Shown here in pieces: positions 1 to 32,000 of a DNA stretch of 32,000 nt. Every line of letters starts with the position of its first letter. Position 1 is the first letter of the stretch. Made by a program: the position numbers and the translations under genes. Under the pieces are notes generated by a model. It searched no databases. It saw only the letters and a program-made list of their open reading frames with translations, and was not told the DNA's origin. Origin of the DNA: Candidatus Electronema aureum (GTDB lineage: Bacteria; Desulfobacterota; Desulfobulbia; Desulfobulbales; Desulfobulbaceae); contig NQJD01000006.1 in NCBI GenBank assembly GCA_004284765.1, forward strand, positions 30,001 to 62,000, given 5' to 3'.

Positions 1-516
1 TTGCTCCTGCTTGATCACTGGATACGGATAGTTCCCGCCTTGCAGATCGATGATACGGAGGATGAAGCTGTTTTCCAGCGGATCTGCGCCTGACTTTTCC
101 TCAGCAGCCGTGTTCTTGTTGATGCCGTAGTAATCAACCCAGCTTGCACCTTGGCGTAGTTCCCACGTGAAACCGCTCAACCCGGCAGGCAGAAACTTGG
201 CGGCAAAAGGCGGCAAATCTTCCTGCTGAAGCGCGGCAACATCCAGCCATGCGCCGCTTTCCTCGCGCAGTTGAGTGATGGTGTCTGCTGCACCGAGCAA
301 GGAACGGTACAGCACAGGAGCCTGATTTCTCAGCTTGATATCCCGCATTTGGTAAATTTGAATGCCGTCTCCGACCGTCTCTGGCGCAACTTGGGCAACG
401 CGCAGACCCGCTATGACTAGGATACAGCAGATGGCAACGATTAACCCCAAGGCCTCACGGCCAGCGGCCAGCGGGGGAACAACGATTTCTTTTGCTGCTG
501 CAACGGAATTGCTCAT
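1..516 (-). CDS. hypothetical membrane-anchored protein, N-terminal 172 codons (ORF continues past window start)
   Basis: The minus-strand frame is open from the ATG (complement of 514-516) to base 1. It is absent from the supplied track only because no stop lies in the window. It begins MSNSVAAAKEIVVPPLAAGREALGLIVAICCILVIAGL, with one hydrophobic helix. No family recognised. Confidence 0.5.
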   Translation of the reverse strand, partial: MSNSVAAAKEIVVPPLAAGREALGLIVAICCILVIAGLRVAQVAPETVGDGIQIYQMRDIKLRNQAPVLYRSLLGAADTITQLREESGAWLDVAALQQEDLPPFAAKFLPAGLSGFTWELRQGASWVDYYGINKNTAAEEKSGADPLENSFILRIIDLQGGNYPYPVIKQEQ

Positions 517-677
517 ATCTTTCAATCACCCTACCAAAGATTCTATTGTCTCTCAGTGAAGTATTATTTTGATAGAAGACGTATCACTGTTTTCAGGATT
601 ACGCAACTTTTTTTTTGCGGCAAGTGGGAAAAAATTACTCAGGTAGCCAGTAGCGGGTTCGCTTTGAAAGGTTTAGG

Positions 678-695
678 ATAGGAGTTACGCAGTTG
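678..695 (+). repeat. solo copy of 18-bp motif ATAGGAGTTACGCAGTTG
   Basis: Identical to 9007-9024. Its 17-bp core TAGGAGTTACGCAGTTG also occurs inverted at 9091-9107. Lies about 90 bp upstream of the panB start. Confidence 0.6.
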
Positions 696-785
696 GCAAA
701 AATCAGCTAACATGGCAGGATGAGCGCACGGTGCGCCGTGACTATCCATCTGCTTGCCTCTTTTTGTGAAAAAATTTACTCCTGT

Positions 786-1622
786 ATGAATACAATAACC
801 GTTAAAGATTTTCGCGAGCGGAAAGGTGGTCAGCGGCTTTCCGTGCTTACCGCCTATGATGCGTCAATGGCCCGTTTGCTGGACAGCGCGGGTGCGGATG
901 CCCTGTTGGTCGGCGATTCGCTGGGCATGGTGGTTTTGGGCTATGATTCTACCTTGCCCGTGACGATGGAACAAATGCTGCACCATGCTGGTGCGGTCAG
1001 TCGAGGCACAACGCGGGCTTTAGTGCTTGCTGACATGCCCTTTGGCTCCTATCAGATAAGCGTGGAACAGGCCGTGGCTAATGGCGTGCGCTTCATCAAA
1101 GAAGCGGGCTGCGGGGCCGTTAAGCTGGAAGGTGGGGCAGAAGTCTGCGAGGCCGTGCAGGCACTGGTGCAGGCCGGAGTACCAGTCATGGGACATATCG
1201 GCCTGACTCCACAAACTGCTGGACAGTTAGGCGGCTACAAGGTGCAGGGCAAGAATATAGCAGCGGCGCGGAAGTTGCTCGCTGATGCGAAGGCTTTGGC
1301 AGCTGCTGGAGTATTCAGCATAGTTTTGGAAGCGGTTCCTGCTCATTTGTCTGAGATCATCACTCAATCAGTAGCTGTGCCGACCATTGGCATCGGAGCT
1401 GGACCCGGTTGCGATGGCCAAGTGTTAGTGACCAATGATCTGCTTGGCCTGTTTGAGAAATTCACACCGAAATTCGTCAAGCAATATGCCAACCTTGCGC
1501 CAGTGATTCAAGAGGCTGTGCGAAACTTCCTCAGCGAAGTGGAGAAGGGTACCTTTCCTGGTCCAGAACACAGTTTTGGTGGCGGTGAGGATTTCATCAG
1601 CAATCTGCTGGAGGAAAGCTGA
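786..1622 (+). CDS. panB: 3-methyl-2-oxobutanoate hydroxymethyltransferase (ketopantoate hydroxymethyltransferase)
   Basis: Track ORF 720-1622. The internal ATG at 786 gives MNTITVKDFRERK... The segments LTAYDA, LVGDSLGMVVLGY, ADMPFGSYQ and GHIGLTPQ are typical of PanB. Confidence 0.9.
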   Translation: MNTITVKDFRERKGGQRLSVLTAYDASMARLLDSAGADALLVGDSLGMVVLGYDSTLPVTMEQMLHHAGAVSRGTTRALVLADMPFGSYQISVEQAVANGVRFIKEAGCGAVKLEGGAEVCEAVQALVQAGVPVMGHIGLTPQTAGQLGGYKVQGKNIAAARKLLADAKALAAAGVFSIVLEAVPAHLSEIITQSVAVPTIGIGAGPGCDGQVLVTNDLLGLFEKFTPKFVKQYANLAPVIQEAVRNFLSEVEKGTFPGPEHSFGGGEDFISNLLEES

Positions 1623-1687
1623 CCTTCCCCGCTGCACCTGCTGCTTGTTTCCTTGACGGAAGCGGACGGGTGGTATAAAAAAAGCGG

Positions 1688-2575
1688 ATGACGGATAAAA
1701 AGATACATCTGCCAGTGCTGCCCAGAGAAGTAATAGACTGGCTGCGGCCACACGCCAAGGGCATTTATGTTGATGGTACTCTCGGCCTTGGTGGGCATAC
1801 TGAGCTGATTCTGCAAAATTCTGGTACAGACGGCAGAGTTTTTGGCTTTGAATGGGATGCCCAAGCCGCGCAGTTAGCAGCGGAGCGATTAGCAGGCTTC
1901 GGCGAAAGATTTCACCTGATTCCAGCTTCCTACGCGGAAATGCTCGCTCAGTGCCAAGCGCAGGGAGCAGAGCAGATAGACGGTATTTTGCTCGATCTCG
2001 GTGTGTCCTCTCTTCAGTTCGACAGCCCGGAACGCGGCTTCAGTTTCCAGAGCGATGCACCGCTCGATATGCGGATGAACCGTAGCCAGCCAATTACAGC
2101 AGCGGAGCTGATCAACCGCCTTAGTCAAGATGAGTTGGCCGATGTTTTCTACAATTACGGCGAGGAGCGGCAAGCCCGCCGTATCGCCCGTTTTATCGTT
2201 GAGGCCCGTCTTGTTCAGCCGGTGAACACCACCCGCCAATTAGCCGAGATCGTGCGGCAGGCTATTCCGTTTAAATATCAGCCTAAAAAGATTCATCCAG
2301 CCACTTTGGTTTTCCAAGCACTCCGCATTGCGGTGAATCGGGAATTAGATAACCTTGCCAAGGTACTTGCCGAGGCTCCAAGCTTGCTTACACCCGGCGG
2401 TAGAATCTGTATTATTACCTTTCATTCTCTCGAAGACCGCATGGTTAAGCAGGCTTTTGCTAAGAATGCTTCTTTGCACGTGCTGACCAAAAAGCCGGTG
2501 TTACCAAGCGAAGAGGAAATATACGCCAATCCCAGATCGCGCAGTGCGAAACTGCGGGTCGCAGAAAAATTGTGA
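1688..2575 (+). CDS. rsmH: 16S rRNA (cytosine1402-N4)-methyltransferase RsmH/MraW
   Basis: Contains HLPVLPREV, YVDGTLGLGGHTE, DLGVSSLQFD and FHSLEDRMVK. Sits at the head of a dcw-type gene order. Confidence 0.93.
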   Translation: MTDKKIHLPVLPREVIDWLRPHAKGIYVDGTLGLGGHTELILQNSGTDGRVFGFEWDAQAAQLAAERLAGFGERFHLIPASYAEMLAQCQAQGAEQIDGILLDLGVSSLQFDSPERGFSFQSDAPLDMRMNRSQPITAAELINRLSQDELADVFYNYGEERQARRIARFIVEARLVQPVNTTRQLAEIVRQAIPFKYQPKKIHPATLVFQALRIAVNRELDNLAKVLAEAPSLLTPGGRICIITFHSLEDRMVKQAFAKNASLHVLTKKPVLPSEEEIYANPRSRSAKLRVAEKL

Positions 2576-2585
2576 GGGAAGCGGC

Positions 2586-2987
2586 ATGGTGGTCGCAGGT
2601 AAAAAAGGGCAGAATACTCGGCGCGAGGTGCGCATCCGCATCTCCAGACCAATCAGTACCTCGTTGTCTGCAAACACGGTTACGGCAGCGCAGTCCCACA
2701 GCAGCCGAGAGCACATCTCCAACGACTTTTTGCGGCTGCTGACTCGATTATTGCTGACAGCGGGTATTATTGTGCTGGTCTTGAGCCAATTGCTGCACTG
2801 GCGGATCAGCAAGGAGAGAGCAGAATTAGAACGGGTAGCAACAATCAATGTTGATGTGCGCCAAAAACATGCCAAACTGACCACTCAGCGGGACGAATTG
2901 GCATCTAAGCCGCGCATTGTCGCCTCTGCCGCTGCCAAATTAGGCTTACATCTCCCGACTAAAGAGCAGGAACATCAGCTCGATTGA
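2586..2987 (+). CDS. ftsL: FtsL-like cell division protein
   Basis: Small ORF between rsmH and the PBP gene. It has a basic N-terminus, a single TM (LLTRLLLTAGIIVLVLSQLL), then a charged coiled-coil-like stretch and ...AAAKLGLHLP. Start chosen at ATG 2586; the track ORF from 2544 would overlap rsmH. Confidence 0.6.
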   Translation: MVVAGKKGQNTRREVRIRISRPISTSLSANTVTAAQSHSSREHISNDFLRLLTRLLLTAGIIVLVLSQLLHWRISKERAELERVATINVDVRQKHAKLTTQRDELASKPRIVASAAAKLGLHLPTKEQEHQLD

Positions 2988-5002
2988 CTCAAGCAGCCAT
3001 GCGCAGACCGAGCAAAGCCAACAGTCCACCTGTGACAACGGTCAAAACCGTCCGGCAGCAGCACGAAGACCAGCAGCGCAGACGGCGACATCGCCTCTGT
3101 CTGCTGCTCGTCCTTCTAATGGCAGCGGGCGGTGGGTGGCTTTTGCGTCGCTATCTGCCTGTTCCGCTCTGGAGCAGCCACCCGCAGATTCAGCAGGAGA
3201 CTGAAACTGTCCAGCCACCGTCCACTACTCCCTTACCTGTTTTACGCGGTGCTATCTATGATCGTCACGTAGAGGAGATGGCTGTCTCGTATCAGCTGTA
3301 TTCTCTCCAAGCGCATCCAGCGGAATTGATCGATCGACAGGAAGCCGCGACGCAGTTAGCTCGAATCATCGGCATGGATGCGGAAGCGATCCTCCAAGGG
3401 CTTCAAAGTAAGGAACCGGTGACAGAGTTAGCTGTCGGCCTTGATGCCCGCCAAGCCGTAGAAGCTGAAGCTCTCCAGTTGCCCGGTATTTCGTGCATAC
3501 CAATCGAAGTGCGCTATTATCCTAATCATGCGGCGGCTGGTCGTTTGCTCGGTTTTGTCAGCGAGGGTGTCGGACTCAGCGGTGCAGAGGCATTGTATGA
3601 CGGGCTGCTCCAGCCGGGTGCGTTTCGACCTGCTGAAGCAACGGGCGTGGATTTTGCCGGGCAGACTAATCTGGGGCCACAGGCAGCTGATCTGCTGCTA
3701 ACCCTTGATCTCAAGCTGCAAAAGCGGTTAGAGCAAGAGTTAGAGGACTGGCGGCGGCGAAAAGGCGCAGCTTCTGGCTCTGCCATTGTCCTTGATCCTG
3801 AAACTGGGCGACTCCTTGCTACTGTCCGGCAGCCCAGCTTTGATCCTAATTACTTTTGGCAGACCGGTGGGCAAGCCTTACCTAAGGACGACGGCCCGCT
3901 CTTTCCCGCTGAGTTCTTTGCGGAACTGCTCGAACCTCTGCTGACGGAAGTGGCAATAGTGCAGGAGGCCGGTCTCAGCAGCAACGAATTGCCTGCGACG
4001 GTTAGCGCGCCTCATTCCGATCTCAGCCAAGAGCAGCGCGCCCACAGTTGGCAGGAGTTTGGCTTTGATCAGCCTGCACAGGATATGCTGCCTCTTGATC
4101 CCAAACAACAGCCTATGCCAGAGGAAAGTGCCGCGCGTGACGGCAGACTGAGTGTAGCAGATATTGCGGTCGGCACAGCCAGCGTACTCAACAGCGGCAA
4201 AAGGATTGTGCCTTGGTTCCTCAAAGCGGTATATGACCCTGATCGGCAGCAGTTCTTCAGCCGCGATCTCAGCAGTGTTGCACCGAAACGGCTGATCCCG
4301 CCTGCTGCTGGGGTGCAGTTGCGCCGTCAGTTGCTTCATGAATCCGCTTGGAGCAGCAAGGAAGGCTTTCTTTTTGTCAACAGTACGGCGGCGATGGTGT
4401 TTAAAAATGGCCTGAGCGAGCATCATCTCCAAGATATTTTGATCGCTGCTGCGTCGCAAGAACTGCCCCGTATTTTGCTGGTCATGGCGATTGATTACGG
4501 CTCGCTGTACCCGCAGCCGCCTGATATCGATCCAACTCAAGATCGGGAACTGTTGGCCGAGCTGGGCCACCGCTTGCTGCCTATTTTGGCCAAATATACA
4601 GCAGAGGATGCGTTATCAGATAAACCACCCGGAACAAAAAACGAGGCTAACTTGCGCCGATTTCTTCTTAGTCGGCGGCTCAACCGACACTCTGCCGAGG
4701 AAAAAAGCTACGAAGATACACCGCAGGTCATGCCTGATCTGATCGGTCTGAGTCTGCGCCAAGGCCTGCGTCGTCTCAATCCGCATAAGCTGCGGGTGCA
4801 GATCAAGGGCAGCGGTAAAATTAAGGCTCAGAAACCAGCGGCCAATGCCTCTTTAGTCAAAATTGACACGTGCGAACTCACCCTTGAACCGCCTTTTCAA
4901 CATGATACATCTGCACCAGTTGCTGCAAAGCCTACCCGCCGCATTGTCGATAAAAATACTCCACGGTCAGCCGAACGGCGAGATCAGCCGAATCACCCCT
5001 GA
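2984..5002 (+). CDS. ftsI: FtsI/PBP3-like class B penicillin-binding protein homologue (TM anchor, PBP dimerisation domain, transpeptidase-like region with degenerate motifs, C-terminal PASTA-like domain)
   Basis: Position in the dcw order. Has an N-terminal TM (LCLLLVLLMAAGGGWLL), RGAIYDRH...YPNHAAAGRLLGFV, and AIVLDPETGRLLATVRQPSFDPNYF. The C-terminal MPDLIGLSLRQGLRRLNPHKLRVQIKGSGKIKAQKPAANASLVKIDTCELTLEP is PASTA-like. TTG at 2984 or ATG at 2999 as start. Confidence 0.75.
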   Translation: MTQAAMRRPSKANSPPVTTVKTVRQQHEDQQRRRRHRLCLLLVLLMAAGGGWLLRRYLPVPLWSSHPQIQQETETVQPPSTTPLPVLRGAIYDRHVEEMAVSYQLYSLQAHPAELIDRQEAATQLARIIGMDAEAILQGLQSKEPVTELAVGLDARQAVEAEALQLPGISCIPIEVRYYPNHAAAGRLLGFVSEGVGLSGAEALYDGLLQPGAFRPAEATGVDFAGQTNLGPQAADLLLTLDLKLQKRLEQELEDWRRRKGAASGSAIVLDPETGRLLATVRQPSFDPNYFWQTGGQALPKDDGPLFPAEFFAELLEPLLTEVAIVQEAGLSSNELPATVSAPHSDLSQEQRAHSWQEFGFDQPAQDMLPLDPKQQPMPEESAARDGRLSVADIAVGTASVLNSGKRIVPWFLKAVYDPDRQQFFSRDLSSVAPKRLIPPAAGVQLRRQLLHESAWSSKEGFLFVNSTAAMVFKNGLSEHHLQDILIAAASQELPRILLVMAIDYGSLYPQPPDIDPTQDRELLAELGHRLLPILAKYTAEDALSDKPPGTKNEANLRRFLLSRRLNRHSAEEKSYEDTPQVMPDLIGLSLRQGLRRLNPHKLRVQIKGSGKIKAQKPAANASLVKIDTCELTLEPPFQHDTSAPVAAKPTRRIVDKNTPRSAERRDQPNHP

Positions 5003-7916
5003 TTCCCGCGAGGCCGGGCCGGGCTGCGTCTTTGTCGCGGTCAAAGGCGGCAAGGTCGACGGCCATAGCTTCATTCCGCACGTCATCGCTCAAGGCTGCC
5101 GCTGCGTGGTGGTTGAAGATGATACCGGCCTGATAGACGGCGCGGTTGTTGTGGTGCAGGTCAGCGACAGCCGCGCCGCCTTGGGCTGGCTGGCCGCCGC
5201 GCTGCACGATTTTCCAGCGCAAGACATGTGTCTGATCGGTCTGACCGGAACCAACGGCAAGACCACGATTTCCTGGCTGATTGAGCAGATGCTTCAGCAG
5301 AGCGGCTGCCGGGTCGGCGTGATTGGCACAGTGAACAGCCGCTGGCCGGATTCTTCCGGCAAACTGATCGCCGAACCTGCCAAGCTGACCACGCCCGGCC
5401 CGGTCGAGCTGCAAGCCACGCTGCGGGCGATGGCCGACGCAGGCGTGACGCACGTGGTCATGGAGACCTCCTCGCACGCCCTTCAGCAAAGACGGCTGGC
5501 CGGGCTGCGTTTTGATCTCGGCCTCTTCACCAATCTCACCCGCGACCACCTCGATTTTCATGGCACGATGGAGGCCTATTTCGTCGCCAAAAAGCTGCTT
5601 TTCACCCGCTGTCTCAAGGAGAAGAACGGCAAGGCGGTGATTGTCGCTGATTCTGATTGGAGCCAGCAGCTTTGCCGTGAATTGGCGGCGGAGCTGCCCG
5701 CGCTGCCGCAATTCACTTGCGGTCTTGCTGCCGATTGCACGGTTTCCGCCGCTGATTTGCAGCAGGACATCCGAGGTTTTTCCTGTACTCTCAGCTTGAA
5801 CGGTCAGACGTTTCCTTTCTCTTCCCGTTTGACCGGGCGGCACAATGTGCTGAATATCCTCGCCGCCGCCGGAGCTGGACTGGCTTTGGGCTTGGAGCCA
5901 GAACAAATTATTTCTGGTTTATCACAGGATAGGCAGGTGCCGGGCCGCTTGGAGCGGGTGCGGCTGCCGGGCTTGTCTGAGGAAATGCAGCCAGTTGTTT
6001 TGGTGGATTATGCGCATAGCCCGGATGCCCTTGAAAATGTGCTGCAAACGCTGCGTCCGTTGGCTGCCGGGCGGCTGTTCTGCGTTTTCGGCTGCGGCGG
6101 CGACCGCGACAAAGGCAAGCGGCCTCAGATGGGCGCAATTGCAGCGCAATATGCTGATTTGAGCATCGTCACTTCGGACAATCCCCGTTCAGAAGACCCG
6201 GAGACGATCATCCGCGAGGTTGCGGCGGGCTGCCGGGCCGCATGTCTGGCCGAACTTGCACCGGAGGAGCTGTCTGCCGGGCCAGAGAAGGGCTTCATCT
6301 GCATTACTGACCGCCGAACCGCTGTGCAGACGGCCTGCGCTCTGGCCGGGCCGCAGGACATCGTGCTGCTGGCGGGCAAGGGGCATGAGGATTATCAGAT
6401 CATCGGCGCGGAGCGGCATTTCTTTGATGACCGGATTGAGGCGGTCAACGGCCTGCTGCGCTGGAATATGCGGCATTTGCTTGCGGCGACGGGAGGCGCG
6501 GTCGCAGGGCAGGTACGGGGGCCTGCCTCTACGTTTGGCAAAATTTCCACTGACACGCGCAGCCTTGCGCCGGGAGATGTCTTTATCGCTTTGGCCGGAG
6601 AGAAATTCGACGGCCACGATTATGTGCATACAGCGGCAGCAGCCGGAGCCGCTGCGGTGATTGTTCATAGAGAAGCACCGGTTCCTGCCGATGTGCTGCT
6701 TGTTCAAGTAGAGGATACTCTGCAAGCCTTGCTTGATCTGGCCGCGTATCGCCGCAGGCTGCTGGGAAAAAATTTGACTGTGGCTGCAATCACCGGCAGC
6801 TGCGGCAAGACCACAGTCAAGGAACTGGTCGCGGCGATTTTCAGCCGCCATTTTGCCGAGACGAAAACCGGCATCAATCCGGTGCTGAAAACACAGGGCA
6901 ATTTCAACAATCTGGTCGGAATGCCGCTCTCGCTGCTGCCGGTTGCGGCGGGCCATCGGGCGGCGGTGCTGGAGATGGGCATGAATCATCCCGGTGAAAT
7001 TGCCCGGTTAGTCGCGTCAGCGCAGCCGGACATCGCCTGCATCACCAACGTCCAAGCCGCGCATCTGGAAGGCTTAGGCAGCATTGAGGGCGTGGCTCAA
7101 GCGAAAGGCGAGCTGTTCGCGGGTATGCGACCAGACACAGTCAGTGTGATCAATCTTGATGATCCGCAGGTGCGCAAGCTGCCGACGAATTCAGCACGAA
7201 TCATTGGCTTTGCGGTCACACCGGAAGGAATCAACCTCAAGCCGGAAGTCAGCGCAATGAGCATTGCTGATCTGGGTGAAAAGGGAATGCGCTTCACCCT
7301 GTGCATCGGTAGCTGGGAGCAGGAGCTTGCGATTTCTCTGCCCGGCCTGCACAGCGTCAGCAACTGCTGCGCTGCCGCTGCGGTGGCTCATGCTGCTGGC
7401 ATTGCGCCGGAAACCATCGCCACCGCTCTTGCTGCCCAGCAGGGCGTGACTGACAAACGAATGCAGCTTGTCACCCTGCCTAATGGCGTTCATGTGCTCA
7501 ACGACTGCTACAACGCCAATCCCGGCTCAATGTCCGCAGCTTTGAAGACTCTGCGCGGGTTCGGCAAAGACTGCAAACATATTGCTTTGCTCGGCGACAT
7601 GCTGGAGCTGGGCGCATCTTCAGCCGAGGCGCATGAGAAGATTGGCCGTGAAGCGGCGGAATTGGGCTATGATTTGCTGGCTATAGTTGGCAACTTTGCG
7701 GCTCACGTTGCGCAAGGAGCGCGGCAGGCAGGCATGGCTGCGGACAAAATTCATCTTTTTGCCGACACCGGCGCGATGGCCGCTTGGCTGCTTGGCGAAA
7801 TTGACAAAAAACAAATTACGGCAGGCGACTGGCTCCTGCTCAAAGGCTCGCGGGGAATGCGGATGGAAAAGGTGCTGGAGGCTATGCAAGCTCGGCTGAA
7901 CGGAGAGGCCCGCTGA
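4902..7916 (+). CDS. murE/murF: fused UDP-MurNAc-L-Ala-D-Glu:meso-DAP ligase (MurE) / UDP-MurNAc-tripeptide:D-Ala-D-Ala ligase (MurF)
   Basis: One uninterrupted ORF. The N-half has the MurE P-loop GLTGTNGKTT and TSDNPRSEDP (DNPR, the meso-DAP type motif). From about nt 6468 (WNMRHLLAATGG) it reads as MurF, with ITGSCGKTTVKE and NDCYNANPGS. Start set at ATG 4902 (MIHLHQLLQSL...); the track start TTG 4863 is an alternative. Confidence 0.9.
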   Translation: MIHLHQLLQSLPAALSIKILHGQPNGEISRITPDSREAGPGCVFVAVKGGKVDGHSFIPHVIAQGCRCVVVEDDTGLIDGAVVVVQVSDSRAALGWLAAALHDFPAQDMCLIGLTGTNGKTTISWLIEQMLQQSGCRVGVIGTVNSRWPDSSGKLIAEPAKLTTPGPVELQATLRAMADAGVTHVVMETSSHALQQRRLAGLRFDLGLFTNLTRDHLDFHGTMEAYFVAKKLLFTRCLKEKNGKAVIVADSDWSQQLCRELAAELPALPQFTCGLAADCTVSAADLQQDIRGFSCTLSLNGQTFPFSSRLTGRHNVLNILAAAGAGLALGLEPEQIISGLSQDRQVPGRLERVRLPGLSEEMQPVVLVDYAHSPDALENVLQTLRPLAAGRLFCVFGCGGDRDKGKRPQMGAIAAQYADLSIVTSDNPRSEDPETIIREVAAGCRAACLAELAPEELSAGPEKGFICITDRRTAVQTACALAGPQDIVLLAGKGHEDYQIIGAERHFFDDRIEAVNGLLRWNMRHLLAATGGAVAGQVRGPASTFGKISTDTRSLAPGDVFIALAGEKFDGHDYVHTAAAAGAAAVIVHREAPVPADVLLVQVEDTLQALLDLAAYRRRLLGKNLTVAAITGSCGKTTVKELVAAIFSRHFAETKTGINPVLKTQGNFNNLVGMPLSLLPVAAGHRAAVLEMGMNHPGEIARLVASAQPDIACITNVQAAHLEGLGSIEGVAQAKGELFAGMRPDTVSVINLDDPQVRKLPTNSARIIGFAVTPEGINLKPEVSAMSIADLGEKGMRFTLCIGSWEQELAISLPGLHSVSNCCAAAAVAHAAGIAPETIATALAAQQGVTDKRMQLVTLPNGVHVLNDCYNANPGSMSAALKTLRGFGKDCKHIALLGDMLELGASSAEAHEKIGREAAELGYDLLAIVGNFAAHVAQGARQAGMAADKIHLFADTGAMAAWLLGEIDKKQITAGDWLLLKGSRGMRMEKVLEAMQARLNGEAR

Positions 7917-8995
7917 TGTTTTACAATCTGATCTACCCGCTGCACGAATATTTCAGTGCGCTCAACGTCTTCCGCTACGTGACCTTCCGCTCCATCGGCA
8001 GCGCGCTCACCGCCTTTCTCATTCTTTTCCTCTTTGAACCGGCCTTCATCCGCTGGCTGAAGCGGCAGCGAATTGGTCAAGTGGTGCGTGATGACGGCCC
8101 AGAAAGCCATTTCAGCAAGCGCGGCGTGCCGACAATGGGCGGCCTGCTGATCCTCGTCGCCATCGCTGTCGCCACGCTGCTCTGGGCCAATCTGCTCAAC
8201 GGCTTGGTTTGGGTCTGCCTGCTGCTGACATTGTTCTACGGACTGATCGGCTCAGTGGATGATTGGCGCAAGATAACAAAGAGCAGCAGCAAGGGGCTGT
8301 CGGCACGCGGCAAGCTGCTGCTGCAAATCCTCGGCGGCCTGATGGTCGGCCTGTATTTGCATCTGCATCCGGCATACGATGGCGGCCTGAGTCTGCCTTT
8401 CCTCAAGGGCGTGCGACCTGATCTCGGCTGGTGGTATCTTCCTTTGGCTGTGGCCGTGATTGTCGGCGCGTCGAACGCGGTCAATCTCACTGACGGACTG
8501 GACGGCCTCGCCGCCGGGCCGGTGATGATTTCCTCCTCAATTTATCTGATTTTCTCCTACGTGGTCGGCAATGCTGCTTTGGCGCATTATCTCCAAATTC
8601 CGCATGTGGCGGGTGCGGATGAGGTGGCCGTCTTCTGCGCGGCAGTGGCTGGAGCCTGCCTTGGCTTTCTTTGGTACAACGCCTATCCGGCGCAGGTTTT
8701 CATGGGCGATGTCGGCTCATTAGCCTTGGGCGGCGCGTTGGGCACGGTGGCGATCATCATCAAGCAGGAAATCCTGCTAGCCATTGTCGGCGGAATTTTC
8801 GTCATGGAAGCCCTGTCAGTGATCATGCAGGTAGCCTATTTCAAAGCCAGCGGCGGCAGGCGCATCTTCCTTATGTCGCCGTTTCATCATCACTTCGAGA
8901 AGAAGGGCTGGACAGAACCCAAGGTGGTGGTGCGCTTCTGGATTATTTCGATCATCCTTGGCTTGATGGCTTTGGCGACGTTGAAGTTGAGGTGA
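7916..8995 (+). CDS. mraY: phospho-N-acetylmuramoyl-pentapeptide transferase
   Basis: Contains MFYNLIYPL..., VDDWRKI, NAVNLTDGLDGLA, MGDVGSLALGG and SPFHHHFE. The ATG overlaps the murF stop (TGATG at 7914-7918). Confidence 0.95.
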   Translation: MFYNLIYPLHEYFSALNVFRYVTFRSIGSALTAFLILFLFEPAFIRWLKRQRIGQVVRDDGPESHFSKRGVPTMGGLLILVAIAVATLLWANLLNGLVWVCLLLTLFYGLIGSVDDWRKITKSSSKGLSARGKLLLQILGGLMVGLYLHLHPAYDGGLSLPFLKGVRPDLGWWYLPLAVAVIVGASNAVNLTDGLDGLAAGPVMISSSIYLIFSYVVGNAALAHYLQIPHVAGADEVAVFCAAVAGACLGFLWYNAYPAQVFMGDVGSLALGGALGTVAIIIKQEILLAIVGGIFVMEALSVIMQVAYFKASGGRRIFLMSPFHHHFEKKGWTEPKVVVRFWIISIILGLMALATLKLR

Positions 8996-9007
8996 ATGAG
9001 AAAAGAA

Positions 9008-9107
9008 TAGGAGTTACGCAGTTGATTTTGTTCAACTGACGATTTGTGCAGTAAAAAAACAATTTGCTGTAATAATTGAACTTCTAATTTCAACTGCGTA
9101 ACTCCTA
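9008..9107. repeat. 100-bp palindromic element with perfect 18-bp terminal inverted repeats (MITE-like element, IS-end structure or REP-like terminator)
   Basis: TAGGAGTTACGCAGTTGA at 9008-9025 and its exact reverse complement at 9090-9107, separated by a 64-bp AT-rich spacer. Starts 13 bp after the mraY stop. Confidence 0.6.
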
Positions 9108-9319
9108 GCATAAAGATTGATAGGCTCAAGCGTATAAATCGGTTTCGTCAAATACGCCCGAACAGCGTCACGGATGATGGCAGTCTTTGCCTCAAACCAA
9201 GAAATTCCTTTGACAAAACAATGATATTCAATGCGGAGAAAAGCCCGTATTGCCAGTTCGATGTGATTGCGTTGCGCGTTTTCTGACCGGGCCTGACAGC
9301 GTTCAATCCCGCAAAATTG
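9108..9319 (-). pseudogene. C-terminal remnant of a DDE transposase (IS701/IS4-like by recollection), 5' part missing
   Basis: The minus-strand frame reads QFCGIERCQARSENAQRNHIELAIRAFLRIEYHCFVKGISWFEAKTAIIRDAVRAYLTKPIYTLEP with no start codon. It is cut at 9319/9320 by the IS30-family end. The same frame stays open through the hairpin element to a TGA at 9032-9034, so the 3' limit is uncertain. The family call is from memory of ...CG.E.CQ.R....QRNHI..L...AFL.LE tails and is unverified. Confidence 0.4.
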
Positions 9320-10366
9320 GTGAATTCAAGTTCCCGTTAAGTAGTCTCGCCAAAATAGCTCTTTTGGTGTTTTAAATCCAAGAGATTTTCGAGGCCTGTT
9401 GTTGAGCTTTTCCATAATAGCTTTGACATCCTGTGTGTCCAGCGTGTCAAAGCTCGCTCCTTTTGGGAGGTATTGCCGTATAAGTCCGTTCGTATTTTCG
9501 TTGAGCCGCGCGTTGCCAAGCCTGATACGGATGCGCGAAGAAGCAGTCTGCCTGAAGAGTGCTTGCGAACTCCTGATGCAAGGCAAATTCCTTGCCGTTA
9601 TCGCAGGTTAGGGTATGAACTTGGGCTTGGCAGGGAAGAAGGGCTTAGACAAGTGCCTGATTGACGCTATCTGCCCGTTTATTCGGGGCAAGAGCGATAA
9701 CTCGCGTCTTCCGTTCTGCCAAGGTGACAAGAACAGCTCCTCCCCGACGTATCCACCTCCCAATCACCAATCCGAGAACGTTCTTCAACTATGCTGGGGC
9801 GATGATCTATCGAGACCCGGTTTTTAATCGTGCCCCGTCGGTCAGTGCTGCCATAACGTTTTCTTCTTTTTTTTCGGCAGCGTAGATGGATATACAGAGT
9901 TCCTCCTTGCTGCTTGTCATGGGCAACATGTTGATAGATTCGTTCATGGCTGACCTGAAGATTTTTGGTTGCGGAGAGCCAGCCGCTGATGTGTTCAGGA
10001 CTCCAATCTTCGCAGAGAAGATCATTGACAATATGCCATATTTCTTCAGAAATTTTCAGCTTGGCCTTTTCTTGGCGGCGTTGACCAGACAGTTGTTGTG
10101 CCTGCTGGGGCCAGCCGCGTTCACCGCAATTACGCTGCAATTCTCGACCGATAGTTGATCTGTGTCGGCCAAGCTGCAAGGCTATCGCTGATTTCTGATG
10201 CCCTGCTTGCTTTAACGCGTAAATTTGGTTACGCTCTGCTTCGGTGAGTTGTGTGTAGTTTTTCATCCGTGCTCCTCTTGCTTGCCGGTAAGAAATGATC
10301 CATCATACTACCACAACTCACTTTTCTTACAACCAGACAAAAGTTGCACTTACAAGTTGAATTCAC
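9320..10366 (-). mobile_element. IS30-family insertion sequence (about 1.05 kb), decayed
   Basis: Terminal inverted repeats GTGAATTCAAGTT (9320-9332) and the complement of AAGTTGAATTCAC (10354-10366) match at 12 of 13 positions. They enclose an IS30-type transposase reading frame. No obvious target-site duplication. Confidence 0.75.
9326..10266 (-). pseudogene. IS30-family transposase, disrupted by two frameshifts and one in-frame stop
   Basis: The N-terminal part is intact (MKNYTQLTEAERNQIYALKQAGHQKSAIALQLGRHRSTIGRELQRN...WSPEHISGWL...RIGDWEVDT). The frame breaks near 9743-9752. The middle part reads in another frame (GGAVLVTLAERKTRVIALAPNKRADSVNQALV*ALLPCQAQVHTLTCDNGKEF) with a TAA at the complement of 9645-9647. 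A second frameshift lies near 9495-9500 within QRGSTENTNG. The C-terminal part (LIRQYLPKGASF...NNRPRKSLGFKTP) is the track ORF 9326-9586. Confidence 0.85.
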
Positions 10367-10381
10367 ACCTCAATACCCGCA

Positions 10382-10453
10382 GCGGCAAAAGCCTGCATGG
10401 GCCGTGCGCCGAGGCCACCAACCACAATCGCCTGCACGCCCTTGTCCCGCAGC
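10382..10453 (-). pseudogene. remnant of a NifX/NifB-like (dinitrogenase FeMo-cofactor-binding domain) gene
   Basis: The minus-strand translation is ...LRDKGVQAIVVGGLGARPMQAFAAAGIEV, ending at the IS30 end. At the nucleotide level 62 of 72 positions match 13395-13466 of the intact paralogue (hand count). There is a stop just upstream in frame, so only about 30 codons survive. Confidence 0.7.
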
Positions 10454-10529
10454 CGTTTTTCCCGGCGCAAGTAGGACGAAGTTCCTCGCTCGAATCAGCC
10501 TGACTGCTTTTTTCTGTCCTTCAAAGGGC

Positions 10530-10558
10530 TTGACAGCCGTCTTTCTGCTGCTTATTAT
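10530..10558 (+). promoter_or_regulatory. sigma70-type promoter candidate for the NifX-like/ATPase operon
   Basis: TTGACA (10530-10535), a 17-bp spacer, then TATTAT (10553-10558), about 50 bp upstream of ATG 10607. The RBS AGGAGG lies at 10594-10599. Confidence 0.45.
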
Positions 10559-10606
10559 GTGCATAAGCACAAAATAAATTCACTTCTACTATCAGGAGGC
10601 GGCATC

Positions 10607-11074
10607 ATGAAACTTTGCATCACCGCAGCAGGAAACACCTTGTCCGCGCCGACAGACAGTGCCTTTGGCCGCGCGCCGTGGTTCATGCTTATTGACACTG
10701 ATTCCGGGGCGGCGGAAGCCCTTGCCAACAGCTCCGCCGACGCGGTGCAGGGCGCAGGCATCGCAGCGGCCCAGCTCATGGCTGAACACAAGGTCGAAGC
10801 CGTTTTGACCGGCAGGCTGGGGCCGAAGGCGCAGGCCGCCCTTGCCGCCGCAGACATCGCCATGCACGAAGGCTTGGGCCGCTGCACGGTTGAAGAAGCC
10901 TTGACGCAGTTCCGCGCCGGACACTATGCCGCCGCAGGTGCTGGCCCGACTGCCGGAACTGCGGTCTCTGCGGCTCCCGCCGCAGGCGCCGGTCAAGGAC
11001 AGGGCAGAGGCATGGGCGGCGGACGCGGCCAAGGCTGCGGCAGATGCGGCGGTGGCGGGAGGGGGCGGCGGTGA
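10607..11074 (+). CDS. NifX/NifB-like FeMo-cofactor-binding-domain protein with C-terminal Ala/Gly then Gly/Arg-rich tail (DUF5320-like)
   Basis: Reads MKLCITAAGNTLSAPTDSAFGRAPWFMLIDTDSG...AGIAAAQLMAEHKVEAVLTGRLGPKAQAAL, the pattern of the Nitro_FeMo-Co domain. The tail is ...GQGQGRGMGGGRGQGCGRCGGGGRGRR. Strong SD before ATG 10607. Confidence 0.8.
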   Translation: MKLCITAAGNTLSAPTDSAFGRAPWFMLIDTDSGAAEALANSSADAVQGAGIAAAQLMAEHKVEAVLTGRLGPKAQAALAAADIAMHEGLGRCTVEEALTQFRAGHYAAAGAGPTAGTAVSAAPAAGAGQGQGRGMGGGRGQGCGRCGGGGRGRR

Positions 11075-12015
11075 GCGCGAAACTCCGCCCGGAGATCATC
11101 CGGGCCTTTCATCAGACTCCCTTCGCTGTGCCGGTGATCGGCATCACCGGCGGCAAGGGCGGGGTGGGCAAAACCACGGTGGCGGTCAATCTCGCCGCAG
11201 CCTTGGCCGCGCTCGGCAAAAAAACTGCGCTGATTGACGCGGATGTTGACGCGCCCAACTGCGGCATACTTCTCAGCCTGCCTTTGGCGGAGCCGCAGGA
11301 TGTGGCCGTGACCCAGCCTGTTTTTGTCCCGGAGTACTGCACCGACTGCCAGCTGTGCGTCAAAGCCTGCGGCATGAACAGCCTGTTCCGGGCCAAGGAA
11401 AAAACCATCACCCTGATGGGCGAATGCAACGGCTGCGAAGCCTGTTTTCTCGTCTGCCCGGCAGAAGGGGCCATGCTCAGGGGGCAGCATTCTGTTGGAA
11501 CCACATATAAAAACAGCCGGGGCAGGCTGACGCTCTATACCGGCGCGCTGCATCCCGGACTGGCGGAAAGCGCGCTGGTGGTGACGGCGGTCAAAGAGCG
11601 GGCTTTCGCCGAGGCCGGGCAGTTCGACATCATCTTGGTTGACACCGCGCCCGGCACCCACTGCAACGTGATCGGCGCGCTCAAGGGCGCGGCTTGTGCG
11701 CTGGCTGTGACTGAGCCGACCCCACTGGGCGCGCACGATCTCGGCCTGATGCTTTCCTTGCTTGACATGTTCGAGGTCAGCAAAAGCGTGGTGGTCAACC
11801 GGGCTGATCTGCCGGGCCGGATGGAGGACATCCGCGCCGTTGCCGCTGAACATGGCGCCGCTGTCAGCGCCGAGCTGTTGCTGGACAAGGCCCTGCTGAC
11901 TAGCTATGTCGAAGGCGTGCCGGTGGTGGAATCCAGCCCGGATTCCGCTGCGGCCAAAATTTTCATGGAGATGGCCGAAGGTCTTGCAGCCTGCGCCAAG
12001 GAGGTGCGGCAATGA
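11071..12015 (+). CDS. MinD/ParA-type P-loop ATPase with inserted 4Fe-4S ferredoxin domain (COG1149-like)
   Basis: Has the deviant Walker A GITGGKGGVGKTT, plus IDADVDAPN, Cys clusters CTDCQLCVKAC and CNGCEACFLVCP, and DTAPGTHC. A GTG at 11071 overlaps the upstream stop (GTGA); the track start ATG 11044 is an alternative. Confidence 0.85.
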   Translation: MSAKLRPEIIRAFHQTPFAVPVIGITGGKGGVGKTTVAVNLAAALAALGKKTALIDADVDAPNCGILLSLPLAEPQDVAVTQPVFVPEYCTDCQLCVKACGMNSLFRAKEKTITLMGECNGCEACFLVCPAEGAMLRGQHSVGTTYKNSRGRLTLYTGALHPGLAESALVVTAVKERAFAEAGQFDIILVDTAPGTHCNVIGALKGAACALAVTEPTPLGAHDLGLMLSLLDMFEVSKSVVVNRADLPGRMEDIRAVAAEHGAAVSAELLLDKALLTSYVEGVPVVESSPDSAAAKIFMEMAEGLAACAKEVRQ

Positions 12016-12902
12016 AAGAAATCGTAGTGTTGAGCGGAAAAGGCGGCGTGGGCAAATCCTCGCTAACCGCCGCGCTCGGCCATCTGCTGGCCGAAGGGGG
12101 CAGACGGATCACCTTGGCGGACACCGACGTGGACGCGCCCAATCTGCATATTGTTCTCGGCGCGGAATTTGACAGCAGCAGCGGTGTCACCGCCTCGAAC
12201 AAGGCGGTGATTGATTACGACCGTTGCAGCCGCTGCCTGAAATGTGCGGAAGTCTGCAAGTTCGCCTCGATCATCGGCGGCGAGGAGCCAGTGGTGATCA
12301 GCTATTCCTGCGAGGGCTGCGGAGCCTGCGCCATTGTCTGCCCGACCGGCGCGATCACTGTCCAGCCGGTGGAGAACGGCAGAATCAATCTGGTCCGCCA
12401 CGGCTCCATCCGGGTGGTGGCGGGCGAACTGGGCATCGGCGAATCCAGTTCCGGACGGCTGGTGGATTTCGTTAAAAAACGGGCCAGACAGGAGGCCGCC
12501 CTGAGCGGATGCAGCCTGCTGCTCACTGACGGTCCGCCCGGCATCGGCTGCCCGGTGATCGCTTCGCTGAAAGGTTCTGACTACGCGGTGCTGGTGACGG
12601 AGCCGACTCCCTCCGCCTTCAGCGATTTGCAGCGAGCGGCGGAAGTGCTGCGCGGCTTCAAGGTGCCTGCGGGCGTTGTCATCAACCGGGCGGACATGCA
12701 CCAGAAATCAAAGGAAACCCTGCTGGCGTGGATGGCCGAGGCCGGACTGCCGCTGCTGGCGGAAATTCCTTACGATCCGCAGCTGCCCCAAGCCTTGGCC
12801 CAAGGCTGTCTCGGCGTGGTCATCTACCCTGACGCGCCGTCCTCGCTGGCCATCAGGCAGTTGAGCGAAACCGTGGCCGCCATGCTGGACGACGGCCATT
12901 GA
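12012..12902 (+). CDS. second MinD/ParA-type P-loop ATPase with inserted 4Fe-4S ferredoxin domain (COG1149-like paralogue)
   Basis: Has LSGKGGVGKSS, ADTDVDAPN, CSRCLKCAEVC, CEGCGACAIVCP and DGPPGIGC. ATGA overlap with the upstream gene. Confidence 0.85.
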   Translation: MKEIVVLSGKGGVGKSSLTAALGHLLAEGGRRITLADTDVDAPNLHIVLGAEFDSSSGVTASNKAVIDYDRCSRCLKCAEVCKFASIIGGEEPVVISYSCEGCGACAIVCPTGAITVQPVENGRINLVRHGSIRVVAGELGIGESSSGRLVDFVKKRARQEAALSGCSLLLTDGPPGIGCPVIASLKGSDYAVLVTEPTPSAFSDLQRAAEVLRGFKVPAGVVINRADMHQKSKETLLAWMAEAGLPLLAEIPYDPQLPQALAQGCLGVVIYPDAPSSLAIRQLSETVAAMLDDGH

Positions 12903-12908
12903 AAAAAC

Positions 12909-12941
12909 GGGATCAGGAGGCAGCCGCTGTTTCCTGATCCC
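12909..12941 (-). terminator. intrinsic terminator hairpin between convergent operons (probably bidirectional)
   Basis: Perfect 10-bp stem GGGATCAGGA (12909-12918) / TCCTGATCCC (12932-12941). On the minus strand the stem is followed by GTTTTTTC (complement of 12901-12908). On the plus strand an A-run precedes it. It overlaps the last codons of the DUF134 gene. Confidence 0.55.
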
Positions 12942-13245
12942 GGCATTCCGCTGTCCCGTCTTCCTCCTCGCCAGCCAAAACCAATGCCGCGCCGGAAACC
13001 AGAGCTTCAGCGGTTTTTCGGCGGGCTGAGGCGAGCAGACGCTGCACGGTGCCGCGCGACACGCCCATCCGCTCGCCCGCCTGCTCCTGAAACAGCCCCT
13101 CCAAATCGCAGAGCCGGAGGGCTTCCAGCTCGTCCCGGAACAGGCTGATCTGCTGGATGTTGCGCATGGGAATGCCGTTCGGCTTGAAAATCTGACCGGA
13201 AAAGCGGCCCTCACAACAGCGCTGTTTTTTCGGGCGCGGCGACAT
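12913..13245 (-). CDS. DUF134 (UPF0251) family putative DNA-binding protein
   Basis: Reads MSPRPKKQRCCEGRFSGQIFKPNGIPMRNIQQISLFRDELEALRLCDLEGLFQEQAGERMGVSRGTVQRLLASARRK, matching the DUF134 pattern (PRPKK.R.., F.P.GIP, DE.EA.RL.D.EGL.QE.AA..MGVSR.T). Start at the internal ATG 13245, 1 nt after the upstream stop. Confidence 0.8.
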   Translation of the reverse strand: MSPRPKKQRCCEGRFSGQIFKPNGIPMRNIQQISLFRDELEALRLCDLEGLFQEQAGERMGVSRGTVQRLLASARRKTAEALVSGAALVLAGEEEDGTAECRDQETAAAS

Positions 13246-13246
13246 C

Positions 13247-13654
13247 TCAGTGGTGCTGGCAGCTGCCGCCTTCATGTCCTTGGCAGGTCTGCTCAGGCCG
13301 CATCTGCGGGAACTTGCCTGCCAAAAAGCCGTCCGCTGCGGCGCTTACATTTTGCAGCGCATTGCGGTCTGCATAATAAACCGCAATTCCTGCCTCGGCA
13401 AAAGCCTGCATAGGCCGCGCGCCCATGCCGCCGACCACAATCGCCCCCACGCCCTTGTCTCGCAGCAAATTGACCGGTGCCAAGCAGCCGCCCGCGCTGT
13501 GCGCCACATTGTTGACAGTATCAACCGAGGCAACTTTGCCTTCCTGAATGTTGATCAGGGTGAAAAGGTCGCAGTGGCCGAAATGACCGGAGATATTTGC
13601 AGCCAAGCCGCCGGGATTATCGGAAGGCACTGCAAGCATAATAGATGAAGTCAT
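13247..13654 (-). CDS. NifX/NifB-like FeMo-cofactor-binding-domain protein with Cys/His-rich C-terminus
   Basis: Reads MTSSIMLAVPSDNPGGLAANISGHFGHCDLFTLINIQEGKV...LLRDKGVGAIVVGGMGARPMQAFAEAGIAVYY and ends CQGHEGGSCQHH. The SD (complement of CTCCT, 13663-13667) supports ATG 13654 rather than the track start 13726. Confidence 0.8.
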   Translation of the reverse strand: MTSSIMLAVPSDNPGGLAANISGHFGHCDLFTLINIQEGKVASVDTVNNVAHSAGGCLAPVNLLRDKGVGAIVVGGMGARPMQAFAEAGIAVYYADRNALQNVSAAADGFLAGKFPQMRPEQTCQGHEGGSCQHH

Positions 13655-13928
13655 AATTTGTACTCCTGCTGAAGTATTGTGATGTTGCGGCGGATGGCCG
13701 CAGCTGAATGTTTTAAACATATGCACATTATGTAACCTGCCCAGCTTCCGCTGTCAATAAGGAATTGGACTACCTTCAGGCAAAAATCCAGTGGCAGTTG
13801 ATAGACAAGCGCAGCAGAATAGTGTACTTTGCAAGATTTTATCCACTTTCAGGCAAGGATGCGTCTGTCTTTGCCACATCCCAGAATAAGGGCAGAAATG
13901 GACATCGCTTTTTTCTGCCAGAATATCC

Positions 13929-14516
13929 ATGCGTACACGACTTCTTTTTTTGTTCCGGGCTAGCATATCGCTGCTCTTATTTCTACTTCTGCTGACTTGG
14001 TCAGCGGCAGAGGCTGATGATGAGGGCGGCCAGCCAGTCATCGCCGATATCACGCTTACCGCTTCCAGTGGCCAGCTACGGCTCTCTGCTGCGGTAAAAA
14101 ATTGTTTTACCAAAGAGATGCTGGAAGGGGTGCATAATGCCATCCCGGTCACGTTTCGCTTTAAGGTCAGCTTAGAGCGCAGCCGGAGCTACTGGTTTGA
14201 TCAAGACCTTGAAGAGCTGAGTGTTAATCACACTCTGAGCTATGATCCCCTTCGGCGGGAATATCAGATCGATTTTTCCGAGAAAGATCATCCAAAAACA
14301 ACCCGTTCACTGGCAGAGGCAGAGCGAATGATGGCAGAGCTGAAACATATAGAAATCGCCCAGCTAAAAGAACTGAGTTCCGGCGCGTCGTATGTCCTCC
14401 ATATCAAAGCCACGCTGGCCGAGAACACTCTGCCGCTGAGTATGCACTCCATCATTCCTTTCACGTCGCTGTGGAATTTTGAAACCGACTGGCGAGTGAT
14501 TGAGTTCAAATACTGA
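13929..14516 (+). CDS. secreted DUF4390-like protein
   Basis: Has a signal-peptide-like N-terminus (MRTRLLFLFRASISLLLFLLLLTWSAAEA). Its position directly upstream of an NtrY-like kinase is the usual DUF4390 context. The family label is from recollection only. Confidence 0.6.
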   Translation: MRTRLLFLFRASISLLLFLLLLTWSAAEADDEGGQPVIADITLTASSGQLRLSAAVKNCFTKEMLEGVHNAIPVTFRFKVSLERSRSYWFDQDLEELSVNHTLSYDPLRREYQIDFSEKDHPKTTRSLAEAERMMAELKHIEIAQLKELSSGASYVLHIKATLAENTLPLSMHSIIPFTSLWNFETDWRVIEFKY

Positions 14517-14533
14517 CAAATGCCTCTGGTTTG

Positions 14534-16759
14534 ATGCTGAGTCCTGAGCAGAAAAAACACAAACAGCGGTTAATTCGCTGGGTCATTGCTTTTTGCCTCC
14601 TGCTGATTCCCTTGCTCATTTGGATTCAACGGCGACTGCTTTGGGGCGACCTGAATCTGCCGGTGTCCAGCACCGTGTTGATATTCGCTCTGATCAACAT
14701 CAACGGCCTGCTTTTGTTGTTGATGCTCTATCTAATTTTGCGCAATCTGGTTGAGCTAATTTTCGAGCGACGTAATGGCATCCTTGGGGCGCGGCTGCGA
14801 ACTAAGTTAGTTGCCGCCTTTGTCTCTCTGTCAATTATTCCTACCGCTGTGCTGTTTTTTTTCGCTCTTGGCTCGGTTTCCACCTCGATGGATTATTGGT
14901 TTAATACCAATGTCGAGGAATCGCTGGAATCTTCGCTCAAGCTGGCCCAAGACATGTTTCAGGAAACCGAAAACCGGGCGGCCAACATGGGCAGACAGAT
15001 CGGGCTGCTAATGGAGAATGTTGATATCAGCTTAGAGGACAGCAGCGGTCTTCAGCAGCTCTTTAGTAGCACCATCGCCCTTGCGCCTACTGGCACACCA
15101 GATGCGCTGATGTTGATTGATCGAAAATTAGGCATTCGGGCTACAGCTAAAGGGGAGCGATTAGCTTCGGTCGCCCTGCCAGACATGCCGAGCGAGGCTT
15201 TACGTCGAGCAGCACTCAGCGGCAGCCCGGAAATCATCACTCGGCAGGTGCGCAGCGGCGAGTTAATTCAAGCCATCGTGATAGTACGATTGAAAAATCA
15301 GCATCGGGCTTTCCTTGTCACCAGTTTGCTGATTCCGGCGGACAAATTAGCTTTAATGCAGTCGGTCTCGCAAGGCATCACTGGCTACAAACAGTTGATT
15401 TTGCTCAAGGCACCGATCAAATTAAGCCTGATCATTATGCTGCTGATCGTCACCCTGCTCATCCTTTTCGGCGCAATTTGGTTCGGTTTCTACATTGCCC
15501 GCTCGATGACCGCTTCGATCAATAAGTTGGCCGAAGCCACGCAGCGGGTGGCAAGTGGCGAGCTGAATTTCACTATTGAGAAGGATTCAGATGACGAAAT
15601 GGGCCTGTTGGTGGATTCCTTCAATTCGATGACCTCAGACCTGCTGGCCAGCAACTGCCAGTTAGCCGAGGCGCATCAGGCTTTGCAGCAGTCTAATCTG
15701 CTTTCCGAGCAACGCCGCCGCTATCTGGAGGCCATCCTCAGAAACGTGGCGGCGGGGGTCATCGCCATCAACGAGCAGCATCAGGTCACGATCATTAATC
15801 CTTTTGCCGAAAAGCTGCTTCGTTTAGATACTGCGCTTTTTCTCAATCATGATTTTCATGAGGTGCTGCCGCTGTCCCATGCGGCGGTATTGGAGCAATT
15901 TTTCAGCGATTTGCGCGAATCCGGCCAGCGTTCGATTGAACGGCACCTTAGCTTAACCGTGCGTAAGGGGGAGACCTATTCTCTCTTGGTCAATATCACC
16001 CGCCTATTAGACGACAAAGAGCGGCCTATCGGTTATGTTATTGTTTTCGATAACCTGACTAAATTAGAACGAGCACAGCGATTAGCAGCTTGGCAGGAGG
16101 TGGCCCGCCGCATCGCTCATGAAATAAAAAACCCGCTCACGCCAATTCAGCTTTCGGCCCAGCGGCTGCGAAAACGCTATTTAGAAAGCATTAGCAAAGA
16201 CCGGGAGATTTTTGACCAATGTACAGCCACGATCATTAATCAGGTCGATGAGATCAAACGCTTGGTCACAGAATTTTCAGAATTCGCCAGAATGCCACAA
16301 ATTAAAAAACAGCAAGCGGATATTGCTGCTCTTGCCTCCGACACCTTGGTGCTGTATCGTGAGGGCTGTAAGCATATCATTTTCCACTTAGAAAAGAACA
16401 ATATCCAGCCGTTCTCCTTTGATTCAGTGCAAATCCGGCGAGTGCTGATCAATCTGTTAGATAATGCGGTCAGCGTACTGGGCGAGGGCGGAGAGATCAG
16501 CATCACCCTCGGCCTGAATCAGGAGCAGCAAACGGTGAGCCTTACGGTCAGCGATAACGGCCCTGGCATCCCGGAGCCGGTCAAGGTGCGGCTTTTTGAA
16601 CCCTATTTTTCTACCCGCAAATCCGGCACTGGCCTTGGTTTAGCCATAGCCAACACCATCGTTGCCGAGCACAACGGCTCCATTCGGGTGCAGGACAATT
16701 TGCCCACCGGCACCGCAGTTGTAGTGGAGCTGCCTTTTTTGCCTGAGGAAACAAAATAA
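14534..16759 (+). CDS. NtrY-like membrane sensor histidine kinase (TM-HAMP-PAS-HisKA-HATPase)
   Basis: Has several N-terminal TM segments and a second TM before a HAMP-like region. The H-box is RIAHEIKNPLTPIQLSAQRL, and the ATPase boxes are LLDNAV, DNGPGIP and GTGLGLAI. ATG 14534; TTG 14531 is in the track. Confidence 0.85.
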   Translation: MLSPEQKKHKQRLIRWVIAFCLLLIPLLIWIQRRLLWGDLNLPVSSTVLIFALININGLLLLLMLYLILRNLVELIFERRNGILGARLRTKLVAAFVSLSIIPTAVLFFFALGSVSTSMDYWFNTNVEESLESSLKLAQDMFQETENRAANMGRQIGLLMENVDISLEDSSGLQQLFSSTIALAPTGTPDALMLIDRKLGIRATAKGERLASVALPDMPSEALRRAALSGSPEIITRQVRSGELIQAIVIVRLKNQHRAFLVTSLLIPADKLALMQSVSQGITGYKQLILLKAPIKLSLIIMLLIVTLLILFGAIWFGFYIARSMTASINKLAEATQRVASGELNFTIEKDSDDEMGLLVDSFNSMTSDLLASNCQLAEAHQALQQSNLLSEQRRRYLEAILRNVAAGVIAINEQHQVTIINPFAEKLLRLDTALFLNHDFHEVLPLSHAAVLEQFFSDLRESGQRSIERHLSLTVRKGETYSLLVNITRLLDDKERPIGYVIVFDNLTKLERAQRLAAWQEVARRIAHEIKNPLTPIQLSAQRLRKRYLESISKDREIFDQCTATIINQVDEIKRLVTEFSEFARMPQIKKQQADIAALASDTLVLYREGCKHIIFHLEKNNIQPFSFDSVQIRRVLINLLDNAVSVLGEGGEISITLGLNQEQQTVSLTVSDNGPGIPEPVKVRLFEPYFSTRKSGTGLGLAIANTIVAEHNGSIRVQDNLPTGTAVVVELPFLPEETK

Positions 16760-18126
16760 TGTCCGCAGCCATCCTGATTATTGATGATGAAAGCGCGATC
16801 CGAGAAGCCTTGGCAGGCATCTTGGAGGACGAGGGTTTTCAATCTTTGGCCGCAGCCTCTGCCGAAGAGGGTCTGACTCTGCTGGCACGGCAAGATATTC
16901 ACCTTGTTCTTTTGGATATCTGGCTACCGGGCATGGACGGCATCGAGGCATTGAAACGAATTCGGCAGGAATACAGCGAAGTGCCGGTGATTATGATTTC
17001 CGGTCACGGCAGCATTGAAACTGCGGTGCAAACCACCCGCATCGGTGCCTTTGATTTCATCGAAAAACCGCTCTCCTATGACAAGGTGGTTTTAGCGGTC
17101 ACGCAGGGCCTGCGCGTGGCCCGCTTGGAGCGCGAAAACCGTCTGCTCCGAGAAGCCGCTCCTGCCGGAGCAGCAATCATCGGTGAATCTCAACCCATTA
17201 GGCAATTGCGGCGGCAAATTGGGCTGGTCGCCCCGACCGATGCTTCTGTGCTGATTCTCGGCGGGCATGGCACCGGCAAAGAATTAGCTGCTCAGGCAGT
17301 TCACCGCCAATCAGCGCGGGCCGTAAATCCTATGATTGCAGTCAACTGCGCTGCCATCCCGGAAGAATTGATTGAATCCGAGCTGTTCGGCTATGAAAAA
17401 GGTGCTTTTACTGGTGCGGATAAGGCCAAGAAAGGCAAGTTTGACCAAGCTGACGGCTCCACCCTCTTTCTTGATGAAATCGGTGATATGAGCCTGAAGA
17501 GCCAGGCAAAGGTGCTGCGTGTTCTTCAGGAAAAAAACTTCGAGCGGGTGGGCGGCGGCAGGATGGTGGAGGTCGATGTGCGCATTTTGGCAGCCACGAA
17601 CAAGGATTTGGAACAGGAAATTAAGGCGGGCAATTTCCGGGCTGATCTTTTTTATCGACTGAACGTGATTCCCCTCCGCATCCCTGATCTGAAAGAGCGA
17701 CTGGAGGACATCCCCCTGCTTGCGGCGGAATTTCTGCGCCAGTTCCGCAGCCGGGGTTTGGGCGAAAAACGCCTTGATGACAGCGCACTCGCCCTGCTCA
17801 TGCGTCATTCTTGGCCGGGCAACATCCGCGAACTGCGCAATATGATTGAACGCTTGGTGATCATGACTCCCGGCCAGCTGATCACTGCCGAGGATGTTTC
17901 TTTATTTCTTCAGCCGGGGGCGTTCAAGCCTGCGCCCAGTGTCGGTCTGCCTGCTTGGAATCATCTTGGCTTCAAGGAAGCGCGGCGGCAGTTTGAGCAT
18001 GATTATCTTTGCAAGAAATTAGAAGAGCAAAGTGGCAATGTAACTAAGACCGCAGAAAAAATCGGCATGGAACGCAGTCATCTGCATAAAAAGCTCAAAG
18101 CATTAGGCATCAAAGCGGAAGAATAA
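16759..18126 (+). CDS. sigma54-dependent response regulator (NtrX/AtoC-like: REC + AAA+ + Fis HTH)
   Basis: The REC domain has ILIIDDE...LLDIWLPGMDG. The AAA+ domain has Walker A GGHGTGKE, GAFTGA (EKGAFTGA), and LFLDEIGD. The C-terminal HTH is GNVTKTAEKIGMERSHLHKKLK. The start overlaps the kinase stop (TAATG). Confidence 0.9.
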   Translation: MSAAILIIDDESAIREALAGILEDEGFQSLAAASAEEGLTLLARQDIHLVLLDIWLPGMDGIEALKRIRQEYSEVPVIMISGHGSIETAVQTTRIGAFDFIEKPLSYDKVVLAVTQGLRVARLERENRLLREAAPAGAAIIGESQPIRQLRRQIGLVAPTDASVLILGGHGTGKELAAQAVHRQSARAVNPMIAVNCAAIPEELIESELFGYEKGAFTGADKAKKGKFDQADGSTLFLDEIGDMSLKSQAKVLRVLQEKNFERVGGGRMVEVDVRILAATNKDLEQEIKAGNFRADLFYRLNVIPLRIPDLKERLEDIPLLAAEFLRQFRSRGLGEKRLDDSALALLMRHSWPGNIRELRNMIERLVIMTPGQLITAEDVSLFLQPGAFKPAPSVGLPAWNHLGFKEARRQFEHDYLCKKLEEQSGNVTKTAEKIGMERSHLHKKLKALGIKAEE

Positions 18127-18130
18127 AACG

Positions 18131-18547
18131 TTACAAAACCTCAGCAGGATACCAAACCGTTACGGTTGCGTAGCCGTTTTTGCAGGCAGTAGCGGCGATT
18201 TCGCTGCGTGCCGCTTGCTCATCTGATAACGAACTAAGCAGCTCTGAAATTCCCTCATACATCTCTTCTTTGTACTGCTCTGCATCCGCAACTGAGTCAA
18301 CTTTAGTATTGACATCACCTTTGATCCAACTCGCAAGCTTTTTTGCTGGCGGCAACGAGATGACGGTCTCAGGATAGTAAACAACGGCTCGTGCTGCTCC
18401 TTCTACCATGTTTGTCATGGCGATTTTTGCATGTTCTGCTTGTAATCCCAGTTCATCGAGCTTTTCTCTCACCTTATGCTCCAGCTCAGTAATACCTTCC
18501 CGTCCCGGACGATTGGATTCAAAGGCTGCGTAGTTCCACTTAGTCAT
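18131..18547 (-). CDS. hypothetical protein (138 aa, acidic, no signal peptide)
   Basis: Clean ORF downstream of bamA on the same strand. No family recognised (MTKWNYAAFESNRPGREGITELEHKV...). Confidence 0.5.
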   Translation of the reverse strand: MTKWNYAAFESNRPGREGITELEHKVREKLDELGLQAEHAKIAMTNMVEGAARAVVYYPETVISLPPAKKLASWIKGDVNTKVDSVADAEQYKEEMYEGISELLSSLSDEQAARSEIAATACKNGYATVTVWYPAEVL

Positions 18548-18603
18548 ATTTTTGTTCTATGCTCCCGATTGATTAATTCAATTTCTTCACAATGACGATG
18601 GAG

Positions 18604-18626
18604 AGGGGCGGTTCTGCGCCGCCCCT
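18604..18626 (-). terminator. GC-rich hairpin just downstream of bamA (weak terminator candidate)
   Basis: AGGGGCGG (18604-18611) pairs with CCGCCCCT (18619-18626) across a 7-nt loop. No clear U-tract on either strand. Confidence 0.3.
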
Positions 18627-18637
18627 TGCTGCTCAGG

Positions 18638-21304
18638 TCAGAAATTGCCGCCCATCGCGAAATCCCACTGCGCATCTTCGTCGCCCGGCTGAGAATCGAG
18701 GTTGTAACCCCAGACCAAACGCAACGGTCCCATCGGTGACAGCCAGTTGATACCCAAGCCTGCTGATTTCTTCATTGTGCCAAAATCCCAGCTATCATCT
18801 TGGGCATAAACATTGCCGAAGTCGCTGAAAACCACACCCCGCAGGCCCGCATCGCTCACCAGCGGGAAATACAGTTCCAGATTGGCAAACCACATCTTGT
18901 CGCCGCCGTATTTTTCATCATTGACCGGGTTGATCGGGCTGACCGATGAAGATTTGAAACCACGGATAGAGTTCATGCCGCCAAGATAGAAGTTGTCATA
19001 AACCGGCAATTTGCCGTCTTCGTTCTCAAAGGCTTTGCCTGCGGAGAGCCTACTACGTACCACGGTTGAAAGCGGCAGAGGATAATACCAATCAGTAGAG
19101 CCTTCTAACTTGGTGTATTCAGCCTCACCGCCAAAGGGACCACCTGCGAATTGCACGCTCAGACTGTTCCTTGAGCCGGAGTTGGTGTTGAACAGCTTGT
19201 CCCGCGTGTCGCGTACCACAGAGAGCTTCACTGCGCTGGTAATGTTAATCTTGGCTGATTCGAGAATGTAATCAGAAGCATCAGCAGAGATATCCTCCAG
19301 CGTAGTGTCGGTCCAGCTGTAGCCGTAATACATCCGCCACTCTTCAATCAAATGATGACCGAGGCGGAGACCGCCGCCAGTAGAGGATTTAGTGTAGTCG
19401 GTGTACTCGCGTTCCCAGTTAAAGGCATCCACGCCCGCAGAGACTCGCGAGTCGAAAATCCGGGGGTCGGTATAAGAAAGGTTAAATTTGCTGGTAACGG
19501 AACTCATGTTGGCAGAAAAAGACAGTCGGGTGCCAAGGCCAAGGAAGTTGTCCTCGGAAATTTCCCCCATAAACATCAGCTTATCCGAAGAAGAGTAGCC
19601 CGCGCCGATACTGAACTGACCGGTAGCCCGCTCCTTCACCGCCACCAGAATATCCATCTGGTCTTCCTCTAAGGTCGGCTGTGGCGTGACAGTGACATCT
19701 TCAAAAAAGCCTAACCGCTGGAGCTTCTTGACTGAGTCGCGCACAGCCTTGGAGTTATACGTGCCGCCCTCTTCCACTTGCAGATCACGGCGGATAACGT
19801 TGTCGCGAGTGCGGGTATTGCCTTGCACCTCGACCCGGTTGAATTTGACCAATTCACCCTTAGACACCACCAAGGTGATGTCCACTGTATTACCGCTTTC
19901 CGATTTTTTCATCTTAGGATCAACCTCGGCAAAGGCGTAACCCTGCTCGGCGTAGAGGTCGGTCAGCTTGAGGATATCTTCTTGCATGACCTTGCGGCTG
20001 AAAAACTCTTCCTTGCGGATATCCAGCATCTCCAGCAGTTCCTCTTTGCTTTTAAACAAATCTCCTTGCACATCAATCTCACCAAGTTTGTAGCGCGAGC
20101 CTTCCTCAATGGTGAAAGTAATCAGGATATCCTCGCCCTCTTCTTTCACCTCTGGTTCGCTGACTTTTGCATCAATGTAGCCGTGGTTGCTGTAAAAAGC
20201 GGCCAATCGGTCTGCGTCTTGCCGCAGTACGTCCATCTTTAACGTGCCAGAGCCGGTAATCCAAGAAGAGTACCATTTCCAAGTACCTGTCTGGAGTTCG
20301 CTTTTCAAATCGCTGTCGTCAAAAGACTTGTTGCCGACAAAACGGATATCAGCAATAGCCATCTTGGTTCCTTCATTGATTTCAAACAGCACCTCAGTCG
20401 TTTTGGCATCGGGCTGATTGATTTTGAAGCTGCTTTTGGCAGCGGAATATCCTTTACTGCGGTACAGTTCGTTTATGCGTTTGAGTGCGTCGTTAAGTGC
20501 GGAGGGATTGAGAATGGTGTTAGCTTTGATACTCGCTGCATCCTGCACATCTTTCTCGTCTAACTCTTTCAGGCCAGAATAGGAAATCTTGCTGATCAGC
20601 GGCTTTTCCAGCACCCGAAAAACTACCTTTTTACCTTTGGGCGAATCGGCAACCTCAATGGTCACGTTGTCGAAATAACCCATTTTAAAGATCGCTTTCA
20701 AATCCTTGCGTAAACTGTCCGGGCTGTATAACTCGCCGGGCTTGGCACTGATTTTGCCAAGAATCGCACCAGAGTCGATCCGCGTATTGCCTGCTGGAGC
20801 CACCGAAGCAATGGTCATCTCTTTGCTGGTTTTGCCTAAGATGTCAGTGAGAATACCCTCTAAGGCAAGGGGGAGATTATCGATGGACGATGCTTCCCGA
20901 AAGGCAGACTGCGCTTTGCCCGGCTCCAAGAGATCGATGATCTGCATATCAACAGAAATTTGCTTACCAATCACTGTGAGGCTGCCTGCTGCGGCATAAT
21001 CCATACTGCTCTGTTCCGCTGCTTTGGTCAAGCCCGCAGCGGGCGGCGGCCAAGCACCGCTGTAGTCAACAAGCTGCTCCGCCTCGCTGCGAGAAAGCAT
21101 GGTAAAATTTTTGCTCGCCAAAGCTGCCTGCAAGGCCGCGTCCGCCTGCTGCGCCAAGGGACCGCTTTCTTCCGCATTGATCTTCAGGGGCAAGAAAACG
21201 GTGTTTTGTTGAGCGGCCAAGGCCGTTCCTGCGGTAAGGCAGGAAAGCAGCAGCGCAAGCAGCACGAGGGGAATCTGAGGACGGAATAAGCGGTTCATGA
21301 GCAC
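18638..21304 (-). CDS. bamA: outer membrane protein assembly factor BamA (Omp85) with extra N-terminal domain
   Basis: Has a signal peptide (LVLLALLLSCLTAGTALAA) and POTRA-like repeats starting near IASVAPAGNTRIDSGAILGKI. The Omp85 barrel ends ...WDFAMGGNF. Confidence 0.9.
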   Translation of the reverse strand: MLMNRLFRPQIPLVLLALLLSCLTAGTALAAQQNTVFLPLKINAEESGPLAQQADAALQAALASKNFTMLSRSEAEQLVDYSGAWPPPAAGLTKAAEQSSMDYAAAGSLTVIGKQISVDMQIIDLLEPGKAQSAFREASSIDNLPLALEGILTDILGKTSKEMTIASVAPAGNTRIDSGAILGKISAKPGELYSPDSLRKDLKAIFKMGYFDNVTIEVADSPKGKKVVFRVLEKPLISKISYSGLKELDEKDVQDAASIKANTILNPSALNDALKRINELYRSKGYSAAKSSFKINQPDAKTTEVLFEINEGTKMAIADIRFVGNKSFDDSDLKSELQTGTWKWYSSWITGSGTLKMDVLRQDADRLAAFYSNHGYIDAKVSEPEVKEEGEDILITFTIEEGSRYKLGEIDVQGDLFKSKEELLEMLDIRKEEFFSRKVMQEDILKLTDLYAEQGYAFAEVDPKMKKSESGNTVDITLVVSKGELVKFNRVEVQGNTRTRDNVIRRDLQVEEGGTYNSKAVRDSVKKLQRLGFFEDVTVTPQPTLEEDQMDILVAVKERATGQFSIGAGYSSSDKLMFMGEISEDNFLGLGTRLSFSANMSSVTSKFNLSYTDPRIFDSRVSAGVDAFNWEREYTDYTKSSTGGGLRLGHHLIEEWRMYYGYSWTDTTLEDISADASDYILESAKINITSAVKLSVVRDTRDKLFNTNSGSRNSLSVQFAGGPFGGEAEYTKLEGSTDWYYPLPLSTVVRSRLSAGKAFENEDGKLPVYDNFYLGGMNSIRGFKSSSVSPINPVNDEKYGGDKMWFANLELYFPLVSDAGLRGVVFSDFGNVYAQDDSWDFGTMKKSAGLGINWLSPMGPLRLVWGYNLDSQPGDEDAQWDFAMGGNF

Positions 21305-21417
21305 AAATCCTGTATCTGGTGTTTAAAAAAACGCTGAACAGCAGCGCGTCGATCCTACAGAAGACGAGCAACTTAGCTTTTCTCCGGGAGATGAAACATA
21401 TTATGCCACGCTGCGGC

Positions 21418-22248
21418 TCAGTTTGGCAAAGAAATAGAAGCGGCTTCCATAGAAGAAGGTACTGGCAGATGGCATTCGTCCAGCAGTTCAGCCACCCGCT
21501 GCTGAAGAATTGCGGCCAGCTCCTGCTTGTCTTTAGCCTTGAAATTTTTGGTCGGCAAGGGCGTACCGATGCGCAGCACCACCTCGCCGCCACGTGAGAG
21601 CAGCTTTCCTTTGGGCAGGGCCTGATAGGTGCCGTTGAAACCCACTGGCACCACCTCTACCCCGGCCTTGATCGCCAGCATGACCGCGCCGGTCTTGAAA
21701 GGCTGGAGCCGTCCGTCTGGGCTGCGGGTTCCTTCCGGGAAAAGAATAACCGAACTACCTTCGGCGATGCGTTGCGCTGCATCATTGAGGCTTTGCACCG
21801 CTTCCCTGCCGTGCGAGCGGTCGATAGAAATGAAATCTACCGCTTTCATGCCAGTGCCAAAGATGGGGATAGCGAACAGCTCTTTTTTGGCAATCCAGCG
21901 GTAATCGTGGGTGATATAGCCGGAAAAGGCCATGATGTCCGCCATGCTGCAATGATTGCCGATGAAGATGTAGGGCTTGGCTTGATCAAGCTGCTCACCG
22001 CCTTCTACCCGCACTCGGATGTTGGCAAGACGACAGAGGATACGACCCCAAGCACGAGGAAACTGCTGGGCTTGGGACTTAGATTTGCGAAACCAGCGCA
22101 CATCGGTCATCGCGCTCAAGCAGACGATAGCGGTCAAAGGCGGAATAGTAAGCAGAGCAAGAATGCCTCGCAGGAGCTGTATCGGAGAAGTAAAAGAGGC
22201 CATTGGTTTGTAGTCAGAAAGAATCGCCGTCATCGGCAGTGTCGTCAT
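21418..22248 (-). CDS. plsC: 1-acyl-sn-glycerol-3-phosphate acyltransferase family protein
   Basis: Has the HX4D motif NHCSMAD, plus FPEGTRSPDG and an N-terminal TM. The start is uncertain: the track start 22248 overlaps the upstream gene by 35 nt, and internal ATGs at 22233 or 22203 are alternatives. Confidence 0.8.
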   Translation of the reverse strand: MTTLPMTAILSDYKPMASFTSPIQLLRGILALLTIPPLTAIVCLSAMTDVRWFRKSKSQAQQFPRAWGRILCRLANIRVRVEGGEQLDQAKPYIFIGNHCSMADIMAFSGYITHDYRWIAKKELFAIPIFGTGMKAVDFISIDRSHGREAVQSLNDAAQRIAEGSSVILFPEGTRSPDGRLQPFKTGAVMLAIKAGVEVVPVGFNGTYQALPKGKLLSRGGEVVLRIGTPLPTKNFKAKDKQELAAILQQRVAELLDECHLPVPSSMEAASISLPN

Positions 22249-23422
22249 CGTCTAACGGTGCAATCAACTGCTTTGCTTCTAATAATAAAGCAGGCCACGG
22301 CGCGGCAGAATCAGCATGAATGCTATTGAGTAATTCATCAGGAAAAAAGAGAAAATCCTTTTCTAACTCATTGCCTATGAACTCATCCCGAAAGCGAGTG
22401 ATCAGGTTCAAATGCGCCCAGCGGGTCAGATAGTAAATAACCAGACGGGGCAGGCGGGTGTAGATGTTCTCATCCGGGGTCAGATCAACAAAGCTGGATT
22501 CTTGCAGCTTCTTGGTTGAGAGCACTTGGGGCTGATAGACATTCTTGAGAAACATGTACTCTGGCGGCAGCCGAGCGGTGATGCCGAACCAACTTAGAAA
22601 ACTGGCCACCCGCTCCAGAACGTATTTGCCGCCCATGACTACTGGATACGGCACGTAAATCTCTCGCGGGGTCTTTACCTCTAAATAGGCGCGGATGGTT
22701 AGAATCAGGTCATCTAATTCTACTGGATCTTTGTCGGCAAAATGATAGGTCTGGCCAGAAAACTCCTCGCGGTGCAGCAAAACATGATGAACAAAGGCAG
22801 GAATCTTCGCCGCATTGGTGTATGAATGCTTTATTCCTCTCTTGGTGAAAAGAAAAGGCATCGATTCATCAGCAATAGCAAAGAGCAAACGGTGAAAACC
22901 TTGAATCTTATGGTCATGCTCACCGTAAACAATAGAGACCCTAATGATGGTGCAGTCTAACCCATGCTGCTGCATCATGTGTTCCAAGGTCTTCTCAGCC
23001 ATGAGCTTGGACTTTGCGTAGTTACTCAGGTTGGGACTCAGGGGAAGCTGATCTTCCTCAGCCAAATTTTCGCCGTGCGGCAGAGTGGCGGCGGTGCTAA
23101 AATGGATATAGGGAATGCCAAGTGCGCAGCAGGCTCGCGCTATGTTGACGCTGCCAAGATAGTTGACCTCAAAGGCTAACTGGGCATCCGAGTCCAGCGA
23201 GGCCATCGACGCATTGATGACAAAATCAGGCCGCACCCGCTGGAGATAAACAATGATATCTTGAGCGTTGCGGATAGACAGCTTTTTAGAACTGGGCGCA
23301 CGAATATCAAAGTCGTCCGGGGTCTTGGTCTTGAAATAATGCGCTAAGGTTCCACCGATCAGGCCAGAGCCACCGATCAGCACGCCAAGACAGCGTTTCT
23401 TTTTCTGGAGCACCTGATCCAT
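22214..23422 (-). CDS. NAD(P)-dependent epimerase/dehydratase-family (extended SDR) protein with ~150-aa C-terminal extension
   Basis: Has the Rossmann motif VLIGGSGLIGGTL, the catalytic YxxxK (NYAKSK), and an acidic tail DDDDTADDGDSF. Confidence 0.75.
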   Translation of the reverse strand: MDQVLQKKKRCLGVLIGGSGLIGGTLAHYFKTKTPDDFDIRAPSSKKLSIRNAQDIIVYLQRVRPDFVINASMASLDSDAQLAFEVNYLGSVNIARACCALGIPYIHFSTAATLPHGENLAEEDQLPLSPNLSNYAKSKLMAEKTLEHMMQQHGLDCTIIRVSIVYGEHDHKIQGFHRLLFAIADESMPFLFTKRGIKHSYTNAAKIPAFVHHVLLHREEFSGQTYHFADKDPVELDDLILTIRAYLEVKTPREIYVPYPVVMGGKYVLERVASFLSWFGITARLPPEYMFLKNVYQPQVLSTKKLQESSFVDLTPDENIYTRLPRLVIYYLTRWAHLNLITRFRDEFIGNELEKDFLFFPDELLNSIHADSAAPWPALLLEAKQLIAPLDDDDTADDGDSF

Positions 23423-23801
23423 TGTTCCTCAGATGAAAACTTCGGTGTCGGAATTCTTCTTATCTCCTTTAGCATGTTTGCCTACAAAAAGCATCTTTTT
23501 TCGGGCGACGGAAGATAGGGTGCCTTGTGCAAATACCGCACTTGTGTCCTCCGACAACAGGCTGCCATCACGTTCTTTTCTGTTGATAGCAAGAGTATTT
23601 TTTGGTACGATGACAGTACCGTAGCTTGGGATGAATGCAATGTTTGCGATCAGATTAAGCTGCCAAGAGTTCCTGCGCGCCGCCTGAAGTTTTCAGCGTA
23701 CCTACTATAGCTTTCTTTACGCTGGGCTGATTATTATAACCCAAGTTGTGCAATATCTCTTGTCGCAGCGGAAATTCAGTTCATCCGAAAACGCATCTGT
23801 C

Positions 23802-23835
23802 CGAGCATATTTGGCCAAGCCAATTTATATGCTCG
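23802..23835. promoter_or_regulatory. palindromic operator-like site upstream of the kinase-like/deacetylase pair
   Basis: CGAGCATAT (23802-23810) and ATATGCTCG (23827-23835) form a perfect 9-bp inverted repeat. The spacer contains the palindrome TTGGCCAA. The site ends 38 bp before ATG 23874. Confidence 0.35.
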
Positions 23836-23873
23836 ATCCTATCAATTTTTATGCAACGGGGTAAGTCATAAAT

Positions 23874-25130
23874 ATGTCAAATTCTATTCATGCTTCAGTT
23901 GGGGAGCAGGGAAAGAATCGCCCTGATGATGTGCGACAGGTTTTCTTGTTGTTGAATGATATCCGCACAGAACCTTTAGCGGTAAGTGATCAATGTTCGC
24001 CAGAGCTGATTCAAGCGATTAAAGATTTTCAGAAAAATTTCTTGGCACAGCCTGACGGTCGAATTGATGTTGGCGGCAGGACTTGGGAAAAACTCATTGC
24101 TACCGCCGCAGGATCAAGTAATCACGTCAACTCGCTACCACCGGGCAATGAACAAGACAAAGAATTTGACATTGAATTTTCAACATTAAATTTGGAAGAT
24201 AATGACAAATATCAATTTGAGTTCAAAACAACAGGAACATCGATAGGATTCAAAGTAGCGATTGACGGTGGAAGAAAAAGCGGCCTTTTTCTTCCTGAAA
24301 ACTCAGCAACGCATCTTGAAGGAGAAGTTGTGTCCTACAGACTTTCAAGATTACTTGGGGTCAGTGAGATATTCAACCCAGTTGCGTATTACACCTTAAA
24401 AGCAAATGCAATCCGTCGCTTCAAACTGATGCTCAGATCTGACGAAAAAAGCAAATGGCGGCGGGAAAATACCGAGACTCTTTTAAAGAGAATCGACGAA
24501 AGTCCTTCGTTTATGCTTGGAATCTATAAATACAGGCATAAAAGAAAATCACAGCCAGTCGATAAATTAATCATTTCCAACGGCCTCAATCGGCAGCACA
24601 GGATGGCCCAGCTGATCAATGCTGAAGGTACTATGCCTTCAAAAAAAGCAATCACTTTGGAGAAGGTATCTCCTGATAAACCTGAATATCCCATACCAAA
24701 AGAAAGTGAATCTGTTTTAGCCAAGCAGTTATCAATTATTTTCACCATCGATATGCTGACCGGGCAATGGGACAGATTCAGTGGAGGAAATATAGAGGTT
24801 TATGCGCATAAGGACGGTCGTCTTCAGTTTGTTGCACGAGATAACGGCGGCAGTCATTTGCTTTGGGGATGGAATTGGTTTAATAAATACCGTAGTTGGC
24901 TGACGAGATTTGACTCTGACTTGATTCAAGAACTTAGGCTAATGAAGACCTTTTTAGATGGCAAGTCAGACGAATACAACGGAATCGTATCCACAGTTAG
25001 TTTTGCGGATATTGTCGGTTTTACCAACGAAAGAACATTCAAGGCGTTCAAAGAAAAACTTGATATTTTTCTTTCTGATCACGTACAATCCTGTGAGGAT
25101 AGATTCGGAAAAAAATGCTACTTCAGCTAA
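23874..25130 (+). CDS. two-domain protein: N-terminal peptidoglycan-binding-like module + C-terminal Fam20/PI3-4K/HipA-like atypical kinase fold
   Basis: The N-terminal 74 aa are shared with the next gene. The C-terminal region has EGEVVSYRLSRLLGVSEIFNPV and IDMLTGQWDRFSGGNIEVYAHKDGRLQFVARDNGGS (catalytic-loop-like D-R..N plus a DNG metal-binding-like motif). No signal peptide. AT-rich codon usage. Confidence 0.55.
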   Translation: MSNSIHASVGEQGKNRPDDVRQVFLLLNDIRTEPLAVSDQCSPELIQAIKDFQKNFLAQPDGRIDVGGRTWEKLIATAAGSSNHVNSLPPGNEQDKEFDIEFSTLNLEDNDKYQFEFKTTGTSIGFKVAIDGGRKSGLFLPENSATHLEGEVVSYRLSRLLGVSEIFNPVAYYTLKANAIRRFKLMLRSDEKSKWRRENTETLLKRIDESPSFMLGIYKYRHKRKSQPVDKLIISNGLNRQHRMAQLINAEGTMPSKKAITLEKVSPDKPEYPIPKESESVLAKQLSIIFTIDMLTGQWDRFSGGNIEVYAHKDGRLQFVARDNGGSHLLWGWNWFNKYRSWLTRFDSDLIQELRLMKTFLDGKSDEYNGIVSTVSFADIVGFTNERTFKAFKEKLDIFLSDHVQSCEDRFGKKCYFS

Positions 25131-25176
25131 CGCTGTAAGCAACAAGATGCAATAATTTTAACCGAAGGAGGAGAAA

Positions 25177-26010
25177 ATGCCCGTTTCTATAACAGCTTCA
25201 GTGGGAGAACGTGGTGAGAATCGCCCGGATGATGTGCGGCAGATTTTCTTGTTGCTGAATAAAAACAGAACGCCACCTTTAGTAGTAAGCGATCAATGCT
25301 CAATAGAGCTGATTCAAGCAATTAAAGAATTCCAGAAAGATTTCCTAACCAATCCTGATGGACGGATTGATGTCGGCGGCAGAACTTGGAAAGAACTAAC
25401 CGAATCAAATGAAGTGCATGAAAACGAAAAGAAAGTGCTTCTGTCCTTTGATGATGGCCCTCTTCCTGAAGATGCTCTTAATTCCATTCTTGCCACCTTA
25501 CAATCTCATCATATCAAAGCTGAGTTTTACGTTCTCGGTGCTGAAGTAGATCGTCATCCAAAGGCTGCAAAAAAAATAGCTGATCAAGGCCACAGTCTCC
25601 AGAATCATTCCTACAGTCATATTGATCTGTCTAAGGCGAGCAAAGAGGTCGTGATGACCGAGTTGCGGAAAACTCAAGAAAGCATCAAAAATGCTGCTGG
25701 AGTAACAGCAACGAAAGTTCGCCCGCCCTACGGCGCAGGTGGCTGGCCTGCCCATCATGATCCTGAGTTGGCTCAGGTTGCAGCCAGCTTGTCCTTGAAG
25801 ATTGAAAACTGGGATATCGATACCGAAGACTGGAAGACTCCAAAAGGTATCGGATCGACCAAGCTGACTATGATCAAAAAGCAGTTTACTCAGCAGCAGA
25901 GCAAGCTGCTGCTGAATGTGCTGATGCACGTCCAGAGCGAGACCGCCAGAGACCTTGAGAGTTTTATTGCCCAGCTGAAAAGATGGGGGTACTCCTTTGC
26001 CAAACCGTGA
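25177..26010 (+). CDS. two-domain protein: same N-terminal peptidoglycan-binding-like module + NodB-type polysaccharide/peptidoglycan deacetylase
   Basis: The NodB motifs are intact: LSFDDGP, NHSYSH and VRPPYG. The N-terminal 74 aa match the previous gene at 57 of 74 positions (hand count). No signal peptide. The RBS GGAGGAG lies before ATG 25177. Confidence 0.8.
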   Translation: MPVSITASVGERGENRPDDVRQIFLLLNKNRTPPLVVSDQCSIELIQAIKEFQKDFLTNPDGRIDVGGRTWKELTESNEVHENEKKVLLSFDDGPLPEDALNSILATLQSHHIKAEFYVLGAEVDRHPKAAKKIADQGHSLQNHSYSHIDLSKASKEVVMTELRKTQESIKNAAGVTATKVRPPYGAGGWPAHHDPELAQVAASLSLKIENWDIDTEDWKTPKGIGSTKLTMIKKQFTQQQSKLLLNVLMHVQSETARDLESFIAQLKRWGYSFAKP

Positions 26011-26386
26011 ACAATTCCGGCGGCAATTCTTTGCCACGCTACTGCTGGCGATCCTGCTGATCAGTTGCGTGGCTCAAGCGCAGCCTCTCTTGGAGCAGGC
26101 CAGTAGCAGCTACAAGCTCCGCAAAGACTACGCCAGCTTAGAGGTGATTCATCGCCACTTAGCTCTTGGAATGGCCCGCCCTGCTGTGGAAACCTTGCTC
26201 GGCGAAGCAGATTATTCCCCAATTGAAGGGCAATATTACTATCTCTCCGACCGACGGGAAAGACAGAAAGATGCAGGAGAAGAGCAGGGAGAAGCATCTG
26301 TGGGATTGGTGCTTGATTACCGGAATAAGCAAGGTGAACTGACAGACGCGCTACAGACCTTCTGGCTTGGGGTACTTGGTGAATAA
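25997..26386 (+). CDS. small lipoprotein, BamE/SmpA-OmlA-like
   Basis: The TTG start overlaps the deacetylase 3' end by 14 nt. The signal peptide carries a lipobox (LLLAILLISC). GMARPAVETLLGEADYSP...YYYL resembles the BamE/SmpA fold pattern. Confidence 0.6.
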   Translation: MPNREQFRRQFFATLLLAILLISCVAQAQPLLEQASSSYKLRKDYASLEVIHRHLALGMARPAVETLLGEADYSPIEGQYYYLSDRRERQKDAGEEQGEASVGLVLDYRNKQGELTDALQTFWLGVLGE

Positions 26387-26391
26387 ACAGC

Positions 26392-27234
26392 ATGAGATGT
26401 TTACGCACCACCACCCTTGGTTATTCCCCCTGTCCTAATGATACCTTTATTTTCTGCGGTCTTGTGCAAGGCAAGATACCCCTCAGCCATGTCTGCTTTG
26501 CCGAGCCGCAGCTTGAAGATGTAGAAACCCTCAACAGCTGGGCAATGCAGGGGAGCTTGGACGTAACCAAGCTCTCTGTTCATGCCCTTGGCTATCTGCT
26601 GGATTCATATACCCTGCTTGACTCTGGCGCAGCCTTAGGCCGAGGCTGTGGGCCGCTCTTGGTGACAGCGCAAGCAACAGCACCACAAGCTAAGGGCGAT
26701 CTCGCCGCATGGACTATCGCTATTCCAGGGCAATACACCACCGCTGCTTTACTCCTCCGGCTTTTCCTACCCAAGTCATGCCGTACTGTTGTAGTCATGC
26801 GCTTCGACCAGATCATGGACGCAGTGGTATCAGGCCAAGTAGATGCAGGCGTGATTATTCATGAAAGCCGCTTCACCTATCAAGAGCGCGGCCTCCTCTG
26901 CGTGCAGGACTTAGGCGTATGGTGGGAGCAGGAAACCGGCTTGCCTCTTCCGCTGGGCTGTATTGCCGCTCGAAAAGACCTCGCCACAGAGGTACTTCGA
27001 GAAACCGAACAGGCCATTACGGAAAGCATTCGTTGGGGTTACGCGCATCTGGATGAATGCCGCAGCTACATCCGTCAACACGCCCAAGAGATAGACGATA
27101 AGGTACTTACCAGTCACATCAATCTGTATGTGAATGATTTCTCTCTGCGGTTAGGCGAGGAAGGTCGAGCGGCAATACAGGAGCTGCTGCGTCGAGGCCG
27201 TGCAGCTGGGGTCTTTACTATACCTCTCGCATAA
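26392..27234 (+). CDS. mqnD: 1,4-dihydroxy-6-naphthoate synthase (futalosine pathway)
   Basis: The N-terminal LGYSPCPNDTFIFCGLVQGKI is typical of MqnD. The length and the VitK2-biosynthesis-type fold family fit. Starts 5 nt after the lipoprotein gene. Confidence 0.8.
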   Translation: MRCLRTTTLGYSPCPNDTFIFCGLVQGKIPLSHVCFAEPQLEDVETLNSWAMQGSLDVTKLSVHALGYLLDSYTLLDSGAALGRGCGPLLVTAQATAPQAKGDLAAWTIAIPGQYTTAALLLRLFLPKSCRTVVVMRFDQIMDAVVSGQVDAGVIIHESRFTYQERGLLCVQDLGVWWEQETGLPLPLGCIAARKDLATEVLRETEQAITESIRWGYAHLDECRSYIRQHAQEIDDKVLTSHINLYVNDFSLRLGEEGRAAIQELLRRGRAAGVFTIPLA

Positions 27235-27300
27235 AAAGAAGGTGCGGCTCGGTGCTTATGCTGCTGCGCAGGCAACGGAAAACGCCAATCACCCTTCACT

Positions 27301-27420
27301 CGACCTGATCTGGCCTATCCGGTTGAGGTGGTCGTGCCACTCAAGGAGCTGATTGATGTGGATGCCGAGCTGAAAAGCAGGCTGGTGAAGAATGAGGAGT
27401 CGCTGGGGAAGCTGCGGTAA
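27301..27420 (+). pseudogene. possible 3' remnant of an aminoacyl-tRNA-synthetase-type gene (ValS-like C-terminal segment), no start codon
   Basis: A frame open from the mqnD stop to TAA 27418-27420 reads ...PVEVVVPLKELIDVDAELKSRLVKNEESLGKLR. VPL..LID.DAEL..RL.K resembles the start of the ValRS C-terminal coiled coil, but the frame ends early and has no ATG. Weak by-eye call. Confidence 0.25.
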
Positions 27421-27431
27421 AGGAGAACGCT

Positions 27432-27467
27432 GGTTGAGCTGAGAAGCATAGCATCGTCAGCTCAACC
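27432..27467. terminator. 11-bp perfect-stem hairpin between convergent ends
   Basis: GGTTGAGCTGA (27432-27442) pairs with TCAGCTCAACC (27457-27467) across a 14-nt loop. It lies between the remnant stop (27420) and the stop of the minus-strand gene (27487). No strong U-tract. Confidence 0.35.
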
Positions 27468-27486
27468 GCCTTGTGAGGATTAGCTG

Positions 27487-28167
27487 TTATGCAGTTGTCT
27501 TCTTCGAGAGCTTCTCAGCCTCACGGGCAGCAAGGTGCTGTCTAGCTATTGCCAGTTCAGCTTCCAGATCAGTGGTGTCTGCCTCGGGCAGTAGCTTCAA
27601 GTTGAATATCTCCCCTTCCACTTCCATGACCCATAACCGGGCATAATAGAGCGTATCCTCGGTCAGATGGGCAATAACAATTATGCCAGTTAGTAAAGGA
27701 TGATTGTTAGTGACATTAGCTCCCCGTGTGCGGCCATGCTCCAGTTCAACTTTAAGGCCAAACTGGTATTCCCAAATATAGCCAAGCCCACCGTCTGCTT
27801 TTGGCAGAAAGTCATTAAGAACATCTGTCTTGAAGGGTTCTTGATTATCAGGCGTAAATGTGGTGCCCTTGACAATTTCATCCTTCAGCAGCTTTACGAT
27901 GATCTCAGTTTCGTTCTTCGGAACAACATTGGGAGTGTTAACTCCGTTATAGAAGTCAGGATCTGGCCGGCAAGCAATCTCGCTCTCGATCATACCTCCC
28001 CACAATCTATTAAATCCAGCTGCTAAACAGAAGTTATTGACCTCGCTTCTGCTCATAAAACTTGTGCAGACAGTCTCTCCGCTGTCAATCCTTTTCAGAA
28101 TATCAACAAGTTCGCTGATGGATACTTGAATGTCACATGCCACTGGTGTTCCTGCTGCGTCGCCCAT
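27487..28167 (-). CDS. hypothetical protein with C-terminal DUF5661-like segment
   Basis: Start moved to ATG 28167 (MGDAAGTPVAC...) because a perfect SD AAGGAGG (complement of 28174-28180) lies 6 nt upstream. The C-terminal GLKVELEHGRTRGANVTNNHPLLTGIIVIAHLTEDTLYYARL resembles the E.EH...IA.AHL.ED..YY..L motif recalled for DUF5661 (phage-associated). AT-rich. Confidence 0.55.
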   Translation of the reverse strand: MGDAAGTPVACDIQVSISELVDILKRIDSGETVCTSFMSRSEVNNFCLAAGFNRLWGGMIESEIACRPDPDFYNGVNTPNVVPKNETEIIVKLLKDEIVKGTTFTPDNQEPFKTDVLNDFLPKADGGLGYIWEYQFGLKVELEHGRTRGANVTNNHPLLTGIIVIAHLTEDTLYYARLWVMEVEGEIFNLKLLPEADTTDLEAELAIARQHLAAREAEKLSKKTTA

Positions 28168-28827
28168 TTTCACGCCTCCTTGTTTTAAGTGTATGATGTG
28201 TAAAAATGTCTTTGCAGCTCGATTAAAGCAGCACAAGACAAGATCAATATACTGTTTCATAATCCTGATAGGCACTTTTGCCTTTTCTCTATCAACTATC
28301 AACGACATCCTTCTTTCATGGTACATGCTCGCCAAGCAAAATGTCAAGTGAAAACTTCCTTTGTGTGCAATATATAGAGAAACAGGCAGGTTCAGCAGCC
28401 GTCATGCGCTGACTCCTCTGCGGTTCCATTGCTGTCACTCCTGATCATCCTTCATCTTTTTTCCCCTGCCGCATGACAACAACACCATGCAGACAGCCTG
28501 CCTCCTTCCCTCCCACCGATCATGCCTCGTACATCGCAGAGATGTGTACTCGTACATCTCGACAATGTGCACGAGATAATCTACCAGAGCTATGCGAGTA
28601 ACTTTTCAATCTATCCTACCAATATTCTTCTTGACAACGCCCCTCAGCCGCTTTACCGTGGACGCTGAAGTTATTTCCGCAGTCATGCAGAACAGTTAAT
28701 TTTACACTGGAGATGGCGTGACGGGCGATGAGGTGCATATCCACGATTACGCTGCCTTGCTGAATATGGTCAAGAATTGGTACGCCGGAAGAGTGGTGGA
28801 TGTACTGGAGGTGAAGACAGGGAACTG

Positions 28828-29862
28828 ATGCAGCCGTTTGAGCAATACCCTATCCTCGGCATTTGTGGCCGCAGCGGTGCAGGCAAGACCACGCTGATTG
28901 AGAACCTTATTCCACAGCTGCGCGGCCTTGGCCTACAGGTAGCAGTGGTCAAAGACGGGGCGCATCGGGTGCGAACAGATATGCCGGGCAAGGACAGCGA
29001 CCGTTTTTTCACCGCTGGAGCCGATGTCGCCCTCTTTGGTGAGCAGCATTTCTTCCGCCGTCATCATCCCGGTGACGTAACAGCCTTTCTCGTGAGTCTC
29101 TGTACTTCGCATGACGTGGTATTAGTTGAAGGCCATGCCTCCACAGCAGTACCGAAAATCTGGCTAACCGGATCAGACAGCCTTGACCCGCCACCGTTAG
29201 AGAATCAAGGCCACGTTCTGGCGGTGATGAACCGAGAACAGGCGACCGTGAAGCGGCTCTTTGCTGTGGTGCAAGAGCTGATTGCGGCAAAATGGCAGCA
29301 GACTCCAGTCTGGGGTTGCGTGCTGATCGGTGGCAGGAGCAGTCGTATGGGCAGTCCCAAACATCTGCTGCTACGCGAAGGGAAAACGTGGTTAGAGCGA
29401 GCAGTAGAGAACCTTGCGCCCAAGGTTGCACAGGTGGTGCTTTCCGGTGCTGGGCAGATTCCTGACGCGCTGGCGAATTTAGCCCGTGTACCGGATGCAC
29501 CGGGCTTGGCTGGGCCGTTAGCTGGTATTCTCGCGGTGATGCGTTGGCAACCTGCGGTCTCTTGGTTAGTCACGGCCTGTGATCTTCCTGATGCTGAACC
29601 AGAGAGCCTACAATGGCTGCTTGATCAACGCAACGTAGGAATGCGGGCCGTGCTGCCTGACTTACGTGGTCAGGGGCAGTTAGAGCCGCTTTTAGCTTGG
29701 TACGATTTTCGCTGCCGTCCGCTGCTGGAGAATATTGCTGCCTCTGGCTCGCTGCGCCTCAATCGATTAGCCGAGCAGGAAGGCATCTGCCGTGTGCAGC
29801 CACCTGCGCAGCTGCACGGTTCTTGGCGCAATGTCAATACGCCAGAGGAGCTGAGGCAGTAG
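28828..29862 (+). CDS. mobA: fused MobB (GTP-binding adapter) / MobA (molybdenum cofactor guanylyltransferase)
   Basis: The N-half has ILGICGRSGAGKTTLIENL...VAVVKDGAH (MobB P-loop). The C-half has LIGGRSSRMGSPKHLL, GPLAGILA and ACDLPD (MobA motifs). Start at ATG 28828; the track ORF begins at 28777. Confidence 0.85.
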   Translation: MQPFEQYPILGICGRSGAGKTTLIENLIPQLRGLGLQVAVVKDGAHRVRTDMPGKDSDRFFTAGADVALFGEQHFFRRHHPGDVTAFLVSLCTSHDVVLVEGHASTAVPKIWLTGSDSLDPPPLENQGHVLAVMNREQATVKRLFAVVQELIAAKWQQTPVWGCVLIGGRSSRMGSPKHLLLREGKTWLERAVENLAPKVAQVVLSGAGQIPDALANLARVPDAPGLAGPLAGILAVMRWQPAVSWLVTACDLPDAEPESLQWLLDQRNVGMRAVLPDLRGQGQLEPLLAWYDFRCRPLLENIAASGSLRLNRLAEQEGICRVQPPAQLHGSWRNVNTPEELRQ

Positions 29863-29906
29863 TCGAGATTTTCTTGAACGCAGGTTCCACGTGCCGATGC
29901 ATTTCC

Positions 29907-29935
29907 TTGACAAAGCACAGGCTGCTTCTTAGGAT
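29907..29935 (+). promoter_or_regulatory. sigma70-type promoter candidate upstream of mqnA
   Basis: TTGACA (29907-29912), a 17-bp spacer, then TAGGAT (29930-29935), about 95 bp upstream of ATG 30029. The RBS GGAAAGGAGAG lies before the start. Confidence 0.3.
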
Positions 29936-30028
29936 GAAGCTCAGAAGGTACACGCGATGATGTCCGCCAGCGTACCCAGCAGACGTTTGCTTTAGCCCAG
30001 CCTGTAGTTACGAAGAGGAAAGGAGAGA

Positions 30029-30865
30029 ATGGCCCGCATCGGCATGGTCAATTACATCAACATGGCACCGATTTATGAGGTATGGAAGGAGCAGGTGCGC
30101 CGTCCTGACTGGATCATGCTTGATGCCCCGCCTGCGCAGCTCAACCGCCTGCTGGCTGCTGGTTCGATTGATCTTGGCTTTGTCTCGGCCTACGAGTACG
30201 CTGCCCGTCCGTGGCTGTACCGACTCATGGCTGATCTGTCCATCTCCGCTACCGGGCCAGTGGGCAGCGTCTTCCTTTTCTCCTCCGTGCCACCAGAGCA
30301 GTTAGACGGCAAGTTAGTGCTGCTCACCGGCCAATCCGACACCTCGGTCTGCTTGCTGCGGCTGATCTTAGAGGAATTCATCAAGGTCAGGCCGCGCTAT
30401 GTGCGAGGGGAAATCTTTGCTCCGCACACGCCTGCTGAAAAGCCTGCGGCACTGCTGGCTATTGGCGACGAAGCCCTGCGCCTCAATGCCGCGCCTGATC
30501 CACGCTATCCAGTACAGATTGATCTGGGAGAATGCTGGCATCAGCAGACTGGCCTGCCTTTTGTTTTTGCGGTCTGCGCGGTGCGCGAGGACTTTCTTCA
30601 GGGTAACACAGAGGTAGCGCGGGAGATACAGCAAACGCTTATTAGCTGTCGAGAACAGGGCTTGGCCCGCTTATCGGAAATCTGCACCAAGGCCGCAGCC
30701 CGCATTCCCCTGATGACTGCGGCAGCTTGCCTGCGCTATTTCCAGTCGATAGAGTACGACCTTAGCCCGATCAAGCAAGAGACCTTGGCGCGGTTCTTTG
30801 CGCTGCTGATCCAGCGTGGTGAGGCCAGTCCTGCCGCCCTGCCGCTGAAGCTCTTTCCCTGCTGA
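30029..30865 (+). CDS. mqnA: chorismate dehydratase (futalosine pathway)
   Basis: MARIGMVNYINMAPIYEVW... is the typical MqnA N-terminus. It is a paralogous fold to MqnD and is followed by ubiE/menG and ubiX. Confidence 0.8.
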   Translation: MARIGMVNYINMAPIYEVWKEQVRRPDWIMLDAPPAQLNRLLAAGSIDLGFVSAYEYAARPWLYRLMADLSISATGPVGSVFLFSSVPPEQLDGKLVLLTGQSDTSVCLLRLILEEFIKVRPRYVRGEIFAPHTPAEKPAALLAIGDEALRLNAAPDPRYPVQIDLGECWHQQTGLPFVFAVCAVREDFLQGNTEVAREIQQTLISCREQGLARLSEICTKAAARIPLMTAAACLRYFQSIEYDLSPIKQETLARFFALLIQRGEASPAALPLKLFPC

Positions 30866-30866
30866 C

Positions 30867-31568
30867 ATGATCCCCTTGGAGAAGGAGCAGGTACGGGACA
30901 TCTTCACCTCGGTCAGCCTGAAGTACGACCTGCTCAACTCGCTGCTCTCGCTCCTCCTTGACCGCTGCTGGCGCTGGCGTACCGTGCGTCTACTGCGGGA
31001 CTTTCCTCACGGCCCAGTGCTTGATCTCTGCGCAGGTACTCTGCCGCTCTCTTTGGAATTGACTCGACAGGCGAAAGATCGGACCGTGCTGGCGGTTGAT
31101 TTCTGCGAGGGGATGCTGCGGGCGGGCATCAGCAATCTGACGGATACGCAGCGCAGGGGAAGGATATATCCGGTCTGTGGTGATGGTGAAGAGATACCTG
31201 CGCCAAGCAACACCTTCTGGGGCTGCACAGTTGGCTTCGGGGTGCGCAACTTAGCCAACACTCGGCAAGGGTTAGCCGAGATGCACCGGGTGCTGCGGCC
31301 CGGCGGGAGGTTGCTGATCTTGGAGCTATCGCGGCCCCGCAATCGCTTCGTTAAGCCGATCTACAACTGCTACCTGAACTACATGCTCCCCCGGATTGCC
31401 GATATCTGCGCAGGCCACCGCCAAGCCTACGAGTACCTTGCCAGTTCTATCGCCTCCTTTTATGAACCGGAAGAACTCCTTGCCATGCTGCGCGAGGCAG
31501 GCTTCAGTGGCGTTGAGCGCAGGCAGCTCTCATTGGGCATCGTGTCTATCTATATAGGAAACAAATGA
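30867..31568 (+). CDS. ubiE: demethylmenaquinone/ubiquinone C-methyltransferase
   Basis: Has VRDIFTSVSLKYDLLNSLLSL...RCWRWR, the SAM motif VLDLCAGT, and LRPGGRLLILE. Confidence 0.85.
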   Translation: MIPLEKEQVRDIFTSVSLKYDLLNSLLSLLLDRCWRWRTVRLLRDFPHGPVLDLCAGTLPLSLELTRQAKDRTVLAVDFCEGMLRAGISNLTDTQRRGRIYPVCGDGEEIPAPSNTFWGCTVGFGVRNLANTRQGLAEMHRVLRPGGRLLILELSRPRNRFVKPIYNCYLNYMLPRIADICAGHRQAYEYLASSIASFYEPEELLAMLREAGFSGVERRQLSLGIVSIYIGNK

Positions 31569-32000
31569 AGCCGCCCCGCCGCATCCTGCTTGCCATCACC
31601 GGTGCCACCGGCATGATCTACGTCACCGCCCTGCTGGACCTGCTGGCCGGGCAGGAGGTCGAGGTTCATGCTGTCATCTCCGACGCGGGCCGGAAGGTGC
31701 TGCGGCTGGAAGAGAATCTTGCCCCGGAAGAGCTGTCCGGCATCAGCCGCTGGTTTGCTGCGGATGACTTCACCGCGCCGCCTGCCTCTGGTTCAGCTTG
31801 TTACGAGGCGATGCTGATTCTGCCCTGCACAGTCGGCACCTTGGGGGCAATTGCCGCTGGTTGCTCTGCCAACCTGATTCACCGGGCAGCAGATGTGACC
31901 CTCAAGGAGCGGCGGCCTCTGCTGCTGGCGGTGCGCGAGACCCCACTCAATCGCACCCACCTCCGCAACATGCTCGACCTGCACGATGCGGGAGCGATCA
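31565..32000 (+). CDS. ubiX: UbiX-family flavin prenyltransferase (partial, runs off window end)
   Basis: Reads RILLAITGATGMIYVTALLDLL..., PCTVGTLGAIAAGCSANLIHRAADVTLKERRPLLLAVRETPL. ATGA overlap with the ubiE stop. Confidence 0.85.
   Translation, partial: MKPPRRILLAITGATGMIYVTALLDLLAGQEVEVHAVISDAGRKVLRLEENLAPEELSGISRWFAADDFTAPPASGSACYEAMLILPCTVGTLGAIAAGCSANLIHRAADVTLKERRPLLLAVRETPLNRTHLRNMLDLHDAGAI

Follow-up and report, generated by a model that had tools for sequence, protein, structure and literature searches.

Within a 32,000-nucleotide stretch of the Candidatus Electronema aureum genome, here called the window, lie three adjacent genes, two of them encoding enzymes that open with the same divergent peptidoglycan-binding module and continue into different heads, the third encoding a lipoprotein. 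The reading that we favour, at a probability of roughly 45%, is that they are the local form of a wall-anchored, envelope-tailoring gene set that belongs to the cable-bacteria lineage and is aimed at the peptidoglycan sacculus.

All three reading frames lie on the plus strand and were recovered where the initial annotation had placed them: gene A, which has the kinase-like head (23874-25130, 418 aa), gene B, which has a NodB deacetylase head (25177-26010, 277 aa), and the TTG-started gene of a lipoprotein with a BamE-like domain (25997-26386, 129 aa). Neither enzyme bears a Sec, Tat or lipoprotein signal, as had been claimed, and no longer N-terminus is possible for either because in-frame stops sit just 5' of the ATGs, at 12 nt (gene A) and 18 nt (gene B), with 9 and 15 nt between. 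The 46-bp spacer between genes A and B (25131-25176, plus strand) holds a strong Shine-Dalgarno sequence for gene B, read directly as GGAGGAG at 25167-25173, and a plus-strand scan found no terminator in it; promoter and terminator scans yielded no more than is expected of shuffled sequence. The non-coding gap 5' of gene A, put earlier at about 450 bp, measures 451 bp (23423-23873, GC 0.439) and holds no open reading frame of at least 64 aa; a riboswitch or other RNA element within it was rejected, an Rfam scan being empty at E up to 1. The enzyme pair had also been called AT-rich, and a GC calculation places both genes below the whole window (0.411 for gene A and 0.464 for gene B, against 0.536), but the low GC is mainly a trait of the kinase gene rather than of the entire set. 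Flanking repeats that might mark the borders of a mobile element were sought and none was convincing. An MqnA-like gene of the futalosine pathway to menaquinone (26392-27234, plus strand; VitK2_biosynth, 9e-80) begins 5 bp past the lipoprotein stop; at other cable-bacteria loci it is missing from the equivalent position and lies outside the operon.

What joins the two enzymes is their first 74 residues (23874-24095 in gene A and 25177-25398 in gene B). BLASTP reproduces the count that had been made by hand, 57 of 74 identical without gaps (E=2e-36), and the end of the likeness at residue 74, past which nothing significant is returned and the proteins are unrelated. In the DNA the likeness starts at the ATG and stops near codon 74, and is seen as a direct repeat of 224 nt with 77% identity (23871-24094 and 25174-25397). 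Scored against Pfam PG_binding_1 (PF01471), to which the module had been compared, the window proteins reach 17.3 (A) and 15.6 (B) bits, under the gathering cut-off of 23, while the orthologous module of a 573-aa protein (L001) reaches 25.9 bits, above threshold, and more distant relatives 24-37 bits. Relatives were gathered by exhaustive search with a profile built from six modules, which retrieved 2170 representatives; among the 78 best of these, 71 have a PG_binding_1 match (best E 3e-39), and the comparison is supported at the level of profile homology. The AlphaFold2 model of the gene A module has helices at residues 17-28, 43-54 and 69-81, at a low pLDDT of 50-67. Judged by these profiles, the shared module, of the same PG_binding_1 subfamily in both genes, is a real, divergent targeting domain and is predicted to bind peptidoglycan.

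The company that the module keeps was tabulated. In other phyla its relatives precede muramidase, M15, M23, CHAP, SLT, lysozyme and glucosaminidase heads, usually without a signal peptide, and outside the cable bacteria they are joined almost only to peptidoglycan hydrolases, which agrees with the endolysin-like modular design that had been suggested. A signal peptide is absent in 146 of the 149 carriers of the module subfamily. In cable-bacteria loci the module is found on three heads (kinase-like, NodB and a third of ~490 aa), and the idea of a common module carrying different heads stands.

Gene B continues into a NodB/CE4 polysaccharide deacetylase domain (25417-26010), and the FDDGP, HSYSH and RPPYG motifs attributed to it are upheld on reading the translation, with DTEDW and LMH in addition. 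Polysacc_deac_1 (PF01522) matches residues 82-205 at 103.5 bits (9.7e-30; cut-off 23.1), the five CE4 motifs are all present (D92-D93, H144/H148, R182-P-P-Y185, D215-T-E-D-W219 and L249-M-H251), and PdaB, PgdA and NodB models match at the domain level with E values of 1e-25 to 1e-32. A CE4 domain with five catalytic motifs is what gene B has in common with PgdA and PdaA/PdaB; unlike them it has an N-terminal PG_binding_1 module and is translationally coupled to a BamE-like lipoprotein, it has neither signal peptide nor membrane anchor, and it falls far under the cut-offs of all ten NCBIfam equivalog models compared for PgdA, PdaA, PdaB and NodB (the best, PdaB, at 110 against 237 bits). With its motifs intact, gene B is an active-looking NodB deacetylase and putatively an active one.

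The remainder of gene A (residues ~90-418, 24141-25130) had been described as a kinase-like region of about 330 aa, and structure prediction upholds this. AlphaFold2 models residues 90-418 at pLDDT >90, and the top Foldseek matches in the PDB are Fam20C and Fam20A (5yh2, 5yh0 and 5wrs; E ~1e-6, prob 1.0), followed by PI4KIIalpha (4hnd; E 7e-5, prob 1.0) and then by HipA/HipT kinases; a structural similarity test against a viral library gave kinases as the sole matches. The fold match is moderate, with TM values of 0.40-0.51 for Fam20 and PI4KIIalpha. No match to the head was found in Pfam, NCBIfam, PADLOC or PHROG, the Fam20C Pfam model did not match gene A (PG_binding_1 being the sole report at E up to 1), and a profile search of PDB sequences with the head returned no kinase. 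An alignment of 30 head sequences shows no variation at D300, R301, N306, D323, N324 or G325, and almost none at K118 and E149; the two invariant motifs, D300-R-x4-N306 and D323-N-G-G, we liken, as motifs only, to those that serve catalysis and metal binding in Fam20 and PI4KII. By its best matches the gene A head has a kinase fold of the Fam20/PI4KII kind, and kinase activity is predicted for it.

Fam20 enzymes are secretory-pathway kinases, Fam20C a protein kinase and Fam20B a xylose kinase, and most members of the gene A head family are exported as well: the family is small (29 clusters), ~22 of the 29 clusters begin with a signal peptide, and 8 of these have a lipobox Cys. Unlike Fam20 and PI4KIIalpha, the gene A head is bacterial, is fused to a peptidoglycan-binding domain and is without detectable sequence homology to them. 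Within the family it is in the cable-bacteria clade only that the wall-binding module occupies the position of the signal peptide, and this signal-less clade retains the Cys407/Cys415 pair. Family members elsewhere adjoin glycosyltransferase, NodB, OmpA/BON and YkuD genes.

The third gene had been reported to start at a TTG within the 3' end of the deacetylase gene and to encode a lipobox protein, and the overlap proves to be 14 nt and the lipobox LLIS-C24. The N-terminus, MPNREQFRRQFFATLLLAILLIS-C24 with the lipobox L-I-S-C24, is that of a bacterial lipoprotein; the lipobox Cys is invariant in the homologue alignment, and nearly all orthologues have a lipobox. The family is tiny (7 clusters). 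Foldseek matches the AF2 model (pLDDT 87) to BamE and to BtiO, a T6SS immunity protein of Bacteroides fragilis (prob 1.0), the BamE match having E 4e-3 and a TM of ~0.5 when target-normalised and 0.37 when query-normalised. Pfam BamE gives a weak match in an orthologue only (E 0.03, below threshold) and none in the window protein. The lipobox, the alpha-beta domain and the structure match are points in common with BamE and SmpA/OmlA; unlike the genes of those proteins, this one always follows and overlaps a NodB gene, with no BAM context. The 14-nt TTG overlap is kept, together with an upstream GGGG, in 16 of 21 loci, and because the lipoprotein gene starts before the deacetylase gene has ended, the two proteins are probably made together. 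Export of the lipoprotein by Tat with the deacetylase carried along was considered and rejected: the window protein has FRRQFF, but the twin arginine occurs in only ~7 of 20 orthologues, and for that reason the idea is not relied on.

The genes are kept within the cable bacteria, to differing degrees. A JGI metagenome contig, 95.6% identical, is the closest relative. The block in common with the near-relative contig L067 runs from 23797 to 27233 (blastn), so that it takes in the MqnA-like gene and just the last 77 bp of the 451-bp gap; against L067 the three genes have 34/30, 18/9 and 8/2 synonymous/non-synonymous codon differences, and on this comparison are under purifying selection. Wherever a cable-bacteria locus extends to the 3' end of NodB, the lipoprotein follows NodB, across both Electrothrix and Electronema, and in most of these loci the third head and a 202-aa open reading frame, with a PHROG endolysin family match (1.4e-10), come next. 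The third head has no match in PDB sequences, Pfam or PHROG; its Cys and His motifs give the impression of NlpC/P60. Because the window is without the third head and the 202-aa gene that most relatives have, the gene set is not invariant, and its conserved core, as judged from these loci, is the deacetylase with the BamE-like lipoprotein. Each head makes up an orthologous cluster across species, of 19 for NodB, 13 for the third head and 2 for the kinase; the kinase gene precedes NodB in all five lineages having it, and is a rarer, low-GC, later addition in few lineages. Of all modules compared, the one most closely related to the gene B module is that of gene A in its own genome. Modules are 77-78% identical within a genome, as against 55-65% between orthologous kinase modules, and the kinase heads of orthologues are 64-69% identical; by these sequences the gene A module has been exchanged with that of the neighbouring gene at least twice.

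Under the envelope-tailoring reading each enzyme would bear one or two copies of the divergent PG_binding_1 anchor, which would keep it on the wall; the deacetylase would strip N-acetyl groups off the wall glycan, and the kinase-fold enzyme would phosphorylate a wall-associated glycan or, less likely, a protein, the outcome being a chemically tailored envelope. Gene A would descend from an exported Fam20/PI4KII-like kinase in which the anchor module of the operon took the place of the signal peptide and was later exchanged or homogenised with the module of the adjacent gene. We infer a periplasmic location and, from the gene overlap and the fold, a lipoprotein that in the periplasm probably attaches to the deacetylase or controls it. 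Among the Fam20 enzymes, Fam20B phosphorylates a glycan (PMC7948968). Several observations count against this reading: the enzymes are signal-less and their path to the wall is unexplained, a periplasmic kinase has no obvious supply of ATP, the structural resemblance to Fam20 is moderate (TM 0.43-0.5) with no match at the level of sequence, the PG_binding_1 scores in the window are under the Pfam threshold, and the make-up of the gene set varies, two genes common in relatives being missing from the window.

From the common module and its different heads the initial annotation had drawn the logic of polymorphic effectors, and an antibacterial effector and immunity set, its signal-less enzymes delivered into neighbouring cells by type VI secretion or another contact route and the lipoprotein serving as immunity against the deacetylase, must be weighed. 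A signal-less wall enzyme followed by the gene of a small periplasmic lipoprotein is also the arrangement of Tae/Tai, Tlde1/Tldi1 and BtiO-type pairs; the overlap of the two genes and the resemblance of the lipoprotein fold to BtiO are consistent with it, as are the rule of signal-less carriers in the module subfamily (146 of 149), the low GC of the kinase gene and flanks that vary among genomes. In two Sphingomonas genomes a module relative fused to an M15_4 peptidase even follows immediately on VgrG-DUF6931-Fha. That distant relative is, however, the sole case of linkage to type VI secretion: the neighbourhood check found no phage, holin, VgrG, Hcp, PAAR, adaptor or other secretion gene in the 32-kb window, nor any of these among the 25 commonest families listed around the loci (20-kb neighbourhoods) of four cable-bacteria genomes, and the literature searched gave nothing relevant on cable bacteria together with type VI secretion, deacetylases or peptidoglycan. 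Polymorphic toxins have strain-variable heads at one locus; here every head has orthologues from one cable-bacteria genus to another, with no swapping between strains, and the diversity is that of paralogous genes and not of alleles. The NodB-lipoprotein pair behaves as a vertically conserved set of the lineage, an outcome that the initial annotation had itself partly named as telling against its proposal. One cognate immunity gene per effector would also be looked for, yet a single lipoprotein gene accompanies both enzymes of the window and as many as four in relatives, and deacetylated peptidoglycan normally protects and does not lyse. We regard the effector explanation as unlikely.

Two further explanations would dispense with delivery into other cells. 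Signal peptides that are absent and N-termini that cannot be extended, a kinase that finds ATP in the cytoplasm only, and flanking genes that are housekeeping, if different from genome to genome, would all suit a cytoplasmic muropeptide pathway, in which kinase, deacetylase, a putative peptidase (the third head) and the endolysin-like enzyme process recycled or imported wall fragments, the module binds muropeptides and the lipoprotein is merely co-regulated. The mix of enzymes loosely parallels peptidoglycan recycling, with its sugar kinases, NagA-type deacetylase and LD-carboxypeptidase. Such a pathway seems improbable to us, given that export is the overwhelming rule among relatives of the kinase head and their shared Cys pair is retained in the cable-bacteria clade, that NodB/CE4 and PG_binding_1 domains typically work outside the cytoplasm, that the tightly coupled partner is a lipoprotein, and that module relatives ride on hydrolases of polymeric peptidoglycan. 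Least probable is a domesticated lysis cassette of the endolysin type, released by membrane damage or by an unrecognised holin and used for autolysis, vesicle formation or filament breakage. Modular Gram-negative endolysins and autolysins of the KZ144/EL188 type have an N-terminal PG_binding_1 domain, a C-terminal catalytic domain and no signal peptide, with one binder on different heads, a design followed here; the 202-aa operon member of relatives has its endolysin family match, and a small overlapping downstream lipoprotein gene loosely recalls spanin genes. The heads in the window are nevertheless a deacetylase and a kinase fold, non-lytic and not bond-cleaving hydrolases; the genes are conserved, chromosomal and coupled to a lipoprotein whose folded BamE-like domain is unlike a spanin; and no holin, spanin or phage structural gene was found in the window or among the families listed for the neighbourhoods examined. 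PADLOC and PHROG gave no match for genes A and B or the lipoprotein. Phage origin was rejected: neither gene A nor the module matched any phage genome, gene B drew generic NodB matches only, and viral sequences gave one weak contig match.

The gene set was not found described in the literature searched. A wall-binding domain reused across enzymes is a familiar design. What is new is a kinase-fold family of 29 clusters that most bacteria export and that is joined to a wall module in cable-bacteria relatives, and a NodB-lipoprotein core with a 14-nt overlap, usually followed by the ~490-aa head and the endolysin-like protein. Were the gene A kinase active, wall-associated glycans or proteins would be phosphorylated outside the bacterial cytoplasm, for which there is little precedent. 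Because cable bacteria have an unusual shared periplasm, dedicated wall-tailoring enzymes would be relevant to how the envelope is built. The signal-less state of the module subfamily also poses an export puzzle, namely how the wall is reached outside phage lysis. A bolder and rather doubtful proposal is that these are lineage-specific, Sec-independent, wall-anchored enzymes, the first peptidoglycan-tethered Fam20-like kinase among them, which would phosphorylate a wall glycan or a component of the periplasmic envelope, with the coupled BamE-like lipoprotein controlling the deacetylase or helping to export it. If it were true, there would be a new chemical modification of the Gram-negative wall and a new route to the periplasm for signal-less proteins, in organisms that carry conductive fibres in their envelope.

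Three genes on the + strand make up the set considered here: a kinase-like gene (gene A, 23874-25130, 418 aa), a NodB deacetylase gene (gene B, 25177-26010, 277 aa) and an overlapping lipoprotein ORF with a TTG start (25997-26386, 129 aa), all present as the initial annotation had placed them. The 74-residue N-terminal module that it had seen in both enzymes is likewise real, with 57 of 74 positions identical in a gapless BLASTP alignment (E=2e-36) and no similarity beyond residue 74. At the DNA level the similarity sets in at the ATG and fades past codon 74, and the repeat was found independently as a 224-nt direct repeat of 77% identity; given 22 synonymous and 17 non-synonymous codon differences between the copies, the duplication is not recent. 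Both products lack a signal peptide, and since in-frame stops lie 12 nt 5' of the gene A ATG and 18 nt 5' of the gene B ATG, longer N-termini are excluded and this absence is a property of the sequence, not an artefact of start-codon choice. The gap noted upstream of gene A measures 451 bp, is without a sizeable ORF and has no Rfam match. The description of the pair as AT-rich stands in part: both genes fall below the window in GC (0.411 for gene A and 0.464 for gene B, against 0.536), but the low GC is chiefly that of the kinase gene, its main carrier both here and in Candidatus Electronema sp. KV (locus L001), and in other genomes the GC of the NodB operon equals that of its flanks.

The module scores marginally below the Pfam threshold for PG_binding_1 in both window proteins, and an orthologous copy scores above it (25.9 bits). 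A six-module profile drew 2170 relatives from 1.84 billion representative proteins; among the best 78 of these, 71 match PG_binding_1 and the co-occurring domains are nearly all peptidoglycan-active (muramidase, M15 families, SLT, CHAP, M23, VanY, pesticin, GH108), NodB being found in just two and the kinase-like head only in a protein of cable bacteria (P0002). Given the profile matches and these partner domains, the module is very probably a genuine wall-binding domain. An N-terminal hydrophobic segment is missing, by a simple hydropathy test, in 146 of the 149 best carriers (P0030-P0178), and the module starts at residue 1 in 39 of them; many of the 149 contain 2-7 internal module copies. 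Outside cable bacteria, signal-less proteins joining the module to a hydrolase head are for the most part surrounded by unrelated genes. In two Sphingomonas genomes (L030 5727-11472; L033) such a protein, with an M15_4 peptidase head, stands directly 3' of VgrG-DUF6931-Fha (T6SS Fha), and is itself followed by a 195-aa ORF without a family match.

The head of gene A has no match in Pfam, NCBIfam, PADLOC or PHROG, and its family is small, with 29 clusters in a set of 5.8 billion proteins. An AlphaFold2 model built on the alignment of this family (pLDDT > 90 across residues 90-418) bears out the kinase-like region, Foldseek ranking Fam20C/Fam20A (E ~1e-6) ahead of PI4KIIalpha and then HipA/HipT-type kinases; the protein is thus like the Fam20/PI4KII kinases in fold, whereas membership by sequence failed. 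Invariant positions of the head include D300-R301, N306 and D323-N324-G325-G326, with K118 and E149 nearly so, a residue pattern such as would be expected for an active kinase-like enzyme. Of the 29 clusters, about 22 have an N-terminal signal peptide, which includes a lipobox Cys in 8, and three look truncated; the PG-binding module occupies the signal-peptide position in the cable-bacteria clade only. From this distribution we infer ancestral export of the head and a later substitution of the module for its signal peptide. The genes beside signal-peptide members (glycosyltransferase, large NodB-domain, OmpA/BON, YkuD, VTC/DUF4956) hint at an envelope or glycan role for the family. At one such locus (L074 7001-9713) VTC (polyphosphate-related) and DUF4956 genes come next after the kinase-family gene, possibly a sign that ATP is not the donor of the phosphate, with OmpA/BON and ankyrin-YkuD proteins flanking. 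At another (L078 1-7074), two very large proteins with NodB domains (750 aa, and 1245 aa with PGA_cap) lie 1-5 kb from the signal-peptide kinase, a second, independent association of kinase and deacetylase.

The NodB head of gene B, reported with intact motifs, is a NodB/CE4 deacetylase at 103.5 bits, and each of the five catalytic motifs is legible in the translation; it is a member of the CE4 family but the equivalog of no named deacetylase, falling far under the cut-off of every NCBIfam equivalog model. The lipoprotein, in which the lipobox is conserved, has a confidently modelled BamE-like domain, a fold shared with BtiO, a T6SS immunity protein of Bacteroides. Its signal peptide (25997-26068) carries FRRQFF, which resembles a twin-arginine motif, the twin arginine occurring in only ~7 of 20 orthologues. 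Wherever a locus extends to the NodB 3' end, the lipoprotein follows NodB. Its TTG lies exactly 14 nt ahead of the NodB stop, with a conserved TGGGG 5' of it, in 16 of 21 loci, and an ATG lies 20 nt ahead in three more, the NodB 3' end being disrupted in the other two (L011, L020). So closely kept an overlap is strong evidence for translational coupling of the two genes.

A scan for the module over one genome per species gave 62 loci, the closest 19 in Candidatus Electrothrix and Electronema genomes, Desulfobulbaceae MAGs and three contigs binned as Gammaproteobacteria/Thiolinea. The last of these, where the NodB-lipoprotein pair lies on contigs assigned to filamentous sulfur-oxidising Gammaproteobacteria (L023, a 210-kb contig of Thiolinea sp.; L011 and L020, bin LOGT_bin.0151), reflect either horizontal transfer or mis-binning. 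The recurrent order is NodB, lipoprotein, a third module-bearing protein and a 202-aa ORF that matches the phage endolysin family phrog_33083 (E 1.4e-10). The third protein, of 557-695 aa, carries either a single module or a pair, joined to a ~490-aa head that is highly conserved; nothing in PDB sequences, Pfam or PHROG matches this head, whose invariant Cys/His motifs (DCADL...GHxLVV) look like those of a cysteine peptidase. Module number varies by lineage, one in Electronema-type genes and two in tandem in Electrothrix-type genes, in parallel in NodB and the third head (L005-L022). The genes for the third protein and the 202-aa ORF occur in most cable-bacteria loci (L001 7600-9321 and 9339-9947; also L008, L009, L012-L017, L019, L021, L022). 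Both are missing from the window, where mqnA stands 5 bp past the lipoprotein stop. Complete cable-bacteria genomes with the operon include OW818675.1, OW818652.1 and CP178758.1. The kinase-like gene is rarer, being confined to the window, its nearest relative (metagenome contig L067), Ca. Electronema sp. KV and three metagenomic lineages, and is always immediately upstream of NodB.

Modules and heads have different histories. Independently in L072 and in the lineage of the window and L067, the module most similar to that of the kinase is the one on NodB from the same genome (77-78%), whereas identity to orthologous kinase modules is only 55-65%, although the kinase heads share 64-69%. These values indicate repeated module exchange or gene conversion between neighbouring genes. 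The window and L067 are 95.6% identical across 23797-27233, homology ending on both sides, and the synonymous and non-synonymous codon differences between them (34/30 in gene A, 18/9 in gene B, 8/2 in the lipoprotein) are skewed to synonymous; all three genes are therefore maintained by selection.

The surroundings are core chromosome (dcw cluster, NtrYX, BamA, acyltransferase, epimerase, mqnA, MobAB), with no tRNAs in the window. The junctions are tight, a strong Shine-Dalgarno sequence precedes gene B and no + strand terminator was found, all of which is consistent with a single transcript. Two MqnA-like (VitK2_biosynth) paralogues lie less than 4 kb apart (26392-27234, 30029-30865), the first joined to this transcription unit. 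Past it lies a low-GC ORF (0.44-0.48) with DUF5661 (27487-28347, - strand), in a variable spot that in L067 is taken up by an MT-A70 methylase and a BglII-type endonuclease. Elsewhere in the window, a 195-aa ORF with HTH_38 and HTH_32 (9679-10266, - strand), just past mraY and by a low-GC stretch (0.42; dip 9001-9500), looks like an N-terminal fragment of an IS30-type transposase; a 1017-aa ORF with two full Mur ligase domain sets (4863-7916, + strand) appears to be a MurE-MurF fusion; and an FtsI-like ORF (2984-5002, + strand) matched PBP_dimer and PASTA, the transpeptidase domain not being listed at E <= 0.001. The PASTA domain is unusual in a Gram-negative lineage. The 20-kb neighbourhoods in four cable-bacteria genomes hold housekeeping genes that differ between genomes, and the 25 most frequent families listed for them include none of phage or T6SS type. 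Phage genomes yielded no match to gene A or the module, and viral contigs gave one weak match only.

We tentatively favour, at a probability of about 0.45, a reading of the gene set as wall-anchored enzymes for tailoring the envelope. The module would hold each enzyme on the sacculus, NodB would de-N-acetylate wall glycan, partnered or regulated by the co-translated lipoprotein, and the kinase-fold enzyme would phosphorylate wall-associated glycan or protein, both enzymes being exported by a putative route. The domains and folds, their conservation, the coupling and the evolutionary course are established by the analysis; where the proteins act, on which substrates, what the lipoprotein does and how export proceeds are inferred. 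The missing signal peptides and the absence of periplasmic ATP are real difficulties for this reading. The former would be natural in an effector/immunity pair, related to the polymorphic effector families that the initial annotation had brought up, as would the adjoining lipoprotein with its BtiO-like fold and the module relative in a Sphingomonas T6SS context; such a pair is nevertheless unlikely, as several enzymes share one lipoprotein, the set is conserved orthologously, and secretion genes were not found in the window or among the families listed for the four neighbourhoods.

A muropeptide pathway in the cytoplasm would account for both the absent signal peptides and the ATP supply, yet it is at odds with the exported relatives of the kinase head and with the lipoprotein coupling, and we consider it distinctly doubtful. 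The architecture would also fit a domesticated lysis cassette, a highly improbable origin given that the heads are non-lytic and that holin and phage genes are absent from the window and from the families listed for the neighbourhoods examined. In design the set follows modular wall enzymes and endolysins, which combine a binding domain with an interchangeable head. No description of the operon or of the gene A kinase family was found in the literature searched, and proof of wall phosphorylation, or of a new way of export, would raise the significance of the set.

Follow-up and report, generated by a model that had tools for sequence, protein, structure and literature searches.

What does a cable bacterium do with a protein in which a kinase-like domain follows a module of cell-wall-binding type, and is that domain an active enzyme? 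The question is raised by a gene on the forward strand (23874..25130, +) of the window, i.e. the whole stretch of 32,000 nucleotides of Candidatus Electronema aureum DNA that was analysed, whose 418-aa product comprises a PG_binding_1-fold module, a linker and an atypical kinase-like domain. The open reading frame begins at the first start codon past a stop, and the gene is considered real since full-length orthologues with 63–66% identity (P0001–P0004) keep the gene order, which recurs in a Ca. Electronema MAG. At 41.1%, its GC content lies below the 53.6% of the window, a scan for promoters and terminators returned signals not above shuffled expectation, and the protein has no signal peptide, an N-terminal hydrophobic segment being absent. 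The two strings on which the initial annotation had founded its kinase proposal were both recovered by translation, EGEVVSYRLSRLLGVSEIFNPV as residues 149–170 (nt 24318–24383) and LSIIFTIDMLTGQWDRFSGGNIEVYAHKDGRLQFVARDNGGSHL as residues 286–329 (nt 24729–24860); the second begins 137 aa past the first, close to the spacing of about 130 aa that had been reported. FKVAIDGGRK, also singled out previously, represents residues 126–135, while the start formerly assigned to the feature (24140) lies at approximately residue 90, the onset of the confidently modelled domain.

AF2 modelling (pLDDT 86 overall, and mostly above 90 over residues 90–418) predicts that residues 90–418 (24141..25127, +) form a bilobal atypical protein-kinase-like fold of the Fam20/PI4KII type, with an N-lobe in the order beta1 (113–117), beta2 (126–130), beta3 (135–141) and alpha-C (148–160), and a C-lobe in the order helix (279–296), loop, beta-strand (308–311), beta-strand (316–321) and then DNG. 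A Foldseek search of the PDB with this model, a check that the initial annotation had itself advised, bore out the kinase-like fold: ranks 1–19 were all Fam20C or Fam20A chains (E 6.5e-7 to 2.7e-5, with TM scores of 0.43–0.47 when normalised on the full 418 aa), followed by PI4KII-alpha (4hnd/4hne, E 1e-4) and, as much weaker matches, by the HipT/HipA-type kinases 7vkb, 8ezs (HipT) and 4pu3 (HipA) (E 0.009–0.05). Kinases made up almost all of the top 50 PDB matches, and a search of a viral structure library likewise yielded kinases. The superfamily fold is common to HipA/HipT, WaaP and CotH, of which CotH structures did not appear among the 50 matches listed; WaaP and KdkA, which adopt a kinase fold, phosphorylate sugars of envelope glycolipids.

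At the sequence level, residues 90–418 matched no Pfam or NCBIfam model, and neither phmmer nor a family profile matched them to PDB sequences, the hits to RanBP2/Nup358 and D-lactate dehydrogenase (E 0.04–2) being discarded as noise. The kinase-like protein had no match among PHROGs. When the gene's protein was scanned together with 30 family members and 10 distant ones, the Fam20C model of Pfam (PF06702) matched none of them at E values up to 1, nor did the gene's protein and these 30 + 10 members match the HipA_C, CotH and Kdo/WaaP models, while PI3_PI4_kinase (PF00454) matched one of 30 scanned members (E 0.14). Profile–profile comparison by hhalign, conversely, paired a 103-sequence alignment of the family with the Fam20 alignment over 294 columns (Prob 92.7%, E 4.3e-7), against 0.1% for both the reversed Fam20 alignment (E 0.45) and PKA. 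On the strength of the Foldseek E value of 6.5e-7 and of this difference between match and controls, the kinase resemblance is beyond chance. Fam20 as the specific sister family is, on the other hand, unproven: the main clade alone reached a Prob of only 13% against Fam20 once a subgroup retaining the canonical lysine was left out, and that subgroup, which matches the main clade with a Prob of 100% (E 3.8e-50), finds in PI4KII-alpha (Prob 89%, E 2.4e-6) a better match than in Fam20. The sequence profiles thus put the family no closer to Fam20 than to PI4KII.

The domain belongs to a sizeable, uncharacterised and unnamed bacterial family whose kinship with the Fam20 and PI4KII kinases is remote. 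It comprises 555 clusters, lies outside Pfam, and occurs in Verrucomicrobiota, the predatory Bdellovibrionota, cable bacteria and others. An export signal was predicted in approximately 91 of 102 relatives (about 90%) by a crude heuristic combining hydropathy and lipobox, and the compartment that receives these exported relatives is thought to lack ATP. In longer relatives the additional domains amounted to one CHAT fusion and a weakly matching TPR, neither of them informative. All-against-all ORF clustering of 18 loci identified no partner conserved across taxa beyond closely related Verrucomicrobia, and the neighbouring genes in Bdellovibrio and Roseibacillus are unrelated to each other; MnmA and CutA, which stand beside the Verrucomicrobia homologues, look incidental. 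Since conserved neighbours are lacking outside the cable bacteria, any inference as to substrate is confined to this one lineage. A literature search for bacterial Fam20-like families, or for any connection of such families with Bdellovibrio, Verrucomicrobia or cable bacteria, returned nothing relevant within the open-access subset, which is not proof of novelty.

Conservation was counted over 103 diverse family sequences. The equivalent of the Gly-rich loop, KTTGTSIGFKV (residues 118–128; 24225..24257, +), aligns with KSGGTQLKLIM of Fam20C and GSSGSYFV of PI4KII-alpha, and retains S123 in 97/103 sequences, G121 in 84/103, K118 in 48/103 and K127 (as Lys or Arg) in 53/103. The beta-3 strand GLFLPEN (residues 137–143; 24282..24302, +) pairs with ALFKPMK of Fam20C and AVFKPKN of PI4KII-alpha, such that a leucine, L140, stands where canonical sites have their ATP-binding lysine (FKP); this pairing by hhalign, with which PI4KII-alpha agrees, substantiates the earlier by-eye reading of FLP for FKP. 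Across the family (n=103) the column is occupied by L (44), V (17), K (14) and I (9), Lys being kept solely in the distant VFKPTSG-type subgroup. In the alpha-C helix EGEVVSYRLSR (residues 149–159; 24318..24350, +; AF2 helix 148–160), EVVSYRLSR pairs with Fam20C EIAAFHLDR (hhalign) and E151 with the alpha-C Glu of NAEIAAFHLDR (column 151: E in 80, Q in 22), so that of the pairing between beta-3 lysine and alpha-C Glu the Lys half is absent (L140) and the Glu half present. In Fam20 the FKP lysine instead ion-pairs with a Glu that lies five positions N-terminal to that of alpha-C (ceFam20 E213; PMC5865150), and at this position the protein carries T146, i.e. that Glu is missing too. K118 and K127, which are invariant within the gene's own clade, are candidate substitute lysines; should V128 correspond to V57 of PKA, strand-register reasoning would direct the K127 side chain away from the ATP pocket. 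A test of covariation for a compensating lysine gave no clean pattern, with K127 and K140 not mutually exclusive and Lys or Arg at neither 127 nor 140 in 44/103 members, and a single compensating Lys conserved family-wide was not found among the 103.

The C-lobe motifs are, by comparison with these lysine positions, almost invariant. The catalytic loop DMLTGQWDRFSGGN (residues 293–306; 24750..24791, +) aligns with DFLMGNMDRHHYE of Fam20C and DYIIRNTDRGNDN of PI4KII-alpha and conserves D293 (102/103), Q298 (97), D300 (101), R301 (102), G304 (96) and N306 (102), while DNGG (residues 323–326; 24840..24851, +), the DFG-equivalent metal-binding motif, aligns with LDNGRG of Fam20C and IDNGLA of PI4KII-alpha and conserves D323 (102/103), N324 (101) and G325 (101). 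D300 (of DRF) pairs with the catalytic Asp of Fam20C and D323 (of DNG) with its DFG-equivalent Asp; D300 is a putative catalytic base and N306 a putative metal ligand. A further near-invariant C-lobe motif, RFD (residues 345–347; 24906..24914, +; R345 100/103, F346 87, D347 84), is family-specific. The main branch has lost the usual ATP-binding lysine and retains the remainder of the catalytic core. The initial annotation had drawn a parallel with a catalytic-loop D-R...N plus DN(G/A) in Fam20C, and its motif argument stands, D300, N306 and D323 aligning to both Fam20C and PI4KII-alpha; the string that it gave as Fam20C, IDMAIFDFLIGNMDRHHYE...FLIHLDNARGF, is however that of the pseudokinase Fam20A, true Fam20C reading MDMTIFDFLMGNMDRHHYE...FIIHLDNGRGF.

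The Fam20 family (Fam20C protein kinase, Fam20B xylose kinase and Fam20A pseudokinase; PF06702), which is the closest structural match of the domain, has in common with it the Gly-rich loop, the F-x-P strand, the E-x-x-x-[FY]-x-L-x-R helix, the D-x-L-x-G-x-x-DR loop, a DNG motif that stands for DFG, and a long helix at the C-terminus, and the bacterial family is mostly exported too. The bacterial protein differs in the exchange of the FKP lysine for Leu and of the ion-pair Glu for Thr, in a catalytic loop that is one residue longer (D-x5-N), in the Cys-rich N-lobe insertion CFYGECSYYCSTEHALCG, which was not seen in it on reading the aligned sequences, and in bearing a PG_binding_1-fold module rather than a signal anchor, without a signal for entry into the secretory pathway. 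As Fam20 spans both a glycan kinase and a pseudokinase, it brackets the possibilities for the bacterial domain. The second-best structural match, PI4KII-alpha/beta, reads GSSGSYFV...AVFKPKNEEP where the bacterial protein reads GTSIGFKV...GLFLPENSAT, NTDRGNDN (PI4KII-alpha) for QWDRFSGGN and IDNGLAF for RDNGGSH; the bacterial protein lacks the FxP lysine and the palmitoylation-type CCPCC insertion, and a lipid substrate such as that of these eukaryotic endomembrane lipid kinases is not indicated for it.

Preceding this domain, residues 1–78 (23874..24107, +) are predicted by AF2 and Foldseek to adopt a three-helix PG_binding_1-type fold (helices 17–30, 43–53 and 69–79), modelled with a pLDDT of 88 in one of five models and of 57–67 in the other four, and are joined to it by the linker AGSSNHVNSLP (residues 79–89; 24108..24140, +; pLDDT below 50 at residues 78–86). 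Foldseek matched the module to CtpB, the Zn DD-peptidase 1lbu, SleC, SleB-N, phiKZ gp144 and LysT84 (prob 0.97–1.0, TMq 0.6–0.74), with E values of only 0.03–0.4 for this 80-residue domain, and a module profile had no match among PDB sequences. The gene's own copy scores below the gathering cut-off of 23 for Pfam PG_binding_1 (PF01471; E 0.0057, 17.3 bits), whereas paralogous modules of about 60% identity pass it (P0017, 33.6 bits; the 573-aa protein of locus L001, 25.9; P0039, 24.8), and on these grounds the cell-wall-binding-like module of the initial annotation is retained. The paralogous copies are 53–77% identical, the module always begins at residue 1, and several proteins of cable bacteria start with one to three copies of it. 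It constitutes a tight subfamily (55–77% identity among its paralogues) and, unlike the classic PG_binding_1 domains known from endolysins, from SleB/SleC and CtpB and from the Zn DD-peptidase, is specific to cable bacteria; the copy of the present gene is moreover sub-threshold. Endolysins of the phiKZ gp144 type likewise have their module N-terminal to the catalytic domain and no signal peptide. A signal peptide is absent from the present protein though peptidoglycan is periplasmic, which represents a point of tension. The fusion had been called unusual, and indeed only four other proteins were found to possess it, the relatives mostly bearing signal peptides instead.

The gene lies 46 nt upstream of a gene (25177..26010, +) that encodes the same N-terminal module (25177–25398) followed by a NodB-type polysaccharide deacetylase (Pfam Polysacc_deac_1, E 9.7e-30), for which NCBIfam matches of the PdaB/NodB/PgdA type fall below equivalog cut-offs. 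The deacetylase lacks a signal peptide, its start is preceded by a strong Shine-Dalgarno sequence (GGAGGAG), and its module shares 77% of residues in protein, and approximately 74% in DNA, with the module of the kinase-like gene. Its end is overlapped by 14 nt by a gene for a small predicted lipoprotein of 129 aa (25997..26386, +; lipobox LLISC), for which Pfam holds no family and which is 50–56% identical to the ORF directly 3' of the N-module deacetylase in three further loci (L001, L020 and L021); in cable bacteria it accompanies the deacetylase as a conserved partner. On the other side lies a divergent gene of the NAD-dependent sugar epimerase/dehydratase type (22214..23422, -; Pfam Epimerase 1.3e-21, RmlD_sub_bind 5.3e-18); its placement in the window on the strand opposite to the kinase-like gene counts against the envelope-directed role proposed below. 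With the epimerase and the deacetylase as neighbours, a HipB- or HipS-type partner gene is absent. The Electronema locus L001 comprises epimerase, kinase-like gene, deacetylase, small protein and a 573-aa module protein, while in complete Electrothrix genomes the trio of deacetylase, small protein and 660-aa protein is located directly downstream of glycan-synthesis clusters with GT2/GT4 glycosyltransferase, Acyl_transf_3 and PMT_2 genes. The order of the module gene set is kept across cable-bacterial genera at 50–75% identity.

It is proposed, with slightly better than even confidence, that the protein is a two-domain, envelope-directed enzyme, namely a phosphotransferase of non-canonical type that is active, has a component of the envelope as its substrate and is held at the wall by its module. 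D300 (of QWDR) would serve as the catalytic base and N306 together with D323 (of DNG) would grip the metal-nucleotide, while the phosphate-binding role of the lost beta-3 lysine may have moved to a non-canonical residue, K127 or K118, flanking GTSxG, a relocation for which WNK and POMK are precedents. Through the PG_binding_1 module the enzyme would be held on the sacculus, or on some related glycan, where it would modify an envelope polymer, a glycan being likelier than a protein, alongside the small lipoprotein and the co-transcribed deacetylase that bears this module too. Activity is argued for by the retention of D300, R301, N306, D323, N324 and G325 in 101–102 of the 103 sequences and of S123, D293, Q298 and R345 in 97–102; such strictness over 555 clusters points to a catalytic site and not to a degenerate pseudo-enzyme. 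A role on glycans or the envelope is suggested by the deacetylase that shares the module, by the lipoprotein, by the Electrothrix glycan clusters and by the precedent of Fam20B, a xylose kinase (PMC5865150).

The loss of both the beta-3 Lys (L140) and the ion-pair Glu (T146), and the export of the relatives to an ATP-poor compartment, would also fit a pseudokinase, i.e. a fold that serves, without phosphotransfer, as a binding or scaffolding module, for example for a nucleotide or for a ligand in the envelope, or as an allosteric regulator of the deacetylase in the way that Fam20A regulates Fam20C. Fam20A is itself inactive partly through a Gln at that Glu position (PMC5865150). This explanation is nevertheless regarded as unlikely, as D300, N306 and D323 persist in 101–102/103 sequences and the near-invariant QWDRFSGGN and DNGG are unneeded for a structural role; moreover, WNK and POMK are active without a beta-3 Lys, using a lysine of the Gly-rich loop, and POMK, a glycan kinase of the secretory pathway, for a long time carried the annotation of a pseudokinase (PMC5142810). 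This "active-site migration" offers a mechanistic analogy only, with no specific sequence or structure kinship, and many family members lack both K118 and K127. A kinase fold put to other chemistry, whether AMPylation, glutamylation, another transfer via an altered nucleotide pose or the use of a non-ATP donor, is rated as quite improbable. Kinase folds with other chemistry do exist (AMPylation by SelO, glutamylation by SidJ), the Lys-Glu pair by which canonical kinases place the alpha and beta phosphates is absent here, the metal-binding residues are kept together with the family-specific invariant R345, Q298 and S123, and a non-ATP phosphate donor would fit an extracytoplasmic enzyme. The lysine-retaining subgroup, however, has a site that looks like that of an ordinary kinase (VFKPTSG...E...DR...N...DNG), which suggests that the ancestral chemistry of the family was ordinary phosphotransfer.

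The occurrence of one module on at least three unrelated C-terminal domains, all without a signal peptide, could alternatively reflect a polymorphic effector or toxin cassette, in which the module is a trafficking domain on swapped warheads (kinase-like, NodB deacetylase and the 573–662-aa domain) that are exported by a non-Sec route against the cell wall or the cells of competitors, with the lipoprotein as immunity protein. The small conserved lipoprotein gene directly 3', the deviating GC content of the kinase-like gene, the relatives in predatory Bdellovibrionota and a fold common to HipA- and HipT-type toxins are in keeping with this, but secretion-system, Rhs, PAAR or VgrG genes were absent from the annotated parts of the window and from related loci, no PHROG match was obtained, and the surroundings of housekeeping and glycan-synthesis genes, stable in order at 50–75% identity, are unlike fast-shuffling toxin loci; such a cassette is therefore thought very unlikely. 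Finally, that there is no kinase kinship whatsoever, the motifs having arisen by chance and the fold match being a model artefact, is barely credible: the Pfam, NCBIfam and PDB sequence searches were empty even with family profiles and the main clade alone reached only 13% against Fam20, yet independent structure and profile evidence agree with clean controls, the motifs align in the same order over both lobes, and the lysine-retaining subgroup provides a transitive link (100% to the main clade, 89% to PI4KII-alpha).

Fam20-type kinases have been treated as an invention of the animal secretory pathway. Bacteria are not mentioned in the paper on Fam20 evolution (PMC5865150). A large, mostly exported bacterial family with Fam20 as best structure match and a profile link to PI4KII would bear on the origin of the atypical kinases and would raise the question of periplasmic or extracellular phosphorylation in bacteria, a setting in which the supply of ATP is problematic. 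A main branch that has kept the Asp/Asn/Asp core and dropped the Lys-Glu pair would furthermore provide a natural experiment on kinase-site migration, and the sharing of one module by the kinase-like protein, the NodB deacetylase and the 573–662-aa protein would mark a lineage-specific envelope-tailoring set beside glycan clusters. Should the domain prove inactive, the finding shrinks to one more pseudokinase family. A more far-reaching interpretation, which is doubtful as it stands, is that the family is a widespread, exported, Fam20/PI4KII-like bacterial counterpart of the eukaryotic secretory-pathway kinases, the cable-bacterial member of which is tethered to the wall and tailors the envelope together with the deacetylase. 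In that case a family of at least 555 clusters would act outside the cytoplasm, phosphorylating glycans or proteins of the envelope or the extracellular space, the lysine-less active site of the main branch would possibly use an unconventional donor, and the cable module would enter the periplasm by a route that needs no Sec signal, the structure tailored being the filament's shared envelope.

As to its origin, the kinase-like part of the protein was probably acquired by horizontal transfer, given the GC content of its gene relative to that of the window and its identity of 52–58% to signal-peptide forms from Roseibacillus and other Verrucomicrobia. An exported homologue of the Verrucomicrobia type would have been the source, and the cable-bacterial module would then have replaced its signal peptide.

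The initial annotation is contained entirely within a single forward-strand ORF of 418 aa (window 23874–25130), translation of which confirmed the two quoted peptides, EGEVVSYRLSRLLGVSEIFNPV at residues 149–170 and LSIIFTIDMLTGQWDRFSGGNIEVYAHKDGRLQFVARDNGGSHL at residues 286–329 (starting 137 residues after EGEVVSYRLSRLLGVSEIFNPV), as well as FKVAIDGGRK (residues 126–135) and GLFLPEN (residues 137–143). A GGGGTAAG-type ribosome-binding site lies upstream of the ORF, whose start is the earliest codon after an in-frame stop that could serve as one, and orthologues of 63–66% identity begin at the same residue; on these sequence features the kinase-like gene is real, with no N-terminal extension overlooked. 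One string had been misattributed: IDMAIFDFLIGNMDRHHYE...FLIHLDNARGF, presented as human Fam20C, is that of the pseudokinase Fam20A, while Fam20C reads MDMTIFDFLMGNMDRHHYE...FIIHLDNGRGF (sequence checked against PDB chain 5yh3_C, identical over 357 residues). The mix-up leaves the motif logic unchanged, as it is the same for both proteins.

The sole Pfam match of the window protein was to PG_binding_1 (residues 18–73, E 0.0057) at 17.3 bits, below the cut-off of 23, and no NCBIfam model matched it. A search of PDB sequences with the protein returned noise only, a profile of 30 homologues found no match among the same sequences, and Pfam scans of these 30 and of 10 distant homologues, each taken singly, identified no kinase family; faint traces of PI3_PI4_kinase (E 0.14) and actin-fragmin kinase (E 0.012) were seen in one member each. 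An AlphaFold2 model built from the 30-sequence alignment had a mean pLDDT of 86, with residues 90–418 mostly above 90 and residues 1–89 at just 50–65 in this full-length run. The model places N-lobe strands at 113–117, 126–130 and 135–141, followed by a helix (148–160), more strands, a long helix (279–296), a loop, two short strands (308–311 and 316–321) and a helical C-terminal half; this predicted order of elements is that of a kinase. A Foldseek search of the PDB supported the kinase-like fold proposed initially: ranks 1–19 were all Fam20C or Fam20A chains (E 6.5e-7 to 2.7e-5, probability 1.0; TM 0.43–0.47 when normalised on all 418 residues), followed by PI4KII-alpha (E 1e-4 to 1.5e-3), bacterial HipT/HipA-type kinases (E 0.009–0.05) and assorted other kinases. 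A viral structure library returned kinases too.

Residue equivalences were obtained by hhalign comparison of a Fam20 alignment (human Fam20C, zebrafish Fam20C1, human Fam20A and C. elegans Fam20; sequences from PDB alignments) with A2, a 103-sequence alignment of the bacterial family, the two matching over 294 columns across both lobes (Prob 92.7%, E 4.3e-7). The window protein segments KTTGTSIGFKV, GLFLPEN, EGEVVSYRLSR, DMLTGQWDRF and RDNGGS were paired with KSGGTQLKLIM, ALFKPMK, NAEIAAFHLDR, DFLMGNMDRH and LDNGRG of Fam20C, respectively. Numbering was anchored at D478, the Asp of the Fam20C DNG motif and the standard kinase-dead mutation site, whereby L140, E151, D300 and D323 of the window protein correspond to K285, E311, D458 and D478. 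PI4KII-alpha (sequence verified against 4hnd) aligns in the same register, with GTSIGFKV...GLFLPEN, QWDRFSGGN and RDNGGS matched to GSSGSYFV...AVFKPKN, NTDRGNDN and IDNGLA. These two comparisons thus establish that the earlier by-eye alignment was correct, including the Leu at the lysine position. The partner of the lysine in Fam20 proteins is a Glu (ceFam20 E213) that precedes the canonical alpha-C Glu by five residues; a Gln at this position is part of the reason why Fam20A is a pseudokinase (PMC5865150). The window protein carries T146 at this position and keeps the canonical alpha-C Glu (E151); with L140 at the lysine position, both Fam20 ion-pair partners are therefore missing.

An exhaustive profile search over 1.84 billion cluster representatives identified 555 clusters of the family at E ≤ 1e-3, of which 94 reached E ≤ 1e-30. 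Among species-representative genomes the family occurs in Verrucomicrobiota (Roseibacillus, Prosthecobacter, Chthoniobacterales and Spartobacteria), in Bdellovibrionota (Bdellovibrio sp. HCB337, Bacteriovorax and Oligoflexia) and in one cable bacterium, a Ca. Electronema MAG. Residues conserved across the 103 members of A2 include D293, R301, N306 and D323 (102 each), D300, N324 and G325 (101 each), R345 (100), Q298 and S123 (97 each), G304 and S287 (96 each) and P255 (95). Position 140 is variable (L in 44, V in 17, K in 14 and I in 9 members), and lysine is retained there only in the most distant subgroup, which has the motif VFKPTSG. By profile comparison this subgroup is unambiguously homologous to the main clade (hhalign Prob 100%, E 3.8e-50). 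Taken alone, its better match is PI4KII-alpha (Prob 89%, E 2.4e-6) rather than Fam20 (Prob 36%), and the main clade without it reaches a Prob of just 13% against Fam20. Our reading is that the bacterial proteins form a new family of the protein-kinase-like superfamily near Fam20 and PI4KII, structurally closest to Fam20 yet assignable to neither, and that the lysine is ancestral and was lost on the branch that includes the window protein. In P0165, a 500-aa family representative, the C-lobe part of the kinase-like domain is joined to a CHAT protease domain (E 9.6e-26) at the N-terminus, a fusion unlike that of the window protein.

The N-terminal module of the kinase-like gene (residues 1–78) shares 77% identity with residues 1–74 of the NodB-type deacetylase encoded downstream (approximately 74% at the DNA level). 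A direct repeat of approximately 220 bp and roughly 74% DNA identity, with copies 1.3 kb apart (window 23874–24113 and 25177–25416), is the coding DNA of this shared module; by recombining with each other, the two copies could cause the kinase-like domain to be deleted or swapped. Singly or as two or three tandem copies, the module recurs at the very start of many proteins of Ca. Electrothrix and Electronema, namely NodB deacetylases of approximately 355 aa and proteins of 573–670 aa without a recognisable C-terminal domain. Several copies exceed the Pfam PG_binding_1 threshold (24.8–33.6 bits). When residues 1–80 were modelled separately with AlphaFold2, three helices were predicted at a pLDDT of 88, confidently in only one of five models, and the best PDB matches were PG_binding_1-type domains of CtpB, the Streptomyces Zn DD-peptidase 1lbu, SleC, SleB, phiKZ gp144 and endolysin LysT84 (probabilities 0.97–1.0, TM 0.6–0.74; E-values weak, as expected for an 80-residue query). 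The Pfam scores and the model together support the proposed cell-wall-binding-type module at the level of predicted fold. Export was scored by a crude hydropathy and lipobox test, by which 91 of 102 relatives, among them the closest non-cable relatives (52–58% identical), have a signal-like N-terminal segment and at least 17 a lipobox. No such segment was detected by this test in the window protein or its four orthologues, which begin straight with the module of approximately 80 residues; the window protein pairs a peptidoglycan-binding-type fold with the absence of an export signal.

The protein-kinase-like superfamily and the PG_binding_1 fold are already known. The family has no Pfam or NCBIfam model and no description in the open-access literature searched; neither its mostly exported character in bacteria, nor the way in which the Lys-Glu pair is systematically lost from an otherwise retained site, nor the cable-bacterial module fusion was found described in the libraries or literature covered.

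The window protein is more likely than not an active, non-canonical phosphotransferase, as suggested by its near-invariant site and by the precedent of WNK and POMK, which are active without the beta-3 lysine and use a lysine of the Gly-rich loop instead, POMK being a secretory-pathway glycan kinase that was once labelled a pseudokinase (PMC5142810). That the window protein is itself a pseudokinase appears unlikely: across hundreds of clusters the catalytic Asp, the Asn and the DNG Asp hardly vary, which speaks for an enzyme rather than a dead scaffold. No single substitute lysine is conserved among the 103 members, position 127 being Lys or Arg in 53 (K127 in the window protein), K118 occurring in 48, and Lys/Arg being absent at both 127 and 140 in 44. 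K118, K127 and R/K134 are invariant inside the protein's own clade; K138 is restricted to a GKW[LV]PxN clade that includes two Bdellovibrionota loci (L009 and L016) and has Q151 in place of E151. That the kinase fold serves another chemistry, or uses another phosphate donor, is given a lower chance still.

A polymorphic effector or toxin cassette also seems improbable. A chance resemblance to kinases is scarcely credible, the hhalign controls (a reversed Fam20 alignment and PKA) each having given a Prob of 0.1%. For the favoured phosphotransferase, the target would probably be an envelope polymer, as suggested by its module of PG_binding_1 fold, by the co-transcribed deacetylase, which bears this module too, and by the glycan-synthesis surroundings in which other cable bacteria encode their module proteins. 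A glycan substrate would be somewhat more likely than a protein substrate, given the analogy to Fam20B and POMK, a preference drawn from one lineage.

The window is ordinary chromosome, in which a division and cell-wall cluster begins (MraW, PBP, fused MurE-MurF and MraY); it also carries Fe-S ParA-type genes, an NtrY/NtrX-type two-component system, BamA, a PlsC-type acyltransferase and MqnA-type menaquinone genes. An epimerase gene is transcribed divergently from the kinase-like gene; the deacetylase gene lies 46 nt downstream with a strong Shine-Dalgarno, and its stop is overlapped by a 129-aa lipoprotein gene. The GC content of the kinase-like gene is 41.1%, as against 53.6% for the window, and no conserved neighbours of the gene were found outside cable bacteria. 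The Ca. Electronema MAG has the order epimerase, kinase-like gene, deacetylase, 141-aa protein and 573-aa module protein. The kinase-like gene is absent from two complete Electrothrix genomes, in which the deacetylase, small protein and 660-aa protein stand at the end of large clusters with GT2/GT4 glycosyltransferases, Acyl_transf_3 acyltransferases, a methyltransferase and a PMT_2-type transferase. The small lipoprotein is 50–56% identical throughout the loci of the window, the MAG and these two genomes. The third module-bearing class (573–662 aa; 7600–9321 in the MAG locus L001, 15431–17413 and 9001–10989 in the Electrothrix loci L020 and L021) is 70–75% identical between genera; its C-terminal part of approximately 490 residues has no Pfam, PHROG or other recognisable domain, and it has no counterpart within the window.

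Several further features were observed. The FtsI-like PBP (2984–5002, forward strand) matches Pfam PBP_dimer and PASTA only, with no Transpeptidase domain match, and a motif scan of the expected region (residues ~200–580) found neither SxxK nor K[TS]G, the sole SxxK being at 623; judged from these motifs, it may be a catalytically dead transpeptidase. The following 1017-aa ORF (4863–7916, forward strand) has two full Mur-ligase domain sets, suggesting a fusion of MurE and MurF; with its first start codon taken as the start, it shares approximately 140 nt with the upstream PBP ORF. Directly after MraY, a transposase-like gene with HTH_38/HTH_32 domains (9679–10266, reverse strand), within a local GC dip (46.9% at 9–10 kb), appears to interrupt the cluster. 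Two paralogous VitK2_biosynth genes (MqnA/MqnD-type, futalosine-pathway; 26392–27234 and 30029–30865, forward strand) lie 3 kb apart, with a DUF5661 protein gene (reverse strand) and a fused MobB-MobA gene between them. Finally, in L020 (Ca. Electrothrix sp. GW3-4, CP147990.1), a NACHT and FGE-sulfatase protein followed by an RVT_1 reverse transcriptase and a bAvd gene (10913–15343) looks like a diversity-generating retroelement, and separates the module deacetylase from the 660-aa module protein.
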